From contig MHNO01000010.1 in assembly GCA_001819815.1 (NCBI GenBank), forward strand, positions 1 to 40,149: DNA of 40,149 nucleotides, read 5' to 3'. Positions 1-40,149 of the stretch are shown here, piece by piece. Both the position numbers and the translations under genes were made by a program. Under the pieces are notes generated by a model. It saw only the letters and a program-made list of their open reading frames with translations, was not told the origin of the DNA and made no database searches. Position 1 is the stretch's first letter, and each line of letters starts with the position of its first letter. Source of the stretch: Candidatus Ryanbacteria bacterium RIFCSPHIGHO2_02_FULL_45_17b. Lineage in GTDB: Bacteria; Patescibacteriota; Minisyncoccia; Ryanbacterales; 2-02-FULL-48-12.

Positions 1-3
1 GAC

Positions 4-89
4 AGAACGTTTATCGTTCTTGGTTGACTTTCAGTCAACGGGAAAGCTCAGGGAGCTTTCCCCATAATGCTCTGGACTTTAGTCCAGAG
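4..89 (+). other. Cluster of four short perfect hairpins: agaacg/cgttct, ttgac/gtcaa, gggaaagctc/gagctttccc, ctctggac/gtccagag
   Basis: Read directly from the sequence. Four consecutive, non-overlapping perfect stem-loops at the window start. Confidence 0.45.
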
Positions 90-146
90 TGGTTTACTTT
101 TTCATAGTTTTTCAATACCCACACTAATTCCAAAAACCACACAAAA

Positions 147-290
147 ATCCCAGAAAAACCTGTAGGAAAAGTCTGGCCCCGTTTAGGCGGGGGGAACCGA
201 GGACTTTTCCTACAGGTTTTTCTGGGATCTACGCAACTTATGCACACCTTTCTTTATTTTTTTATATTTTTTTATTTTATTGGATGTATA
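147..290 (+). terminator. Long hairpin with about a 27-bp stem (atcccagaaaaacctgtaggaaaagtc ... gacttttcctacaggtttttctgggat) and an inner ccccg/cgggg hairpin, followed by a T-rich tract. Probably a rho-independent terminator or structured 3' end of an upstream transcript
   Basis: Perfect inverted repeat seen in sequence. T-rich run 250-290. Confidence 0.4.
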
Positions 291-321
291 ATAAACGTAT
301 TATAAGCATTAAAAGTTACAT

Positions 322-1080
322 ATGATGTCAAACAAGGGGAATATATTTTCTTTACAGCGAGAGTTTCTTGTTGGGGTTGTTGTTTTTCTTATGACAGCGC
401 TCTTTTTTATTTCGTTAAGCGTTTTTGCCACAACTGTTGGTACTAATATGGACGCAACCGGCACCGTTGGCGCCGCGACTAGTACTCCTTGGGGTGATCT
501 TGCGGTTGATCAAGTCGCCGGCAAAGGTCCATTGCGGCCGGTTTTTGCGGTGGGCGACAATGGCACAAGCACGCCATTTATATTTGTGAGCCAAAAAGGA
601 GTCGTGTCTTTTGGATCCTCAACGCCATCAAACTTATTTCTTACCGCGGGCGACGTGGTTATAGGTCGCAATGGCGCCACAAACGATCTCTATGTGTCGG
701 GTGGTTTGGGTGTAGGAAACGCGACAACAACTGATAATAATATTCAAGTAGCAGGGCGAGTCGTAACTGCAAAGTTGGCAGTAGGCACGGGAAATGGAAA
801 TGTGGCGAGTCGTATAGTCCATGGCACATGCACGGTAAATCCACCAAGTCTTTCTGCCGGTGATACTGGGCACGCAGCTTGCACAGATGCGACGGGGGTT
901 ACTTCTAGTGATAGAGTTTTGGTTGGCGTGGAAGGCGCGGCGTGGCTTGATGATGTTGTTGTTACCGCGGCATCTTCAACAGCTGATGATACTATTGACT
1001 TTGTATTCAAGAACACGTCCACCACAACAATTCGTGATGTTGCAAGCGGTGTACATATTTACTATTTCGGCACCCAATAA
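322..1080 (+). CDS. Secreted/membrane-anchored Gly/Thr-rich hypothetical protein. The N-terminus (KGNIFSLQREFLVGVVVFLMTALFF) is weakly pilin/pseudopilin-like
   Basis: 252-aa ORF with N-terminal hydrophobic segment and low-complexity G/T/V-rich body. An extended -10 box lies upstream (tgtataat near 281-288). Confidence 0.55.
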   Translation: MMSNKGNIFSLQREFLVGVVVFLMTALFFISLSVFATTVGTNMDATGTVGAATSTPWGDLAVDQVAGKGPLRPVFAVGDNGTSTPFIFVSQKGVVSFGSSTPSNLFLTAGDVVIGRNGATNDLYVSGGLGVGNATTTDNNIQVAGRVVTAKLAVGTGNGNVASRIVHGTCTVNPPSLSAGDTGHAACTDATGVTSSDRVLVGVEGAAWLDDVVVTAASSTADDTIDFVFKNTSTTTIRDVASGVHIYYFGTQ

Positions 1081-1107
1081 TTACTAACAGCTAATTATAC
1101 ATGTGTT

Positions 1108-2367
1108 ATGAATTATAAACATTGGCTGTATAGTGTTCCGAGCATTCTTATTGCTCTCTTTCTGTCTGTTTTATCGGCAAGTCAAGTGTATGCGGTAAGC
1201 GTTAGTCAAGATGTTACTCTGCAGACAACAAGTGGTTCTGACATTACTCTTTTATCAGGAAGTGACTTTGATACGCTCACCGTGAATAGTAATAGTTTTA
1301 CGTTTACACTTTCTGGATCGCAGTCGGTTTCATTGCGTGATAATGACTCGCAAATTCTAAAAACAAATATAGATGGATTACAAGGAAGTTGTAGTAGCGG
1401 GAATTCCGAAATAACACTCCCTGCGTCAAAAGGATCAAGTATAACTCTTTCCATTGAAGGGTTTGCGTGTTCCAGTGGCGGCGGGGGTGGTGGGTCATAC
1501 ACGTCCTCTGGTGGCAGTAGTCCTTCTAGTGAGTCAACACAAACGACTACTGCGGCAACCACTACCGCTTCTACTACTACTCAAGTGGTCACGCAAACAA
1601 CCCCATCCTCTTATCTTGAAGGCGCGCCGCCTCCTGCAATGCCGCTTGATGGCATAACACCCCCGCCTGTGCTTCCAAGTATAACAGCTTCAGTGTTTCC
1701 CGGGTTGATGCAGATAAAAAGAGGTTTAGATGTAGGTGCTACCGGTGAAGATGTTCGTGTGCTTCAGGAAGCTCTTGCTAGTATGTCGGATGTATATCCG
1801 GAAGGTAAAGTAAGCGGATTTTATGGCGCTCTCACAAAAGCGGCAGTAGGCAAATTTCAAATGAAATATGGGCTTGTCTCTTCCGTCAGTGACCCTGGGT
1901 ATGGATATGTGGGTCCGAAAACGCGCGCGAAGTTACAGGAAGTGTTCGCAATCAACAGTACAACATCAATGCCGAACCAGTCTTCTGCTTCAGTCCTTCC
2001 ATCTAGCTCTGCTGTATTGACGCGTGATCTTGCCTTGGGTGCTACAGGAGATGATGTAACTCAACTACAAGCGTTCTTGGCGGCTGATTCCGAGCTCTAT
2101 CCGGAAGGAAAAGTTACTGGCTATTATGGTTCACTTACGGTTGCCGCAGTTAAACGGTTCCAGGCGAAACATGGTATCAGCCAGCTAGGTCGTGTTGGTC
2201 CGCAAACACTCAAGAAGTTGAATGAAGTCATGGGACAAGGTTCGGGTGTTCCGGATGTTCCAGCCGCTATGCAAGAGGACGAGGAGGCAAAAGCTGATCT
2301 CCAAAAACAGATTGCTGATTTGCAGGCGCTTATTGAATCACTCACCAAACAAGTCTCGGCACAATAG
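1108..2367 (+). CDS. Secreted protein with a Ser/Thr-rich linker, two tandem peptidoglycan-binding domains (PG_binding_1-like: LDVGATGEDVRVLQEAL...YPEGKVSGFYGALTKAAVGKFQ) and a C-terminal coiled coil
   Basis: Signal peptide (LIALFLSVLSASQVYA). The about 70-aa PG-binding motif is duplicated at roughly nt 1720-1935 and 2020-2235. Run GGGGGGS at nt 1478-1497. Confidence 0.7.
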   Translation: MNYKHWLYSVPSILIALFLSVLSASQVYAVSVSQDVTLQTTSGSDITLLSGSDFDTLTVNSNSFTFTLSGSQSVSLRDNDSQILKTNIDGLQGSCSSGNSEITLPASKGSSITLSIEGFACSSGGGGGGSYTSSGGSSPSSESTQTTTAATTTASTTTQVVTQTTPSSYLEGAPPPAMPLDGITPPPVLPSITASVFPGLMQIKRGLDVGATGEDVRVLQEALASMSDVYPEGKVSGFYGALTKAAVGKFQMKYGLVSSVSDPGYGYVGPKTRAKLQEVFAINSTTSMPNQSSASVLPSSSAVLTRDLALGATGDDVTQLQAFLAADSELYPEGKVTGYYGSLTVAAVKRFQAKHGISQLGRVGPQTLKKLNEVMGQGSGVPDVPAAMQEDEEAKADLQKQIADLQALIESLTKQVSAQ

Positions 2368-2382
2368 GTTTAACAAATAAGC

Positions 2383-2424
2383 AACCCGACCGCCAATCGG
2401 CGGTCGGGTTGCTGTGGTTTTTCT
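2383..2424 (+). terminator. Rho-independent terminator caacccgaccgcc-aat-ggcggtcgggttg followed by a T-run
   Basis: 13-bp GC-rich stem followed by ctgtggtttttctg. Confidence 0.7.
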
Positions 2425-2489
2425 GAGTAAAAAAATCCTGTTTCGGTGTGGGTTGTTTTTTTTGCCAAAAATGATATGATGCGTTCAGT

Positions 2490-3227
2490 ATGAAGAAATC
2501 AATTGTTATTGTTATTATTATTCTTGTTGTAACAAGTGTATTTTTTGTATGGCAAAGAGGATGGCTTAGGGATGGTGAGGAGTCTACTATTATTTTACGG
2601 GAAGATTTACCGCCCGCGCCCGCGGGATACAAGACACTGAAGGAAGATCCTGCTTTTGTTGCTGAAATTCCCGCGGATATCGTGAAAAAATATCGGGAGG
2701 GATTTGATGAAATTATAAAGACGATTGAAGAACATCCTGATTCATTTGGCGCGTGGTTTAACATGGGATCCATAAAAAGCGTTTTTGGCGACTTTCAAGG
2801 CGCGGAGGAAGCATGGCTTTATGCTACACAGATTTCACCGTTGCAAGCGCGGTCGCTTATGAACCTGGGAGATTTATATCGGAATAAATTGAAAAATTAT
2901 GAAAAAGCGGAGTGGGCATACATTTCGGCTATCGAAAGGCATGACGCGAGTGTTGACTCGGTAGCGTTATATCGCGAGCTTGCTTCCTTGTATCGGTTTT
3001 CTTACACAGAGAAAAAAGAATTTGCAATATCCATATTGGAACAAGGAATTGAGGCTGATTTAGGAAACGACTCAGAGCTTTTTACGCTTGCAGGCATGTG
3101 GGCATGGGAAGACGGTGATTTTGAAAAAGCGGCAGGTTTTTATGAACAGTATCTTACGGTAAATCCTGATCAAGTGGAAGCAAAAAAAGATTTGGAACGC
3201 ATCCGTCGCCGAGAACCACTTCCCTGA
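2490..3227 (+). CDS. Membrane-anchored TPR-repeat protein
   Basis: N-terminal TM helix. TPR-like repeats (AWFNMGSIKSVFGDFQGAEEAWLYATQISP, SLMNLGDLYRNKLKNYEKAEWAYISAIE). Confidence 0.6.
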   Translation: MKKSIVIVIIILVVTSVFFVWQRGWLRDGEESTIILREDLPPAPAGYKTLKEDPAFVAEIPADIVKKYREGFDEIIKTIEEHPDSFGAWFNMGSIKSVFGDFQGAEEAWLYATQISPLQARSLMNLGDLYRNKLKNYEKAEWAYISAIERHDASVDSVALYRELASLYRFSYTEKKEFAISILEQGIEADLGNDSELFTLAGMWAWEDGDFEKAAGFYEQYLTVNPDQVEAKKDLERIRRREPLP

Positions 3228-3300
3228 AAAGGTAAGGTTGACAGATTGTAAGAAATAATGGTAGTTCTTGGATAGATGTCGGAGAAAGGAGATTTGTGTT

Positions 3301-3642
3301 ATGTATGAAGGTCATTTAGTAATAGCACAGGAACAAGGTGGTTTGTATGCGGGCCTCATTAAAAAATTAACCTTTGATGGTGGGCGCGCAAGTCTGACGC
3401 CAGAGCCTTTGTTCATGTTCAATCCTATGAAAAGGACGTGGACATGTGTCAAAGAGATATCAAATTGGTTCGACGAGAGGCCGTGTGTGTTGCATCAGCA
3501 TTCTCACTGGAAAAACTTCTTGGCTTGGTCTATTGCACATGTTGGTACGATCTTCATTTTTTGTGGAAATGACCCTGTGCAAGGGTTTGCGGAGATGGAT
3601 TTGCCGCTTTGTGAAAAGTTGACAATACAATCGACTTCGTAG
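3301..3642 (+). CDS. Hypothetical protein (113 aa, Cys/His-containing)
   Basis: ATG at 3301 preceded by SD aaaggag. The longer six-frame ORF begins at 3268. No recognisable family. Confidence 0.4.
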   Translation: MYEGHLVIAQEQGGLYAGLIKKLTFDGGRASLTPEPLFMFNPMKRTWTCVKEISNWFDERPCVLHQHSHWKNFLAWSIAHVGTIFIFCGNDPVQGFAEMDLPLCEKLTIQSTS

Positions 3643-3703
3643 AGGTTGTGTTTTATACTTATAATTAGGGGGATGATTATTATCAGCCCTTTTTTATTTT
3701 TTT

Positions 3704-5239
3704 ATGAAAACTGCTCTGTATAGTTTTTTTCTTTTCTTATTCCCGTTTTTTGTTTCAGCGAATGTTGTGATAAACGAAATAGCTTGGATGGGGACATCAG
3801 TTTCTGCAAATGATGAGTGGATTGAATTATACAATAATGGAGCGGGTAGTGTTGACCTTACGGGATGGCGTCTCGCCGCTGTTGACGGCCAACCGGATAT
3901 TGCATTGGATACATGCGCGAATGTAACTATTGTCGTGGGCGGGTATTATCTATTTGAACGCACAGACGACGAATCTGTGCCTGGTATTGCGGCCGATTGC
4001 ATATACACGGGTGCTTTGGGAAATACTAGCGAACAATTACAGCTTTTGAATGAATCAGGAAATGTGGTTGATTCCATAAACGCGACTGATGGTTGGCCTG
4101 CGGGAGACAACACCACGAAAGAAACTATGCAAAGAAATGGCGGAGGATGGATAACAACCGCAGCGACGCCCAAAAAAGCAAATTCTTCTACTGATTCTGC
4201 AAACCCACCGCAGAATACTTCACAGGCAAATTCACCAAACACTAATTCAACATCGTCCCAGTCAAGCAGTTCGCCTGGTGGTGCTGACGAGCCCTATGTG
4301 CAACCAGAAAACCTACCGCGTATTAAAGTGGACGCAGGCGGAGACCAACAAGCGGCAGTAGGAGAGCAAGTTCAGTTTCGCGCGCAGGCATGGGGCTTGG
4401 ATGATACAGTGCTTGAAAATGGGCGTTACGTTTGGAATTTTGGCGATGGCGCAACATACGAGGGGCAGAATGTTGGGCACGAATATATGTTTCCAGGAAC
4501 ATATATGGCACGTCTTGTGGTGTCTTCCGGAAAATACAGTGCGTTTGATGATCTTCAAATTGTAGTGCGCCCAAACACGATTACCATAAGTGAAGTAATG
4601 CCGGGAGAGGCCGGTTGGATTGAATTTCAAAATACAGGCGGAAAATCCATTCACGCGGGCGGGTGGATTCTTGAGACAACCCGTGGCAGGTTTATTATTC
4701 CCTTGGGAACCACTATTGCGCCGCAGAGTTTTGTGGTTTTGTCGGCGGCAACAACACATATGGTTCCGGATGCAAAGGGAGACCATATGTATCTCTTTTA
4801 TCCAAATGGAACATATGCGAATGGCGGTCAGTATGTGTTTTGGATACCGCAAGGAAAAAGCATTTCAAATAATGCGGGGGTATGGGTATTTACTGAACCG
4901 ACCCCCGGCAGTCCGAATGTGTTTGAACATGCATCAGTTCCAAATCTGATACAACAAGATGCCGCGGTTCCTTCCAATTCTCAAGTTTTCATTTCGCAAT
5001 CAAATAGTATACAGCCGCCGCAACCGATTATACAGGAACAAGAAGAACCAGTTATAAAATCAGATATCCAAAACACGGATGTAAATCCTATTTTTCAATC
5101 AGCAACTTTAGCGGATGCGCCCATACTTTCAAAAGTGAATCGGGAAGTTTTTTGGTTTGGTGGAAGTATAATTTTTGGAGGACTTGCCGCTGTCGGGGTG
5201 GTGCTATTTCGCCGCGGAAAGCATTCCACGTATTCTTAA
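3704..5239 (+). CDS. Secreted LTD (lamin-tail-domain)-PKD-LTD protein with Ser/Thr/Asn-rich linker and C-terminal TM anchor
   Basis: Signal peptide. LTD signatures INEIAWMG...DEWIELYNNG...LTGWRL and ISEVMPGEAGWIEFQNTG...GGWIL. PKD-like YVWNFGDGATYEGQNVGHEYMFPGTYMARLVV. C-terminal hydrophobic segment followed by RRGKH. Confidence 0.7.
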   Translation: MKTALYSFFLFLFPFFVSANVVINEIAWMGTSVSANDEWIELYNNGAGSVDLTGWRLAAVDGQPDIALDTCANVTIVVGGYYLFERTDDESVPGIAADCIYTGALGNTSEQLQLLNESGNVVDSINATDGWPAGDNTTKETMQRNGGGWITTAATPKKANSSTDSANPPQNTSQANSPNTNSTSSQSSSSPGGADEPYVQPENLPRIKVDAGGDQQAAVGEQVQFRAQAWGLDDTVLENGRYVWNFGDGATYEGQNVGHEYMFPGTYMARLVVSSGKYSAFDDLQIVVRPNTITISEVMPGEAGWIEFQNTGGKSIHAGGWILETTRGRFIIPLGTTIAPQSFVVLSAATTHMVPDAKGDHMYLFYPNGTYANGGQYVFWIPQGKSISNNAGVWVFTEPTPGSPNVFEHASVPNLIQQDAAVPSNSQVFISQSNSIQPPQPIIQEQEEPVIKSDIQNTDVNPIFQSATLADAPILSKVNREVFWFGGSIIFGGLAAVGVVLFRRGKHSTYS

Positions 5240-6405
5240 GACTGTGAATTATTATACAATTCAATGGTTTTTGTGAGCATGGTTTTTAGTGAAAAAGCTT
5301 GTCTTACGCGGGCATGAAGCGCTTTTCCATATGTATCGCGAAGACTCTTATTTTGCGTCAGTTTCATAATCGCGTTTGAGAGTTGTTGCGGAGATGCCGG
5401 ATCTACTAATAATCCATGTGTTTCATGTTCTATAATATCAGGTACGCCGCCCACCTGTGTTGCAATTACGGGGAGCTCGGCAAGCCCTGCTTCCAGAATG
5501 GTATAAGGGAGACCTTCTTTAAGCGAAGGAAGCACAAATACATCGAATGCTTTGAGGTATTGCGCGGCAGAATTTTTTGAAACAAGAAGCATATTCTTTT
5601 CCAGTTTGAGTTTTATGATATGCGTTTGGAGTTTCAAGTGTTCTTCCCCCCATCCAATCAGGCATACAAATATTTCTGGAAATTTCGCAAGTACGGCAGG
5701 CAATGCTTCTATAAGATAGGTGAGTCCTTTATTTTTCGTCCATTCGGCAATAACACCAATAACAAAAGAGTGTTCTTTTCCAAAAAGCTTTTGTTGAGCT
5801 TTATCGCGTGGGAGAAATTCCAGAGCGCCAACGCCATTGTGTATGAGAGTTACTTTATGCTTGGGGGCCACGTTGTATGTTCTGGTAATGGTATAATCGC
5901 TCTTAGATATAACAATACTATGATCATGCACGAGAACGGTCATACGACTTACCATGCGTATAAAAACGCGTTGCCATTTGGGTCGCCATGTTTCCATGAA
6001 CGCCCAGCCATGCACGGTGAATATCCGCGTGACTGATTTTCGGGAAATAAACTTATACACAAGCGCGGCAAGTCCCGCAATGCCGCCCGCTTTAGAACTG
6101 TTGGAATGAACAATGTCGGGTTGGAAGCGGAAACACAATGACAGAATTTCAAAAAAAGAAAACAGCTCTTTTAGCGGGTTAATGGATTTTTGAAAATGTT
6201 GAATAGAGTGGGTTGGTATGCTCTTTTTTTGAAGGGCATCAATGAGAGTATCGGTGGTTGTTCCTAGAGAAGGGCCGCATGCAACCGCGACATCAAACTG
6301 GTTTTTAGGGAGGTTTGTTGCCAAGTCAAACACATATCGCTGGGCGCCTCCCCATACGGGTTTTGTGATTACGAAAAGAATTTTTGTTCGTTGACTAGTC
6401 TGCAT
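5236..6405 (-). CDS. GT4 family glycosyltransferase
   Basis: C-terminal GT4 motif EGLPYTILEAGLAELPVIATQVGGVPDII. Start chosen at ATG 6405 (MQTSQRTKILFVI...). The six-frame ORF extends to 6432. Confidence 0.8.
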   Translation of the reverse strand: MQTSQRTKILFVITKPVWGGAQRYVFDLATNLPKNQFDVAVACGPSLGTTTDTLIDALQKKSIPTHSIQHFQKSINPLKELFSFFEILSLCFRFQPDIVHSNSSKAGGIAGLAALVYKFISRKSVTRIFTVHGWAFMETWRPKWQRVFIRMVSRMTVLVHDHSIVISKSDYTITRTYNVAPKHKVTLIHNGVGALEFLPRDKAQQKLFGKEHSFVIGVIAEWTKNKGLTYLIEALPAVLAKFPEIFVCLIGWGEEHLKLQTHIIKLKLEKNMLLVSKNSAAQYLKAFDVFVLPSLKEGLPYTILEAGLAELPVIATQVGGVPDIIEHETHGLLVDPASPQQLSNAIMKLTQNKSLRDTYGKALHARVRQAFSLKTMLTKTIELYNNSQS

Positions 6406-6424
6406 TTTTGTTTTATAATTATAA
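6391..6424. promoter_or_regulatory. Divergent promoter pair sharing a palindromic -10 element TTATAATTATAA. The plus-strand promoter is TTGACT-17-TATAAT, 11 nt before ATG 6431. A minus-strand TATAAT lies 12 nt before ATG 6405
   Basis: Sequence match to sigma70 consensus. Short spacing to the start codons suggests leaderless or near-leaderless mRNAs. Confidence 0.5.
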
Positions 6425-6430
6425 CCATTC

Positions 6431-7561
6431 ATGGATCAAAAGCAATACGTCCTTATATTTTCTACCGCGTATCTGCCATTTATAGGGGGAGCGGAACTCG
6501 CCATAAAAGAAATAACGGATCGCATGCACGATCTGCATTTTATTCTTATTACTGCGCGTATGCGGCGTGATCTTCCCCGCAGAGAACGTATAGGCACTAT
6601 AGATGTGTATCGGGTGGGTATAGGGATTCCATTTTTAGATAAGGTTCTTTCGCCGATTCTTGCCGCTTGTAAGGTATTCATGTTAACACGTCGTGTACAT
6701 GTATGTCTTTTTTGGAGCGTGATGGTGAGCTATACCACTATAACGCCAGCGCTTCTTCATATGTTTGGATTTTATAGGAACGTGCCTGTTCTTCTGACGT
6801 TGCAGGAAGGAGATTCCGAGAAACATATTTTTGAAGGGCGATTCGGGCTGATAGCTTTTTGGTGGCGTATATCTTTACGATACGCACGTTATGTTCATGT
6901 CATTAGCACCTATCTGGGCACGCTTGCAAGAGATTTTGGATATGGAGGAACGTTATCTGTTGTGCCAAACGGTGTTGATGCGCGTGTGTTTTATCCGCGG
7001 GATGTCGAAAGGGAAAAGAATGTAATAGTTACCACGTCTCGTCTTGTGAGGAAAAATGGTATTGATCTTCTTATTTCAGCAATGCCCTACGTGGTAAAAC
7101 ACGTGCCGGATGCGAAACTGCACATAATAGGCGATGGTGTCGAGAGAAACAAGCTTGAACGCATGGTAAAAGTATTGCACATGGAAGATGCAATTATTTT
7201 TTTTGGCGCGGTGTCTTTTGAAAAAGTACCCGATTATTTGGCACCAGCCTGGGTGTTTGTGCGCCCATCGCGTTCCGAGGGGTTAGGTACGGCATTTTTG
7301 GAAGCGATGGCAATGGGTATTCCGGTGGTGGCTACGCGTGTTGGTGGCATCCCAGATTTTTTAGAAGATGAGAAGACAGGTCTTTTTGCAGATGTTGATT
7401 CTGTGGAGGATATTGCAAAGAAAATTATTTGCCTTCTTATCGATGACGCGCTCCATGATAAGCTTTCACGGAATGGTAAGGAACTCATTAAGGAGACATA
7501 TTCATGGGATATCATAGCGGAACGTATAAAAACTATTTTTAAGAATCTATGCGCATCCTGA
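6431..7561 (+). CDS. GT4 family glycosyltransferase
   Basis: SRSEGLGTAFLEAMAMGIPVVATRVGGIPDFLEDEKTG motif. Confidence 0.85.
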   Translation: MDQKQYVLIFSTAYLPFIGGAELAIKEITDRMHDLHFILITARMRRDLPRRERIGTIDVYRVGIGIPFLDKVLSPILAACKVFMLTRRVHVCLFWSVMVSYTTITPALLHMFGFYRNVPVLLTLQEGDSEKHIFEGRFGLIAFWWRISLRYARYVHVISTYLGTLARDFGYGGTLSVVPNGVDARVFYPRDVEREKNVIVTTSRLVRKNGIDLLISAMPYVVKHVPDAKLHIIGDGVERNKLERMVKVLHMEDAIIFFGAVSFEKVPDYLAPAWVFVRPSRSEGLGTAFLEAMAMGIPVVATRVGGIPDFLEDEKTGLFADVDSVEDIAKKIICLLIDDALHDKLSRNGKELIKETYSWDIIAERIKTIFKNLCAS

Positions 7562-8727
7562 TTGCAACGGGAATATTTCCGCCGGATATCGGCGGGCCGG
7601 CGACGTATAGCAAGCTTCTGGTCGAAGAATTCAGTAAACGCGGACATAAAATGACCGTAGTAACTTATGCTACTATCGGAGGTTTCGCCTCCGATGACAA
7701 AAAATCGGAGGCGAAACCTCCGATAGTAACTGTTTCTCGTAACATACCGAAGGGAATTCGTCATGTTGTGTATTTCTGGAATATATTGCGGCGCGGCCGC
7801 AATGCAGATGTGATCTATGCGCAAGATGCCGTAAGTGCGGGTTTTCCGGCAATGATTGCCGCACGGATTTTACGCAAACGATTTTTTTTGAAAGTGGTGG
7901 GAGATCACGCGTGGGAACAGGGGATGCAACGGTACGGGGTGAGGGAATTGTTGGATGATTTTCTTATCAAAACATATGGAGCAGGCATTGCTTTGCTTCG
8001 ATTTTTTCAAATGCGCACTGCGACATCCGCGGAAAAAATCATTGTGCCGAGTATATATTTGAAATCTGTCGTGGAGCGATGGGACGTTTCTTCCGGGCGT
8101 ATTGTGGTTATCCCCAATGCTGTTTCGTTGCCGGACACCATTTTTGCAAAAGAGGAGGCACGCAAAATTCTCGGTCTGGAAGGTTTTTTACTTATTACAA
8201 TCGGCCGTCTTGTTCCATGGAAAGGGTTTCGCATGCTAGTGGAATTGATGCCAAAACTTCGGGAGGTTATCCCGGATATAAAACTTATAATAGTAGGTGA
8301 TGGACCGGAGAAGCAACAACTGGAATCAATGATTAAATCCGCCAGTGAGTGGAATACATTAAAGGATAACGTATTCTTGACCGGAAGCGTATCAAAAGAT
8401 AAGCTTGTCGCCTATCTTTCTGCTGCGGATGTATTTTTGTTGAATACGGGCTATGAAGGGTTTTCGCATCAGCTTATTGAAGCAATGGCAATGGGCGTAC
8501 CAGTCATAACTACGGATGCCGGTGGTAACAAAGAAGTCGTGCGTGATGGAGAAAATGCGCTTGTGGCAGAATATAATAATCCTGAAAGCTGGAAAAAGGC
8601 TATTTTGCGTTTATATGAAGATAAGGAATTACGGCGCGCGCTGTCTGAAAGTACTAAAGATATCACAGAACGTTATTCTATCGAGAATATGATACAAAAA
8701 ACCGAATCCCTAATTCTTAATTCATGA
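7549..8727 (+). CDS. GT4 family glycosyltransferase (PimA-like N-terminus MRILIATGIFPPDIGGPATY)
   Basis: GYEGFSHQLIEAMAMGVPVITTDAGGNKEVVRDGENALV motif. Start overlaps the upstream stop. Confidence 0.85.
   Translation: MRILIATGIFPPDIGGPATYSKLLVEEFSKRGHKMTVVTYATIGGFASDDKKSEAKPPIVTVSRNIPKGIRHVVYFWNILRRGRNADVIYAQDAVSAGFPAMIAARILRKRFFLKVVGDHAWEQGMQRYGVRELLDDFLIKTYGAGIALLRFFQMRTATSAEKIIVPSIYLKSVVERWDVSSGRIVVIPNAVSLPDTIFAKEEARKILGLEGFLLITIGRLVPWKGFRMLVELMPKLREVIPDIKLIIVGDGPEKQQLESMIKSASEWNTLKDNVFLTGSVSKDKLVAYLSAADVFLLNTGYEGFSHQLIEAMAMGVPVITTDAGGNKEVVRDGENALVAEYNNPESWKKAILRLYEDKELRRALSESTKDITERYSIENMIQKTESLILNS
7672..7727. repeat. Perfect 24-bp inverted repeat (actatcggaggtttcgcctccgat / atcggaggcgaaacctccgatagt) with an 8-nt spacer, inside the GT4 CDS. 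Each arm is itself a hairpin (cggagg-N5-cctccg)
   Basis: Read directly from the sequence. Encodes TIGGFASDDKKSEAKPPIVT in a loop region that is longer than usual for this GT4 subfamily. Confidence 0.9.
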
Positions 8728-9785
8728 AAGTGCTTATGATAAGCTCGGATCCAAAAATTCTACAGGATACCGAAGCAAAAAAACGCATACAGGAATACCG
8801 AACGCTTGTGGATGAACTCTATACGGTTGTTATCGCCGGAACGTTTAACGTATCCGCGTTTTTTCGCGCGTATTGGGAAGGAAGTCGCATACTTCGTCTC
8901 CATGGTTCTTCAGATTTCTTGATAACTGCGCAAGATCCTTCAGAACGATGGCTTATAGGATGGTTATTAGCTTTACGATTTCAGGTTCCTCTGGAAGTGC
9001 AGGTTCATACTGATTTGAGGAGCCCGTATCTATTGAAAGAATCAATAAAGAATCGCGTCCGTCTTCTTATTGCGCGGATTTTATTGCCGCGCGTCTCGTG
9101 TATTCGTGTTGTCTCAAGGCGCATTCAACAATCTCTTGGGGTCTGGCTTCCCGGCGTGGCGCCGAAAATAACAGTGCTGCCTGTGCATGTGGATGTTGAA
9201 AGATTTGAAACATTGCATCATATAGAGGAGCAAGGAGTTTTTCGCTTCCTTGTGATTTCTCGTCTTACAAGAGAAAAAAACGTTAAGCTTGCGATTGATG
9301 CCTTTGCTGAATTTCACGCGGAATTTTTACACACGAGTCTTGTTATTGTTGGTGATGGTCCTGAACGGAAGCGCCTTGAGGCGCGCGTGTTGAAACAGAA
9401 TATCAACGAAGGAGTAATTCTGTTTGCTGGTTGGAAAGAAGACATAACGCGTTATTTTCAATTTGCCAGTTGCTATCTTCTTACATCAAATTATGAGGGC
9501 TACGGCAGGACGGTGACCGAAGCGCTTGCGGCAGGCGTTCCTGTGATTATGACTGATGTAGGAGTCGCGGGAGATATAGTTCAAAACGAAAAATCCGGCT
9601 TGATTGTTCCTGTGGGTGACAAAAAAGAATTAATAAAAGCAATGCGTCGTGTTTTTACTGATTCCCATCTTCGGCGCACGCTCTCTGAAAACGGCCGCGC
9701 GGCGGTACGATTTTTTCCTTCCAAAGAAGCGTATTTGGATGCTTATAAAACTATATGGCATTTATGCGGCGCGAAGAAAAAATAA
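8724..9785 (+). CDS. GT4 family glycosyltransferase
   Basis: SNYEGYGRTVTEALAAGVPVIMTDVGVAGDIVQNEKSGLIVP motif. ATGA start/stop overlap with the upstream gene. Confidence 0.85.
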   Translation: MKVLMISSDPKILQDTEAKKRIQEYRTLVDELYTVVIAGTFNVSAFFRAYWEGSRILRLHGSSDFLITAQDPSERWLIGWLLALRFQVPLEVQVHTDLRSPYLLKESIKNRVRLLIARILLPRVSCIRVVSRRIQQSLGVWLPGVAPKITVLPVHVDVERFETLHHIEEQGVFRFLVISRLTREKNVKLAIDAFAEFHAEFLHTSLVIVGDGPERKRLEARVLKQNINEGVILFAGWKEDITRYFQFASCYLLTSNYEGYGRTVTEALAAGVPVIMTDVGVAGDIVQNEKSGLIVPVGDKKELIKAMRRVFTDSHLRRTLSENGRAAVRFFPSKEAYLDAYKTIWHLCGAKKK

Positions 9786-10795
9786 AAGTATGTTTTGTGT
9801 TGCCGGAAAAAGCGGAAGATACCGCGACGCATTTTGCGCATAAAGCAGAGCTGATGAAGGAGCTCCAAAATGAAGTAGAATTTTATACATACGCGGCTAT
9901 GGGTACGGATTTACTGCGCATTGTGTATGCGCGTTTTCGTGGCGTGCGCATATATTATGTGCAGTATTCATTTAAAGGCGCGCTCATTGCATATGTTGTT
10001 ACAAAGGTATTTGGCGGACGGGTGTTTTATTGGAATTGCGGCATGCCGTGGCTCTATAAACGCGGGTGGTTTGAAGAACAGTTGTTCCGGTTTATATTGC
10101 GCCACATGATTTTAGTTATTGCCACGGATGGGCTTGCGAATGAATATGCCACGCGGTATGGGCTAGACAAAAAAGATATCCGCGTGGTGCCGAATTATAT
10201 TCGCGTATCGCGCATGCAAAACAAGTCTAAAGAGGAAGCGCGAAAAGAGCTTGGGCTCCCGCAAGATAAAAAGATTGTGTTATTTTTACATCACGTGTCT
10301 CGTCGTAAGGGGGCGCATTTGTTGCCGGAAATTATTAAAGAATTCTCCAATCAAAGCGCTGTCTTGTTTGTAATTGTTGGCGAGGGGCCGGAAAAGAAAG
10401 AAATTGAATCAAGAATTAAGAATTATCAATCAGGGGAAAAGGTGCGGATGGAAGGAATGGTTGCGCATAACAAAACAGCATCTTATTTTATGGCAGCTGA
10501 TGTGTATCTCATGCCTTCCGAAGAAGAAGGTATGCCAAATGCTCTGCTGGAAGCAATGGCGGCTGGTGTTCCGTTTGTGGCATCTGATGTTGCCGCGGTT
10601 CGGGAAATGACACCACCCATGACTCATGAGTTTGTATTGCCCTATGGAAAAACTGATATGTTTGGGGAAAAAATAAAAAAGCTCCTCGGGGATGAAGAGC
10701 TTCGGAAGCGCATCGCCACAGAAGAGCAAGAATGGGTAGAGCGATATGATGTTTCTACTGTTGCGTCTCGTTATATGGCGTTGTTTCGAGAGTAG
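9755..10795 (+). CDS. GT4 family glycosyltransferase
   Basis: SEEEGMPNALLEAMAAGVPFVASDVAAVREM motif. Overlaps the upstream gene by about 30 nt. An alternative start is ATG 9764. Confidence 0.8.
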   Translation: MAFMRREEKIKVCFVLPEKAEDTATHFAHKAELMKELQNEVEFYTYAAMGTDLLRIVYARFRGVRIYYVQYSFKGALIAYVVTKVFGGRVFYWNCGMPWLYKRGWFEEQLFRFILRHMILVIATDGLANEYATRYGLDKKDIRVVPNYIRVSRMQNKSKEEARKELGLPQDKKIVLFLHHVSRRKGAHLLPEIIKEFSNQSAVLFVIVGEGPEKKEIESRIKNYQSGEKVRMEGMVAHNKTASYFMAADVYLMPSEEEGMPNALLEAMAAGVPFVASDVAAVREMTPPMTHEFVLPYGKTDMFGEKIKKLLGDEELRKRIATEEQEWVERYDVSTVASRYMALFRE

Positions 10796-11597
10796 AGATA
10801 CTTTCTTTCATGCGCGCTTCAATAGTGCGTACTCCTTTTGCAATATTTTCCAGCACGATACATGGCAGATACACGGCATAGCCAAAAAGAAGCAGTGAGG
10901 TATAGGGGAATAAAAATCCATTTTTTACGGCGTATTGTTCCATAAGCAATGTGATGGCAAAAAAAACAATCGTAAGAAAGAAATCTTGAAACTGGTGTAA
11001 AAATCGAAGTATGGGATACAAAAACGAGTGGTTCGCTCGAATACTTGAAATGGTGGGAGAAAATGGCGGGAGAGGAAAGATGTCGCGGTGCTTTATGTAT
11101 TTTTTGAGGAATATGCCATACGGGAGGTTGTGCGTAAGGCGCAGTAAAATACTGCTGAATCCTGCCAACATACCGGCAAGCAGTATGATTGATTCAGAAT
11201 ATGCGGTGGTATCTTTAAGTCCCCACGCAAGCGAAAGAAAAAAGAGGGGAGGAATAATATAATGATTCAACTCATCCAGATATATTCCTTTCAGAGAGAA
11301 TCGTTTTTTATAGCGCGCCACTTCTCCGTCCACGCGGTCTAGGATCAAATGAAGATAGAACAAAAACAGCGCTAGGAGTTTTAGGATCCCATTGGGGCAT
11401 AAAAAAAAGTAAGCGCCGATCAGACCAGAAAAAATACTCAAAAGAGTAATGGTGTTTGGAGCAAGAGGAGTGCGTACTAAAAGCCAGGTAAGAAATATAG
11501 ATGGTCCGCGCTGAAACCAGCGATAGCCCCAAGGGCGTTCTCGGCCTTCTAGTTTTTCGCGTTGCAAATTTTCTCGCAATTCTTGTATTGATTCCAT
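10755..11597 (-). CDS. CDP-alcohol phosphatidyltransferase family membrane protein
   Basis: Motif DRVDGEVARYKKRFSLKGIYLDELNH (D-G-x2-A-R-x8-G-x3-D-x3-D/N). Multi-TM. Start chosen at ATG 11597. The six-frame ORF starts at a TTG at 11633, inside an inverted repeat. Confidence 0.7.
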   Translation of the reverse strand: MESIQELRENLQREKLEGRERPWGYRWFQRGPSIFLTWLLVRTPLAPNTITLLSIFSGLIGAYFFLCPNGILKLLALFLFYLHLILDRVDGEVARYKKRFSLKGIYLDELNHYIIPPLFFLSLAWGLKDTTAYSESIILLAGMLAGFSSILLRLTHNLPYGIFLKKYIKHRDIFPLPPFSPTISSIRANHSFLYPILRFLHQFQDFFLTIVFFAITLLMEQYAVKNGFLFPYTSLLLFGYAVYLPCIVLENIAKGVRTIEARMKESISTLETTPYNETQQ

Positions 11598-11604
11598 ATT
11601 ATTC

Positions 11605-11789
11605 ACACTAGCATACGGACATTTTTGTGCCAAAACTCCAAACTTGCAAATTATAGTCGTCTTGTCTGGTAAAATTCATAACTGCGCCCCCGCTAAAGCG
11701 GGGTACTCAAACAGATGAATTTTACTTGCAATATTTCCTTAATTTTCTAAGTTTTTCCATTATGCACAAAAATGTCCGCATGCTAGTGT
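11605..11789. repeat. 26-bp inverted repeat (acactagcatacggacatttttgtgc at 11605-11630, gcacaaaaatgtccgcatgctagtgt at 11764-11789, 1 mismatch) flanking a 133-bp AT-rich segment. MITE-like or long-range RNA structure
   Basis: Read from the sequence. The interior has a TATAAT on the minus strand (about 11655) and a small hairpin gcgcccccgc-taaa-gcggggt. Confidence 0.6.
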
Positions 11790-13177
11790 CCTTTAATGGT
11801 TGCCAACGGCCGCAAATATGCCACGGGGCGTACAATGCCCGCTTGTTCCAGTTCGTTTGTTACTGCAAAAAGTCCTTCCGGAGATTGTAGCGGCACTTTT
11901 TTGAGTTCTTTTTCTTTTCGTTTGGAGATAATCATATGGTGCTGGGGATCTTCTTTGCTTTTGCCTTCTTCTTTGAATCGTCCGATTGTTTTTCCGGCGG
12001 ATGGCGTGGCAGAGCGAAGCGAGGAGTCTGTTTCTGACCCAACACCAAGGTAAGAAAGCGTATTAAAACCAGCGATCATTACTGGTTTTCCATCAAATAC
12101 GCGAATCGCATCTTGCCGGTGCACTATGAATTGTCCGTTTCCTATAGTTTCTTCCATAATACTGTTGTGTGCTGCATCCCACAAAAACGAAGCTGAACCT
12201 TTTGGCAATGCGTCGTTTATGCGTCGTAACAGCGCCGCTCGAAACGCGTAGCCATAGTTGAGCGCGATTTTTATGGATTGCATAAGACGTTTTCCTTCTT
12301 CCGTATGGAGCGGAGTTCCGGGAAAAGGAGTACGCGAAAAATACGCGCGCCAACACGCGCCAAAATTTCGTATGCCGTTCCAAGAGGTGAAATGGAAAAA
12401 AAACTTTAGCCAAAAAAGTATGAGTTTTTCAAAACGCGTATTTTTTTCGCGTCTGCCAAAATAGCGCCCCAAGTGATAGGTGGCATGCCCGCCGCCGCCA
12501 TGATAAAAAAGCACAATTTGATCTTCCCGCAAACCCCATGTGCTTGCGGTTTCCTTGTCTAAGATTTTTTCAATATATTGAATTTCAAGAAAATGATTTC
12601 CGCCGAAATTGTAGCCCATTTCATGCCGCGCGTTTATCCACGCGGAACGCGGCACTAAATGTTTTAGGTTTATTTTCTTTTTTTCTTCTTCCGAAAGCAC
12701 GCACCCTCCATATTCCATATTAGCGTCATCGGATGACGCTAATTGGTAGCGCGTAAAGGCGGCAGGCGCGCCATTAAGAAAAATATTCTTGAGTTCGCCC
12801 TCAGTAAGATCGTACACAGTTGCGGGGCGGGTATAAAGCCCGAGCCATTGGAGGGCTGTTTTCCATTTTCCAATCCACGGATGCACGCCTGCGCGGAGCC
12901 GCGTCGCAAAGTCGTTCAAAAATTCTTCGGAGAAATCGTATCGCGTGAGGTTTGTCTTATATAGGCTCATGCCGCAGTTCATGGCAGGAGCAGTGAGTTG
13001 CGGCACGATTATATCTTTGGTGGCGGCAACAAATTGAGGGGGGGATTCAAGCCCGGCTTTTGGATGGATATTAGGCAGGCAAACCAGCGGCCGCGCCAAA
13101 CTTGGCACATGTTTTTTCACGCGTTCTATTTTCCCCACTACTTCTGGGAATGGCTGATTGTCGCATGAGAATGGCAT
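11783..13177 (-). CDS. RtcB-family protein (paralog 1). The putative catalytic His of the HGAGR motif is replaced (SATPSAGKT)
   Basis: RtcB motifs in order: LPNIHPK...NCGM, GGNHFLE, YHGGGGHATYHLGRYF, WDAAHNSI. The C-terminal motif lacks His. Ends ...RPLATIKGH. Confidence 0.7.
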   Translation of the reverse strand: MPFSCDNQPFPEVVGKIERVKKHVPSLARPLVCLPNIHPKAGLESPPQFVAATKDIIVPQLTAPAMNCGMSLYKTNLTRYDFSEEFLNDFATRLRAGVHPWIGKWKTALQWLGLYTRPATVYDLTEGELKNIFLNGAPAAFTRYQLASSDDANMEYGGCVLSEEEKKKINLKHLVPRSAWINARHEMGYNFGGNHFLEIQYIEKILDKETASTWGLREDQIVLFYHGGGGHATYHLGRYFGRREKNTRFEKLILFWLKFFFHFTSWNGIRNFGACWRAYFSRTPFPGTPLHTEEGKRLMQSIKIALNYGYAFRAALLRRINDALPKGSASFLWDAAHNSIMEETIGNGQFIVHRQDAIRVFDGKPVMIAGFNTLSYLGVGSETDSSLRSATPSAGKTIGRFKEEGKSKEDPQHHMIISKRKEKELKKVPLQSPEGLFAVTNELEQAGIVRPVAYLRPLATIKGH

Positions 13178-13233
13178 TGCTTTTTATTATAGTTTATGGT
13201 AAGAATTATTTAAGTTTAGAGAGGGGGATTGTT

Positions 13234-13431
13234 GTGGAATTAACTACAGTATCGGATTTGTCTGTTGGTGACATCATAGAGGGTCCAGATGGTCCCGAGC
13301 TGGTGACGGACATTAAATCGTCATTAATCTCTTTTCAAGGGAATCACTGCATGACAGTGATTAGTGGACGGGAAAAGATTGTTCGGCATATCCGGGCAGT
13401 GGTATTAAAAAAGCTTCGCCTCATCCCTTAA
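13234..13431 (+). CDS. Small hypothetical protein (about 65 aa) between the two RtcB paralogs
   Basis: GTG at 13234, 6 nt after SD gaggggga. Conserved-looking MELTTVSDLSVGDIIEGPDGPELV.... The longer six-frame ORF starts at 13102. Confidence 0.35.
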   Translation: MELTTVSDLSVGDIIEGPDGPELVTDIKSSLISFQGNHCMTVISGREKIVRHIRAVVLKKLRLIP

Positions 13432-14854
13432 ATACGGCAATCGGGCGCGTGTAGGCTACCGCGCGCATGATGTTCGCATTCTCCAACGGTTTTATAACGG
13501 CATCCAGACCTTCATTGGTTATATGGACTGCCGTTTTTTTATACGGCGGTTTTGAGGTGTAGATATCTGTTGAATGATTGTTCGGATGCGGCTGTACGGC
13601 TCCGTTTTCTTTATGTGTTTTTATGGTTTCTCCTGCGCCATGATCTGCGGAAAAAAGATGATTTTGGGCTCCCTGAAGTCCTATACCGATATAAGAATTG
13701 GTGTTGTTGAAGCCGGATATAAGCACAGGTTTATCATCAAACACGCGGGTTGCGGTATGGCGGTGTACGATATATGTTTTTCCCGCGATGGCTTCTTCAT
13801 GAATGGCGTTATGAACCGTATCCCACAAAAGACACACAGATGTGCTTGCTCCAAATGTTTCTTGGAGCGCGTCTGTCACGCGTTTTACAATGGCAAGGCG
13901 AAACGCGTAGCTATAATTGAGAGATGCTTTGATAGAAGCAAAAAGCCGCGCGCCTTCAGGAGTGTTGACGGGGACCGCTTGAAATTTCATCGGATGAAAG
14001 TAATATCGCCAACGCGTACGGAAATTAAGGATACCTTCCTCGGAAGCAAAGTGAAAGAGGAACTTGGCAATGAACTGGAATAATCTTGTTTTGAAACTTT
14101 TGGATTCTTTTTTGCGTTTTGCAAAATAGCGACCCATATAGTGCGACACCGCCCCGCCCCCGCCATGATACATAATGACTACTTGGTCTTTGGAAATTCC
14201 CCAAGAAGAAGCTGTTGTTTCATCCGGTATATGTTCTATATACTGTACCTCAAGAAAATGGTTTCCCTTAAACCCATAGCCAATATCGTGCCTGCCAGAT
14301 ACCCATGCAGATCGGGGCAATATGCGTTCAGGCGGAAATGCGTGTTCAGTTGCATCATCCATAACATCACCCGCGTATTCAATATGATTGAGGGTTTCAG
14401 GAGACATATTATATTTACGCGCCGCGAATTTTGCGCCGTCGCGAATGGCGTCCGCCAGATCTTTTTTAGAAAAGTCGTATTGTGCGCCTGTTCGGTCTAT
14501 GATGCCAAGCCACAGTAATATATTTTGTATGGTGCCAAACCGCGCGCTTCGGTGTTCTTGCATATGTGCGTAAAATGTTTCCAGCTTGTCAGGCGTAAGG
14601 TCGTTTCGTTTGAGAGATGTGAGTATTATGCCCATACCGCACCCAACCGATGGCGCGGTGAGTTCGGGAATGATAACACCATCGGCGGCGGTGACAAATG
14701 AACACGGCGCTTCGTTGTTTTCTTTGAGATGGATGTCTGGCAGGCACACAAGGGGGCGTGTAATCTGCGGTAGGGAAGCAATAGAAAAAAGCACCTTCTG
14801 TAATTTTTGATCAGCAAGATTGCATCCGAGGTTTTGAATTTTTTCGGGATTCAT
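13421..14854 (-). CDS. rtcB: RtcB-family RNA ligase-like protein (paralog 2, all motifs intact)
   Basis: LPDIHLK...GCGM, GNHFLEVQYIE, YHGGGGAVSHYMGRYF, WDTVHNAI, SADHGAGETI, C-terminal RPIAVFKG. This aligns motif for motif with E. coli RtcB. Confidence 0.75.
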   Translation of the reverse strand: MNPEKIQNLGCNLADQKLQKVLFSIASLPQITRPLVCLPDIHLKENNEAPCSFVTAADGVIIPELTAPSVGCGMGIILTSLKRNDLTPDKLETFYAHMQEHRSARFGTIQNILLWLGIIDRTGAQYDFSKKDLADAIRDGAKFAARKYNMSPETLNHIEYAGDVMDDATEHAFPPERILPRSAWVSGRHDIGYGFKGNHFLEVQYIEHIPDETTASSWGISKDQVVIMYHGGGGAVSHYMGRYFAKRKKESKSFKTRLFQFIAKFLFHFASEEGILNFRTRWRYYFHPMKFQAVPVNTPEGARLFASIKASLNYSYAFRLAIVKRVTDALQETFGASTSVCLLWDTVHNAIHEEAIAGKTYIVHRHTATRVFDDKPVLISGFNNTNSYIGIGLQGAQNHLFSADHGAGETIKTHKENGAVQPHPNNHSTDIYTSKPPYKKTAVHITNEGLDAVIKPLENANIMRAVAYTRPIAVFKG

Positions 14855-14910
14855 TGTAGTATTATTTTACAACAAAAATCGTGTTTTAGCAACTATAATA
14901 GGTGGTCCCC

Positions 14911-15966
14911 ATGAAGCTCCATTATCTTACCCCCCTTACATTTCCATCTCGTTATGTAAACCGCCTGCAGGTTATGAAGATGTCAGGCGCGTTTTCAAAA
15001 CGGGTAGATTTTGCGTTATATATTGCGGAGTCGCGTATGTCCCGAAATGATCTTTTTCAGACATACAATATCCATGAACCTTTTTGTGTGGAAGAAGTGG
15101 GAAATGCAGCGTTTCTGCCACGTAGGTTTTGGGGGGCGCGCCGGTTTCTCCCATGTATAAGAACTGCTCCGGAACATACAGTATGGTATGCGCGCGACGT
15201 GTTGCTTACCGATTGGCTGTTATTTTTTCACAAACAGTTTTACGGGAATTATTTTTTTGAACTGCATACGCTTTCCCGATTTTCAGAACAGCGATACCGC
15301 CGTGTTTTTGCGGGCGCGCGTGGTATTATTACCACGAATGAAGATAAGAAAAAGATTCTTATGAAACGATTTGGTATTGATGAACAGCATATTCTTGTTG
15401 CTCCCAATGGTGTCGATTTTGATGAGTTTGACGTGCTGAAAGATCGCAAGCTTGAGATGCGGAAAGAGCTTGGTATTGATGAACATTGTGTTCTTGTGGC
15501 ATATGTCGGCACGGACGCAAAAGAATATGGAACCGATGCATTACGCCACGCTGGACAGCTTTTACAGAATACCGCGCGTATTGAAATTATCTCCGGAAGG
15601 CCGAGAAATGAAGCTTTGAAATATATGGCAGCAGCGGATATATTGGTGGCGCCGTACTGCGCTACCAGCGAACATTTTATAACATATATGTCGCCAATGA
15701 AAATACGAGAATACATGGCAATGGAGCGACCCATGATTGTTTCTGATCTTCCCTCAATACGCGCGTGTGTGCCATCTGAAGCATATGCGTTTTTTGCGGT
15801 TCCGTGTGAGAGTTCAGACCTTGCGCGTGCCATAAATGAAGCGTGCGCAAATATGGAAGAGGCGCGCCGGCGGGCTAAGAATGCTTATCACTTGCTGCGG
15901 GCAGGAGGTTTTTCTTGGGATGATCGCGTTACGCGTATTATTGATTTTATAAAGACGCGCGTATGA
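14911..15966 (+). CDS. GT4-like glycosyltransferase
   Basis: C-terminal EYMAMERPMIVSDLPSIRACV. ATG 14911 is preceded by SD aggtgg and TATAAT (14894). Confidence 0.7.
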   Translation: MKLHYLTPLTFPSRYVNRLQVMKMSGAFSKRVDFALYIAESRMSRNDLFQTYNIHEPFCVEEVGNAAFLPRRFWGARRFLPCIRTAPEHTVWYARDVLLTDWLLFFHKQFYGNYFFELHTLSRFSEQRYRRVFAGARGIITTNEDKKKILMKRFGIDEQHILVAPNGVDFDEFDVLKDRKLEMRKELGIDEHCVLVAYVGTDAKEYGTDALRHAGQLLQNTARIEIISGRPRNEALKYMAAADILVAPYCATSEHFITYMSPMKIREYMAMERPMIVSDLPSIRACVPSEAYAFFAVPCESSDLARAINEACANMEEARRRAKNAYHLLRAGGFSWDDRVTRIIDFIKTRV

Positions 15967-16790
15967 GCGTGTTTTTGCATAGAATGTTAGAAATATGCCT
16001 TTTTCTAAGCGGCTTAAATGCGGTATATATATTTTTCTCAAAAAAACGATTAATCATGTTGGGATACCACAGTATTTCAGATTCATTGAACAGTATCCTG
16101 TTGCAAAACGATATCTATAAACATCTTTCTGTTCCGGCGGCTGTTTTTGAAAAACAGCTTATGTTTTTGCAGAAGCACAACTATACGTTTCTGCGATTTT
16201 CTGATTTGCGGAATATACGAGAGGGGAAGCAAGCAATGCCTAATCGTCCGGTGCTTTTGTATTTTGATGATGGATACAAAGACAATTATCTTAATGCGTA
16301 TCCTATTCTCAAGAAGCACGGCATACCGGCGACTCTTTTTGTGGCAACCGATTGTATTGATAAAAAAAGGTTGTTATGGGATAGCGCTCTGGATCCGGCG
16401 CGGGCGAATATTTTTTTGTCTTGGGATGATATCCGCGCGATGCAGGATGTTTTTGATATAGGCACGCACACGGCTTCGCATCGGAAATTAACAACACTGA
16501 AGCCGGATGAAGTGAAGGAAGAATTTGAAATGTCTCGAAAGCGGATTTATGAAATGACGGGGAAGCGTGTTGTAGCACTTTCATATCCGAAAAGCCGATG
16601 GACTTTGGAAACGCGCCGCTGTGCCCAAGAAGCAGGTTTTGAGTTTATTCTTGCTCATGGGAGGGGATTTCGGCACAGTGCTGATTTTCGCTATCTGGAA
16701 AAAATACCCGTTGGTCCTGCGGATTCAATGATGCAGTTTCGCGTGAAGCTTGGTATATATTATCCATTGATGAATATGGGGAGGAAATGA
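15963..16790 (+). CDS. Polysaccharide deacetylase (CE4 / NodB-homology domain)
   Basis: LLYFDDGYKDNY...ATLFVATDCI and HTASHRKL motifs. Confidence 0.8.
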   Translation: MSVFLHRMLEICLFLSGLNAVYIFFSKKRLIMLGYHSISDSLNSILLQNDIYKHLSVPAAVFEKQLMFLQKHNYTFLRFSDLRNIREGKQAMPNRPVLLYFDDGYKDNYLNAYPILKKHGIPATLFVATDCIDKKRLLWDSALDPARANIFLSWDDIRAMQDVFDIGTHTASHRKLTTLKPDEVKEEFEMSRKRIYEMTGKRVVALSYPKSRWTLETRRCAQEAGFEFILAHGRGFRHSADFRYLEKIPVGPADSMMQFRVKLGIYYPLMNMGRK

Positions 16791-17518
16791 AGCAACCTTT
16801 TATAGAACGAACGTATTTCTTTTTTACCTATGCGCGGGTGATTCTTGATGATGAGCTTTTGCGCCGTCTTATCCATAAACAGGCATATTCGTATATAGTC
16901 GGTTTGTCCCATGAAAACTTGTCTTTTGATGTGCCGGTTTCCGTGCGGAAAAAACAAACTATCAATATATATCTCAATAAACCCATGGAAGAAATTTTTC
17001 GCGGATACAGCGACACGGCGCGCAATGAAATTCGTCGCACGGAAAAAATGGAAGGCTTGCAATTTACGCGCGATGACGGCAAATGGGGCGACGTGTATGC
17101 CATGTATCTTAAGCATCGCAACGCGCGCGGTTTGCCGGTGCACACGTGTTCTTTTTTACAGCAATGCATGCTTTTTAATGCGTATTGGAACGGGACTCTG
17201 ATTTCTACGATTACGTGTTATGATGCGCATCCCTATCTCCGCATTCAAAATATTTTTTCCCGGCTTGATGGAGGCGATAAGGAATTGCGGCGTATCGCGG
17301 GCTTTGCGGCGCGGCGGTTGGTACACGAAATTTGCACGTATGGCAACGGAAATGGATATCAGCTTCTTGATATGGCTTCAGCTAATTTTACGAATCCCGC
17401 AAGAGCCGGCATTACGCAATTTAAAAACTCGTTTGGCGGCGTAGTATCAGATGAATATACCTATACATACAAGAGCGCGCTGGCGCGGTTTGCCGGTCGT
17501 ATACGAAACATGGTATGA
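16787..17518 (+). CDS. FemAB / BioF2-like GNAT-fold protein (Acetyltransf_6-like). Putative aminoacyl or acyl transferase
   Basis: C-terminal GNGYQLLDMASANFTNPARAGITQFKNSFGG resembles the FemAB/CelD-like fDfgG...FK..fG signature. This is a weak call. Confidence 0.4.
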   Translation: MKQPFIERTYFFFTYARVILDDELLRRLIHKQAYSYIVGLSHENLSFDVPVSVRKKQTINIYLNKPMEEIFRGYSDTARNEIRRTEKMEGLQFTRDDGKWGDVYAMYLKHRNARGLPVHTCSFLQQCMLFNAYWNGTLISTITCYDAHPYLRIQNIFSRLDGGDKELRRIAGFAARRLVHEICTYGNGNGYQLLDMASANFTNPARAGITQFKNSFGGVVSDEYTYTYKSALARFAGRIRNMV

Positions 17519-18225
17519 AAAAACTTTCCATTATCATATCTGCCTATAATGAAGCGCGTACCATCCGGCGTGTTTTGGATGCGGTACGCAAAGCACCGTT
17601 GCCCCCCGAGATTCAGGAACGAGAAATCATTGTTATAAATAATGGTTCGTCTGATGAAACGGCGGACATTCTTTCTCACGAACAGGATATTAGCGTAATA
17701 ACACTTCAGCCAAACCGCGGTAAAGGAGGCGCTTTAAAAGTCGGGTTTGCCAACGCGACGGGTGATATCGTGCTTGTACAGGATGCTGATCTGGAATACG
17801 ATCCAGAGGATTATCCGGTGTTGCTTGGTCCGATTCTTTCTGGAAAAGCAGAGGCGGTTCTCGGTAAACGGCCGCTCGCTGACGTGTCTCTTTTTCACGG
17901 AAGGCATCAGGTGCGTCACATAGCGCCCTTTGTGGGTAATCGTTTGATAAATCGTTTTATCAACGTGTTGTATGGCAACGCATGCAAAGATTACGCGTGC
18001 GCGTATAAGGTGTTTACAAAACGCGTTGTCCAGACAGTGCCGGTACGATCAAATGGATTTGATTATGAGGTTGAGCTTTTGTGTCGCATCATGCGCCGCG
18101 GCATTCCGTTAGCAGAAGTACCGGTTCGGTACCAGCCGCGATCATATGAAGAAGGAAAAAAGATCCGCGCGGCAGACGGATTACGCATTGTATGGGTAGC
18201 GGTGCGAAGCAGATTTTTTGATTGA
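17515..18225 (+). CDS. GT2 polyprenyl-phosphate glycosyltransferase (Dpm1/ArnC/GtrB-like). Short soluble form
   Basis: LSIIISAYNEARTI, VINNGSSDETADIL, GKGGALKVGF, VLVQDADLEYDPEDYPVLL (DXD). Confidence 0.8.
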   Translation: MKKLSIIISAYNEARTIRRVLDAVRKAPLPPEIQEREIIVINNGSSDETADILSHEQDISVITLQPNRGKGGALKVGFANATGDIVLVQDADLEYDPEDYPVLLGPILSGKAEAVLGKRPLADVSLFHGRHQVRHIAPFVGNRLINRFINVLYGNACKDYACAYKVFTKRVVQTVPVRSNGFDYEVELLCRIMRRGIPLAEVPVRYQPRSYEEGKKIRAADGLRIVWVAVRSRFFD

Positions 18226-18242
18226 CTTTTTGTATTGCGTTT

Positions 18243-18352
18243 CTACTTTGTATATAAGAAAAATGTTCTTTATGGCCGACAGGTATTTATATAGAAGGAC
18301 ATCGCCTGCCTGCCGGTAGGCAAGTAGAATATTTTTCTTATATACAAAGTAG
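18243..18352. repeat. Perfect 22-bp inverted repeat (ctactttgtatataagaaaaat / atttttcttatatacaaagtag) flanking 66 nt that hold an inner tgcct-gccggt-aggca hairpin. Lies between the GT2 and GT-C genes
   Basis: Read directly from the sequence. No T-run follows. Confidence 0.85.
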
Positions 18353-18370
18353 ATCGAAGCTTCATGTAGT

Positions 18371-19837
18371 ATGAATATATCCATTTCAGAACCAATGAAA
18401 GATATTTTTGCGGTAGGCAGCGCCCTTCTCGTATTGGTGTGTTTTGCCGTGTGGCACCCGACGGGAGATTTTGTGTCTTCTCCATCGTACTGGGTTGATG
18501 AAGCGGTAAGTGTGGAAAAAGCGCGCAATTTTTTAACGTATGGGGTATTGGATGTCGCGGTTGCTCCCGGTGTTTTGTCTGGAAAGCCCTACGCGACAGC
18601 GGCCGCGGGTCCGCTTCTTACGCTTCCTCTCGCCGGCTTTTTTTCACTTTTTGGTATTGGAATTATGCAGGCAAGATTATATATGTTGTTGTGGCTGATA
18701 CTACTTCTATGTGTTTCTTATTTTCTTGTACGCAACATTTCAGGAAGGCGCGCCGCGCTGTGTGCCGTGTTATTACTGGCAACATTTTCCCCGCTGTATG
18801 CAAATGGCAAGACGGCAACGGGGGATATTCCGGGTTTTGTGGCGCTTTTGTTGGCGCTCTACTATCTCTATATCCGGAAGTGGTATCTATTTTCTGGTAT
18901 GTTGTTAGGTATTGCAACAACAACGAAGCCGTCGCTGTATATCCCCCTTATTGCCGTCGCTATTTTTGAAATAGTTTTTTCTGAACATGAAAGACGAATA
19001 CATAAGGCGGCAGTCGTTGTTGGTGGGGCGGCGCTTATTCTTGTGCCGTGGCTTATTTCTTTGCCTTCGCATCCGCTTGTGCAGACTTCATGGGAAGAAG
19101 TGTATGTTTTTTTTCAGAACCCGTTTCCATCCGACGCGACACCTGTCTTCGGTGTGGGCGCTTTATTCCATAGCACTGTTTTGCAATACATGGCGCTTGT
19201 CATGGCAGCCTTGTTTGGTGTGTGGCGCACGCGGGGAAAAGATGAAACATGGATACGATTTGTGCGTTTTGCTTTCTTATACGCGCTCGCGGCATTTGTG
19301 TTGTATCTTCGCAGTCCTGGCTGGTTGCGGTATCTTCTTAGTGGTACGCTCTTGCTGTTTCTTATTTTTCCACAGACGATACAAATGCTTTTACACCAGC
19401 GCGCGTGGCGGTATCGTGTTCCTTCGTGGACTGCTACCTTTGTACTTATTATGTTTATCGGAGCGCAGGCGGTTCATTTTTTCTTTTTTTCCTGGCGCAC
19501 CGCGTCTGACGCATCCATGCGCGATAGTACCGTGTTAGAGAGCATCGTACAATCACGCGAGACGGTTGGATTTATAGACGCGCCAGCGCTTGCTTCTTTA
19601 TTTGATTCGCGCCGAAAATATCAAGTTATACGTATTAGCGGAAATACTATAGTGGGAGAAAGTCCGCTTGCTGTTCGTGCTGATATGCTTCCGGACTATG
19701 TTTTTATTCCTTACAACAGGTTTGGTGATCAGTCAATGCGTGATTTTGTGGATCCGTATACAAATGTCTTGAAAGAACGTTATATGGATTATACGCCGCC
19801 CGACGCGCGTTTTTCCTTGTATAAGAAAATCCCATGA
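18371..19837 (+). CDS. GT-C fold membrane glycosyltransferase (PMT/ArnT-like, GT39/GT83-like)
   Basis: Multi-TM. N-terminal loop motif YWVDEAVSVEKARNFLTYGVLD (DE/Y...A.N). Large C-terminal soluble domain. Confidence 0.7.
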   Translation: MNISISEPMKDIFAVGSALLVLVCFAVWHPTGDFVSSPSYWVDEAVSVEKARNFLTYGVLDVAVAPGVLSGKPYATAAAGPLLTLPLAGFFSLFGIGIMQARLYMLLWLILLLCVSYFLVRNISGRRAALCAVLLLATFSPLYANGKTATGDIPGFVALLLALYYLYIRKWYLFSGMLLGIATTTKPSLYIPLIAVAIFEIVFSEHERRIHKAAVVVGGAALILVPWLISLPSHPLVQTSWEEVYVFFQNPFPSDATPVFGVGALFHSTVLQYMALVMAALFGVWRTRGKDETWIRFVRFAFLYALAAFVLYLRSPGWLRYLLSGTLLLFLIFPQTIQMLLHQRAWRYRVPSWTATFVLIMFIGAQAVHFFFFSWRTASDASMRDSTVLESIVQSRETVGFIDAPALASLFDSRRKYQVIRISGNTIVGESPLAVRADMLPDYVFIPYNRFGDQSMRDFVDPYTNVLKERYMDYTPPDARFSLYKKIP

Positions 19838-21162
19838 AACAGTATTTTTTGTCTCCCATTGCGATAGCGGTTATCATAGTGACGCTTGTAAGCGCCGCCT
19901 ATTCTTTTTACTATCACGATCGTCCTCGTGTGGATGCGCAAGCGTATGACTTTGTCGGATGGAATCTTGCGCGCGGTCTCGGGTATATAGAAAACGAACA
20001 GAATGCTGCAAATCCTCGGGCGGATGATGCAATTGTGCGTGTGGGGCCTGGATATCAGTTTTTTCTCGCGGGGGTATATAGTATGTTTGGACATCATGTA
20101 TGGATAGTGTGGATACTGCACGCGTTATTGCGCGGTGCTACGGTATATTTCGTTTATGCTATCACGCGATTTTTTTTGCATAATGAGAAGGCGTCACTTT
20201 TTGGAGCGTTCCTTGTTGGATTTTCACCCGATCTTATTGTGATTAATGGGCTTTTGCTTACCGAGACACTTTTTATATTTTTTTTGGTGGGGGCAGTGTA
20301 TAGTACGCTCCGTTTGATTTCTTCTGATATTTCCGCGACACGGTGGGCTTGGATTGGAGTTGGTCTTTTATGGGCGTGTGCCGTCCTTACTCGTCCTGTC
20401 GCATTGTTTCCTTTGCTTGTGACAGTCGGTGTACTTTTGTTCCATTGGCGGTGGCGGGATGCCGCGCTTGTTGTTCTCATGCCTTTGCTTCTTGTGGGTT
20501 CATGGTCCTATGCCATGACACAGCGATATGATCATTTTATTCTTACGACTACCGCAGGTTGGTATGATTTGTGGGTTGGAAATAACCCCGAAGCAACCGG
20601 CGGGTTTGAAAAATCTCCCGTCATTCAGGATTTTCGCGATGTTACATATGACAGTACCATACTTGAACGTGTTGGACGGGAAAAGTATTTTGAATTTTTA
20701 TTCAATCACCCATTTCAATTTTTGGAGCTTCAGTGGCGCAAAAGCACTCTCTATGTAAGTTCCATGAGACCCGGTGGGTATTGGATCCATTTGTTTGCTC
20801 ATCCATGGGACATGCGTATTACGCTTGCCGCGTCGCTTGTATGGACGTTGATGTTGTTTGCGGGCGGGCTCGCGGGCGGGTATCTTTGGTTTCGTGAGAA
20901 GCGCGATGGTACGTCTCGCTTGTTTTTACTTTTTGCGATAGCGCAGCCCCTTGCCGTTATTCCTATTATTGTTGAGACTCGGTACCGATACGCATTCTTT
21001 CCATTTCTTGCGGTCTTTGCCGCATACTTTGTTGCAACATACGTACCGAAGGTTTCCTTGCGTATCTTAGGATTCGTGTTTGTGTTTCTTGGAACAGCAA
21101 CACTATACGATTTGTGGTACAACTTTAGCGATATAATGGAAAAGATAGGAAGGGTACTATGA
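19834..21162 (+). CDS. GT-C fold membrane glycosyltransferase (PMT_2/ArnT-like)
   Basis: Motif DAQAYDFVGWNLARGLGYI in the first loop. More than 10 predicted TM helices. Confidence 0.7.
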   Translation: MKQYFLSPIAIAVIIVTLVSAAYSFYYHDRPRVDAQAYDFVGWNLARGLGYIENEQNAANPRADDAIVRVGPGYQFFLAGVYSMFGHHVWIVWILHALLRGATVYFVYAITRFFLHNEKASLFGAFLVGFSPDLIVINGLLLTETLFIFFLVGAVYSTLRLISSDISATRWAWIGVGLLWACAVLTRPVALFPLLVTVGVLLFHWRWRDAALVVLMPLLLVGSWSYAMTQRYDHFILTTTAGWYDLWVGNNPEATGGFEKSPVIQDFRDVTYDSTILERVGREKYFEFLFNHPFQFLELQWRKSTLYVSSMRPGGYWIHLFAHPWDMRITLAASLVWTLMLFAGGLAGGYLWFREKRDGTSRLFLLFAIAQPLAVIPIIVETRYRYAFFPFLAVFAAYFVATYVPKVSLRILGFVFVFLGTATLYDLWYNFSDIMEKIGRVL

Positions 21163-22244
21163 AGCGGATTCTCTATATTACGCGCGCACGTCTTTCTTTT
21201 TCCCGCGGGCATACCATTAACATTCTAAAGACAGCCGAAGCTGTTGCGAAAACAAAGCAATATAGCGTGGCGGTCTTTTCCTCCGCTCCTGAGCCCTTTT
21301 CACATGAGAAAATTTGCGGTGAAAAAAAAGTAACGTATCCGGTACCTCTTGATGTTTCGTCGCAGAAGCGATCCTATTTACTCTATGTGTGGAATAATCG
21401 TGATTTGTTTGATGTGTTATATTTTCGTGATCCATTTTTATGGCATATGGCGTTTCTCTCTCGCGTATTTTTAAGAAAGCGTGTCGTTTTTGAGGTGCAT
21501 GGCAGTCATGAATGGGTGTGGGGAAAACCGTTTTGGCATATGTCTGTTTTCTTTGCGCACGGCCTTGTATTTATTACGAAAGGTCTCATGGAATATTATA
21601 ATCCTTCAAAGCCCTGCGTGGTAACACACGTAAACGCTGTTGATATGAAGGAGTTTGAAAAAAATAATGTATTTTCTGATAAACAACGATTAGACCTAGG
21701 ATTGCCAGAGGGAGTTTCTCTGATTATGTACGCCGGGAATTTTTTATGGTACTCATGGGACGTGCTCATTCGCATGATGCATTTGGTTCCCCGACCAGCG
21801 ATGCTTATTTTAGTAGGCGCAAAGCCCGAGGAGAAAGAACTCATGGAAGAGGCGGCTCGCAAAGAAGGCCTACAAGATCGGGTGCAAGTACATACGCGCG
21901 TGGTGCCGTCTTTGTATCCTTCGTATATACAAGCCGCTGATGTCCTTGTAAATCCTCTTTGTATTTCTTATCCGGGAAGCATATCTTCAAAAATATTTGA
22001 ATACATGGCGGCAGGAAAGCCGATTGTTTCGGCGAAAGGAAAAGCTATGGAAGAGGTGCTTATACACGAGAAAAATGCGCTTCTTGTTGATTTATCGGCG
22101 GAGCAGTTTGGAAAAGCGGTGGTACGTATTTTGAATGATCCGTACATGGCGGCTGAACTTTCAAAGAACGCGCGCGAATCTGCACGGCGTTTTACATGGG
22201 AAGCGCGAGCGCTCGATATTTGCTCACTCCTGGAACGCATATGA
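21159..22244 (+). CDS. GT4 family glycosyltransferase
   Basis: SKIFEYMAAGKPIVSAKGKAMEEVLIHEKNALLVD motif. Confidence 0.8.
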   Translation: MKRILYITRARLSFSRGHTINILKTAEAVAKTKQYSVAVFSSAPEPFSHEKICGEKKVTYPVPLDVSSQKRSYLLYVWNNRDLFDVLYFRDPFLWHMAFLSRVFLRKRVVFEVHGSHEWVWGKPFWHMSVFFAHGLVFITKGLMEYYNPSKPCVVTHVNAVDMKEFEKNNVFSDKQRLDLGLPEGVSLIMYAGNFLWYSWDVLIRMMHLVPRPAMLILVGAKPEEKELMEEAARKEGLQDRVQVHTRVVPSLYPSYIQAADVLVNPLCISYPGSISSKIFEYMAAGKPIVSAKGKAMEEVLIHEKNALLVDLSAEQFGKAVVRILNDPYMAAELSKNARESARRFTWEARALDICSLLERI

Positions 22245-22987
22245 AAACAGACTATCGCATATCGCATCAAAGTGAGCAGGTAAGTCGTGTGTATGATGAA
22301 GTTCTTTATAAACAGGGAACATATGACGACGCATTATGGAGATGGGAACAGTGTATCCTTGAAAAAGAGATCACATTGCTGCAAACGAAAGCAACACCTA
22401 TTTCACTGCTTGATTTTGCGTGCGGCACGGGAAGAATTCTTACTTTTTTGGAGAACAAGGTGAACAATGCGGTGGGTGTGGATATTGCGGAAGAGATGCT
22501 AAGCCGCGCGCGGCAGGTTGTGCAGAATGCCCGTTTGATTAAAGCGGATCTCACTCGCATAGACGCGCTTCGGGGAGAACCATTTGATTTGGTAACCGCG
22601 TTTCGATTTTTTTTAAACGCGGAGCCTGTATTGCGTGAAGAAGCAATGGCGGTTCTTTTTCAAAAACTTCGAAATCAAGATAGCCTGCTGATATTCAATA
22701 TACATGGAAATCTTTGGAGTCATCGGGTCTTTACGAAAATAGGGCTTTGGTTTCGGGGAAAGCGTCTAAGCGTAAGCACGCGCCGCGAGATGGAATTACT
22801 TGCCAGGCGGCATGGTTTGGAGATGGCGCGGTGGTATGGGTTTGGCATACTTCCGAAGATAGCGTATCGGGTTATTGGTTCACGGATTGCTCATGGTATA
22901 GACAAGATTCTTTCTCATATTCCCGGTATGCGTTTTATATCTTACGATCTTGTTTTTGTATGTAAAAAAGGTATTGTAAAAAAGTGA
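22241..22987 (+). CDS. Class I SAM-dependent methyltransferase
   Basis: Motif [20 protein letters not shown] overlap with the upstream stop. The six-frame ORF begins at 22196. Confidence 0.75.
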
Positions 22988-23967
22988 AAAAAGCTCTTAT
23001 AACCGGTGTTACGGGGCAAGATGGTTCCTATCTTGCCGAACTCCTGCTCGAAAAAGAGTATGAGGTGCATGGAGTCATGCGCCGCGCTTCCACATTTAAT
23101 ACGGCGCGGATTGAGCATTTATACCAGGATCCCCATGTTGAAGGAGTGCGATTTTTTCTGCATTATGGCGATCTTGCGGACGCGAACACTATTCGCAAAC
23201 TTATCTATAACATCCGTCCGGATGAAATTTATAATCTCGGCGCGCAATCGCATGTGCGCGTTTCGTTCGATATCCCTGAATACACTGCAAACATTACGGG
23301 GCTCGGCACGCTTCGTATTTTGGAAGCCATGAAAGATTACGAACATGAAACGGGGGCAAAAGTAAAATTGTACCAAGCTTCTTCTTCGGAATTGTTTGGT
23401 GATGCGCCTCCTCCGCAAAATGAATCCACGCCATTTTCTCCGCGAAGCCCTTATGGTATCGCGAAGCTTTTTTCGTATCACACCGCAAAAAACTACCGTG
23501 AAGCGTATGGCATATTCGCAGTAAACGGCATTTTATTTAATCATGAGTCGCCGCGAAGGGGAGAGACGTTCGTAACCCGTAAAATCACACGGGGTATTGC
23601 CGATATTGTGGCGGGGAAGGCAGACAAGATTTATTTGGGGAATTTGGATGCTAAGCGCGATTGGGGGTATGCGCCTGAATACGTGGAAGCCATGTGGCGG
23701 ATGCTTCAACAATCCGAACCTGAAGATTTTGTAATTGGCACGGGGGAGGCGCACACGGTGCGCGAGTTTTGCGAGGCGGGGTTTCGTCATGCCGGTCTTG
23801 GTGATTGGCAGACATATGTCGGCATCGACCATCGATATTTCCGCCCCACGGAGGTAGATTTCTTGCTTGCCGATCCGCGAAAAGCAAAAGAAAAACTTGG
23901 GTGGGAAGCAAAAATAAAATTTGAGGATCTCGCAAAAATAATGGTAGACGCAGATTTGAAAAAATAG
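22984..23967 (+). CDS. gmd: GDP-mannose 4,6-dehydratase
   Basis: [40 protein letters not shown], short-chain dehydrogenase Y...K. Full-length and typical GMD. Confidence 0.9.
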
Positions 23968-23995
23968 CCGTAGGAGGATACTGCATATAAAAAAA

Positions 23996-24035
23996 CTCCC
24001 GAAATAAATTTCGGGAGGATGTTGTTTGTGTGTGT
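23996..24035 (+). terminator. gmd terminator: ctcccgaaa-taaa-tttcgggag followed by a T-rich tract
   Basis: Hairpin followed by gatgttgtttgtgtgtgttt. Confidence 0.6.
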
Positions 24036-24073
24036 TTGGCGACTCGACCGCCAATTGGCGTTCGAGTCGCCAA
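24036..24073. repeat. 38-nt near-perfect palindrome ttggcgactcgaccgccaattggcgttcgagtcgccaa between convergent genes. Shares the core cgaccgccaat-ggcg with the terminator at 2383
   Basis: Read directly. One G-T wobble. Probably a bidirectional terminator or REP-like element. Confidence 0.6.
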
Positions 24074-24081
24074 GTCCTATT

Positions 24082-26904
24082 CTAGTTCACCCCCAGCGCT
24101 TTACAGTCAGCGAATAGGAAAGCGGGGGATGTCTGCCCGCAAATTCCTACGTCATCCGCGCCGTTGGCATCTGCTGGGTTGGTGGTTCCATTATTTGTTA
24201 CGCCCGCGCAGGATGTAAGGAGATTCACTCCTGGAACAGGAGCACTCGCATCAATAAGCGTATTAGGCGCGATTGTGATCCCTCCCTGGAACGCGCGGAT
24301 TTCATTTGGTCCGCCTTTCTTGCTTCCTGCGGAATCTACCACCGGGCCAAATGAGTTGTTGACGCCAAGTCGCGCGAGATTTACATCTCCGCCCGCCCAC
24401 AACTTAATGCCGCCAATGGCGTTGTCGTTTCCAGATGACTCAAAGGCTCGGTCTGTGCCTATTACATCTCCGCCTGCCCGCACATCAACCACACCACCTC
24501 GCGGGTTAGATGTTCCCGTGCCTGCCGCAACCCCAGCAAAGCTTTTGCGTACGGGGGGTGTTGTGTCATCTCCATGTCCGTACACTTCAACATTTCCGAG
24601 AGCTTGTATTGATACACGTCCTGGTTTGTCGCTATGCGTGACAAATGAAAGCACTCCCGGGAATATATCATATTTAGTGCCAAAGGGATTGTACTCATCA
24701 AAGAACGGTTCGGCTGTGTTTGCATTGACGACTACATCTCCTCCAAACGCCGCGATATAAATATCAGGCTTGGGAGCTCCTGTTGAATGGGCTTTTGCCC
24801 GTGCGAGGACGAGTCCGTTTAGGACAACATCTCCGCCGCAACATGAAGCAATGGTTATATCACCTCCACCACGGTCAATACCAATGTTTTGTATCAGTGA
24901 CATTGGTCCCGTGGTTACATCACCACAGCAACTTGAAATAGTGATGTTTCCTGGAACACCCAATGTTCCGGTTACGCGATTTGTTATTTCACCGTCTATG
25001 GTTATTTTCCCATCAGCGTGAATAACAACATCACCCGTTTTGTCATTGTAGGACTCAACCAGAATGACCGCACCCCATTCAATGACAATCTCGCAAGTGG
25101 TGCGTATTTCAATACCTGGCGCGGCTCGCTCACTGCCGGCTGGTGGCACTTGGGCGGTCTTGATGGTAACGCCTGCCATAACGACGAGCTTTTTCCCGCC
25201 AAGATCAAAGATCGCCTTCCATGTATCAGCAGCCGTCAACTCACTTTTGTAGTAGGTGAAAAACGCACAGAGATCCGCGTCTCCAAGGCATACAGGAATG
25301 TCAGGGTTAAGATCAACTGTAGTGTCTTGGTCAACAATAACCTCAATAGGTTGTCCGCCGGCATCAAGCTCGCAAACAGGACAGTTTCCGTTGGGTGGTG
25401 GCGGACCTCCGCACGAACACGTTGGTAATACCACATACGCCGGAAGGGAAACCGCACCCGCGCAATTATCAGGGTTGAGAGTCAAAACAGGAGTTACGGT
25501 TCCATTGTAGGCGGTGCCTACGCACGATTCGAGCGTTACTGTTCCATTCGCAGGGACGCCACCGCCGCCGGCGTTGAGTTGTCCGCCTACGGTGCCAAGA
25601 AGCGCGCCCGTAAAAGAAACACCTTCGATACTGCCACCCTTCGGGGAAGTGCCAGTACTTGCGCCGAGCGCCTGGATTGAAGAAGCTCCAAAGTCAACAT
25701 TTCCGTCAGGAGCCCCAACCCCGCCTGCGTGTATGGTTATCTTCCCACCATGACTGCCACCTTTTGTCGCGTTTGCTTGCACAGCAAGGCCAGATGTTGT
25801 CACTGATCCATCTGTGGATTTTACCGTGACAATGCCCCCATTGGAGTTTGTCACATGAGACTGATTTGCATGCACAGCATACACAATCCCTGTTGTATCG
25901 CCGATGATTTTTATGTTTCCTTTTGCGAATATATCAATCCATGCGATCTCATTTCCACCGCTTTGCGCGGTGTCGGCGTTTACTTGGCCATTGTTCACGT
26001 CAAACGCGTTTATGGTCAAGGTACCGCCAGACCAAATTTCCACACATGCTGTAGAATTAGATGGTTTGTCGGGGCGATTTAGCCCGTTGCAATGATTTAC
26101 TGGATTGTCTGGTATGGTATGCCCAGGTCCAGTAGATTCTACGCGGCCAAAAATTTCGATTTCGCATCCACCCTCCAAGTGAACCAAATCGGCGCCCGGG
26201 TCGCGTCCTTTACTGCGCACAATACCCGTTGTGCCAACAGTAAGGTCACAACCGGCAATAATAGTCACAGGACCGCCTCCGGGTCGCTGTGTGCCGCCGG
26301 TACCGGTAAGTTTGCTTTCAGACGATACAAGCCCGTCAACCGCAACAATGCCTTTCGGGGCTTTCATGTAAATTTCACCCCCAGGGCATTTTGCGTCAAC
26401 GGTTATTTTCGCGCCGTTTTCAACTTTTATATCGCCCTCAGTCGAGAGAATATCAACCGTGCCGCCTTTCCCGCCGGAGCAGGAACTTGCGGTTTGGTTC
26501 ATGGAGATAAGCGCGCCACTCGCGCCGCTTCCTTTCAGCACCACATCGCTGGTTGCCGTAATAACTACTGTTGCGGCAACACCGCTTGCGGTGATTGCGT
26601 TACCAGTGATTTTAGTGCCATCGTCCATGACCAAGTCGCCGGTGATATCAATCTCCAACGTTGAGCCCGGGTCGGTTTTTATATGACCCGATCCAACCAA
26701 ATGGAGGTTTTTTGGGACACTAAACATGCCGCCGGCACCCATATTGTGTAGTGTTGTAATTTGACACTCCGTGGGGAGGTCAACGTCGCACGGAAGCGCG
26801 GGGTGCAGTGCCCGCGCCACCGATGGAGCAAAAAGAAAAGCACTCATGATGAGCACTCCCCAAATTGCAGAGGTAGAGCAAGATGCAGACAATTTTCTTA
26901 TCAC
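24082..26904 (-). CDS. Large (940 aa) secreted Gly/Thr/Cys-rich repetitive protein (beta-helix / adhesin-like)
   Basis: N-terminal signal peptide. Low-complexity body with many short G-rich beta-strand-like repeats and many Cys. No catalytic motif recognised. Confidence 0.6.
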   Translation of the reverse strand: MIRKLSASCSTSAIWGVLIMSAFLFAPSVARALHPALPCDVDLPTECQITTLHNMGAGGMFSVPKNLHLVGSGHIKTDPGSTLEIDITGDLVMDDGTKITGNAITASGVAATVVITATSDVVLKGSGASGALISMNQTASSCSGGKGGTVDILSTEGDIKVENGAKITVDAKCPGGEIYMKAPKGIVAVDGLVSSESKLTGTGGTQRPGGGPVTIIAGCDLTVGTTGIVRSKGRDPGADLVHLEGGCEIEIFGRVESTGPGHTIPDNPVNHCNGLNRPDKPSNSTACVEIWSGGTLTINAFDVNNGQVNADTAQSGGNEIAWIDIFAKGNIKIIGDTTGIVYAVHANQSHVTNSNGGIVTVKSTDGSVTTSGLAVQANATKGGSHGGKITIHAGGVGAPDGNVDFGASSIQALGASTGTSPKGGSIEGVSFTGALLGTVGGQLNAGGGGVPANGTVTLESCVGTAYNGTVTPVLTLNPDNCAGAVSLPAYVVLPTCSCGGPPPPNGNCPVCELDAGGQPIEVIVDQDTTVDLNPDIPVCLGDADLCAFFTYYKSELTAADTWKAIFDLGGKKLVVMAGVTIKTAQVPPAGSERAAPGIEIRTTCEIVIEWGAVILVESYNDKTGDVVIHADGKITIDGEITNRVTGTLGVPGNITISSCCGDVTTGPMSLIQNIGIDRGGGDITIASCCGGDVVLNGLVLARAKAHSTGAPKPDIYIAAFGGDVVVNANTAEPFFDEYNPFGTKYDIFPGVLSFVTHSDKPGRVSIQALGNVEVYGHGDDTTPPVRKSFAGVAAGTGTSNPRGGVVDVRAGGDVIGTDRAFESSGNDNAIGGIKLWAGGDVNLARLGVNNSFGPVVDSAGSKKGGPNEIRAFQGGITIAPNTLIDASAPVPGVNLLTSCAGVTNNGTTNPADANGADDVGICGQTSPAFLFADCKALGVN

Positions 26905-27208
26905 GAAAAGCTCCTTCCTTCTTACTTAAAGTTTTTTATTCTGCGCGAATTGCCAAAAACTATCTTACAGACAAATACATCACCTCCTTTCATGAAGCCT
27001 CTATTGCATATGTTAAGGAACAAGCTTAGAAGTCTAGACTCTAACATGCTACATAAAATATGTCAACATATCGTGCTCACGTGTATCTTACATAAGATTA
27101 TTTTTTCAAAAAGAAAAGCGGCGGCACAAGCGGGTCATATCGGCGAATCTACAAGGTATAATACTCTGGGAAATCTAGACAGGTAATAGTAGATGGACTT
27201 TAGCTGTA

Positions 27209-27628
27209 ATGTCGAAGGTGTTATACGCGGTGGCCATCTCGGGAGTCGTTATTCATCAGTCAGTGATAGGTTTTATAGGTGACGACGAGAGCGTTACAAG
27301 CAAACCAAGCAATGTGGCCGTCTGCGGCACCTTATTCGTGATGATGACAGGACTTGGACTCTTGATCATGAATATGCTTACATGGCAAACTCTAAAAGTG
27401 CTGATGATGGGAACGCTCCTCGTTCCTTTGAGCAACAAACTTCTCAATAGACTGAGCGAACTACCCCGTTTTCTCCTCATGCTCTTTCTCTTTTTAGCTG
27501 CGTATAAATTCTCTGGCGAGAATATCATATTCCACCCCCTCGGAGATGGTATCATCCTATTTGTTCTCGCAGTAGGAACATTTTTATCTGAAATTTTAGT
27601 GCCTTCTCGAGTAGATCAAAAAAACTGA
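27209..27628 (+). CDS. Small membrane protein (3-4 TM), hypothetical
   Basis: ORF with TATAAT at 27153-27158 upstream. Hydrophobic segments. Confidence 0.45.
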   Translation: MSKVLYAVAISGVVIHQSVIGFIGDDESVTSKPSNVAVCGTLFVMMTGLGLLIMNMLTWQTLKVLMMGTLLVPLSNKLLNRLSELPRFLLMLFLFLAAYKFSGENIIFHPLGDGIILFVLAVGTFLSEILVPSRVDQKN

Positions 27629-27868
27629 CAACTCCTCGGGGGCTCATTAAGCCGCTTTGCGCTCTCACGCTTAGACGGCTTTTTACATATTCCTACGATC
27701 TAGCGGAATTAGATGGCTCCGAATAAAACACACCTCCTCTATAATAACCTAAAGCGACTCCAATATGATGCATAAGATTCGAACTACGTCTTGAACGGAA
27801 AAAAGCTTGATTTTACTTTGCGTTCTCCATTCAATCTACTACTAAACCATAACGATAATCTTACTGTG

Positions 27869-27955
27869 CGGTGGGGGTGAGATTCGAACTCACGATACGG
27901 TTTCCCGTATAACGGTTTTCAAGACCGTCTCCTTAAACCGCTCGGACACCCCACC
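27869..27955 (-). tRNA. tRNA-Ser (anticodon UGA), type II with long variable arm. CCA not encoded
   Basis: Reverse-complement GGTGGGGTGTCCGAGCGGTTTAAGGAGACGGTCTTGAAAACCGTTATACGGGAAACCGTATCGTGAGTTCGAATCTCACCCCCACCG. Anticodon loop CTTGAAA. Close match to bacterial tRNA-Ser(UGA). Confidence 0.9.
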
Positions 27956-27996
27956 AGCGATTATACTATAATCATTTTTTACGCGAGAGACAACCC

Positions 27997-29580
27997 TTAA
28001 ATGTCAGAAAGACCCAACATAACAATTCGCGAGCGGATGGCTCCTGGTTGCCGACCCAGAGTTTCTGTCATAATGCGGATATCGGTATCGTGTTCAAAAA
28101 GTTTTATAAGCATGGCGTCTTCTTCTTCACTCCACGGCTTGTAGGCGTTGGAATGTTTTTCGCGGATCTTTTCAACTGAATATGCTTTTGGTTTTTCAAT
28201 TGTGGTTACGGCAACGTTACCCACACACGCCTGAATAAAGTTTTTATGCATGATATTGGTTTCTTGCGGGCTTATGGCGCGGAATGCGCTCTCTGCTGAA
28301 ATGGATGCTTCGCGAAATTCGGTGTCTTTTTGACGGGCATCCGGGTGAACACGCAAAGCTTGCTCGTTCCAGCCTGCAAGCTGTAATCCTGCTAACGTGC
28401 GTACGCGGGAAAGCGCCACATACCCCTGACCATATTCAAACGCCTGCGTTAAATCAATAAACGCGGAATCTAGCGACATGCCTTGGCTTTTGTGAACGGT
28501 AATTGCCCACGCAAGTCGTAAGGGGATTTGTCCGATACGAGCAAGAGCTTTACCTTCCGTTTCTACCGCCCACTCGGCAGGTTCTACCGTAAGCACGCGG
28601 CCCGAACGCAATTTTACGCGCGGATACCCCTCTGCGCTTTCAAAACCAATGACCTCGCCGGTTGTGCCGTTTACGAATCGCCCTTCGGGGCTGTTTTTTG
28701 TAAACATTACTTTGGCGCCTGTTTTGAGTAAAAGACGTTCAGGCGAAAGACAGCTTTTTTTCAGTTGTTCCACAAAGGATTTCGTGCCGTATTCTTTCAT
28801 GGTAAACGTATGCGGGGATCCGGAGAGTTTTTTTAGTTGCGTGTTATTTACCTCATCAACATCCGCGTTATGAGAAAAAAGTTTTGTGGTGTTTTTATAT
28901 TCATTTGGGGCGATATGTTTCCTTGTAGCAAGGTGCGCTTCATGTTCTTTGTTAACGTTTCCATTCCTGATTGCCGAGAGAATATTCAGGAATAGAGCAT
29001 CCTCCTGACGATGTTGTTCGGTAAGATAACAGACCACCGGTTGTGCAGCTTTCCAGCTTGGAGAGTGATATGCGAATTGGGCGCGCGGGTCTTTGGGCGC
29101 GTTTTCAAACGCGAGGCGTTCTCCCTGTTCGGTTTCGCGGCGCATAATGGGGGGAAGCTGAAAAAAATCTCCAACGAAAACAATTTGCAGACCGCCGAAT
29201 GCTTTTTCCGGATTTTTTAATTCACGACACACCGTGTCCACTAAACCAAGCGTATGCGCCGAGAGCATGGAAACTTCGTCTATTACGAGCACCTTCGCGC
29301 GACTGACGCGCCGCACCACGCGCTCATTTTGCGTAATGCGGTCAATATCATATGGAGTGAGTTCTTGTTTGATGCCGATACCGCTCCATGAGTGAATGGT
29401 CATGCCGCTTATGTGGGTTGCCGCTATGCCGGTAGATGCGGTTATGGCAAGCTCCACGCCGTGCGAACGCAAATAGGCGACATACTGGTTTGTGGTGTGT
29501 GTTTTTCCAGAACCCGGCTCGCCAGTCAAAAAAACATTTGCTCCGGTTTTTAGTATAGAAAGCGCTTCCTCTTGCGTCAT
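27997..29580 (-). CDS. Pif1/RecD-like SF1B DNA helicase (AAA_30) with a C-terminal Myb/SANT-like or HTH-like extension
   Basis: Walker A LTGEPGSGKTHT, Walker B VLVIDEVSML, motif VI ITVHKSQGMSLD. C-terminal KPWSEEEDAMLIKLFEHDTDIRIMTETLGRQPGAIRSRI. Confidence 0.8.
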   Translation of the reverse strand: MTQEEALSILKTGANVFLTGEPGSGKTHTTNQYVAYLRSHGVELAITASTGIAATHISGMTIHSWSGIGIKQELTPYDIDRITQNERVVRRVSRAKVLVIDEVSMLSAHTLGLVDTVCRELKNPEKAFGGLQIVFVGDFFQLPPIMRRETEQGERLAFENAPKDPRAQFAYHSPSWKAAQPVVCYLTEQHRQEDALFLNILSAIRNGNVNKEHEAHLATRKHIAPNEYKNTTKLFSHNADVDEVNNTQLKKLSGSPHTFTMKEYGTKSFVEQLKKSCLSPERLLLKTGAKVMFTKNSPEGRFVNGTTGEVIGFESAEGYPRVKLRSGRVLTVEPAEWAVETEGKALARIGQIPLRLAWAITVHKSQGMSLDSAFIDLTQAFEYGQGYVALSRVRTLAGLQLAGWNEQALRVHPDARQKDTEFREASISAESAFRAISPQETNIMHKNFIQACVGNVAVTTIEKPKAYSVEKIREKHSNAYKPWSEEEDAMLIKLFEHDTDIRIMTETLGRQPGAIRSRIVMLGLSDI

Positions 29581-29619
29581 AGAGGAAGTGTACTCCCAAC
29601 ATCACAAAGCTACAACTAC

Positions 29620-29661
29620 GGGAAACAAAAAAATAACATGCCCATCATGGTCGATGGGCAT
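29620..29661 (-). terminator. Rho-independent terminator (atgcccatc-gaccat-gatgggcat followed by TTATTTTTTTGTTT on the minus strand)
   Basis: 9-bp stem followed by a T-run on the minus strand, downstream of the ACP-like gene. Confidence 0.7.
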
Positions 29662-29664
29662 TGT

Positions 29665-29931
29665 TTAGAATCTGCCGTATTCTCTGCGATAGCAAGCAAG
29701 GATACGGTGGGTGAGACGGTCTACGGTTCTTACGCGTCCTTCATCAAAATCGGGTATCGTTATGGTGAGCTGGTACTCCAGGTTTGTGAGAATTTCTGCC
29801 ATGTCCAACTCACCAGCCCCTAAATCATGTGCGAATGATGCCCTCATATTGATTTCTTTTGCGGGCTTTTCTAACACATCAGCAATGACTTGAAGGACAA
29901 CACTCTCGATATTATGGGCTGATCTTCCCAT
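29665..29931 (-). CDS. Acyl-carrier-protein homolog with the phosphopantetheine-attachment Ser replaced by Glu (DLGAGELDMAEI instead of DLGADSLDTVEL)
   Basis: 88 aa. Aligns along helix I-III of bacterial AcpP (IESVVLQVIADVL...ASFAHDLGAGELDMAEILTNLEYQLTITIPDFDEGRVRTVDRLTHRI). GAG codon at the Ser position. Confidence 0.7.
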   Translation of the reverse strand: MGRSAHNIESVVLQVIADVLEKPAKEINMRASFAHDLGAGELDMAEILTNLEYQLTITIPDFDEGRVRTVDRLTHRILACYRREYGRF

Positions 29932-29966
29932 GGCATATCCCCAGATTGAAAGAATTTCTTGAAATA

Positions 29967-30338
29967 TTACGTTTCAAATTCATCACTCAAGGATCTTTTT
30001 TCCCTCCATGCGAGCTCCAGAGATACACGGCGAATATATCTTCCAACCATCGCCTCTATCCCTTCCGCTTCAAGTTGTGTCTGCAACAGAAAAGCCGTCG
30101 CCAGTGCTTGCTTTTCACTTCTCAAAATCCCTGTATCGTCTCCATGTGTAGGCCAGAGAGTGTAAGAACAATAATACGCTCCACGGTTTGCGGAACTCTC
30201 AATACTCTTCTTTATACGAGTGAACAGAATACGAGTAGTCTGCTCATCGGCTACCGGTTTGGGTTTGGGGGCAAGCCGTTGTTCCAAAGCTCTCTTAGTA
30301 AGTTCTCTCATTTGGATACCGAATGTCTTTTCTGTCAT
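29967..30338 (-). CDS. Hypothetical protein (123 aa), co-transcribed upstream of the ACP-like gene
   Basis: ORF with SD aggagga 7 nt upstream. 35-nt gap to the ACP-like gene. No family recognised. Confidence 0.5.
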   Translation of the reverse strand: MTEKTFGIQMRELTKRALEQRLAPKPKPVADEQTTRILFTRIKKSIESSANRGAYYCSYTLWPTHGDDTGILRSEKQALATAFLLQTQLEAEGIEAMVGRYIRRVSLELAWREKRSLSDEFET

Positions 30339-30400
30339 TACAAATCCTCCTCTCTATTTTTAGAGAGTCTAGCATTCGCGCTAAGAACAATCAAGCTAGG

Positions 30401-31990
30401 TTAGCATCCCGGAGGCGTCAGTCGGGGCACGATTGCTTTTTCGGTGCCAACTAAATTCCATTTATTCTTATTGTTTCGTATGCTTACATTCACCAGTTGC
30501 GTGTCGGGGCGCATGGAAACAGTCGGGTCAATTTGAATGTTTTCAAGGCGAACGCCCGTGCTTGCTACTGAAATTCCTGTGGCAGTACTTCCATCGCCGA
30601 CATTTATTTCACAGGCGTATTCTCCTTTTTGACCCATAAGATTTCCTATAAGCCATAATGGTTTTGTTATTGTTATGGAAGGAGCAATGTTGGCCGGTCC
30701 TGTTTTTGAGTCTATAACCAATACATCGCCTGCTTTGACTCTTGGGTCTTCGTTCGCTTTAGTATAACTTTCAAAGTCGCAACTAAAACGGGTTCCCGTG
30801 GTTGCTTCCGTACAAATAGACCAAATACGCGGAGAAAACATGTTCGGGTCGCCGTAGTTCGCGTCCAATTCTTTTGGATCCCTAAAGAAGCATCCGGCGT
30901 AGCCTTCTACTTCATTACAAACATTTTGATACCAAAGGTTATCAGGGTTTTCAGAAAGTACGGTTTTTGCTTTCTGACTATTATCGCGCGTTCGGCTCCG
31001 CGCTATTTGATTACTATGTGAATCGGCGGAAATATAATAGGGGTACGGAGATGTGTTTTTGCCTTGCCCGTTTCCTCTGACGATAGTTGAAATAATGCGA
31101 TTGTCGTGACTGCCATGTGTAAGCGCTACACCAGCATGAAGCTCCCAACCGATAAGCCAGCTATTGTCTACATTATCAAACATCACTGCTTCTTTTCCTA
31201 CCTTTGCTATTATACCTTCCGCGATGTCATGACCGCTGCCGTTTTTCAGGTAGATGCCGTGTCGTCCGCATCCGCGGATTGACGCAAGACGTATTTTAAG
31301 ATTATCAACACCCACCGCGCGGATGCCATCTTGGTCGGGGGCGTCACCCGTGCATATAATAGCTACATTTTGTAATGTAACGTTATCAGCGGCAATAATA
31401 ACACTTCCGCTCACCGTAATAGTTTTATCTTTTATGAGGCTGTCGGGAGTGTTTATTATATAATCAACCACTGATTCCGTACCGGTATTACGATTGATAC
31501 TGAAGAATGAATCGCTTGAATCGGTAATGGTTGGGTTACTGGCGCTTGATATCACAATTTTATAATCATCGCTGATAGTCTGACCGCTTGGCACGTTCCA
31601 ATAATATATTCCTGTATCAGCCGACGTGGATCTGATAATGGTTCGCGATACTTTATTGCCTTTAAAAAGATCTATTTTTATATCGGCAGGGTTACCGGTA
31701 AATTCCCATATGATAGCATGGGTGGAGCCGGGCGCCCATATTTCTTCGCCGTTCGGAGAAGAAAGCGTAATGGTTCCTTGTGCTATTTCGGAAAGAGCGC
31801 CCAAAGGCGCGGCAACAAGCGAATCGTTTGTTTTTATCATTTCATTGCGCACCCAAGTGCCAAAACCCAGCGCGACCAAAATAATAACCATCACCGCGGG
31901 AAAAACCGGCAATGGTTGGTTCCATGGTGTAATTTTTGAAGGTTCTTTCATAGATATGTAATTACTGATAATATGCATCAAGTATATCAA
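30401..31990 (-). CDS. Membrane-anchored secreted right-handed beta-helix (pectate-lyase-fold, PbH1 repeat) protein
   Basis: N-terminal TM helix. Repeats NVAIICTGDAPDQDGIRAVGVDNLKIRLASIRGCGRHGIYLKNGSGHDIAEGII... typical of parallel beta-helix. Confidence 0.55.
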   Translation of the reverse strand: MIYLMHIISNYISMKEPSKITPWNQPLPVFPAVMVIILVALGFGTWVRNEMIKTNDSLVAAPLGALSEIAQGTITLSSPNGEEIWAPGSTHAIIWEFTGNPADIKIDLFKGNKVSRTIIRSTSADTGIYYWNVPSGQTISDDYKIVISSASNPTITDSSDSFFSINRNTGTESVVDYIINTPDSLIKDKTITVSGSVIIAADNVTLQNVAIICTGDAPDQDGIRAVGVDNLKIRLASIRGCGRHGIYLKNGSGHDIAEGIIAKVGKEAVMFDNVDNSWLIGWELHAGVALTHGSHDNRIISTIVRGNGQGKNTSPYPYYISADSHSNQIARSRTRDNSQKAKTVLSENPDNLWYQNVCNEVEGYAGCFFRDPKELDANYGDPNMFSPRIWSICTEATTGTRFSCDFESYTKANEDPRVKAGDVLVIDSKTGPANIAPSITITKPLWLIGNLMGQKGEYACEINVGDGSTATGISVASTGVRLENIQIDPTVSMRPDTQLVNVSIRNNKNKWNLVGTEKAIVPRLTPPGC

Positions 31991-32079
31991 ATCTTTACAG
32001 TGTAAAATTTCATACGTGTGCGTAACTTTTTATTTCTGTCTACACTTCGTATACACTCTAGATATTATTACTCGTTAGT

Positions 32080-32751
32080 ATGGCAACATTATTTATTATT
32101 GCGACTCCCATTGGCAATCTCGAAGATATCACGCTTCGGGCGCTTCGGGTTTTGAAAGAGGTTGATTTGGTGCTCGCGGAAGATACGCGTGTTACGCAAA
32201 AACTTCTTCGGCGTTACGAAATCAAAAAACCTGTCGAGCGATATGATGAACATATTGCCGAACATATACACGCGCGTATTGCAGAAGATTTACGGCAAGG
32301 GAAATCTATTGCACTCGTGAGTGATGCGGGAACGCCGGGCATTTCCGATCCGGGTGCTCGGCTTGTTGCGTATGTGCGGGAACATGTGCCTGATGTTTCT
32401 CTTGTTCCCATTCCCGGACCGTCCGCGCTTATAACCGCACTATCGGTTGCGGGGGTATCTGCCGATTCGTTCACGTTTCTTGGCTACCCGCCGCATAAAA
32501 AGGGGCGCAAAACGTTTTTTCAGAATGTGCGTGATATTAAAGTGCGGCCGGTGGTAGTGTATGAATCGCCGCATCGTTTGCAAAAAACATTTACTGGTGT
32601 TGCTGAAACAATCGGAGAGGATACAAACCTAATAGTTGTAAAAGAACTTACGAAAATATACGAAGAAATTTGGCATGGTAGCGTAAAAGAAGCAACGAGC
32701 TATTTTCAAAAAGAAAAAGGAAAAGGCGAGTTTGTGGTGATTATTGTCTAA
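32080..32751 (+). CDS. rsmI: 16S rRNA (cytidine1402-2'-O)-methyltransferase RsmI
   Basis: LFIIATPIGNLEDITLRALRVLKEVDLVLAEDTRVT, tetrapyrrole-methylase fold signature. Confidence 0.85.
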   Translation: MATLFIIATPIGNLEDITLRALRVLKEVDLVLAEDTRVTQKLLRRYEIKKPVERYDEHIAEHIHARIAEDLRQGKSIALVSDAGTPGISDPGARLVAYVREHVPDVSLVPIPGPSALITALSVAGVSADSFTFLGYPPHKKGRKTFFQNVRDIKVRPVVVYESPHRLQKTFTGVAETIGEDTNLIVVKELTKIYEEIWHGSVKEATSYFQKEKGKGEFVVIIV

Positions 32752-32814
32752 ATTAGCGTCTTGCGATGACGCAAATATGTTTATTTCTTATTTGCGTCAT
32801 CGCAAGACGCTAAT
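32752..32814. repeat. Perfect 26-bp stem hairpin (attagcgtcttgcgatgacgcaaata - tgtttatttct - tatttgcgtcatcgcaagacgctaat) that fills the rsmI-DUF167 intergenic gap. Each arm has an internal gcgtc-N7-gacgc hairpin
   Basis: Read directly. Begins at the rsmI stop codon and ends 3 nt before the ATG of the next gene. No T-run. Confidence 0.9.
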
Positions 32815-32817
32815 TAT

Positions 32818-33048
32818 ATGAAAAGGGAAGTTTTTATAAAACCAAAATCAAAACACCCGGGCGTGGTGGAAAAAGATGGCGTTCTTGAGGTGTCGGTTTC
32901 CTCCGCGCCCGTGGATGGTAAAGCAAACGAAGAAATGCTGGAGCTTCTTTCTGATTATTTTGAGGTGGCAAAAAGCGCCATTGAAATTGTAGGGGGCCAC
33001 AAAAGCCGCCAAAAAACCATCGAACTCCGCCCTTGGCAAAAACGGTAG
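32818..33048 (+). CDS. DUF167 / YggU-family small protein
   Basis: VDGKANEEMLELLSDYFEVAKSAIEIVGGHKSRQKTIEL matches the G.AN..L...L......S.V.I..G..SR.K.V pattern. Confidence 0.6.
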   Translation: MKREVFIKPKSKHPGVVEKDGVLEVSVSSAPVDGKANEEMLELLSDYFEVAKSAIEIVGGHKSRQKTIELRPWQKR

Positions 33049-33146
33049 CTCTTGCTTTTTTTGACAGATTATGCTATGTATGGCTCAATTCTGGATGGTA
33101 CTTTCAAAGACGAATTTAGTAAACCTCAAACAGAAAGGAGTCAGAA

Positions 33147-34949
33147 ATGTTTCGAGTTTTTCTCGCGATAGTGTTGTCTGTGCTTGCTTTGATGTTGCCA
33201 AGCGGTATTGGTGGAGGAGTGAGTAGAAGAATTGAATTTGGCGGCTTTGGTCGAAGGATTGTCCAAGGTGTGCTTATCTTCTTTGCCTTTCTTGTTCTCC
33301 TCTCGACAAGTTTTACAACAATCGGTTCCAATGATGTTGGTCATTTATCGCGTATTTATCTAGGACGCCAACTTCCTCCGGGGCGCGTGATAGCTTTGGC
33401 AGGAGAAAATGGTCCGCAAGCTGAGATACTTGGCCCAGGGTTTCATTTTCGGTTTTTGCTCAATGTGTTATACAGTGTGACCACTGAGGAAGTTGTTGAG
33501 ATAAAGGCTGGCAAGCTTGGTAGACTAGTAGCGCGTGACGGTCAACCCTTGAAAGCTGGGCAGATGTTTGCAGAAGTGTTTGGTGACGGACAGATAGATA
33601 GCATGCTTGATGTTACATATTTTCTTACCAATGGAGGACAAAAGGGTCCCCAAATATTTGTCCTCACTCCTGGTAAATGGCGTATTAATAGATTCCAGTG
33701 GGACTTTGTGGAGGATGATGATACAAGTATAGAAAAAGGGTTTGTGGGCGTTGTTAAGTCAAATGTCCGTTCTAGTGTTAACTTTGGTGATATGAATGTT
33801 GAAAAGCCAGAGTTCTGTAGTCCTACCAAGGAGACAGATTTAAGTGGTGGGAAGCTTTCAGTGCCACTGGTTCCTGTTGGTTGTATAGGTGTTTGGGACA
33901 AAACACTTCTCCCGGGGAGGTACTATCTTAATAATGATGCTTATTCCATTATCAAGATGGACACACGCGTGCAATCCTGGGAATTCAAAGGAGGATTTAA
34001 ACGACGTACTGTTGCCTTGAATGTAGATCAGGAAGGTAAGATAACCCAGATACAATCAGAGACAGATGAGCCGGTGAACGATGAGTATGCGGATCGTGCA
34101 GTTTTTCTCAAAATGGAGGGTTGGGATATTCCTCAAGAACTCCGCGTACTGGTACAGATTACTCCTGATAATGCTCCAATTGTTGTTGCTTCAGTTGGTG
34201 GGGAGAAGGAAGTTGAGCATCGCATTATTGTCCCAGCTGTTCGCGCAATTATACGGGATGTGACTGGCGGTGGATTCATTGATGTAGAAGAATTCGACAA
34301 AAAAGGTGAACTTGTAAAAATTAAGCGTTTGCCACAAGTGCTTGATCTTCTCGTCAACCGTCAGGTTCTTGAGAGAAAGGCTCTTGATACTTTGAAACCA
34401 GAGGGACAAAAAGCTGGAGTAGACATAAAAGAAGTGCGATTTGGTGATCCAGCTGTTCCTCCTGAACTCCTTGTAGCTCGCCTTCGTGAACAACTTGCTC
34501 AACAACTTTCAGCTAGTTACCAGCAAGAGAAGTTGGCGCAGGATGATCGGGTCAAGACAGAAAATGCCCGAGCTACTGCCGATCAACAGGGTGGCCTCGT
34601 CCAGGCGCAGATTGAGTATTTACGGCAACAGGAACTCAAAAAGGCAGCACAGCTTGCTGGAGAGGGCGAGAAATTAAAGCTCACGGAGATCGCCATCGGA
34701 CAAAAAGCACAAGTGGCAGTACTAGGAGAAGAGCGTGTAGTTGCTTTACGCAAGTACGAGCTTCTCATAGAAAGGATATTCAATGCTATCGAGAAGCATC
34801 CTGAGCTTCTTACTGCTGCTCTCACCAATGTTGGTAAACTGGTACCTCAAACAGTCATTCAGACCAGTGGTACAGGTTCCTTGGATGGTCCAGCCGCTAT
34901 TCTTGGATCATTCCTTGGTGGGCAAGGATCAAAGGAGGTTGAAAAGTAG
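33147..34949 (+). CDS. Flotillin-like SPFH/band-7 domain protein with a long C-terminal coiled coil
   Basis: N-terminal TM. SPFH start GHLSRIYLGRQLPPGRVIALAGENGPQAEILGPGFHF. Flotillin-type EA-rich coiled coil (QQLSASYQQEKLAQDDRVKTENARATADQQ...). SD aaaggag. Confidence 0.6.
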   Translation: MFRVFLAIVLSVLALMLPSGIGGGVSRRIEFGGFGRRIVQGVLIFFAFLVLLSTSFTTIGSNDVGHLSRIYLGRQLPPGRVIALAGENGPQAEILGPGFHFRFLLNVLYSVTTEEVVEIKAGKLGRLVARDGQPLKAGQMFAEVFGDGQIDSMLDVTYFLTNGGQKGPQIFVLTPGKWRINRFQWDFVEDDDTSIEKGFVGVVKSNVRSSVNFGDMNVEKPEFCSPTKETDLSGGKLSVPLVPVGCIGVWDKTLLPGRYYLNNDAYSIIKMDTRVQSWEFKGGFKRRTVALNVDQEGKITQIQSETDEPVNDEYADRAVFLKMEGWDIPQELRVLVQITPDNAPIVVASVGGEKEVEHRIIVPAVRAIIRDVTGGGFIDVEEFDKKGELVKIKRLPQVLDLLVNRQVLERKALDTLKPEGQKAGVDIKEVRFGDPAVPPELLVARLREQLAQQLSASYQQEKLAQDDRVKTENARATADQQGGLVQAQIEYLRQQELKKAAQLAGEGEKLKLTEIAIGQKAQVAVLGEERVVALRKYELLIERIFNAIEKHPELLTAALTNVGKLVPQTVIQTSGTGSLDGPAAILGSFLGGQGSKEVEK

Positions 34950-35101
34950 TTAAGGCAAGATACTCTCTCTAACCAATTCTCAAGGCGAGCATTCGTGCTC
35001 GCCTTTTTTGCTATATACTTTTTATGTATGATTATATACGTAACATCATTTGAAGACTAAAATATGAAAAATATCAATATAATTCAAGATTGGGTCATCA
35101 G

Positions 35102-35572
35102 ATGACATTCCATATGTTTAAAATAATTTCTATAATTATTATTGTGGGAGTAGTCGGTGTAGTGGTGTTTACGATGTATGTGCGGGAGACTGATCCGTTG
35201 AGTACGTACGAAACAAAAACAATTCAGATGGGGAATGCTAATCTGGAAGTACTTATTGCGGATAGCGAAGAAAAGCGCACAAACGGGCTTATGGGTGTTA
35301 CCAAATTATCAACAGATACGGGGATGCTTTTTATATTTCCCGATTCTTCCCCCCGTACATTTTGGAATAAAAACACATTGATTCCTCTTGATCTCATATG
35401 GATTTCAAGCGGGCGCGTGATTGGCGTTTCGTCGCTTTCTTCAATTACGCAAAGTGGCAATCATATTATTTCTTTACCATCACCAGATGCGGTTGATTGG
35501 GTGGTGGAGGTGAATGCCGGCTGGGTTCGTGCACGTGGGGTAGAGATAGGAACTGAAGTACATATAAAATAA
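35102..35572 (+). CDS. DUF192 (COG1430) family protein
   Basis: GLMGVTKLSTDTGMLFIFPDSSPRTFWNKNTLIPLDLIWISSGRVIGV signature. Start uncertain (TTG 35090, ATG 35102 or 35114). Confidence 0.7.
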   Translation: MTFHMFKIISIIIIVGVVGVVVFTMYVRETDPLSTYETKTIQMGNANLEVLIADSEEKRTNGLMGVTKLSTDTGMLFIFPDSSPRTFWNKNTLIPLDLIWISSGRVIGVSSLSSITQSGNHIISLPSPDAVDWVVEVNAGWVRARGVEIGTEVHIK

Positions 35573-35582
35573 TCCACATGTT

Positions 35583-35794
35583 TCTTCTCGCTTAGAGTTG
35601 TTTTACATTGTACAATAGATACAGCAAAACCGTTTTATTGAGTTTATAAAATTTTGTAGACTCTTATCACCCAGAAAATGGGAAATAGGTTTTTACCTAA
35701 AATTTTGTTTGCGGTTTTGTAGCTCAATAAAACGGAGTTCTTTATACAATTTCTCCGTTTATATCCCCGGGTGACCCCCGGGGAAATTTTTTGA
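35583..35794 (+). ncRNA. Candidate structured small RNA or 3'UTR. Contains 13-bp IR ccgttttattgag/ctcaataaaacgg, hairpin aaacggag-N15-ctccgttt, and a terminal intrinsic terminator ccccggg-tgacc-cccgggg followed by AAATTTTTT
   Basis: Structures read from the sequence. The plus-strand terminator lies 200 nt beyond the DUF192 stop and abuts the stop of the convergent protease gene. Confidence 0.4.
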
Positions 35795-36844
35795 TTATGG
35801 ATTTCCTGCAAGATAGGTGTCCAAATCTTTGCCAGTCGCCGCACGCACGGTTTCGTTTATGGCAAAAGGAGTTAGTGAAAACAACGTGCGTTCTGACACG
35901 TATTCAGCATGGATGTCGTTTACAGCAAAAATAAGTCCGGCCAATTCACCCGTAAAAGGATCAAGCAAAATACCCCCTGATGAACCTTTTTGTGATCCGA
36001 GTCCTTGAGCGGATTCTATAAAATAGGTATCATGTGATATGATTTGCGTTTCTGAAAACGACAAATAAAGCGCGCTTACTACCGCGTACGAGCCCAGCAG
36101 TTCCGCCGGGTAGCTGAAGGTGGCGAGTGCTGTGCCATCAGTAGGAACATTAGCAGGGTAGATAGAAAAAAACGGAAACACGCCGCTGGTATTTTTTTCA
36201 ATTATGTTTGTTATTTTCCAAATCGCCACGTCTGTTGCAAGGTTTTCACGTGTGCGACTTTTGCTGGAAAAACCTGGGGATAGAAATACGCGTTCCGCGA
36301 TGGCAAAATTACGTGCCGGAGAGCCCCGACGTATAAGACATGTATGCGATTGTTCCGCATCCGCAACATGGGCGTTTGTAAGAATATAGCCTTGCGGGTG
36401 GATGATAACACCAGTGGCGATGGCGACTTCGTTGTTTGGAAGCTCGCAGAAAAGATTTACTACGCGTTCGGATGCCATGGCATAGAGTTCTTGTGAGGGA
36501 ACGCGCGGGATGGGATCAGGCGGGGGAGCAACAGGTTCTTTTACAATTACGCGTTCTTCCTGCATGGTTTTTAATTTTTCAGGGGATGTGCCAAGTACGT
36601 TTTTTTCCGTCTCTTTTGGTTCGGTTTTTTCTTCATTTGGTGTCGGCTCGTTTGATGTTTCGGTATAAGAAGCAGTATGTTCAGGTATGGTATTTATTTG
36701 AACTTCAGGCGAGGGTATTGCGAAAGAAAGGAGTGATTCGAAAACCGGGTTCTCAACCGCAAACAACAACACAAGCCCCAAGGCGCATATACCGACTGCG
36801 AGTATGCTTAATCGTAGATTGCCGAACATATTTTGATTATACAA
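35795..36844 (-). CDS. Membrane-anchored trypsin-like (S1 family) serine peptidase
   Basis: Catalytic motifs TNAHV (His), GSSGG (Ser). N-terminal TM. No PDZ domain recognised. Confidence 0.75.
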   Translation of the reverse strand: MYNQNMFGNLRLSILAVGICALGLVLLFAVENPVFESLLSFAIPSPEVQINTIPEHTASYTETSNEPTPNEEKTEPKETEKNVLGTSPEKLKTMQEERVIVKEPVAPPPDPIPRVPSQELYAMASERVVNLFCELPNNEVAIATGVIIHPQGYILTNAHVADAEQSHTCLIRRGSPARNFAIAERVFLSPGFSSKSRTRENLATDVAIWKITNIIEKNTSGVFPFFSIYPANVPTDGTALATFSYPAELLGSYAVVSALYLSFSETQIISHDTYFIESAQGLGSQKGSSGGILLDPFTGELAGLIFAVNDIHAEYVSERTLFSLTPFAINETVRAATGKDLDTYLAGNP

Positions 36845-36883
36845 AATATCGCGCCATTGTCATATAGATATCATCGGGATATC

Positions 36884-37711
36884 ATGATTTGCATGGTAGA
36901 AAAACGTAATCAGCGTATAGGAGTGTTTGATTCTGGTTTAGGCGGTTTGTTTACGTTGCGCGCGCTTGCGCGGGATTTGCCGATGTATGATTATGTGTAT
37001 GTGGGTGATACGAAGCGCGTACCCTATGGTAACCGTTCACCTAAAACCGTGTATGAGTTTACGCGGCAGGCGGTGGAATATTTATTTTTACAAAAAAAGT
37101 GCAAGTTGGTAATTGTTGCCTGCAACACGGCATCCGCGCTTGCGTTGCGTCGTCTTCAACGGGAGTTTTTGCCTAACCATTTTCCTGATAGGCGTTTGCT
37201 AGGCGTATTGGTGCCTTTGGCAGAAGCAATACAAGAAAGGGGCTCTCGGCGGGTAGGTGTGCTTGCGACGCAATCCACGACAGAATCCCATGCGATCCAG
37301 CGGGAAATTGTGAAGCGCATTGCCCGTGTTGCCGTGTTTGAGCGCGCGGCACCTTTGTTGGTGCCTATAATCGAAAGCGGAGAGTTACAATTAGCGCGTG
37401 ATGCGCTCGCTTTTTATCTAAAACCATTAATACAAAAGAATACAGATTGTTTGGCATTGGGGTGCACACATTACCCGATTTTCAAGCGCACAATAAAAAG
37501 CATGGTGGGTCCGGATGTCGCGGTTGTCTCGCAAGATGAATTTCTCGGCGCAAAGCTGGCTGATTATTTGAAACGCCATCCTGACGTAGAGCAGTCCCTT
37601 TCCCGTGGTCGGCGGAGAATTATATGTCTGACCGATAAAACGCCGGAGTTTGAGAAACGCGCGAAAGAATGGTTTGGGAAAAGTATGCCGTTGAAATTTA
37701 TTAGCTTTTAG
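36884..37711 (+). CDS. murI: Glutamate racemase
   Basis: RIGVFDSGLGGLFTLRAL, VIVACNTASA, LGCTHYP motifs. Start ATG 36884 or 36893. The six-frame ORF extends upstream to 36833. Confidence 0.9.
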   Translation: MICMVEKRNQRIGVFDSGLGGLFTLRALARDLPMYDYVYVGDTKRVPYGNRSPKTVYEFTRQAVEYLFLQKKCKLVIVACNTASALALRRLQREFLPNHFPDRRLLGVLVPLAEAIQERGSRRVGVLATQSTTESHAIQREIVKRIARVAVFERAAPLLVPIIESGELQLARDALAFYLKPLIQKNTDCLALGCTHYPIFKRTIKSMVGPDVAVVSQDEFLGAKLADYLKRHPDVEQSLSRGRRRIICLTDKTPEFEKRAKEWFGKSMPLKFISF

Positions 37712-37721
37712 TTTCCGAGTT

Positions 37722-38441
37722 ATGCATCGTTTTTTTACACTGCAACAACTTCATGAGGGCGCGTTGATGATTGATGATGCTGTTTTGGTGCATCAAGCGC
37801 GGGTAGTGCTACGCATGAAACCCAATGACGAAATTGTTCTGTTTTGCGGCGGCGAAGCGCTTGGTTGGGATTTCCGTTTCCATATTGAGCGTATTACGGA
37901 TCGCGTGTTGGATGGCGCGGTGGTAGGGCGCACAAAAAACGAACACGAGCCGCGCGTGGCGGTAACATTGTATCAGGCGCTTCTGAAAAAAGACAACATG
38001 GAGCTTATTTTTGAAAAATGTACCGAAGTGGGAATTTCTACGTTTGTGCCGATAGCGTCTGAGCGTTCCATTAAAAAAAGCGTTAATCAGGAACGCGCCG
38101 AAAAAATTATAAAAGAAGCCTCTGAACAAAGCGGCCGCGCTTTGGTGCCTCGCGTTCAGTCGATTATTACGTTTGCGGAGGCGATTGCTATTGCTAAAAA
38201 GACCGGCAGTCTCAATATTATTGCGCATGAAAAAGAAACACGCCGATCATTGGATGCGGCCCCTCCCACAAGCCGCCGCGTGTCGCTTTTTATTGGCCCG
38301 GAAGGAGGATTTTCCGAAAAGGAAATTACCATGGCGCGTAATGCGGGTTTTTTTATAACATCGCTTTCCCGCCGCGTATTGCGAGCCGAAACCGCGGCCA
38401 TTGTGGGAAGCTACGCGGTTTTACATAGATTTGGTAACTAA
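37722..38441 (+). CDS. rsmE: 16S rRNA (uracil1498-N3)-methyltransferase RsmE
   Basis: MHRFF N-terminus. SPOUT C-terminal LFIGPEGGFSEKEI motif. Confidence 0.85.
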   Translation: MHRFFTLQQLHEGALMIDDAVLVHQARVVLRMKPNDEIVLFCGGEALGWDFRFHIERITDRVLDGAVVGRTKNEHEPRVAVTLYQALLKKDNMELIFEKCTEVGISTFVPIASERSIKKSVNQERAEKIIKEASEQSGRALVPRVQSIITFAEAIAIAKKTGSLNIIAHEKETRRSLDAAPPTSRRVSLFIGPEGGFSEKEITMARNAGFFITSLSRRVLRAETAAIVGSYAVLHRFGN

Positions 38442-38495
38442 TAGACAAAACATAGAATTATAAATTTACCGTGCGACCGCTCGGCAAGTTTATAA

Positions 38496-38524
38496 AAAAC
38501 ACCAACCGCGGGTGGTTGGTGTGG
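38496..38524 (-). terminator. Intrinsic terminator caccaacc-gcgg-gtggttggtg with A/T run. Copy 1 of an identical 28-nt repeat
   Basis: aaaaaacaccaaccgcgggtggttggtg is identical to 39102-39129. On the minus strand it reads hairpin followed by TTTTTT. Confidence 0.75.
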
Positions 38525-38544
38525 AATGCTGTTGATAGTATGCG

Positions 38545-38817
38545 CTACAATATATCAATATCGAAATCATCATAGCGATGCGTCTGTGTGTAGATAACCC
38601 AACCCACAACTTCTGAATTTGGAAGATGTCCATATTGTATAGATTTGATTGTCTCACCCCCCAAGTATGGAATAGTGGTGTAAAACACAATTTTGCCATT
38701 AGACAGAATACACACGGCCGTGATCTGTCCAATTAAGATGATTCCTGTCGTTCTGATTATCATCTTCTTCCCCACTAGCCCTATAACAAAACTTTCATCT
38801 TGTTGAATATGTGTCAT
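38545..38817 (-). CDS. Hypothetical small protein (90 aa)
   Basis: ORF translationally coupled (2-nt gap) to the upstream 72-aa ORF. Followed by the terminator. Confidence 0.5.
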   Translation of the reverse strand: MTHIQQDESFVIGLVGKKMIIRTTGIILIGQITAVCILSNGKIVFYTTIPYLGGETIKSIQYGHLPNSEVVGWVIYTQTHRYDDFDIDIL

Positions 38818-38819
38818 GG

Positions 38820-39038
38820 CTACTCCTTATGCTGTTGTCGAATGTACTTTTGAGCGTCGGCAAGTCCGCTTTCTGCCTGCTCTTTAGAAATTTTTCCTTG
38901 GGCGAGGGAAGCAGTTATCCATAGGATACTTTCCGTTGCCATACGGTGAAGAAAATCTTTCCCCCAATATTCGGTGCGCTCTCCCTCGGCTACCTGCCGA
39001 GCTACAACTTTCGCAAACTCTCCCATCATGGTGCACAT
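38820..39038 (-). CDS. Hypothetical small helical protein (72 aa)
   Basis: Perfect SD aaaggagg 5 nt upstream. Promoter TTGACA upstream. Confidence 0.55.
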   Translation of the reverse strand: MCTMMGEFAKVVARQVAEGERTEYWGKDFLHRMATESILWITASLAQGKISKEQAESGLADAQKYIRQQHKE

Positions 39039-39059
39039 GTAGACCTCCTTTCGCCCACA

Positions 39060-39090
39060 GATTTTATTTATCTTTTAGCATATAAATAAA
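39060..39090 (-). promoter_or_regulatory. Sigma70-like promoter (TTGACA-17-TAAAAG) for the 72-aa/90-aa operon
   Basis: Minus-strand read TTGACAAATATTTATTTATATGCTAAAAG. The -35 is consensus, the -10 is weaker. Confidence 0.5.
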
Positions 39091-39101
39091 TATTTGTCAA
39101 A

Positions 39102-39131
39102 AAAACACCAACCGCGGGTGGTTGGTGGTGA
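39102..39131 (-). terminator. Intrinsic terminator, copy 2 of the identical 28-nt caccaacc hairpin repeat
   Basis: Identical to 38496-38523. Immediately downstream of the 95-aa gene. Confidence 0.75.
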
Positions 39132-39150
39132 AAAAATGTTGGTCAGAATG

Positions 39151-39438
39151 TTATGGACGAAGCAATCCACGCGGAATTGCAATGATTGTTTTTACTACAG
39201 CAGACGCCTCCGCAAAGAGGAGCGCCTTGTCAGCACCCAACCCCATGCGAAGCGCCGATTCCACCATCGTATTGTAGCTTTCTGGCAGAAAACTACAAAA
39301 AAATTTTATGGCGATGAGATTCCAATCTAACATCGCCACCACGAGCCCGGACGCGTACGTCCAGGCGAGGACAAGAAGTCCGACACCAATAAGGGTGCAG
39401 ATACCTCGCCCGAGCATGTTTTTAACTCCCATAGACAT
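39151..39438 (-). CDS. Hypothetical small membrane protein (95 aa)
   Basis: SD aaaggggg upstream. TM segment GICTLIGVGLLVLAW. Consensus promoter upstream, terminator downstream. Confidence 0.55.
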   Translation of the reverse strand: MSMGVKNMLGRGICTLIGVGLLVLAWTYASGLVVAMLDWNLIAIKFFCSFLPESYNTMVESALRMGLGADKALLFAEASAVVKTIIAIPRGLLRP

Positions 39439-39471
39439 AGAACCCCCTTTTCAAGCTACAAGATTATTCAT

Positions 39472-39500
39472 ATTATATAATAATATAAAGTATTTGTCAA
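39472..39500 (-). promoter_or_regulatory. Perfect consensus sigma70 promoter TTGACA-17-TATAAT for the 95-aa gene
   Basis: Minus-strand read TTGACAAATACTTTATATTATTATATAAT. The 10-mer ttgacaaata is shared with the promoter at 39081-39090. Confidence 0.65.
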
Positions 39501-39682
39501 CCTCTTTACAACAGGTTTCTGTTTCGGCTACACTTGGGTTATTCCGCAGACAACGGCTGTCCAGAGAAAAGGACTTAATTTGCCGTCAAGGAACGCACAG
39601 TGTTTTTGTGTATTTTTCTGCGGTCAAAGGCCGTTTTTTGTTTTTCTGTGAGCTGACAGCTATAAGCTAAAAGCTATCTAGA
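39501..39682 (+). promoter_or_regulatory. Probable ribosomal protein L10 (rplJ) leader / autoregulatory 5'UTR
   Basis: About 180 nt structured GC-richer untranslated region directly upstream of rplJ. Position-based inference from the known L10-leader arrangement. Confidence 0.35.
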
Positions 39683-40149
39683 TGATTACAAAAGTAAAAA
39701 AAGAACAGATTGTTTCCCATCTTTCTAAGCTTTTTAAGAAAGCTGATTTAATGGTATTTGTGGGTTTTCGTAAACTTTCGGTTGCAAAAGCAAACGAGCT
39801 TCGGAGGAAATTGCGGGAGGTTGGCGCAAGTTACACAGTTACCAAAAAACGCCTCGCCCGCCTTGTCTTAAAAAACGAAGGGGTGGAGATGCCCAAATTG
39901 GAGGGGGAAGTGGCGTTTATCATGAGCGGCCAGGAAGTGCTTGCGGCCGCAAAAGAGATATATGCGTTTTCAAAAAAGAATCGCGAACAGTCAACCATTA
40001 TCGGCGGCGTGTACCAAAAAAACATTGTGGATGCAGGTGCCATTATGCGTCTCGCGCAAATTCCGTCGCGAGAAGTTCTTCTTGCCCAGTTACTTGGCGT
40101 GTTGCAGGGGCCGATGCGCGGGTTTATGGCTGTGCTTAATGGAAATCAG
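39683..40149 (+). CDS. rplJ: 50S ribosomal protein L10 (partial, runs off the window end)
   Basis: MITKVKKEQIVSHLSKLFKKADLMVFVGFRKLSVAKANELRRKLREVGASYTVTKKRLARL... is typical L10. Confidence 0.85.

What the first reader, a model, noticed from the sequence alone, without database searches (positions are those of the whole stretch)
11783..14854. Tandem RtcB paralogs, one lacking the guanylylated histidine: a possible enzyme/pseudoenzyme pair
Both proteins carry the full set of RtcB metal-binding motifs (PD/NIH, GCGM, GNHF, YHGGGG, W-x3-HN). Paralog 2 keeps the C-terminal HGAG motif whose His is the covalent GMP acceptor in characterised RtcB. In paralog 1 that position reads TPSAGKT (His to Pro). 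The pair are clearly duplicated (same order of motifs, similar length, about 40% identity by eye). They sit head-to-tail with a small SD-led ORF between them, inside a glycosylation locus. A His-less RtcB could act as a regulatory or scaffolding partner, or use a different chemistry.
Basis: partly seen in the sequence, partly recalled or inferred. Interest (0 to 1): 0.7.

Follow-up and report, generated by a model that had tools for sequence, protein, structure and literature searches.

The report
His-less RtcB-like paralog in glycan operon
Two neighbouring genes resembling the RNA ligase RtcB, one of which has lost its catalytic histidine, form a conserved operon with a membrane phosphotransferase inside a cell-surface sugar-polymer locus, which suggests this RtcB branch works on glycans rather than on RNA.

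Summary
Two RtcB-family genes lie head-to-tail on the minus strand. B (13421-14854) keeps the nucleophile His405. A (11783-13177) has Pro392 there. They are 43% identical.

A is not a pseudogene:
- Its clade lacks the His in 76/76 homologs (Pro, Ala, once Gln).
- dN/dS is 0.10.
- It keeps four of five metal ligands and the guanine-reading residues.
- Its fixed differences from B cluster at the active site.

The larger finding is the context. B, A and a variant CDP-alcohol-phosphotransferase-like membrane protein (10755-11597; fourth signature Asp replaced by His) form a conserved operon. It sits in a glycosylation locus of Ryanbacteria (Patescibacteria). Single-copy His-bearing relatives in other lineages, including Nitrospirota, are also often followed by this transferase inside polysaccharide loci.

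The whole subfamily lacks the Asp95 metal ligand and Arg238, which holds the 5'-OH strand. No RNA-repair partners are nearby.

My best reading is a GTP-dependent phosphomonoester activation and phosphodiester-forming module for a surface glycoconjugate, with A doing or assisting a His-independent step. This is inference only. The "small SD-led ORF" between the genes is antisense and not conserved.

The parts
13421..14854 (-). B: RtcB-like protein, 477 aa, with the nucleophile His405 kept (first gene of the operon)
   Evidence: Pfam RtcB E 9e-55. PDB RtcB hits E 1e-26. AF2 model pLDDT 93.9, and Foldseek matches only RtcB structures, TM about 0.70. It keeps D40, C72, N198, H199, E202, H230, H348, N349, H405 and K476, but has S69 for Asp95 and G234 for Arg238.
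13640..13642 (-). CAT codon of His405 of B, equivalent to Pho His404 / Eco His337 (the GMP acceptor)
11783..13177 (-). A: RtcB-like protein, 464 aa, without the nucleophile His (second gene)
   Evidence: Pfam RtcB E 3.8e-40. AF2 model pLDDT 88.7, and Foldseek matches only RtcB structures, TM 0.65-0.68. It has N36 for Asp65, A65 for Asp95, P392 for His404 and S393 for Gly405. It keeps C68, N194, H195, E198, H226, H337, N338 and K462. dN/dS is 0.10 against the closest relative.
12002..12004 (-). CCA codon of Pro392 of A, at the position of the guanylylated His
   Evidence: In homologs the position is Pro in 62/62 clade A, Ala in 14/14 clade A' and Gln in L107.
10755..11597 (-). c4: CDP-alcohol-phosphotransferase-like membrane protein, 280 aa from the ATG (third gene). 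Its signature is D-x2-D-G-x2-A-R-x8-G-x3-D-x3-H.
   Evidence: Pfam PF01066 36.2 bits, cut-off 22. The closest structure is AF2299 (4o6m), E 1e-12, where the fourth Asp aligns with His. His is at that position in 120/120 homologs. It has four TM-like segments. It follows A on the same strand in every informative locus.
13178..13420 (.). 243-nt spacer between B and A. It carries an antisense ORF (GTG 13234..13431, plus strand) that is not conserved.
   Evidence: The closest relative has a 9-nt spacer.
14855..14901 (.). 47-nt divergent intergenic region between B and the upstream GT4-like gene. It holds a weak promoter-like match (14892-14864, minus strand).
   Evidence: This is a consensus match only, no better than shuffles.
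5236..10795 (.). Five GT4 glycosyltransferase genes flanking the operon on the c4 side. The last one converges on c4.
   Evidence: Synteny is conserved in related loci.
14902..23967 (+). Glycan genes on the B side: GT4-like, polysaccharide deacetylase, an unknown gene, GT2, two PMT_2 (GT-C), GT4, a methyltransferase and GDP-mannose 4,6-dehydratase.

Best explanation
The two genes are the first two cistrons of a conserved three-gene operon, B -> A -> c4, embedded in a surface-glycan biosynthesis locus of a Candidatus Ryanbacteria (Patescibacteria) genome.

**What the proteins are (shown).** Both are soluble members of a divergent RtcB subfamily. The subfamily keeps the binuclear-site core (Cys98, His203, His234, His329), the phosphate-contacting Asn202 and Asn330, and the guanine-reading Glu206, Ser385 and Lys480. 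It has lost the Asp95 metal ligand and Arg238, which holds the 5'-OH polynucleotide.

**What they probably do (inferred).**
- The subfamily no longer joins RNA.
- B uses the RtcB chemistry on a non-nucleic-acid phosphomonoester. It takes GMP from GTP onto His405. It then passes the GMP to a sugar-, alditol-, inositol- or lipid-phosphate, giving an X-pp-G intermediate.
- That activated phosphate ends up in a phosphodiester bond of a surface glycoconjugate. This happens in partnership with c4, a variant CDP-alcohol phosphotransferase.
- c4's own chemistry (NDP-alcohol + ROH -> phosphodiester + NMP) mirrors step 3 of RtcB.
- A arose by one ancient duplication and cannot self-guanylylate. It has a conserved, remodelled metal and guanine pocket. 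It most likely binds or processes the guanylylated intermediate made by B in a His-independent step (joining, transfer to c4, or hydrolytic editing).
For: **A is functional.**
- The His is absent in 76/76 A/A' homologs, while the other pocket residues stay invariant.
- A+A' is monophyletic with 99% NJ bootstrap.
- dN/dS is 0.10 for A, against 0.08 for B and 0.14 for c4.
- The fold model is confident.
- Fixed A-versus-B differences cluster at functional residues, P = 2.6e-5.

**The operon is conserved.**
- B lies upstream of A on the same strand in 15 of 16 informative loci, sometimes with a 4-nt overlap.
- c4 lies downstream of A in all 17 informative loci.
- The two observed breaks (L002, L101) fall between B and A, so A stays with c4.

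**The subfamily is linked to glycan loci beyond this clade.**
- Single-copy His+ relatives are followed by c4 in L014, L015/L016, L017, L019 (Nitrospirota), L025 and L028. Their neighbours include Wzx, Wzy_C, Bac_transf, GT4, GT2 and STT3.
- In 80 metagenome loci, 31 of 57 informative ones have c4 directly downstream.

**RNA-ligase features are lost.**
- Asp95 -> Ser/Ala and Arg238 -> Gly throughout the subfamily. The roles of these residues are taken from PMC9745838 and PMC8051266.
- No Archease, RtcA or PrfH is present in the window or in the related loci examined.

**There is a precedent for the pairing.** c4's nearest named relatives include IPCT/DIPPS, in which a nucleotidyltransferase is fused to the CDP-alcohol phosphotransferase it feeds.
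Against: - There is no biochemical evidence, and the substrate is unknown.
- Gene neighbourhood is the only functional link.
- Adjacency to c4 is not universal. It is absent in L020 and L021, and in about 40% of the informative metagenome loci, mostly the Cys98->Asp branch.
- Two of three distant c4 homologs sampled had no RtcB-like gene within 5 kb.
- Loss of Asp95 could mean that B itself guanylylates poorly or uses different metal chemistry.
- The Arg190 loop has an Arg two residues away, so some nucleic-acid contacts might persist.
- The role assigned to A is pure inference. Physical interaction of A with B or c4 was not tested.
- I found no data on whether a His-less RtcB can perform step 3.
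Confidence: 0.45

Rival explanations
1. Enzyme plus true pseudoenzyme. A is non-catalytic. It acts as a scaffold, an allosteric activator of B (Archease-like in role), or an adaptor docking B to the membrane protein c4.
For: A has lost the nucleophile His and the neighbouring Asp65, Asp403 and Gly405. E. coli H337A can neither guanylylate nor ligate (PMC3458531). A always sits between B and c4 and stays with c4 when the locus breaks.
Against: The metal ligands, Asn202, Asn330 and the guanine-reading residues are invariant in A. A pure scaffold would not need them. A has also gained new invariant polar residues at the pocket: His231, Gln355, Asp356, Asn67 and Asn190. However, ligand binding without turnover would explain the same pattern, so this rival is not clearly separable from the best explanation.
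Confidence: 0.28
2. An ordinary RNA repair or splicing ligase pair that merely sits in a glycan locus because gene order is conserved in streamlined Patescibacteria genomes.
For: Both proteins have a Pfam RtcB match and the RtcB fold. The guanine pocket and most metal ligands are retained.
Against: The link to c4 and to polysaccharide genes recurs in unrelated locus architectures and other lineages, including Nitrospirota and soil metagenomes. Asp95 and Arg238 are lost in the whole subfamily. No Archease, RtcA, RtcR or PrfH is nearby. NCBIfam RtcB equivalog scores are far below their cut-offs, for example 89-94 bits against 407.
Confidence: 0.1
3. A is an autonomous nucleotidyl transferase with a relocated nucleophile. 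One candidate is the A-specific invariant His231, in the loop after the M1 ligand His226.
For: His231 is invariant in 76/76 A/A' sequences and is Ala in B. It lies in a flexible loop next to the active-site motif, with pLDDT below 50 at 231-238.
Against: No alignment places a His at or near position 404. Asp65, which is lost together with His404, is Asn in all A copies. Model coordinates could not be inspected, so geometry is untested.
Confidence: 0.1
4. A is a recently inactivated pseudogene.
For: It has lost the catalytic His.
Against: The reading frame is intact. Orthologs are conserved down to 47-55% identity. dN/dS is 0.10. The fold model is confident. The loss is shared by a clade with 99% bootstrap support.
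Confidence: 0.01

Closest known systems
Canonical RtcB 3'-phosphate/5'-OH RNA ligase (P. horikoshii PH1602, E. coli RtcB, human RTCB)
   Same: Same fold (TM 0.65-0.70) and Pfam family. The M1 ligands Cys98, His234 and His329 are kept, as are the M2 ligand His203, Asn202, Asn330 and the guanine determinants Glu206, Ser385 and Lys480. B keeps the His404 nucleophile in the HGAG motif.
   Different: Both copies lack Asp95 (M2) and Arg238 (5'-OH strand contact). Tyr451 and Arg408 are not conserved. The motif 'HGGGG' replaces 'H(T/S)GSRG', and there is an invariant Lys at Pho Gly69. A also lacks His404 and Asp65. The genomic partners are glycan genes, not Archease, RtcA, RtcR or PrfH.
RtcB paralog sets and specialised RtcBs (E. 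coli RtcB2-PrfH ribosome repair, PMC9223846 and PMC9304027; Myxococcus RtcB1-3, from my own knowledge)
   Same: There are several RtcB-family copies with diverged roles in one genome.
   Different: As far as I know, those paralogs keep the nucleophile His and act on nucleic acids. Here one copy has lost it, and the context is polysaccharide biosynthesis.
IPCT/DIPPS: bifunctional CTP:inositol-1-phosphate cytidylyltransferase / CDP-inositol phosphotransferase (PDB 4mnd; NCBIfam NF041135)
   Same: A nucleotidyl-transferring enzyme is coupled directly to a CDP-alcohol-phosphotransferase-family membrane domain. c4 hits this family and AF2299 as its nearest relatives.
   Different: The soluble partner here has the RtcB fold, not a cytidylyltransferase fold. 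The pocket keeps the guanine-reading residues, which suggests GTP rather than CTP. c4 scores far below the family cut-offs and has His for the fourth signature Asp.
Pseudoenzyme paralogs in general
   Same: A duplicated enzyme has lost its catalytic nucleophile, is kept under selection, and is encoded next to the active copy.
   Different: All remaining ligand-binding residues of A are invariant, and its changes are focused on the pocket. That fits altered chemistry or ligand binding better than an empty site.

Membership tests
RtcB family (Pfam PF01139) | Significant match to the family profile over the full length | tested here: met
   A scores 138.8 bits and B 187 bits, against a cut-off of 27.
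RtcB family (Pfam PF01139) | RtcB fold | tested here: met
   AF2 models have pLDDT 88.7 (A) and 93.9 (B). Foldseek finds only RtcB structures at E <= 1e-19, TM 0.65-0.70.
Canonical RtcB RNA ligase | M1 metal ligands Cys98, His234, His329 | tested here: met
   Present in A (C68, H226, H337) and B (C72, H230, H348). Invariant in all clades.
Canonical RtcB RNA ligase | M2 metal ligands Asp95, Cys98, His203 | tested here: not met
   Asp95 is Ser in B (36/36) and Ala or Ser in A. His203 and Cys98 are kept.
Canonical RtcB RNA ligase | Nucleophile His404 (Eco His337) that forms the His-GMP adduct | tested here: not met
   Met by B (His405). Not met by A (Pro392), nor by any of the 76 A/A' homologs.
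Canonical RtcB RNA ligase | Guanine-specific pocket (Glu206, Ser385, Lys480) | tested here: met
   Conserved in both copies and in all clades. The residue roles are from PMC9745838 and PMC8668186.
Canonical RtcB RNA ligase | 5'-OH polynucleotide contacts (Arg238, Arg190, Gln194) | tested here: not met
   Arg238 is Gly in 119/119 subfamily sequences. Arg190 is Ser or Asn and Gln194 is Asp or Glu. An Arg lies two residues away from position 190, so that loop is ambiguous.
Canonical RtcB RNA ligase | Genomic association with RNA repair or splicing partners (Archease, RtcA/RtcR, PrfH) | tested here: not met
   None appears among the Pfam-scanned genes of the window or the called genes of the related loci.
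Canonical RtcB RNA ligase | GTP/Mn-dependent sealing of 3'-P and 5'-OH RNA ends | not testable with these tools
   Needs an enzyme assay.
Pseudoenzyme (dead paralog) | Loss of the catalytic residue together with relaxed constraint on the rest of the active site | tested here: not met
   The nucleophile is lost, but the other pocket residues are invariant. dN/dS is 0.10. Changes are focused on the pocket.
CDP-alcohol phosphotransferase (PF01066), for c4 | Profile match and polytopic membrane protein | tested here: met
   36.2 bits against a cut-off of 22. AF2299 E 1e-12. Four TM-like segments.
CDP-alcohol phosphotransferase (PF01066), for c4 | Full signature D-x2-D-G-x2-A-R-x8-G-x3-D-x3-D | tested here: not met
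   The fourth Asp is His in 120/120 family members. All NCBIfam equivalogs score far below their cut-offs.

The most novel reading that the evidence does not exclude
This is a split RtcB-type ligase that works on glycans instead of RNA. B charges a sugar-, inositol-, alditol- or lipid-phosphate with GMP through His405. The His-less A, together with the His-variant CDP-alcohol phosphotransferase, then performs the joining step that creates a phosphodiester in a surface glycoconjugate. It would be the first non-nucleic-acid function of the RtcB fold and a nucleotidyltransferase-independent route to NDP-activated phospho-alcohols.
Probability: 0.25. Interest if true: 0.9.

Novelty: new variant of a known kind. 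Interest (0 to 1): 0.72.

Why it matters
RtcB is known only as a nucleic-acid ligase and capping enzyme. A large, cross-lineage branch wired into polysaccharide loci with a dedicated membrane phosphotransferase would extend RtcB chemistry to glycoconjugate biosynthesis. That chemistry is activation of a phosphomonoester by GMP, followed by attack of a hydroxyl.

The naturally His-less, strongly conserved paralog offers a ready-made separation of the guanylylation steps from the joining step. This bears directly on how RtcB catalyses step 3.

It also flags an uncharacterised surface-glycan pathway in Patescibacteria, whose envelope biology is poorly known. I found no paper in the searchable library linking RtcB to CDP-alcohol transferases or to polysaccharide clusters in this sense.

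Tried and rejected
1. **Shifted histidine.** I checked whether the His is retained at a shifted position. Pairwise, HMMER-to-PDB and multiple alignments all place Pro at His404, flanked by a conserved Ser two residues upstream and Ala-Gly two and three residues downstream.
2. **Recent pseudogene.** Rejected on an intact frame, a deep conserved clade and dN/dS of 0.10.
3. **The small ORF between the genes.** It is antisense and has no family hit. It has no similarity to the small ORFs found between B and A in other loci. It is absent from the closest relative.
4. **RNA elements.** Rfam found only tRNA-Ser at 27869-27955. The promoter and terminator scans were no better than shuffles.
5. **Archease or RNA repair genes.** None in the window.
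6. **Literature.** I found nothing on the role of Asp65, on step-3 activity of His-mutant RtcB on pre-formed ppG ends, or on RtcB in Patescibacteria.
7. **First tree attempt.** A Biopython BLOSUM distance tree timed out. I replaced it with a numpy Kimura-distance NJ tree.
8. **Reverse test from c4.** Only 1 of 3 distant c4 homologs had an adjacent RtcB-like gene. This tempers the claim of obligatory coupling.
9. **Not possible here.** Complex prediction (B-A, A-c4) and inspection of model coordinates could not be done with the tools.
Full report
**1. The observation**

The region holds two long ORFs on the minus strand. B runs 13421..14854 (477 aa) and is upstream in transcription. A runs 11783..13177 (464 aa).

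- Both match Pfam RtcB over their full length: B at E 9e-55 and A at E 3.8e-40.
- They are 43% identical to each other over 450 residues (E 1e-128).
- HMMER alignments to solved RtcB structures place P. horikoshii His404, the GMP acceptor, opposite His405 of B in 'SADHGAGET'.
- The same alignments place it opposite Pro392 of A in 'SATPSAGKT'.
- An L-INS-i alignment gives the same answer. It includes E. coli RtcB, taken from MG1655, and the PhoRtcB segments printed.
- The codons are CAT (13640-13642) and CCA (12002-12004).

So the central observation is correct. Two details are not.

- Both copies lack the Asp95 ligand of metal site M2. It is Ser69 in B and Ala65 in A.
- The 'small SD-led ORF' lies on the plus strand, antisense to both genes. 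It runs from the GTG at 13234 to 13431, inside the listed ORF 13102..13431.
  - It has no family match.
  - It has no similarity to the ORFs found between the genes in other genomes.
  - It is absent from the closest relative, where B and A are 9 nt apart.

**2. The His-less copy is old, constrained and remodelled at the pocket**

A search of 5.8 billion proteins returned about 120 relatives, all from Candidatus Ryanbacteria and other Patescibacteria MAGs. They fall into three groups.

| Group | Members | Identity to A | Nucleophile motif | Other motifs |
|---|---|---|---|---|
| A | P0001-P0063 | 55-100% | T/S-P-S-A | LPNIH, HRQDA |
| A' | P0064-P0077 | about 50% | S-A-S-A-A | as clade A |
| B-like | P0078-P0120 | lower | DHGAG | LPDxH, HRHTA |

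- Position 404 is Pro in 62/62 A sequences and Ala in 14/14 A' sequences. It is Gln in one further contig (L107).
- A+A' is monophyletic with 99% NJ bootstrap. The whole subfamily separates from Pho and Eco RtcB at 100%. The loss therefore happened once.
- At 50% clustering of 1.84 billion representatives, the His-less clade collapses to a single representative. Only a few other, more degenerate His-less lineages are visible.
- Against the closest relative (86% identical), dN/dS is 0.10 for A, 0.08 for B and 0.14 for the downstream gene.
- The AF2 model of A is confident (pLDDT 88.7, pTM 0.90) and matches only RtcB structures. B gives pLDDT 93.9.

Within A/A', the pocket is invariant. This covers the M1 ligands, His203, Asn202, Asn330, and the guanine-reading Glu206, Ser385 and Lys480. 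The roles of these residues are taken from PMC9745838, PMC10630183 and PMC8668186.

The columns that are fixed differently in A and B are Pho 65, 75, 96, 97, 198, 200, 239, 240, 292, 351, 352, 403, 404 and 405. Nine of these 14 lie within two residues of literature-defined functional residues (hypergeometric P = 2.6e-5). Asp65 becomes Asn in every His-less protein.

This is the pattern of an active site that was re-engineered, not abandoned.

**3. The context is the main finding**

Thirteen loci from reference MAGs, three from the closest species and three pairs from metagenomes show the same order on one strand: B, then A, then c4.

- c4 is a 270-290 aa membrane protein, 10755..11597 in the window.
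- B precedes A in 15 of 16 informative loci. The gap ranges from a 4-nt overlap to 2.3 kb. Where the gap is large it holds small opposite-strand ORFs.
- c4 follows A in all 17 informative loci. In L006 and L007 a TPR gene intervenes.
- The two exceptions break between B and A. L002 has A-c4 without B. L101 has B with the left half of the glycan locus but pilin-like genes in place of A and c4.

c4 matches Pfam CDP-OH_P_transf.

- Its nearest solved relative is AF2299 (4o6m, E 1e-12), followed by IPCT/DIPPS.
- Its nearest NCBIfam families are inositol-phosphate-using synthases, all far below their cut-offs.
- The fourth Asp of its signature is His in 120/120 homologs.

Around the operon lie GT4, GT2 and GT-C (PMT_2) glycosyltransferases. 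There is also a polysaccharide deacetylase, a methyltransferase and GDP-mannose 4,6-dehydratase. Relatives add a DegT aminotransferase.

**4. The link reaches beyond this clade**

- Single-copy, His-bearing relatives at 33-39% identity are each followed directly by a c4 homolog inside polysaccharide loci of different architecture. The neighbours include Wzx, Wzy_C, Bac_transf, GtrA and STT3. The loci are L014, L015/L016, L017, L019 (a Nitrospirota MAG), L025 and L028.
- A profile search revealed a large soil-metagenome branch in which Cys98 is replaced by Asp (118/118) and His404 is kept.
- In a survey of 80 metagenome loci, 31 of 57 informative ones carry c4 immediately downstream, and 3 more carry it elsewhere in the locus.

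The coupling is not absolute.

- L020 and L021 lack c4 nearby.
- L026 has it 5 kb away.
- Only one of three distant c4 homologs sampled had an adjacent RtcB-like gene.

**5. Why I think this branch does not join RNA**

- The whole subfamily has Asp95 -> Ser/Ala and Arg238 -> Gly ('HGGGG').
- Arg238 binds the first two phosphodiesters of the 5'-OH strand, and its E. coli counterpart is implicated in engaging that strand (PMC8051266).
- Arg190 and Gln194 are also replaced, although an Arg two residues away leaves that loop ambiguous.
- Tyr451 and Arg408 are not conserved.
- No Archease, RtcA, RtcR or PrfH gene is present in the window or the related loci.
- RtcB equivalog models score far below their cut-offs.

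**6. Mechanism**

*Shown.* There is a conserved operon of a His-bearing RtcB-like protein, a His-less RtcB-like protein and a variant CDP-alcohol phosphotransferase in a glycan locus. The metal and guanine pockets are retained in both soluble proteins. The nucleophile is lost in A. The nucleic-acid-contact residues are lost in both.

*Inferred.*
- B is guanylylated on His405. It transfers GMP to a non-nucleic-acid phosphomonoester.
- The activated phosphate then ends up in a phosphodiester of a surface glycoconjugate.
- c4 could consume the GDP-activated donor. The analogy is IPCT feeding DIPPS.
- Alternatively, c4 could produce the phosphomonoester that the RtcB-like enzymes then activate. 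Its nearest relatives make inositol-phosphate-terminated products.
- A cannot perform steps 1 and 2 of the RtcB cycle. E. coli H337A neither guanylylates nor ligates (PMC3458531).
- A retains what step 3 needs chemically: the M1 site, Asn202 and the guanine pocket. In step 3 a hydroxyl attacks the activated phosphate and GMP leaves, so no enzyme nucleophile is required. That follows from the established reaction scheme. It has not been demonstrated for a His-less enzyme.
- I therefore favour A as the partner that binds or processes the X-pp-G intermediate. A ligand-binding but non-catalytic adaptor role is nearly as likely.

**7. Comparison with what is known, and novelty**

The proteins are RtcB-family members by fold and profile. 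They fail three defining features of the canonical ligase: Asp95, Arg238, and for A the nucleophile. They also lack its usual genomic partners.

The closest conceptual precedents are RtcB paralog sets such as RtcB2-PrfH, the IPCT/DIPPS fusion, and pseudoenzyme paralogs in general.

Searches of the paper library found nothing linking RtcB to CDP-alcohol transferases, polysaccharide clusters or Patescibacteria. I rate this a new variant of a known kind, with a substantial chance of a new biochemical role for the RtcB fold.

**8. Limits**

- All functional statements rest on sequence, predicted fold and gene neighbourhood.
- The tree is neighbour-joining only.
- dS is near 1.
- Complexes and model coordinates could not be examined.
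- Whether these genomes also carry a canonical RtcB was not tested.

Noticed in passing
window 24082..26904 (-), with 27868..27955 and 27997..29580: A 940-aa ORF with no Pfam match lies in a GC-richer block (0.51-0.52 against about 0.44). It is next to tRNA-Ser(TGA) and a PIF1-like helicase. This may be an inserted island.
   Followed up: no
window 10755..11597 (-) and 120 homologs (P0385-P0504): The CDP-alcohol-phosphotransferase-like partner family has His in place of the fourth signature Asp in every member. It is a distinct, unnamed subfamily.
   Followed up: yes
L001 9036-9862, L009 7721-9170, L012 9506-9919: Small opposite-strand ORFs (about 135-170 aa, CxxC near the N-terminus plus hydrophobic segments, no Pfam hit) are inserted between B and A in some genomes. 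They are conserved among those genomes but absent from the window.
   Followed up: partly
L015, L019-L021, L026 and most of L030-L099: A large soil-metagenome branch of RtcB-like proteins has the bridging Cys98 replaced by Asp (118/118) and the motif 'HLGPG'. These genes sit after Wzx/Wzy genes and before giant beta-helix/NosD/PKD proteins.
   Followed up: partly
P0266, P0278, P0297, P0300 (global representatives): Other rare RtcB-like lineages lack the nucleophile His (Phe, Gln or Tyr at the position). Unlike clade A, three of them (P0266, P0297, P0300) also have degraded guanine-pocket residues.
   Followed up: no
L107 11415-12809: An A-type copy on a 524-kb contig carries Gln at the His404 position. 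Pro, Ala and Gln are therefore all tolerated there.
   Followed up: no
L002 and L101: The only breaks of the operon separate B from A-c4. L002 has A-c4 alone. L101 has B with the left half of the glycan locus, followed by pilin-like (N_methyl) genes.
   Followed up: partly
L028 377-7463: A single RtcB-like gene and c4 sit next to GT4, DUF2304, GT2 and an STT3-type oligosaccharyltransferase. This hints at a link to protein glycosylation in that organism.
   Followed up: no
window 3704..5239 (+): A protein with a lamin-tail domain and PKD domains lies at the edge of the glycan locus. A homolog occupies the same position in several related loci (cluster c7; L014 has an LTD protein too).
   Followed up: no

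What the first reader, a model, noticed from the sequence alone, without database searches (positions are those of the whole stretch)
17515..21162. Dpm1-like GT2 plus two PMT/ArnT-like GT-C enzymes: a lipid-linked-monosaccharide glycosylation module
A short soluble polyprenyl-phosphate sugar synthase-type GT2 sits directly upstream of two paralogous multi-TM GT-C transferases that carry the DE/loop-1 signatures of the PMT/ArnT superfamily. This three-gene arrangement mirrors Ppm1/Pmt (protein O-mannosylation) and ArnC/ArnT (lipid modification). It is embedded in a larger glycan locus with GMD, a CE4 deacetylase and a FemAB-like gene. If the organism is a Patescibacteria member, a complete such module has been little characterised. 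Two GT-C paralogs suggest two acceptor specificities.
Basis: partly seen in the sequence, partly recalled or inferred. Interest (0 to 1): 0.65.

Follow-up and report, generated by a model that had tools for sequence, protein, structure and literature searches.

The report
Lipid-linked sugar glycosylation module, Ryanbacteria
Three adjacent genes in a groundwater Candidatus Ryanbacteria (Patescibacteria) genome look like an ordinary kind of bacterial surface-glycosylation kit, in which one enzyme loads a sugar onto a membrane lipid carrier and two membrane enzymes pass it to targets outside the cell; the targets are unknown.

Summary
At the stated coordinates lie a 236-aa GT2 without transmembrane helices (17515-18225) and two polytopic PMT_2-type membrane proteins, GT-C1 (18371-19837) and GT-C2 (19834-21162).

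- **GT2.** Its family profile matches polyprenyl-phosphate glycosyltransferases over the full length: Pyrococcus Dol-P-Man synthase 2e-26 and ArnC 1e-24.
- **Gene linkage.** GT2 genes of this type sit next to homologues of both GT-Cs across Patescibacteria. Three mutually divergent database proteins are GT2::GT-C1 fusions.

- The two GT-Cs are only remote homologues (26% identity over the core).
- Only GT-C1 has the loop-1 "DE"; GT-C2 has an invariant "DA".
- No flippase lies in the window.
- In relatives each GT-C usually has its own GT2.

The trio sits inside a nine-gene translationally coupled operon (GT4, CE4, FemAB-like, GT2, GT-C1, GT-C2, GT4, methyltransferase, GMD). The donor sugar and the acceptor are undetermined; lipid A is unlikely because Parcubacteria lack LPS genes. 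I rate it a new member of a known kind, of modest interest.

The parts
17515..18225 (+). GT2, a polyprenyl-phosphate glycosyltransferase-like enzyme (Dpm1/ArnC/AglJ type). It is 236 aa with no transmembrane helix.
   Evidence: PF00535 at 2.5e-31. The best NCBIfam hits are AglJ 7e-34, ArnC 9e-19, Dol-P-hexose transferase 4e-16 and PpgS 1e-10, all full-length and all below the equivalog cut-offs. The family profile A5 against PDB gives DPMS 5mlz 2e-26 and ArnC 1e-24 over positions 2-213, and GtrB 1.6e-18. Q89-D90-A91-D92 (the DXD motif) is invariant. No TM segment is predicted.
18242..18353 (+). Long hairpin (28-nt arms, 56-nt loop) inside the only non-overlapping junction of the operon, the 145-nt spacer 18226-18370.
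   Evidence: The arms are 96% complementary. The RNA fold is -51.6 kcal/mol, z = -7.2. The hairpin is retained in the 81%-identity relative with one compensatory T-A to C-G change plus G-U-compatible changes, while the loop differs by a 20-nt deletion. It is absent in the 68% and 61% relatives, where the genes abut. It is not dispersed elsewhere in the window or in metagenomes.
18371..19837 (+). GT-C1, a GT-C fold glycosyltransferase (PMT_2). It is 488 aa, with a transmembrane core plus a C-terminal alpha/beta soluble domain of about 110 aa.
19834..21162 (+). GT-C2, a GT-C fold glycosyltransferase (PMT_2/PMT). It is 442 aa, all-helical, with no C-terminal soluble domain.
14902..15966 (+). GT4 glycosyltransferase, the first gene of the operon.
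   Evidence: Glyco_trans_1_4, Glycos_transf_1 and Glyco_transf_4. Its stop overlaps the next start by 4 nt. Its position is conserved in L001, L005 and L006.
15963..16790 (+). CE4 polysaccharide de-N-acetylase with an N-terminal membrane anchor or signal, so probably extracytoplasmic.
   Evidence: PF01522 at 2e-27. PgaB N-terminal domain TIGR03938 at 1.3e-28. A TM segment at residues 8-26.
16787..17518 (+). FemAB-like protein (related to aminoacyl-tRNA-dependent transferases), 243 aa, no TM helix.
   Evidence: As a single sequence it is only weak. The profile A4 against PDB matches aminoacyl-tRNA-dependent peptide synthase 9wqw at 6.4e-7 and FemX 6snr at 6.6e-4. It is always found next to the CE4 gene in relatives.
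21159..22244 (+). GT4 glycosyltransferase that follows GT-C2 in nearly all relatives.
   Evidence: Glyco_trans_1_4 at 3.6e-21. The GT-C2-GT4 order is conserved in L001, L003, L005, L010, L081, L082 and L084.
22196..22987 (+). SAM-dependent methyltransferase.
   Evidence: Methyltransf_25, _11 and _23.
22984..23967 (+). GDP-mannose 4,6-dehydratase, the last gene of the operon.
   Evidence: TIGR01472 at 516.5 bits, above the cut-off of 415. A terminator-like bidirectional hairpin lies at 23996-24017.

Best explanation
This is an extracytoplasmic glycosylation module of the 'lipid-linked monosaccharide donor plus GT-C' kind. It resembles a three-component system whose flippase is not in the window.

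Proposed steps:
1. The TM-less GT2 sits at the cytoplasmic face of the membrane. It transfers one sugar from a nucleotide sugar to polyprenyl (undecaprenyl-type) phosphate. (Inferred from homology.)
2. The polyprenyl-P-sugar is flipped by a protein encoded elsewhere. (Inferred; no candidate lies in the window.)
3. GT-C1 and GT-C2 each use a conserved aspartate at the start of the first extracytoplasmic loop (D43 and D34). They transfer that sugar to acceptors outside the membrane. (The fold and motifs are shown; the activity is inferred.)

The three genes are the middle of a nine-gene translationally coupled operon: GT4, extracytoplasmic CE4 de-N-acetylase, FemAB-like transferase, GT2, GT-C1, GT-C2, GT4, methyltransferase, GMD. 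The most likely job is therefore to decorate or extend a surface glycan or glycoconjugate of this monoderm Patescibacterium.

Comparative data suggest that GT2(clade A)-GT-C2-GT4 is the older, widely conserved unit. GT-C1 normally travels with its own GT2. In this lineage a single GT2 precedes both GT-Cs, so they may share one donor.

The donor sugar and the acceptors are not determined.
For: GT2 identity:
- It matches full-length only polyprenyl-P sugar synthases.
- The DXD motif is invariant.

GT-C identity:
- Both membrane proteins hit PMT_2 above threshold.
- Both AlphaFold models are confident.
- Acidic residues are conserved at the start of loop 1.

Functional coupling:
- A GT2 of this type lies within 300 bp of the GT-C1 homologue in 25 of 68 loci from species-representative genomes, and within 5 kb in 48 of 68.
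- In four independently retrieved GT-C2 contexts, a GT2 of about 230 aa lies directly upstream or one gene away.
- Three database proteins (P0291, P0353, P0392) are GT2::GT-C1 fusions. They are only 27-37% identical to each other over both domains, so the fusion architecture is conserved and not an assembly error.
- Relatives carry flippase-like genes nearby: GtrA_DPMS_TM and a Wzx-like Polysacc_synt gene in L082, TMEM234 (weak) in L004, and an SMR-like gene (faint) in L006.

Operon structure:
- Start and stop codons overlap at every junction from 14902 to 23967 except the hairpin spacer.

Literature:
- The general mechanism is as described in PMC11127046.
Against: - No enzymatic data exist.
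- The GT2 has no TM helix, and no membrane-anchoring partner was identified.
- All NCBIfam equivalog scores are far below their cut-offs, so donor specificity is unknown.
- No flippase lies in the 40-kb window.
- The GT-Cs have no sequence-level relative among solved structures.
- Structural ranking cannot separate PMT, ArnT, OST and ALG types. For GT-C2 the top hits are OST cores.
- In most relatives the GT2 abutting GT-C1 belongs to a different GT2 clade from the window's GT2. GT-C1's true donor synthase may therefore be encoded elsewhere in this genome.
Confidence: 0.7

Rival explanations
1. Acceptor variant A: a Pmt-like protein O-glycosylation system. One or both GT-Cs glycosylate Ser/Thr-rich disordered stretches of secreted or membrane-anchored proteins. 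This is what Ppm1/Pmt does in Actinobacteria and what GtrB/PgtC2 or Pgf does in streptococci.
Against: There is no MIR domain and no PMT_4TMC hit. The PF02366 match covers only model positions 75-200. The operon context (GT4s, CE4, methyltransferase, GMD) looks like polysaccharide or glycolipid assembly. Structural scores do not favour PMT over ArnT, OST or ALG enzymes.
Confidence: 0.25
2. Acceptor variant B: side-chain decoration or extracytoplasmic extension of a cell-wall glycopolymer or membrane glycolipid. Comparable enzymes are GtrC, GacL, YfhO, and the mycobacterial PimE/Aft enzymes that use polyprenyl-P-sugars.
For: The module is translationally coupled to two GT4s, an extracytoplasmic CE4, a methyltransferase and GMD. 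Five more GT4 genes lie upstream. So does a CDP-alcohol phosphatidyltransferase whose best, weak NCBIfam hits are inositol-phosphate transferases. The GT-C2-GT4 pairing is conserved. A Wzx-like gene and a GtrA-like gene lie near the module in L082.
Against: The window holds no initiating phosphoglycosyltransferase, polymerase, ligase, LCP transferase or exporter. Synteny here also includes the unrelated RtcB genes, so neighbourhood alone is weak evidence. No glycan structure is known for any Ryanbacterium.
Confidence: 0.4
3. GT-C2 is an oligosaccharyltransferase- or ligase-like enzyme. It would transfer a pre-assembled glycan en bloc from polyprenyl-PP, rather than a single sugar from polyprenyl-P.
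Against: The protein ends in TM helices with no C-terminal soluble domain, so it lacks the part of OSTs that carries the WWDxG motif (domain location from general knowledge). There is no STT3 Pfam hit, and it does hit PMT_2/PMT. ArnT and Pmt4 score almost as well, and ArnT has the best TM-score (0.52) and one of the lowest rmsd values (8.1) among the significant hits. A polyprenyl-P synthase-type GT2 lies immediately upstream of GT-C2 homologues in independent genomes.
Confidence: 0.08
4. An ArnC/ArnT-type lipid A (or other lipid headgroup) modification that changes surface charge.
For: ArnC is among the best matches of the GT2. ArnT is a strong structural match for both GT-Cs. Relatives carry a GMD, 126-aa protein, DegT aminotransferase, GT2 cassette that recalls ArnB/ArnC logic.
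Against: Parcubacteria lack lipid A and LPS biosynthesis genes (PMC5220378). There is no ArnT equivalog hit in NCBIfam. The window itself lacks the aminotransferase cassette.
Confidence: 0.03
5. The GT2 is an ordinary soluble GT2 that adds a sugar directly to a growing glycan. Its adjacency to the GT-Cs would then be incidental, and the GT-Cs would take a donor made elsewhere.
For: It has no TM helix. Its scores are far below every equivalog cut-off. In most distant relatives a different GT2 clade abuts GT-C1.
Against: Non-polyprenyl-P GT2s align only over the N-terminal 90-140 residues, whereas DPMS and ArnC align over positions 2-213. TM-less polyprenyl-P sugar synthases have precedent in human DPM1 and the M. 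smegmatis Ppm1 catalytic subunit (general knowledge). GT2::GT-C1 fusions exist. GT2-GT-C2 adjacency recurs.
Confidence: 0.1

Closest known systems
Three-component extracytoplasmic glycosylation systems: GtrA/GtrB/GtrC of Shigella and Salmonella phages, CsbB/GtcA/YfhO, GacI/GacL, and the C. youngae ORF15/13/12 system (PMC11127046)
   Same: A GT2-type (or equivalent) polyprenyl-phosphate sugar synthase is encoded next to a GT-C fold transferase, and both are embedded in a glycan locus. The predicted topology is the same: a cytoplasmic synthase and an extracytoplasmic catalytic loop after TM1.
   Different: No flippase gene lies in the window. The GT2 lacks the C-terminal TM helices of GtrB and ArnC. 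One synthase precedes two unrelated-looking GT-Cs. The GT-Cs belong to PMT_2 rather than to the GtrC, YfhO or GT136 families.
Ppm1/Pmt protein O-mannosylation (Actinobacteria) and eukaryotic Dpm1/PMT (GT39)
   Same: The GT2 is a TM-less Dpm1/Ppm1-like enzyme. GT-C2 passes the Pfam PMT threshold. GT-C1 carries a D-E pair in loop 1. Pmt4 is a top structural neighbour.
   Different: There is no MIR domain and no PMT_4TMC. The PF02366 match is partial. The GT-Cs have no sequence-level match to solved PMTs. Protein acceptors are unproven.
ArnC/ArnT (GT2/GT83) lipid A aminoarabinosylation
   Same: ArnC is one of the best sequence matches of the GT2. ArnT is a strong structural match. GT-C1 shares the general layout of a TM core plus a C-terminal soluble alpha/beta domain.
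   Different: The host lineage has no LPS or lipid A (PMC5220378). There are no ArnT or ArnC equivalog-level scores. The window has no ArnA/B/D or ArnE/F counterparts.
Streptococcus mutans Pgf system (PgfS GT2 plus two GT-C-like membrane proteins PgfM1/PgfM2) and GtrB/PgtC2 (PMC12041528)
   Same: One GtrB-like GT2 serves membrane GT-C-type proteins in a monoderm. The acceptors there are Ser/Thr-rich disordered regions, and similar regions exist in nearby window proteins. PgfS appears among the NCBIfam hits of the GT2 (E 2e-13; N-terminal part only).
   Different: The PgfS match covers only residues 3-104. Homology of GT-C1 and GT-C2 to PgfM1/M2 was not tested (the Pgf architecture is recalled from memory). 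The operon content differs.
Mycobacterial polyprenyl-P-mannose/arabinose-dependent GT-Cs (PimE, AftA/B, Emb) acting on PIM/LM/LAM and arabinogalactan

Membership tests
Polyprenyl-phosphate glycosyltransferases (GT2; Dpm1/DPMS, ArnC, GtrB, AglJ, PpgS) | GT-A fold GT2 domain with a DXD motif | tested here: met
   PF00535 at 2.5e-31. Q89-D90-A91-D92 is invariant in 31 homologues.
Polyprenyl-phosphate glycosyltransferases (GT2; Dpm1/DPMS, ArnC, GtrB, AglJ, PpgS) | Similarity that extends through the acceptor-side C-terminal half of the catalytic domain, not only the nucleotide-binding N-terminal half | tested here: met
   DPMS 5mlz and ArnC align over profile positions 2-213. Other GT2s align only to about position 90-140.
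Polyprenyl-phosphate glycosyltransferases (GT2; Dpm1/DPMS, ArnC, GtrB, AglJ, PpgS) | Score at equivalog level for a named member (which would define donor specificity) | tested here: not met
   AglJ 117.5 bits against a cut-off of 325. ArnC 67.7 against 529. PpgS 41.4 against 370.
Polyprenyl-phosphate glycosyltransferases (GT2; Dpm1/DPMS, ArnC, GtrB, AglJ, PpgS) | Membrane association through its own TM helices or a partner subunit | tested here: not met
   No TM segment was found and no partner was identified. TM-less members exist (human DPM1, M. smegmatis Ppm1; general knowledge), so this does not exclude membership.
Polyprenyl-phosphate glycosyltransferases (GT2; Dpm1/DPMS, ArnC, GtrB, AglJ, PpgS) | Formation of polyprenyl-P-sugar from a nucleotide sugar | not testable with these tools
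   This needs an enzyme assay.
GT-C fold glycosyltransferases | Polytopic helical core whose structure superposes on solved GT-C enzymes | tested here: met
GT-C fold glycosyltransferases | Conserved acidic residue at the start of the first extracytoplasmic loop after TM1 | tested here: met
   In GT-C1, D43/E44 is at least 90% conserved and lies at the start of helix 42-57 after TM1 7-28. In GT-C2, D34 is invariant and lies at the start of helix 34-46 after TM1 8-27. Structural equivalence to the catalytic Asp of solved enzymes is inferred from position, not from a superposition.
Protein O-mannosyltransferases (GT39, PMT) | Pfam PMT (PF02366) match | tested here: inconclusive
   GT-C2 scores 28.5 bits against a cut-off of 22.7, but only over model positions 75-200 of 245. 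GT-C1 has no hit.
Protein O-mannosyltransferases (GT39, PMT) | Loop-1 Asp-Glu (DE) motif | tested here: inconclusive
   GT-C1 has D43-E44. GT-C2 has D34-A35.
Protein O-mannosyltransferases (GT39, PMT) | MIR domain in loop 5 (eukaryotic) and the C-terminal PMT_4TMC module | tested here: not met
   There are no such Pfam hits at E<=0.01. The models show no beta-trefoil.
ArnT (GT83) | Equivalog-level sequence match, with lipid A as the acceptor | tested here: not met
   NCBIfam gives no ArnT hit and there is no PDB sequence hit. The lineage lacks LPS genes according to PMC5220378. The complete genome was not checked here.
Oligosaccharyltransferases (STT3/PglB/AglB, GT66) | STT3 Pfam domain and a C-terminal soluble domain carrying WWDxG | tested here: not met
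   No STT3 hit. GT-C2 ends in TM helices. There is no WWD in either sequence.
Three-component glycosylation system (synthase + flippase + GT-C) | Synthase and GT-C encoded together | tested here: met
   Adjacent in the window. Adjacency recurs in relatives. Fusion proteins exist.
Three-component glycosylation system (synthase + flippase + GT-C) | Dedicated small flippase (GtrA, SMR or MATE type) in the locus | tested here: not met
   No such gene lies in the 40-kb window. Candidates exist in related loci: GtrA_DPMS_TM in L082, TMEM234 (weak) in L004, and an SMR-like gene (faint) in L006.

The most novel reading that the evidence does not exclude
GT-C1 represents a GT-C family found almost only in Patescibacteria. 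It has about 335 representatives at 50% identity and no sequence-level relative among solved structures. Together with TM-less (sometimes fused) polyprenyl-P sugar synthases, it would carry out a surface modification specific to these episymbionts. Examples would be O-glycosylation of Ser/Thr-rich surface proteins, or extension of a lipoglycan anchored on scavenged host lipids. In this lineage two different GT-Cs would have come to share one donor synthase. The conserved hairpin between the synthase and the GT-Cs would set the stoichiometry of the cytoplasmic and membrane halves of the operon.
Probability: 0.2. Interest if true: 0.55.

Novelty: new member of a known kind. Interest (0 to 1): 0.3.

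Why it matters
The envelope of Patescibacteria/CPR bacteria is essentially uncharacterised. [quoted passage not shown] These cells live attached to hosts, so their surface glycans or glycoproteins are likely to matter for attachment and recognition.

This locus gives a concrete, testable, conserved gene set for extracytoplasmic glycosylation in Ryanbacteria and other Paceibacteria. The set includes natural GT2::GT-C fusions that could simplify biochemical reconstitution.

The logic (polyprenyl-P-sugar synthase plus GT-C) is textbook and widespread in bacteria. The finding therefore extends a known mechanism to a poorly studied lineage and does not reveal a new one.

Tried and rejected
- **Solved-structure sequence searches.** Single-sequence and profile searches of both GT-Cs against all solved-structure sequences gave nothing meaningful. 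Only fold comparison worked.
- **Literature.** Searches for GT-C or mannosyltransferase work in Patescibacteria found nothing relevant.
- **Hairpin as a mobile element.** The idea that the 28-nt inverted repeat marks a MITE-like mobile element was rejected. The arm occurs nowhere else in the window. In metagenomes it occurs only at the same locus of close relatives, plus one chance single-arm hit.
- **Hairpin as an intrinsic terminator.** This is not supported, because no T-run follows it. The promoter and terminator scan was uninformative, with promoter-like sites at the shuffle expectation.
- **Flippase in the window.** None was found. The only small multi-TM ORF (27209-27628) has no significant family hit.
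- **ArnT/lipid A and OST readings.** Both were considered and set aside; the reasons are given under the rival explanations.
- **Close paralogy of the two GT-Cs.** Rejected.
- **Donor sugar.** It could not be assigned. GMD next door hints at GDP-sugars, but no reductase or aminotransferase is present in the window, and the GT2 scores are too low for equivalog assignment.

Full report
**1. What is there**

The region 17515-21162 holds three same-strand ORFs exactly as described:
- a 236-aa GT2 (17515-18225);
- a 488-aa membrane protein, here called GT-C1 (18371-19837);
- a 442-aa membrane protein, here called GT-C2 (19834-21162, overlapping GT-C1 by 4 nt).

Pfam gives PF00535 (2.5e-31) for the GT2. 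It gives PMT_2/PF13231 for both membrane proteins (1.1e-12 and 1.2e-9), plus PMT/PF02366 (1.4e-6) for GT-C2. All are above the gathering thresholds. No other Pfam family appears at E<=0.01, so there is no O-antigen ligase/Wzy_C hit and no STT3 hit.

A hydropathy scan finds no TM segment in the GT2, about 8 in GT-C1 and about 11 in GT-C2.

**2. Organism**

The GT2 is 100% identical to a protein of 'Candidatus Ryanbacteria bacterium RIFCSPHIGHO2_02_FULL_4..' on a 144-kb contig. The nearest named relatives of GT-C2 are also Ryanbacteria or Parcubacteria.

**3. Operon context**

From 14902 to 23967 nine genes run on the + strand. Start and stop codons overlap at every junction but one:
- GT4 (14902-15966)
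- CE4 de-N-acetylase (15963-16790), with an N-terminal TM/signal segment at residues 8-26
- a 243-aa FemAB-like protein (16787-17518)
- GT2
- GT-C1
- GT-C2
- GT4 (21159-22244)
- SAM methyltransferase (22196-22987)
- GDP-mannose 4,6-dehydratase (22984-23967; TIGR01472 at 516 bits, above its cut-off)

A bidirectional terminator-like hairpin follows at 23996-24017.

The FemAB-like call is weak for the single sequence (E 0.003-0.02). It becomes credible with a 9-member profile, which matches an aminoacyl-tRNA-dependent peptide synthase at 6.4e-7 and FemX at 6.6e-4.

Upstream lie five further GT4 genes (5236-10795), a CDP-alcohol phosphatidyltransferase (10755-11633, minus strand) and two RtcB genes. 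The transferase's best but weak NCBIfam hits are inositol-phosphate transferases.

**4. The GT2**

Its best NCBIfam matches are all polyprenyl- or dolichyl-phosphate sugar synthases, and all cover essentially the whole protein: AglJ 7e-34, ArnC 9e-19, Dol-P-hexose transferase 4e-16 and PpgS 1e-10. All score far below the equivalog cut-offs.

Against solved structures, ArnC (1e-16) and Pyrococcus DPMS (3e-11) align over residues 1-215. Unrelated GT2s align only over about the first 100 residues.

With a 31-member family profile the order is DPMS 2e-26, ArnC 1e-24 and then GtrB 1.6e-18. The DXD motif (Q89-D90-A91-D92) is invariant.

The evidence therefore supports 'Dpm1-like'. The missing TM anchor has precedents (human DPM1, M. 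smegmatis Ppm1; general knowledge). The nucleotide-sugar donor cannot be named.

**5. The two GT-Cs**

They are only remotely related to each other. BLASTP gives 26% identity over 137 aa, E 0.084. Profile-profile comparison gives probability 94.7%, E 5.8e-8 over 148 columns of the PMT_2 core.

Neither they nor their family profiles match any solved-structure sequence.

The AlphaFold2 models are confident:
- GT-C1 has pLDDT 86.4 and pTM 0.88. It is a TM core plus a C-terminal alpha/beta domain (about residues 381-488).
- GT-C2 has pLDDT 94.6 and pTM 0.93. It is all-helical and ends in TM helices.

- GT-C2: AglB 25.7, ArnT 22.8, Pmt4 22.5, ALG12 21.4, PIG-M 20.6.

Foldseek for GT-C2 ranks STT3/PglB, ArnT and Pmt4 together at E 4e-5 to 7e-4. 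ArnT has the best TM-score.

The fold is therefore GT-C beyond reasonable doubt, but fold comparison does not resolve the subtype.

Conserved residues fit a GT-C active site. GT-C1 has W41-x-D43-E44 at the start of the first helix after TM1, plus K186 and an RSPGWxRY motif. GT-C2 has invariant D34-A35-x-x-Y38 in the same place, plus D133, E144, R187 and R383/R385. The 'DE' signature holds for GT-C1 only.

GT-C2 is not an oligosaccharyltransferase in the usual sense. It has no STT3 Pfam hit and lacks the C-terminal soluble domain that holds the WWDxG motif in those enzymes (domain location from general knowledge).

**6. Is the GT2 functionally tied to the GT-Cs?**

Three lines of evidence say it is.

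(a) Synteny in close and mid-distance relatives:
- The block GT4-CE4-Fem-GT2-GT-C1-GT-C2-GT4-MT-GMD recurs at 81% and 68% GT-C1 identity (L005, L001).
- At 61% identity (L006) GT-C2 is missing but GT2-GT-C1-GT4 remains.
- At 43% identity (L003) the order is GT2-GT-C1-GT-C2-GT4.

(b) Wider distribution:
- A motif-seeded scan of species-representative genomes found 71 GT-C1-family loci. By record title nearly all are Patescibacteria: Ryan-, Taylor-, Kaiser-, Harrison-, Komeili-, Magasanik-, Vogel-, Uhr- and Peregrinibacteria, and Paceibacterota. A few automated TPA bins are labelled otherwise.
- A GT2 of the window's type, with at least 60% coverage, lies within 300 bp of GT-C1 in 25 of 68 loci and within 5 kb in 48 of 68.
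- Four independently retrieved GT-C2 homologues each have a GT2 of about 230 aa overlapping their start or one gene upstream. Three of the four are followed directly by the GT4.

(c) Fusion proteins:
- An exhaustive profile search found 335 GT-C1-family representatives at E<=1e-30.
- It also turned up three proteins of 714-727 aa with an N-terminal PF00535 domain fused to the GT-C1-type domain.
- They are only 27-37% identical to each other across both domains. The fusion is therefore an evolved architecture and not an assembly artefact.
- The W[FY]DEG loop motif follows the first TM helix, as the topology requires.

**7.

Neighbour-joining clustering of 105 such GT2s (no support values) separates the window's GT2 from another group. 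The window's group ('clade A') is about 230-240 aa. 'Clade B' is about 250 aa and 24-28% identical.

- In most distant loci it is clade B that overlaps the GT-C1 start: L016, L019, L020, L024, L025, L027, L028, L030, L032, L043, L044, L054, L055 and L056.
- Clade A sits directly upstream of GT-C2 (L013-L015, L026, L076; also L081 and L083) or upstream of clade B.
- Representatives of both clades, and of the GT2 that follows the DegT gene in relatives, best-match AglJ, PpgS and Dol-P-hexose synthases.

The older units therefore appear to be GT2(A)-GT-C2-GT4 and GT2(B)-GT-C1. In the window's lineage one clade-A GT2 precedes both GT-Cs. Either the two GT-Cs share a donor here, or a second synthase is encoded outside the window.

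**8. Flippase**

None is in the window. The only small multi-TM ORF (27209-27628) has no significant family match.

Related loci do carry candidates: GtrA_DPMS_TM and a Wzx-like Polysacc_synt gene in L082, a weak TMEM234 hit in L004, and a faint SMR hit in L006. The module in the window is therefore two of the three canonical components (definition in PMC11127046).

**9. Acceptors**

Lipid A is unlikely, because Parcubacteria lack lipid A and LPS genes (PMC5220378). Two readings remain.

- The operon context favours a glycopolymer or glycolipid. It holds GT4s, an extracytoplasmic CE4, a methyltransferase and GMD.
- The PMT-type hits favour protein O-glycosylation, as in actinobacterial Ppm1/Pmt or streptococcal GtrB/PgtC2 (PMC12041528). 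So do the strongly Ser/Thr-rich stretches in two nearby anchored or secreted proteins: 1108-2367 with 20 of 30 residues and 3704-5239 with 16 of 30.

I weight these at about 0.4 and 0.25. Neither was tested.

**10. The spacer hairpin**

The only non-overlapping junction in the operon is the 145-nt GT2/GT-C1 spacer.

- It holds a hairpin with 28-nt arms that are 96% complementary, and a 56-nt loop. The RNA fold is -51.6 kcal/mol, z = -7.2.
- The 81%-identity relative keeps it, with one fully compensatory change (T-A to C-G) and two changes that remain G-U-compatible on the + strand. Its loop lacks a 20-nt stretch that is present in the window.
- Relatives at 68% and 61% identity have no spacer.
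- It is not a dispersed repeat, and no T-run follows it.
- Its role is unknown. It could be an RNA processing or stability element, or a scar of the rearrangement that placed GT-C1 here.

**11. Verdict**

This is a member of a well-known kind of system, polyprenyl-P-sugar synthase plus GT-C transferases, in a lineage where it has not been studied. Three searches of the held full-text library found no paper on such GT-C or mannosyltransferase systems in Patescibacteria.

- Novelty: new member of a known kind.
- Interest: modest, 0.3. It rises somewhat if GT-C1 proves to be a Patescibacteria-specific family with a protein or host-lipid acceptor.

Noticed in passing
window 18226-18370 (arms 18242-18269 and 18326-18353): A long, stable hairpin lies in the only intergenic gap of the nine-gene operon. 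It is conserved with a compensatory change in the 81%-identity relative and absent in more distant relatives. It is not a dispersed repeat and has no terminator T-run. Its function is unknown.
   Followed up: partly
database proteins P0291, P0353, P0392: These are natural fusion proteins of 714-727 aa with an N-terminal GT2 domain and a C-terminal GT-C1-type PMT_2 domain. They are only 27-37% identical to one another. P0392's GT2 part carries a DPM1-like 'MDADGSHDP' motif.
   Followed up: partly
L001 12697-17439; L003 14254-17431; L006 13361-16612; L084 8479-11323; L004 1543-8008: Relatives carry a cassette after the operon: GMD, a protein of about 126 aa with no Pfam hit, a DegT-type aminotransferase, and a second polyprenyl-P synthase-like GT2. 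In L004 a B12-radical SAM enzyme, a TMEM234-like small membrane protein and two methyltransferases follow, leading into a GT-C1 homologue. This looks like an Arn-like route to a lipid-linked amino-deoxy-sugar. The cassette is absent from the window.
   Followed up: no
window 11783-13177 and 13421-14854 (minus strand): Two tandem RtcB RNA-ligase paralogues lie between the CDP-alcohol phosphatidyltransferase and the glycan operon. This odd neighbourhood is conserved in many related loci (L003, L005, L006, L015, L026, L082, L084).
   Followed up: no
window 24082-26904 (minus strand): A 940-aa Gly/Thr/Cys-rich protein with an N-terminal hydrophobic segment and no Pfam or NCBIfam hit. It lies in the highest-GC stretch of the window (0.515 against about 0.45). 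A 932-aa gene sits at the same position in L005. It is probably a large surface protein.
   Followed up: partly
window 1108-2367 and 3704-5239: A secreted or anchored PG_binding protein and an LTD/PKD protein carry strongly Ser/Thr-rich low-complexity stretches (20 of 30 and 16 of 30 residues). They are possible O-glycosylation acceptors.
   Followed up: partly
window 5236-10795: Five consecutive GT4 glycosyltransferase genes, one divergent and four co-directional with overlapping ends, lie upstream of the CDP-alcohol phosphatidyltransferase.
   Followed up: no
window 10755-11633 (minus strand): A CDP-alcohol phosphatidyltransferase whose best NCBIfam hits are inositol-phosphate transferases (DIPP synthase 4e-12, archaetidylinositol-phosphate synthase 6e-12). 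Both are far below the cut-offs. This is a hint of an inositol-phosphate lipid or solute in a lineage thought not to make its own lipids.
   Followed up: no
window 16787-17518: A cytoplasmic FemAB-like protein is always paired with the membrane-anchored CE4 deacetylase in relatives. Its family profile matches an aminoacyl-tRNA-dependent peptide synthase (6e-7). This suggests aminoacylation of a sugar or precursor.
   Followed up: partly
window 27868-29580 (minus strand): A tRNA-Ser(TGA) gene lies immediately next to a PIF1-family helicase gene. This could be a junction with a mobile or variable region, since the relative L005 has different genes after the 932-aa ORF.
   Followed up: no

Follow-up and report, generated by a model that had tools for sequence, protein, structure and literature searches.

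Few small bacterial proteins are as conserved and as highly connected as acyl carrier protein (ACP), whose identity is defined by one serine, the residue that bears the phosphopantetheine (Ppant) arm. A 40,149-nt contig of Candidatus Ryanbacteria bacterium RIFCSPHIGHO2_02_FULL_45_17b (MHNO01000010.1; the whole stretch is referred to as the window) encodes an 88-aa protein in which an initial annotation, made from the DNA letters and their translations, recognized an ACP homolog with glutamate in place of this serine. The locus raises the question of what an ACP can do once its attachment residue is gone, and whether it does so as an altered carrier, a decoy, a relic, or a protein with another task. 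The supposition that the organism belongs to the CPR was correct, as Candidatus Ryanbacteria are CPR/Parcubacteria. Bacteria of this group generally cannot make fatty acids, and Parcubacteria that do encode FAS-II homologs still lack ACP-processing genes (PMC7242380).

Glutamate at the attachment site

The 88-aa protein (Table 1) is matched by the PF00550 profile with 23.5 bits (cut-off 20.8), and a phmmer search of PDB sequences returned ACPs only, led by 7e42 (E 6.5e-10). In gapless PDB alignments spanning 66 residues, the query segment H-D-L-G-A-G-E-L-D lies over x-D-L-G-A-D-S-L-D, and the profile built from all family members yields a register identical to that of the single-sequence alignments. 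The attachment motif reads Gly40-Glu41-Leu42, and the canonical Ppant serine of (D/H)-S-(L/I) is absent; the forward strand has ctc at the Glu41 codon, i.e., GAG on the coding strand. The serine closest to the site, S32, aligns with Ser27 of AcpP, which is not modified, and by these alignments no register shift of one or a few residues places a serine at the attachment position. The data confirm that the protein is an ACP homolog and that a Glu codon occupies the place of the serine in the DSL motif. Judged from its sequence, the protein cannot receive Ppant at the canonical site.

Compared with E. coli AcpP (PF00550, TIGR00517), the protein shows 36% identity over 63 gapless residues. Both share a helical-bundle fold, and the family of the 88-aa protein retains the DLGA motif, the equivalents of AcpP D38 and E41 (D43 and E46), the IPD motif, and Thr-Val at the start of helix IV. 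Unlike AcpP, the family has Glu or Asp instead of the attachment serine, lacks the Asp of DSL as well, is not acidic, and carries an extra conserved, basic, Cys-containing extension of its C-terminal helix. AcpP E47/E48 is half kept in the window protein, as E52 followed by Y53. A further difference is that the family stays below every NCBIfam ACP cut-off and lies outside fab/pls clusters; for the window protein, the best NCBIfam ACP model reached 48.6 against a cut-off of 71, and TIGR00517 reached 43.4 against 70.45. In function, the family does not count among the ACP carriers, and the 88-aa protein almost certainly acts as something other than a carrier. Database labels for these proteins include "acyl carrier protein" as well as "Carrier domain-containing protein" and could wrongly imply that the organisms have a capacity for carrying lipid or polyketide intermediates.

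An AlphaFold2 model of the protein, computed on the family alignment (pLDDT 89.2, pTM 0.81), places helices at residues 5–20, 41–55, and 70–85, with Glu41 opening helix II. The protein was classed as having the four-helix carrier-protein fold, with no helix predicted in the model for helix III. The residue-for-residue match through helices I–III that had been proposed at the outset is thus only partly right, as the third of these helices is not helical in the model. The last modelled helix, at residues 70–85, extends past the C-terminus of AcpP. Structural matches with the ACP fold include subunits of complex I, the mitoribosome assemblosome, MukBEF, MmpL5, and Ycf2-FtsHi.

Table 1. Features of the window around the gene for the serine-less ACP-fold protein.
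Feature	Position	Strand	Remarks
tRNA-Ser(TGA)	27868-27955	(-)	
PIF1/Dda-like helicase gene	27997..29580	(-)	downstream, beyond the terminator; PF05970 115.5 bits
Intrinsic terminator 3' of the ACP-like gene	29628..29661	(-)	hairpin 29661-29638, 10-bp stem, then T-run
88-aa Ser-less ACP-fold protein, OGZ43175.1	29665..29931	(-)	database labels: hypothetical protein / "Carrier domain-containing protein"
Helix IV and basic Cys-containing C-terminal extension, codons 70-88	29668..29724	(-)	VDRLTHRILACYRREYGRF; family-specific
GAG codon, Glu41	29809..29811	(-)	site of the Ppant-bearing Ser in ACPs; opens helix II
Gene for 123-aa lineage-specific orphan	29967..30338	(-)	upstream gene of the pair; ORF; 35 nt from the 88-aa ORF
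Promoter-like TTGATT-N17-TAGACT	30366..30394	(-)	upstream of the 123-aa gene; predicted, function putative
Gene for beta-helix / Kre9-Ig-domain protein	30401..31951 (or 31990)	(-)	upstream; 516/529 aa; N-terminal hydrophobic segment
rsmI (16S rRNA C1402 2'-O-methyltransferase)	32080..32751	(+)	TIGR00096 223.8 bits, cut-off 167.9
DUF167/YggU-family gene	32818..33048	(+)	PF02594 in related locus L002 at 6884-7114; TIGR00251 for the homolog in L019
DUF192 gene	35102-35572		in the window

Conservation across a small family

Relatives were sought by an exhaustive HMMER search (1.84 billion representative proteins), a word-indexed search, a profile search, and inspection of contigs. About 12 distinct family sequences were found among 5.8 billion clusters, a family so small that its conservation statistics draw on few independent lineages. 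It belongs to groundwater Parcubacteria (Candidatus Ryanbacteria and relatives) and is very narrowly distributed. Its members include an ortholog in a related species (locus L001, positions 1815-2087; 90 aa, 74% identity to the window protein), a population variant of the window protein itself (P0158), sequences from a second Ryanbacteria clade (P0004, P0159, P0160, and L023), P0009 with P0157, P0010 with P0153–P0156, and P0062. Even at E ≤ 1, PF00550 recognizes only five of 11 members. Scanning metagenomes contributed one further Ryanbacteria clade (L023/L024), together with unrelated pattern-matched proteins, and a scan of genome contigs for further members recovered only the already known locus. 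In the database, only the last 57 aa of the L001 ortholog had been called.

No relative has serine at the attachment site. Five relatives have Glu and six have Asp, the window protein and P0158 also have Glu, and the acidic residue spans five subclades. The preceding position, which is Asp in ACPs, is Gly, Ser, or Leu across the family (Ser in 8 of 12; Gly in the window protein and P0009; Leu in P0062), and for this reason no alternative serine is conserved. Comparison of the window with L001 gave the ACP-like gene a dN/dS of 0.13 at a dS of ~1.2, i.e., with synonymous sites nearly saturated; the flanking genes have similar values, 0.09 (helicase) and 0.08 (beta-helix protein). The ORF is intact in every family lineage. 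With Glu or Asp in all members and purifying selection acting on the gene, Glu41 is not a strain-specific lesion. Neither of the two grounds for refutation that the initial annotation had named, serine in relatives or a shifted register, was borne out. An enrichment of Glu or Asp at the serine site among unrelated proteins (best 150) was also considered but proved unusable, as the Glu of the query itself biases the ranking.

The best-conserved stretch of the protein runs from the DLGA loop through helix II into the I-P-D-x-D-E loop. Within residues 41–64, 23 of 24 positions are identical between the window protein and the L001 ortholog, and D36, D43, E46, L55, I57, P60, D63, and E64 are invariant across the family. 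Helix II is still acidic, with a net charge of -4 in the window protein. An RNA or regulatory element beneath the helix II codons was rejected as an explanation (codon identity among conserved residues 0.65 there versus 0.62–0.64 in residues 1–40); Rfam detected tRNA only and no other RNA element.

Conservation also extends to the C-terminal helix, where R76, L78, A79, R82, and G86 are invariant. The family-wide signature of this region, R-T-[VI]-x-x-[LF]-x-x-R-[VI]-L-A-[CH]-x-R-[RK]-x-[HY]-G, is absent from canonical ACPs, and the shorter consensus of the extension, R-[VI]-L-A-C-[YH]-R-[RK]-x-H-G, is rich in Arg and Cys. Cys80 is kept in 10 of 11 aligned sequences, and in P0004 the Cys is shifted by one position. 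The overall charge of the family departs from that of 34 canonical ACPs retrieved in the same search (net -12.1 ± 3.2, pI 4.22): the window protein has a net charge of -3 and a pI of 5.5, and the other members range from +2 to +16, all with a pI of 8.6–10.5.

Genomic setting and the 123-aa neighbor

In the window, the ACP-like gene lies behind a gene for a 123-aa protein. The view that this protein is unrecognizable was upheld: it has no match in Pfam, NCBIfam, PHROG, PADLOC, or PDB, and no match with E under 0.5 came from searching the PDB with a profile. Its only homolog in 5.8 billion clusters is a 125-aa protein encoded at the corresponding location in L001, with 39% identity and a dN/dS of 0.42 that marks a fast-evolving protein. 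Because its single-sequence AlphaFold2 model reached a pLDDT of only 52, the protein was left out of the fold search. An identity as an LYR/Isd11 protein, for which the L001 ortholog offers the string LLYRIK, was discarded; hhalign gave a probability of 0.3%, and the window protein reads ILFTRIK.

The gene pair is preceded by a promoter-like element whose hexamers are identical in the window and L001, with a partly different spacer; it scores 8 of 12, under the scanner threshold of 9. It is followed by the predicted terminator (hairpin of -16.8 kcal/mol, z -4.1), and a hairpin with T-run also occurs at the same place in L001. The ribosome-binding site at the ACP-like gene is kept. The terminator that the initial annotation had described is thus borne out, and since a conserved promoter-like element and a terminator are present in both species, a two-gene unit running from promoter to terminator can reasonably be inferred for the window lineage. 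This supports the proposed operon only in part, as the arrangement is not family-wide: the 123-aa gene is limited to the window lineage and one relative, which disfavors a two-gene system common to the family. Being so confined and fast-evolving, the 123-aa protein is also not supported as the defining partner.

A different arrangement is found in four lineages (L013, L018, L019, and L021), in which a cytidylyltransferase-like gene is followed by rsmI, the ACP-like gene, DUF167/YggU, and DUF192, and the block continues with genes for an HtrA-like protease and a racemase, and with rsmE. The gap between rsmI and the ACP-like gene measures 18–28 nt in these lineages. The window holds the same block (rsmI, DUF167, DUF192, protease, racemase, and rsmE) on the strand opposite to the ACP-like gene, with rsmI, DUF167, and DUF192 located 2–5 kb from it and only the beta-helix and 123-aa genes in between. 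In the second Ryanbacteria clade, an ABC exporter precedes the ACP-like gene, and typA and DUF167 lie close by. Because the rsmI/DUF167/DUF192 order recurs in four lineages and the same block is present in the window, the ACP-like gene appears to have a housekeeping ancestry; we read the block as its ancestral setting and the Ryanbacteria arrangements as secondary. Of the remaining neighbors in the window, the beta-helix protein recurs at the same place in L001, and the PIF1/Dda-like helicase is likewise a neighbor in L001 and is missing beside other family members. The RsmI of this lineage is short, with 223 aa matching positions 2–220 of a 275-position model; the ACP-like protein might conceivably stand in for the ~55 C-terminal residues that it lacks. 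In relatives, a PF01467 gene precedes rsmI; it was considered as a candidate CoaD and rejected, as CoaD models gave 29–36 bits against cut-offs of ~103; its nearest NCBIfam models are RfaE domain II or generic cytidylyltransferases.

The initial annotation had further placed the gene next to a tRNA-associated accessory region. The tRNA is indeed there (Table 1), but the accessory character is not supported, because the ACP-like gene region of the window shows no integrase, GC content is uniform across the window (0.42–0.52), and no phage or defense signature was found; in relatives, moreover, the surroundings are the housekeeping block. A phage, defense, or mobile origin was rejected, with PHROG and PADLOC giving only a phage ACP family (25 bits) and generic helicase matches. 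Genes of ACP pathways were sought as well. The 40-kb window contains no fab or pls genes. Searches by tblastn with AcpS, Sfp, and AcpP brought up nothing further in the window and 27 related loci (202 kb in total), and this DNA likewise encodes no ACP-dependent enzyme. Fe-S assembly genes were not found near the ACP-like gene.

A proposed non-carrier role and its alternatives

The reading that we favor, as somewhat better than an even chance, is that the family is ACP-derived, has abandoned the carrier function, and serves as a Ppant-independent docking or adaptor protein. In true ACPs, the segment comprising the loop, helix II, and the IPDxDE motif is the docking surface for partner enzymes, and it is this segment that is most conserved here; of the roles put forward in the initial annotation, that of an ACP-fold interaction module fits best. 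The face of helix II would bind a partner, the fixed carboxylate taking the place at which holo-ACP displays the phosphodiester, and the new basic C-terminal helix would make a second contact with protein or RNA. In the ancestral state, the ACP-like gene would have closed a housekeeping operon, immediately behind rsmI; in the window lineage, it would have been relocated behind the 123-aa gene, the pair now forming the putative promoter-to-terminator unit. The variable context speaks against a docking or adaptor protein, as the gene keeps company with rsmI in four lineages, with an ABC exporter in the other Ryanbacteria clade, and with the 123-aa orphan in the window.

The meaning of the carboxylate itself can be read in two ways. 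Asp and Glu are favored in the first turn of helices, and Gly and Ser are good helix N-caps. These preferences at the helix N-terminus explain the invariant Glu or Asp equally well as phosphodiester mimicry does, and they are the plainer reading. Glu41 as a mimic of the phosphodiester would be compatible with the invariant acidic residue and with the Arg residues through which partners of holo-ACP contact the Ppant phosphate (PMC8547962). From the charge mimicry, the initial annotation had derived a holo-ACP mimic or decoy. Such a protein would copy the charge of phosphoserine, occupy the ACP-binding sites of ACP-dependent enzymes, whether the cell's own or those of a host bacterium, and block or regulate them. 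Apart from the acidic residue and the Arg contacts, such a role could draw on the invariant D43 and E46, the latter equivalent to AcpP E41, which, with D35 and E47/E48, ion-pairs with AcpS (bioRxiv 10.1101/2025.01.28.635281). However, the acidity of ACPs is lost (net charge -3 to +16 and pI 5.5–10.5, versus about -12 and 4.2 in canonical ACPs), E47/E48 is only half retained, no signal peptide or secretion signal was read in the N-terminus of the 88-aa protein, the genomic setting is of a housekeeping and not of an accessory kind, and the available DNA encodes no ACP-dependent enzyme that could be the target. We consequently regard a decoy or inhibitor as quite unlikely.

The basic character that weakens the decoy could instead point to RNA. 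If basic helices I and IV bound rRNA or an enzyme of ribosome assembly, for instance RsmI, with the ACP fold as a scaffold, as for mitochondrial ACP in intermediates of mitoribosome assembly, the protein would be a factor associated with RNA or ribosome biogenesis; this would suit the position of rsmI directly upstream at 18–28 nt in four lineages, the high pI of all members except the window protein, the shortness of RsmI (223 aa against 275 model positions), and the precedent of an ACP as component of the trypanosome mitoribosomal assemblosome (6sga). Yet the adjacency to rsmI is gone in both Ryanbacteria clades, the window protein is mildly acidic at pI 5.5, no similarity to RNA-binding families was found, and gene neighborhood is weak evidence in streamlined CPR genomes, leaving this role unlikely. 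A carrier that works through another nucleophile, either Cys80 or the serine at position -1, modified directly or through a cofactor, is very unlikely. Cys80 is widely kept, and several members read A-S-E/D at the site, the preceding serine being present in 8 of 12; against this, the same position is Gly in the window protein and P0009 and Leu in P0062, the Cys of P0004 is off by one position, the conserved neighbors include no enzyme for loading or transfer, and the D35N exchange in the DSL motif alone suffices to block modification by AcpS in vivo (bioRxiv 10.1101/2025.01.28.635281). A decaying acpP relic, functionless after the loss of fatty-acid synthesis, would agree with the common absence of fatty-acid synthesis and ACP-processing genes from CPR bacteria (PMC7242380) and with scores under all curated ACP cut-offs, but it is highly improbable given a dN/dS of 0.13, ORFs intact in all lineages, a gained C-terminal signature that is itself conserved, and a retained ribosome-binding site and terminator.

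For a docking or adaptor protein derived from an ACP, the closest parallel comes from apicomplexan mitochondria. In the Plasmodium mitochondrial ACP, the serine is replaced by Phe, and the protein is essential and binds Isd11-Nfs1 after loss of the mitochondrial FASII pathway; in the search of those authors, ACPs without the serine were not found outside Apicomplexa and Vitrella (PMC8547962). As in the family described here, replacement of the Ppant serine is conserved across related species; there, fatty acid synthesis has been lost and the protein-binding role was demonstrated experimentally. The two cases differ in the residue, which is a hydrophobic Phe in Plasmodium (Cys or Gly in Toxoplasma) and always acidic in the family described here, and in the partner, which is the LYR protein Isd11 with Nfs1 in the parasites, whereas the present family is bacterial and its 123-aa neighbor has no LYR similarity. 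With bacterial type II ACPs as the nearest solved sequences, an origin independent of the apicomplexan clade is likelier. While apicomplexan organelles have made the idea of a serine-less ACP familiar, a bacterial family with these changes appears to be undescribed. If the docking role is correct, the family would be a second, independent case, after apicomplexan mitochondria, of an ACP that outlives both its cofactor and its pathway, and it would reveal which non-carrier role of ACP is kept in ultra-reduced CPR genomes. A bolder version of the parallel would make the protein an essential, cofactor-free scaffold in a CPR lineage that no longer makes fatty acids, with the carboxylate replacing the Ppant phosphate and the basic helix recruiting RsmI, rRNA, or the 123-aa protein; as a complete scenario, we consider it doubtful.

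The use of the ACP fold as a docking module is shared with several complexes outside fatty acid synthesis, namely complex I SDAP/NDUFAB1, trypanosome mt-SAF32, MukBEF-AcpP, MmpL5-AcpM, and the ACP of Ycf2-FtsHi. In the mitochondrial complexes, at least, the ACP is present in its holo or acyl form and inserts its acyl-Ppant into the partner. The family described here differs from these cases, as its canonical site cannot bear Ppant. It is also distinct from the anammox-specific ACP of Kuenenia stuttgartiensis (PDB 7auf), which its depositors describe as a specialized ACP and which shows 25% identity.

ACP-like proteins lacking the attachment serine

Four unrelated ACP-like database representatives from outside the window that were matched by the 88-aa query (P0030, P0084, P0128 and P0145) each carry an N-terminal lipoprotein-type signal peptide, consisting of a hydrophobic stretch that ends in ...SGC, ...TSC, ...NGC or ...AGC. 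At the site of the phosphopantetheine-bearing serine, they have DD, DD, NE and DE, respectively, in place of DS. Judged by these sequence features, the four appear to form a family of their own, made up of exported ACP-fold lipoproteins without the serine. Further matches of the same search are cytoplasmic-looking and have DE, DD, GE, DQ, DV or DY at the attachment site, with the retrieval of all these Ser-less proteins biased by the query's own Glu. In a metagenome pattern scan, we additionally found a 690-aa multidomain protein of unassigned function (locus L027) from an organism of higher GC. Its internal ACP-like segment, EDLGAGELDL, has Gly-Glu at the serine site like the window protein; it was the scan pattern itself that retrieved this protein. 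The Arg/Cys-rich helix extension that forms the C-terminal signature of the family is absent from it.

Genes flanking and overlapping the ACP-like gene

RsmI of the window lineage, present in the window and in the related locus L019, is only 223 aa long and aligns with the TIGR00096 model, which has 275 positions, from position 2 to 220; by this comparison, it lacks the C-terminal ca. 55 residues that a typical RsmI has. The distance from the end of this short rsmI to the start of the ACP-like gene is 18-28 nt in relatives. Because the DUF167 and DUF192 genes adjoin or nearly adjoin in related loci, the gene for a protein with a weak Band_7 match that lies between them in the window seems to have entered the conserved block as a lineage-specific insertion.

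An antisense ORF overlaps the 3' half of the ACP-like gene both in the window and in L001, a locus of a related species. Analysed codon by codon, the sense gene showed no additional constraint on its synonymous sites under this ORF, whose occurrence in both species therefore most probably just follows from the conservation of the sense strand. The PIF1/Dda-like helicase of the window is 84% identical to that of L001, and its C-terminal residues 474-524 match the PHROG entry 'D5-like transcriptional regulators' (E 4.6e-6).

Coordinates of the features discussed
Feature	Sequence	Position	Strand	Length (aa)
Band_7-like gene	window	33147-34949	+	600
Antisense ORF	window	29572-29823	+	83
Antisense ORF	L001	1872-2177	-	101
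PIF1/Dda-like helicase	window	27997-29580	-	
RsmI	window	32080-32751	+	223
RsmI	L019	5104-5775		223
Multidomain protein	L027	1342-3414	+	690
RtcB paralog	window	11783-13177	-	
RtcB paralog	window	13421-14854	-	
Glycosylation region	window	5236-10795 and 14902-23967		
Pfam-less ORF	window	24082-26904	-	
Pfam-less ORF	window	27209-27628	+	
Pfam-less ORF	window	322-1080	+	
Pfam-less ORF	window	3268-3642	+	
Pfam-less ORF	window	16787-17518	+	

Other genes of the window

Five window ORFs had no Pfam match at E <= 1e-4, and those starting at 24082 and 27209 had none in PHROG or PADLOC either; one of the five encodes 940 aa (921 aa in the public record). Two RtcB RNA-ligase paralogs (PF01139, 139 and 187 bits) are neighbours on the same strand. 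The window also has a large region for cell-surface glycosylation, which follows secreted-looking LTD/PKD and PG-binding proteins and encodes at least six GT4 glycosyltransferases, one GT2 and two PMT_2 family glycosyltransferases, together with a polysaccharide deacetylase, a methyltransferase and an epimerase.
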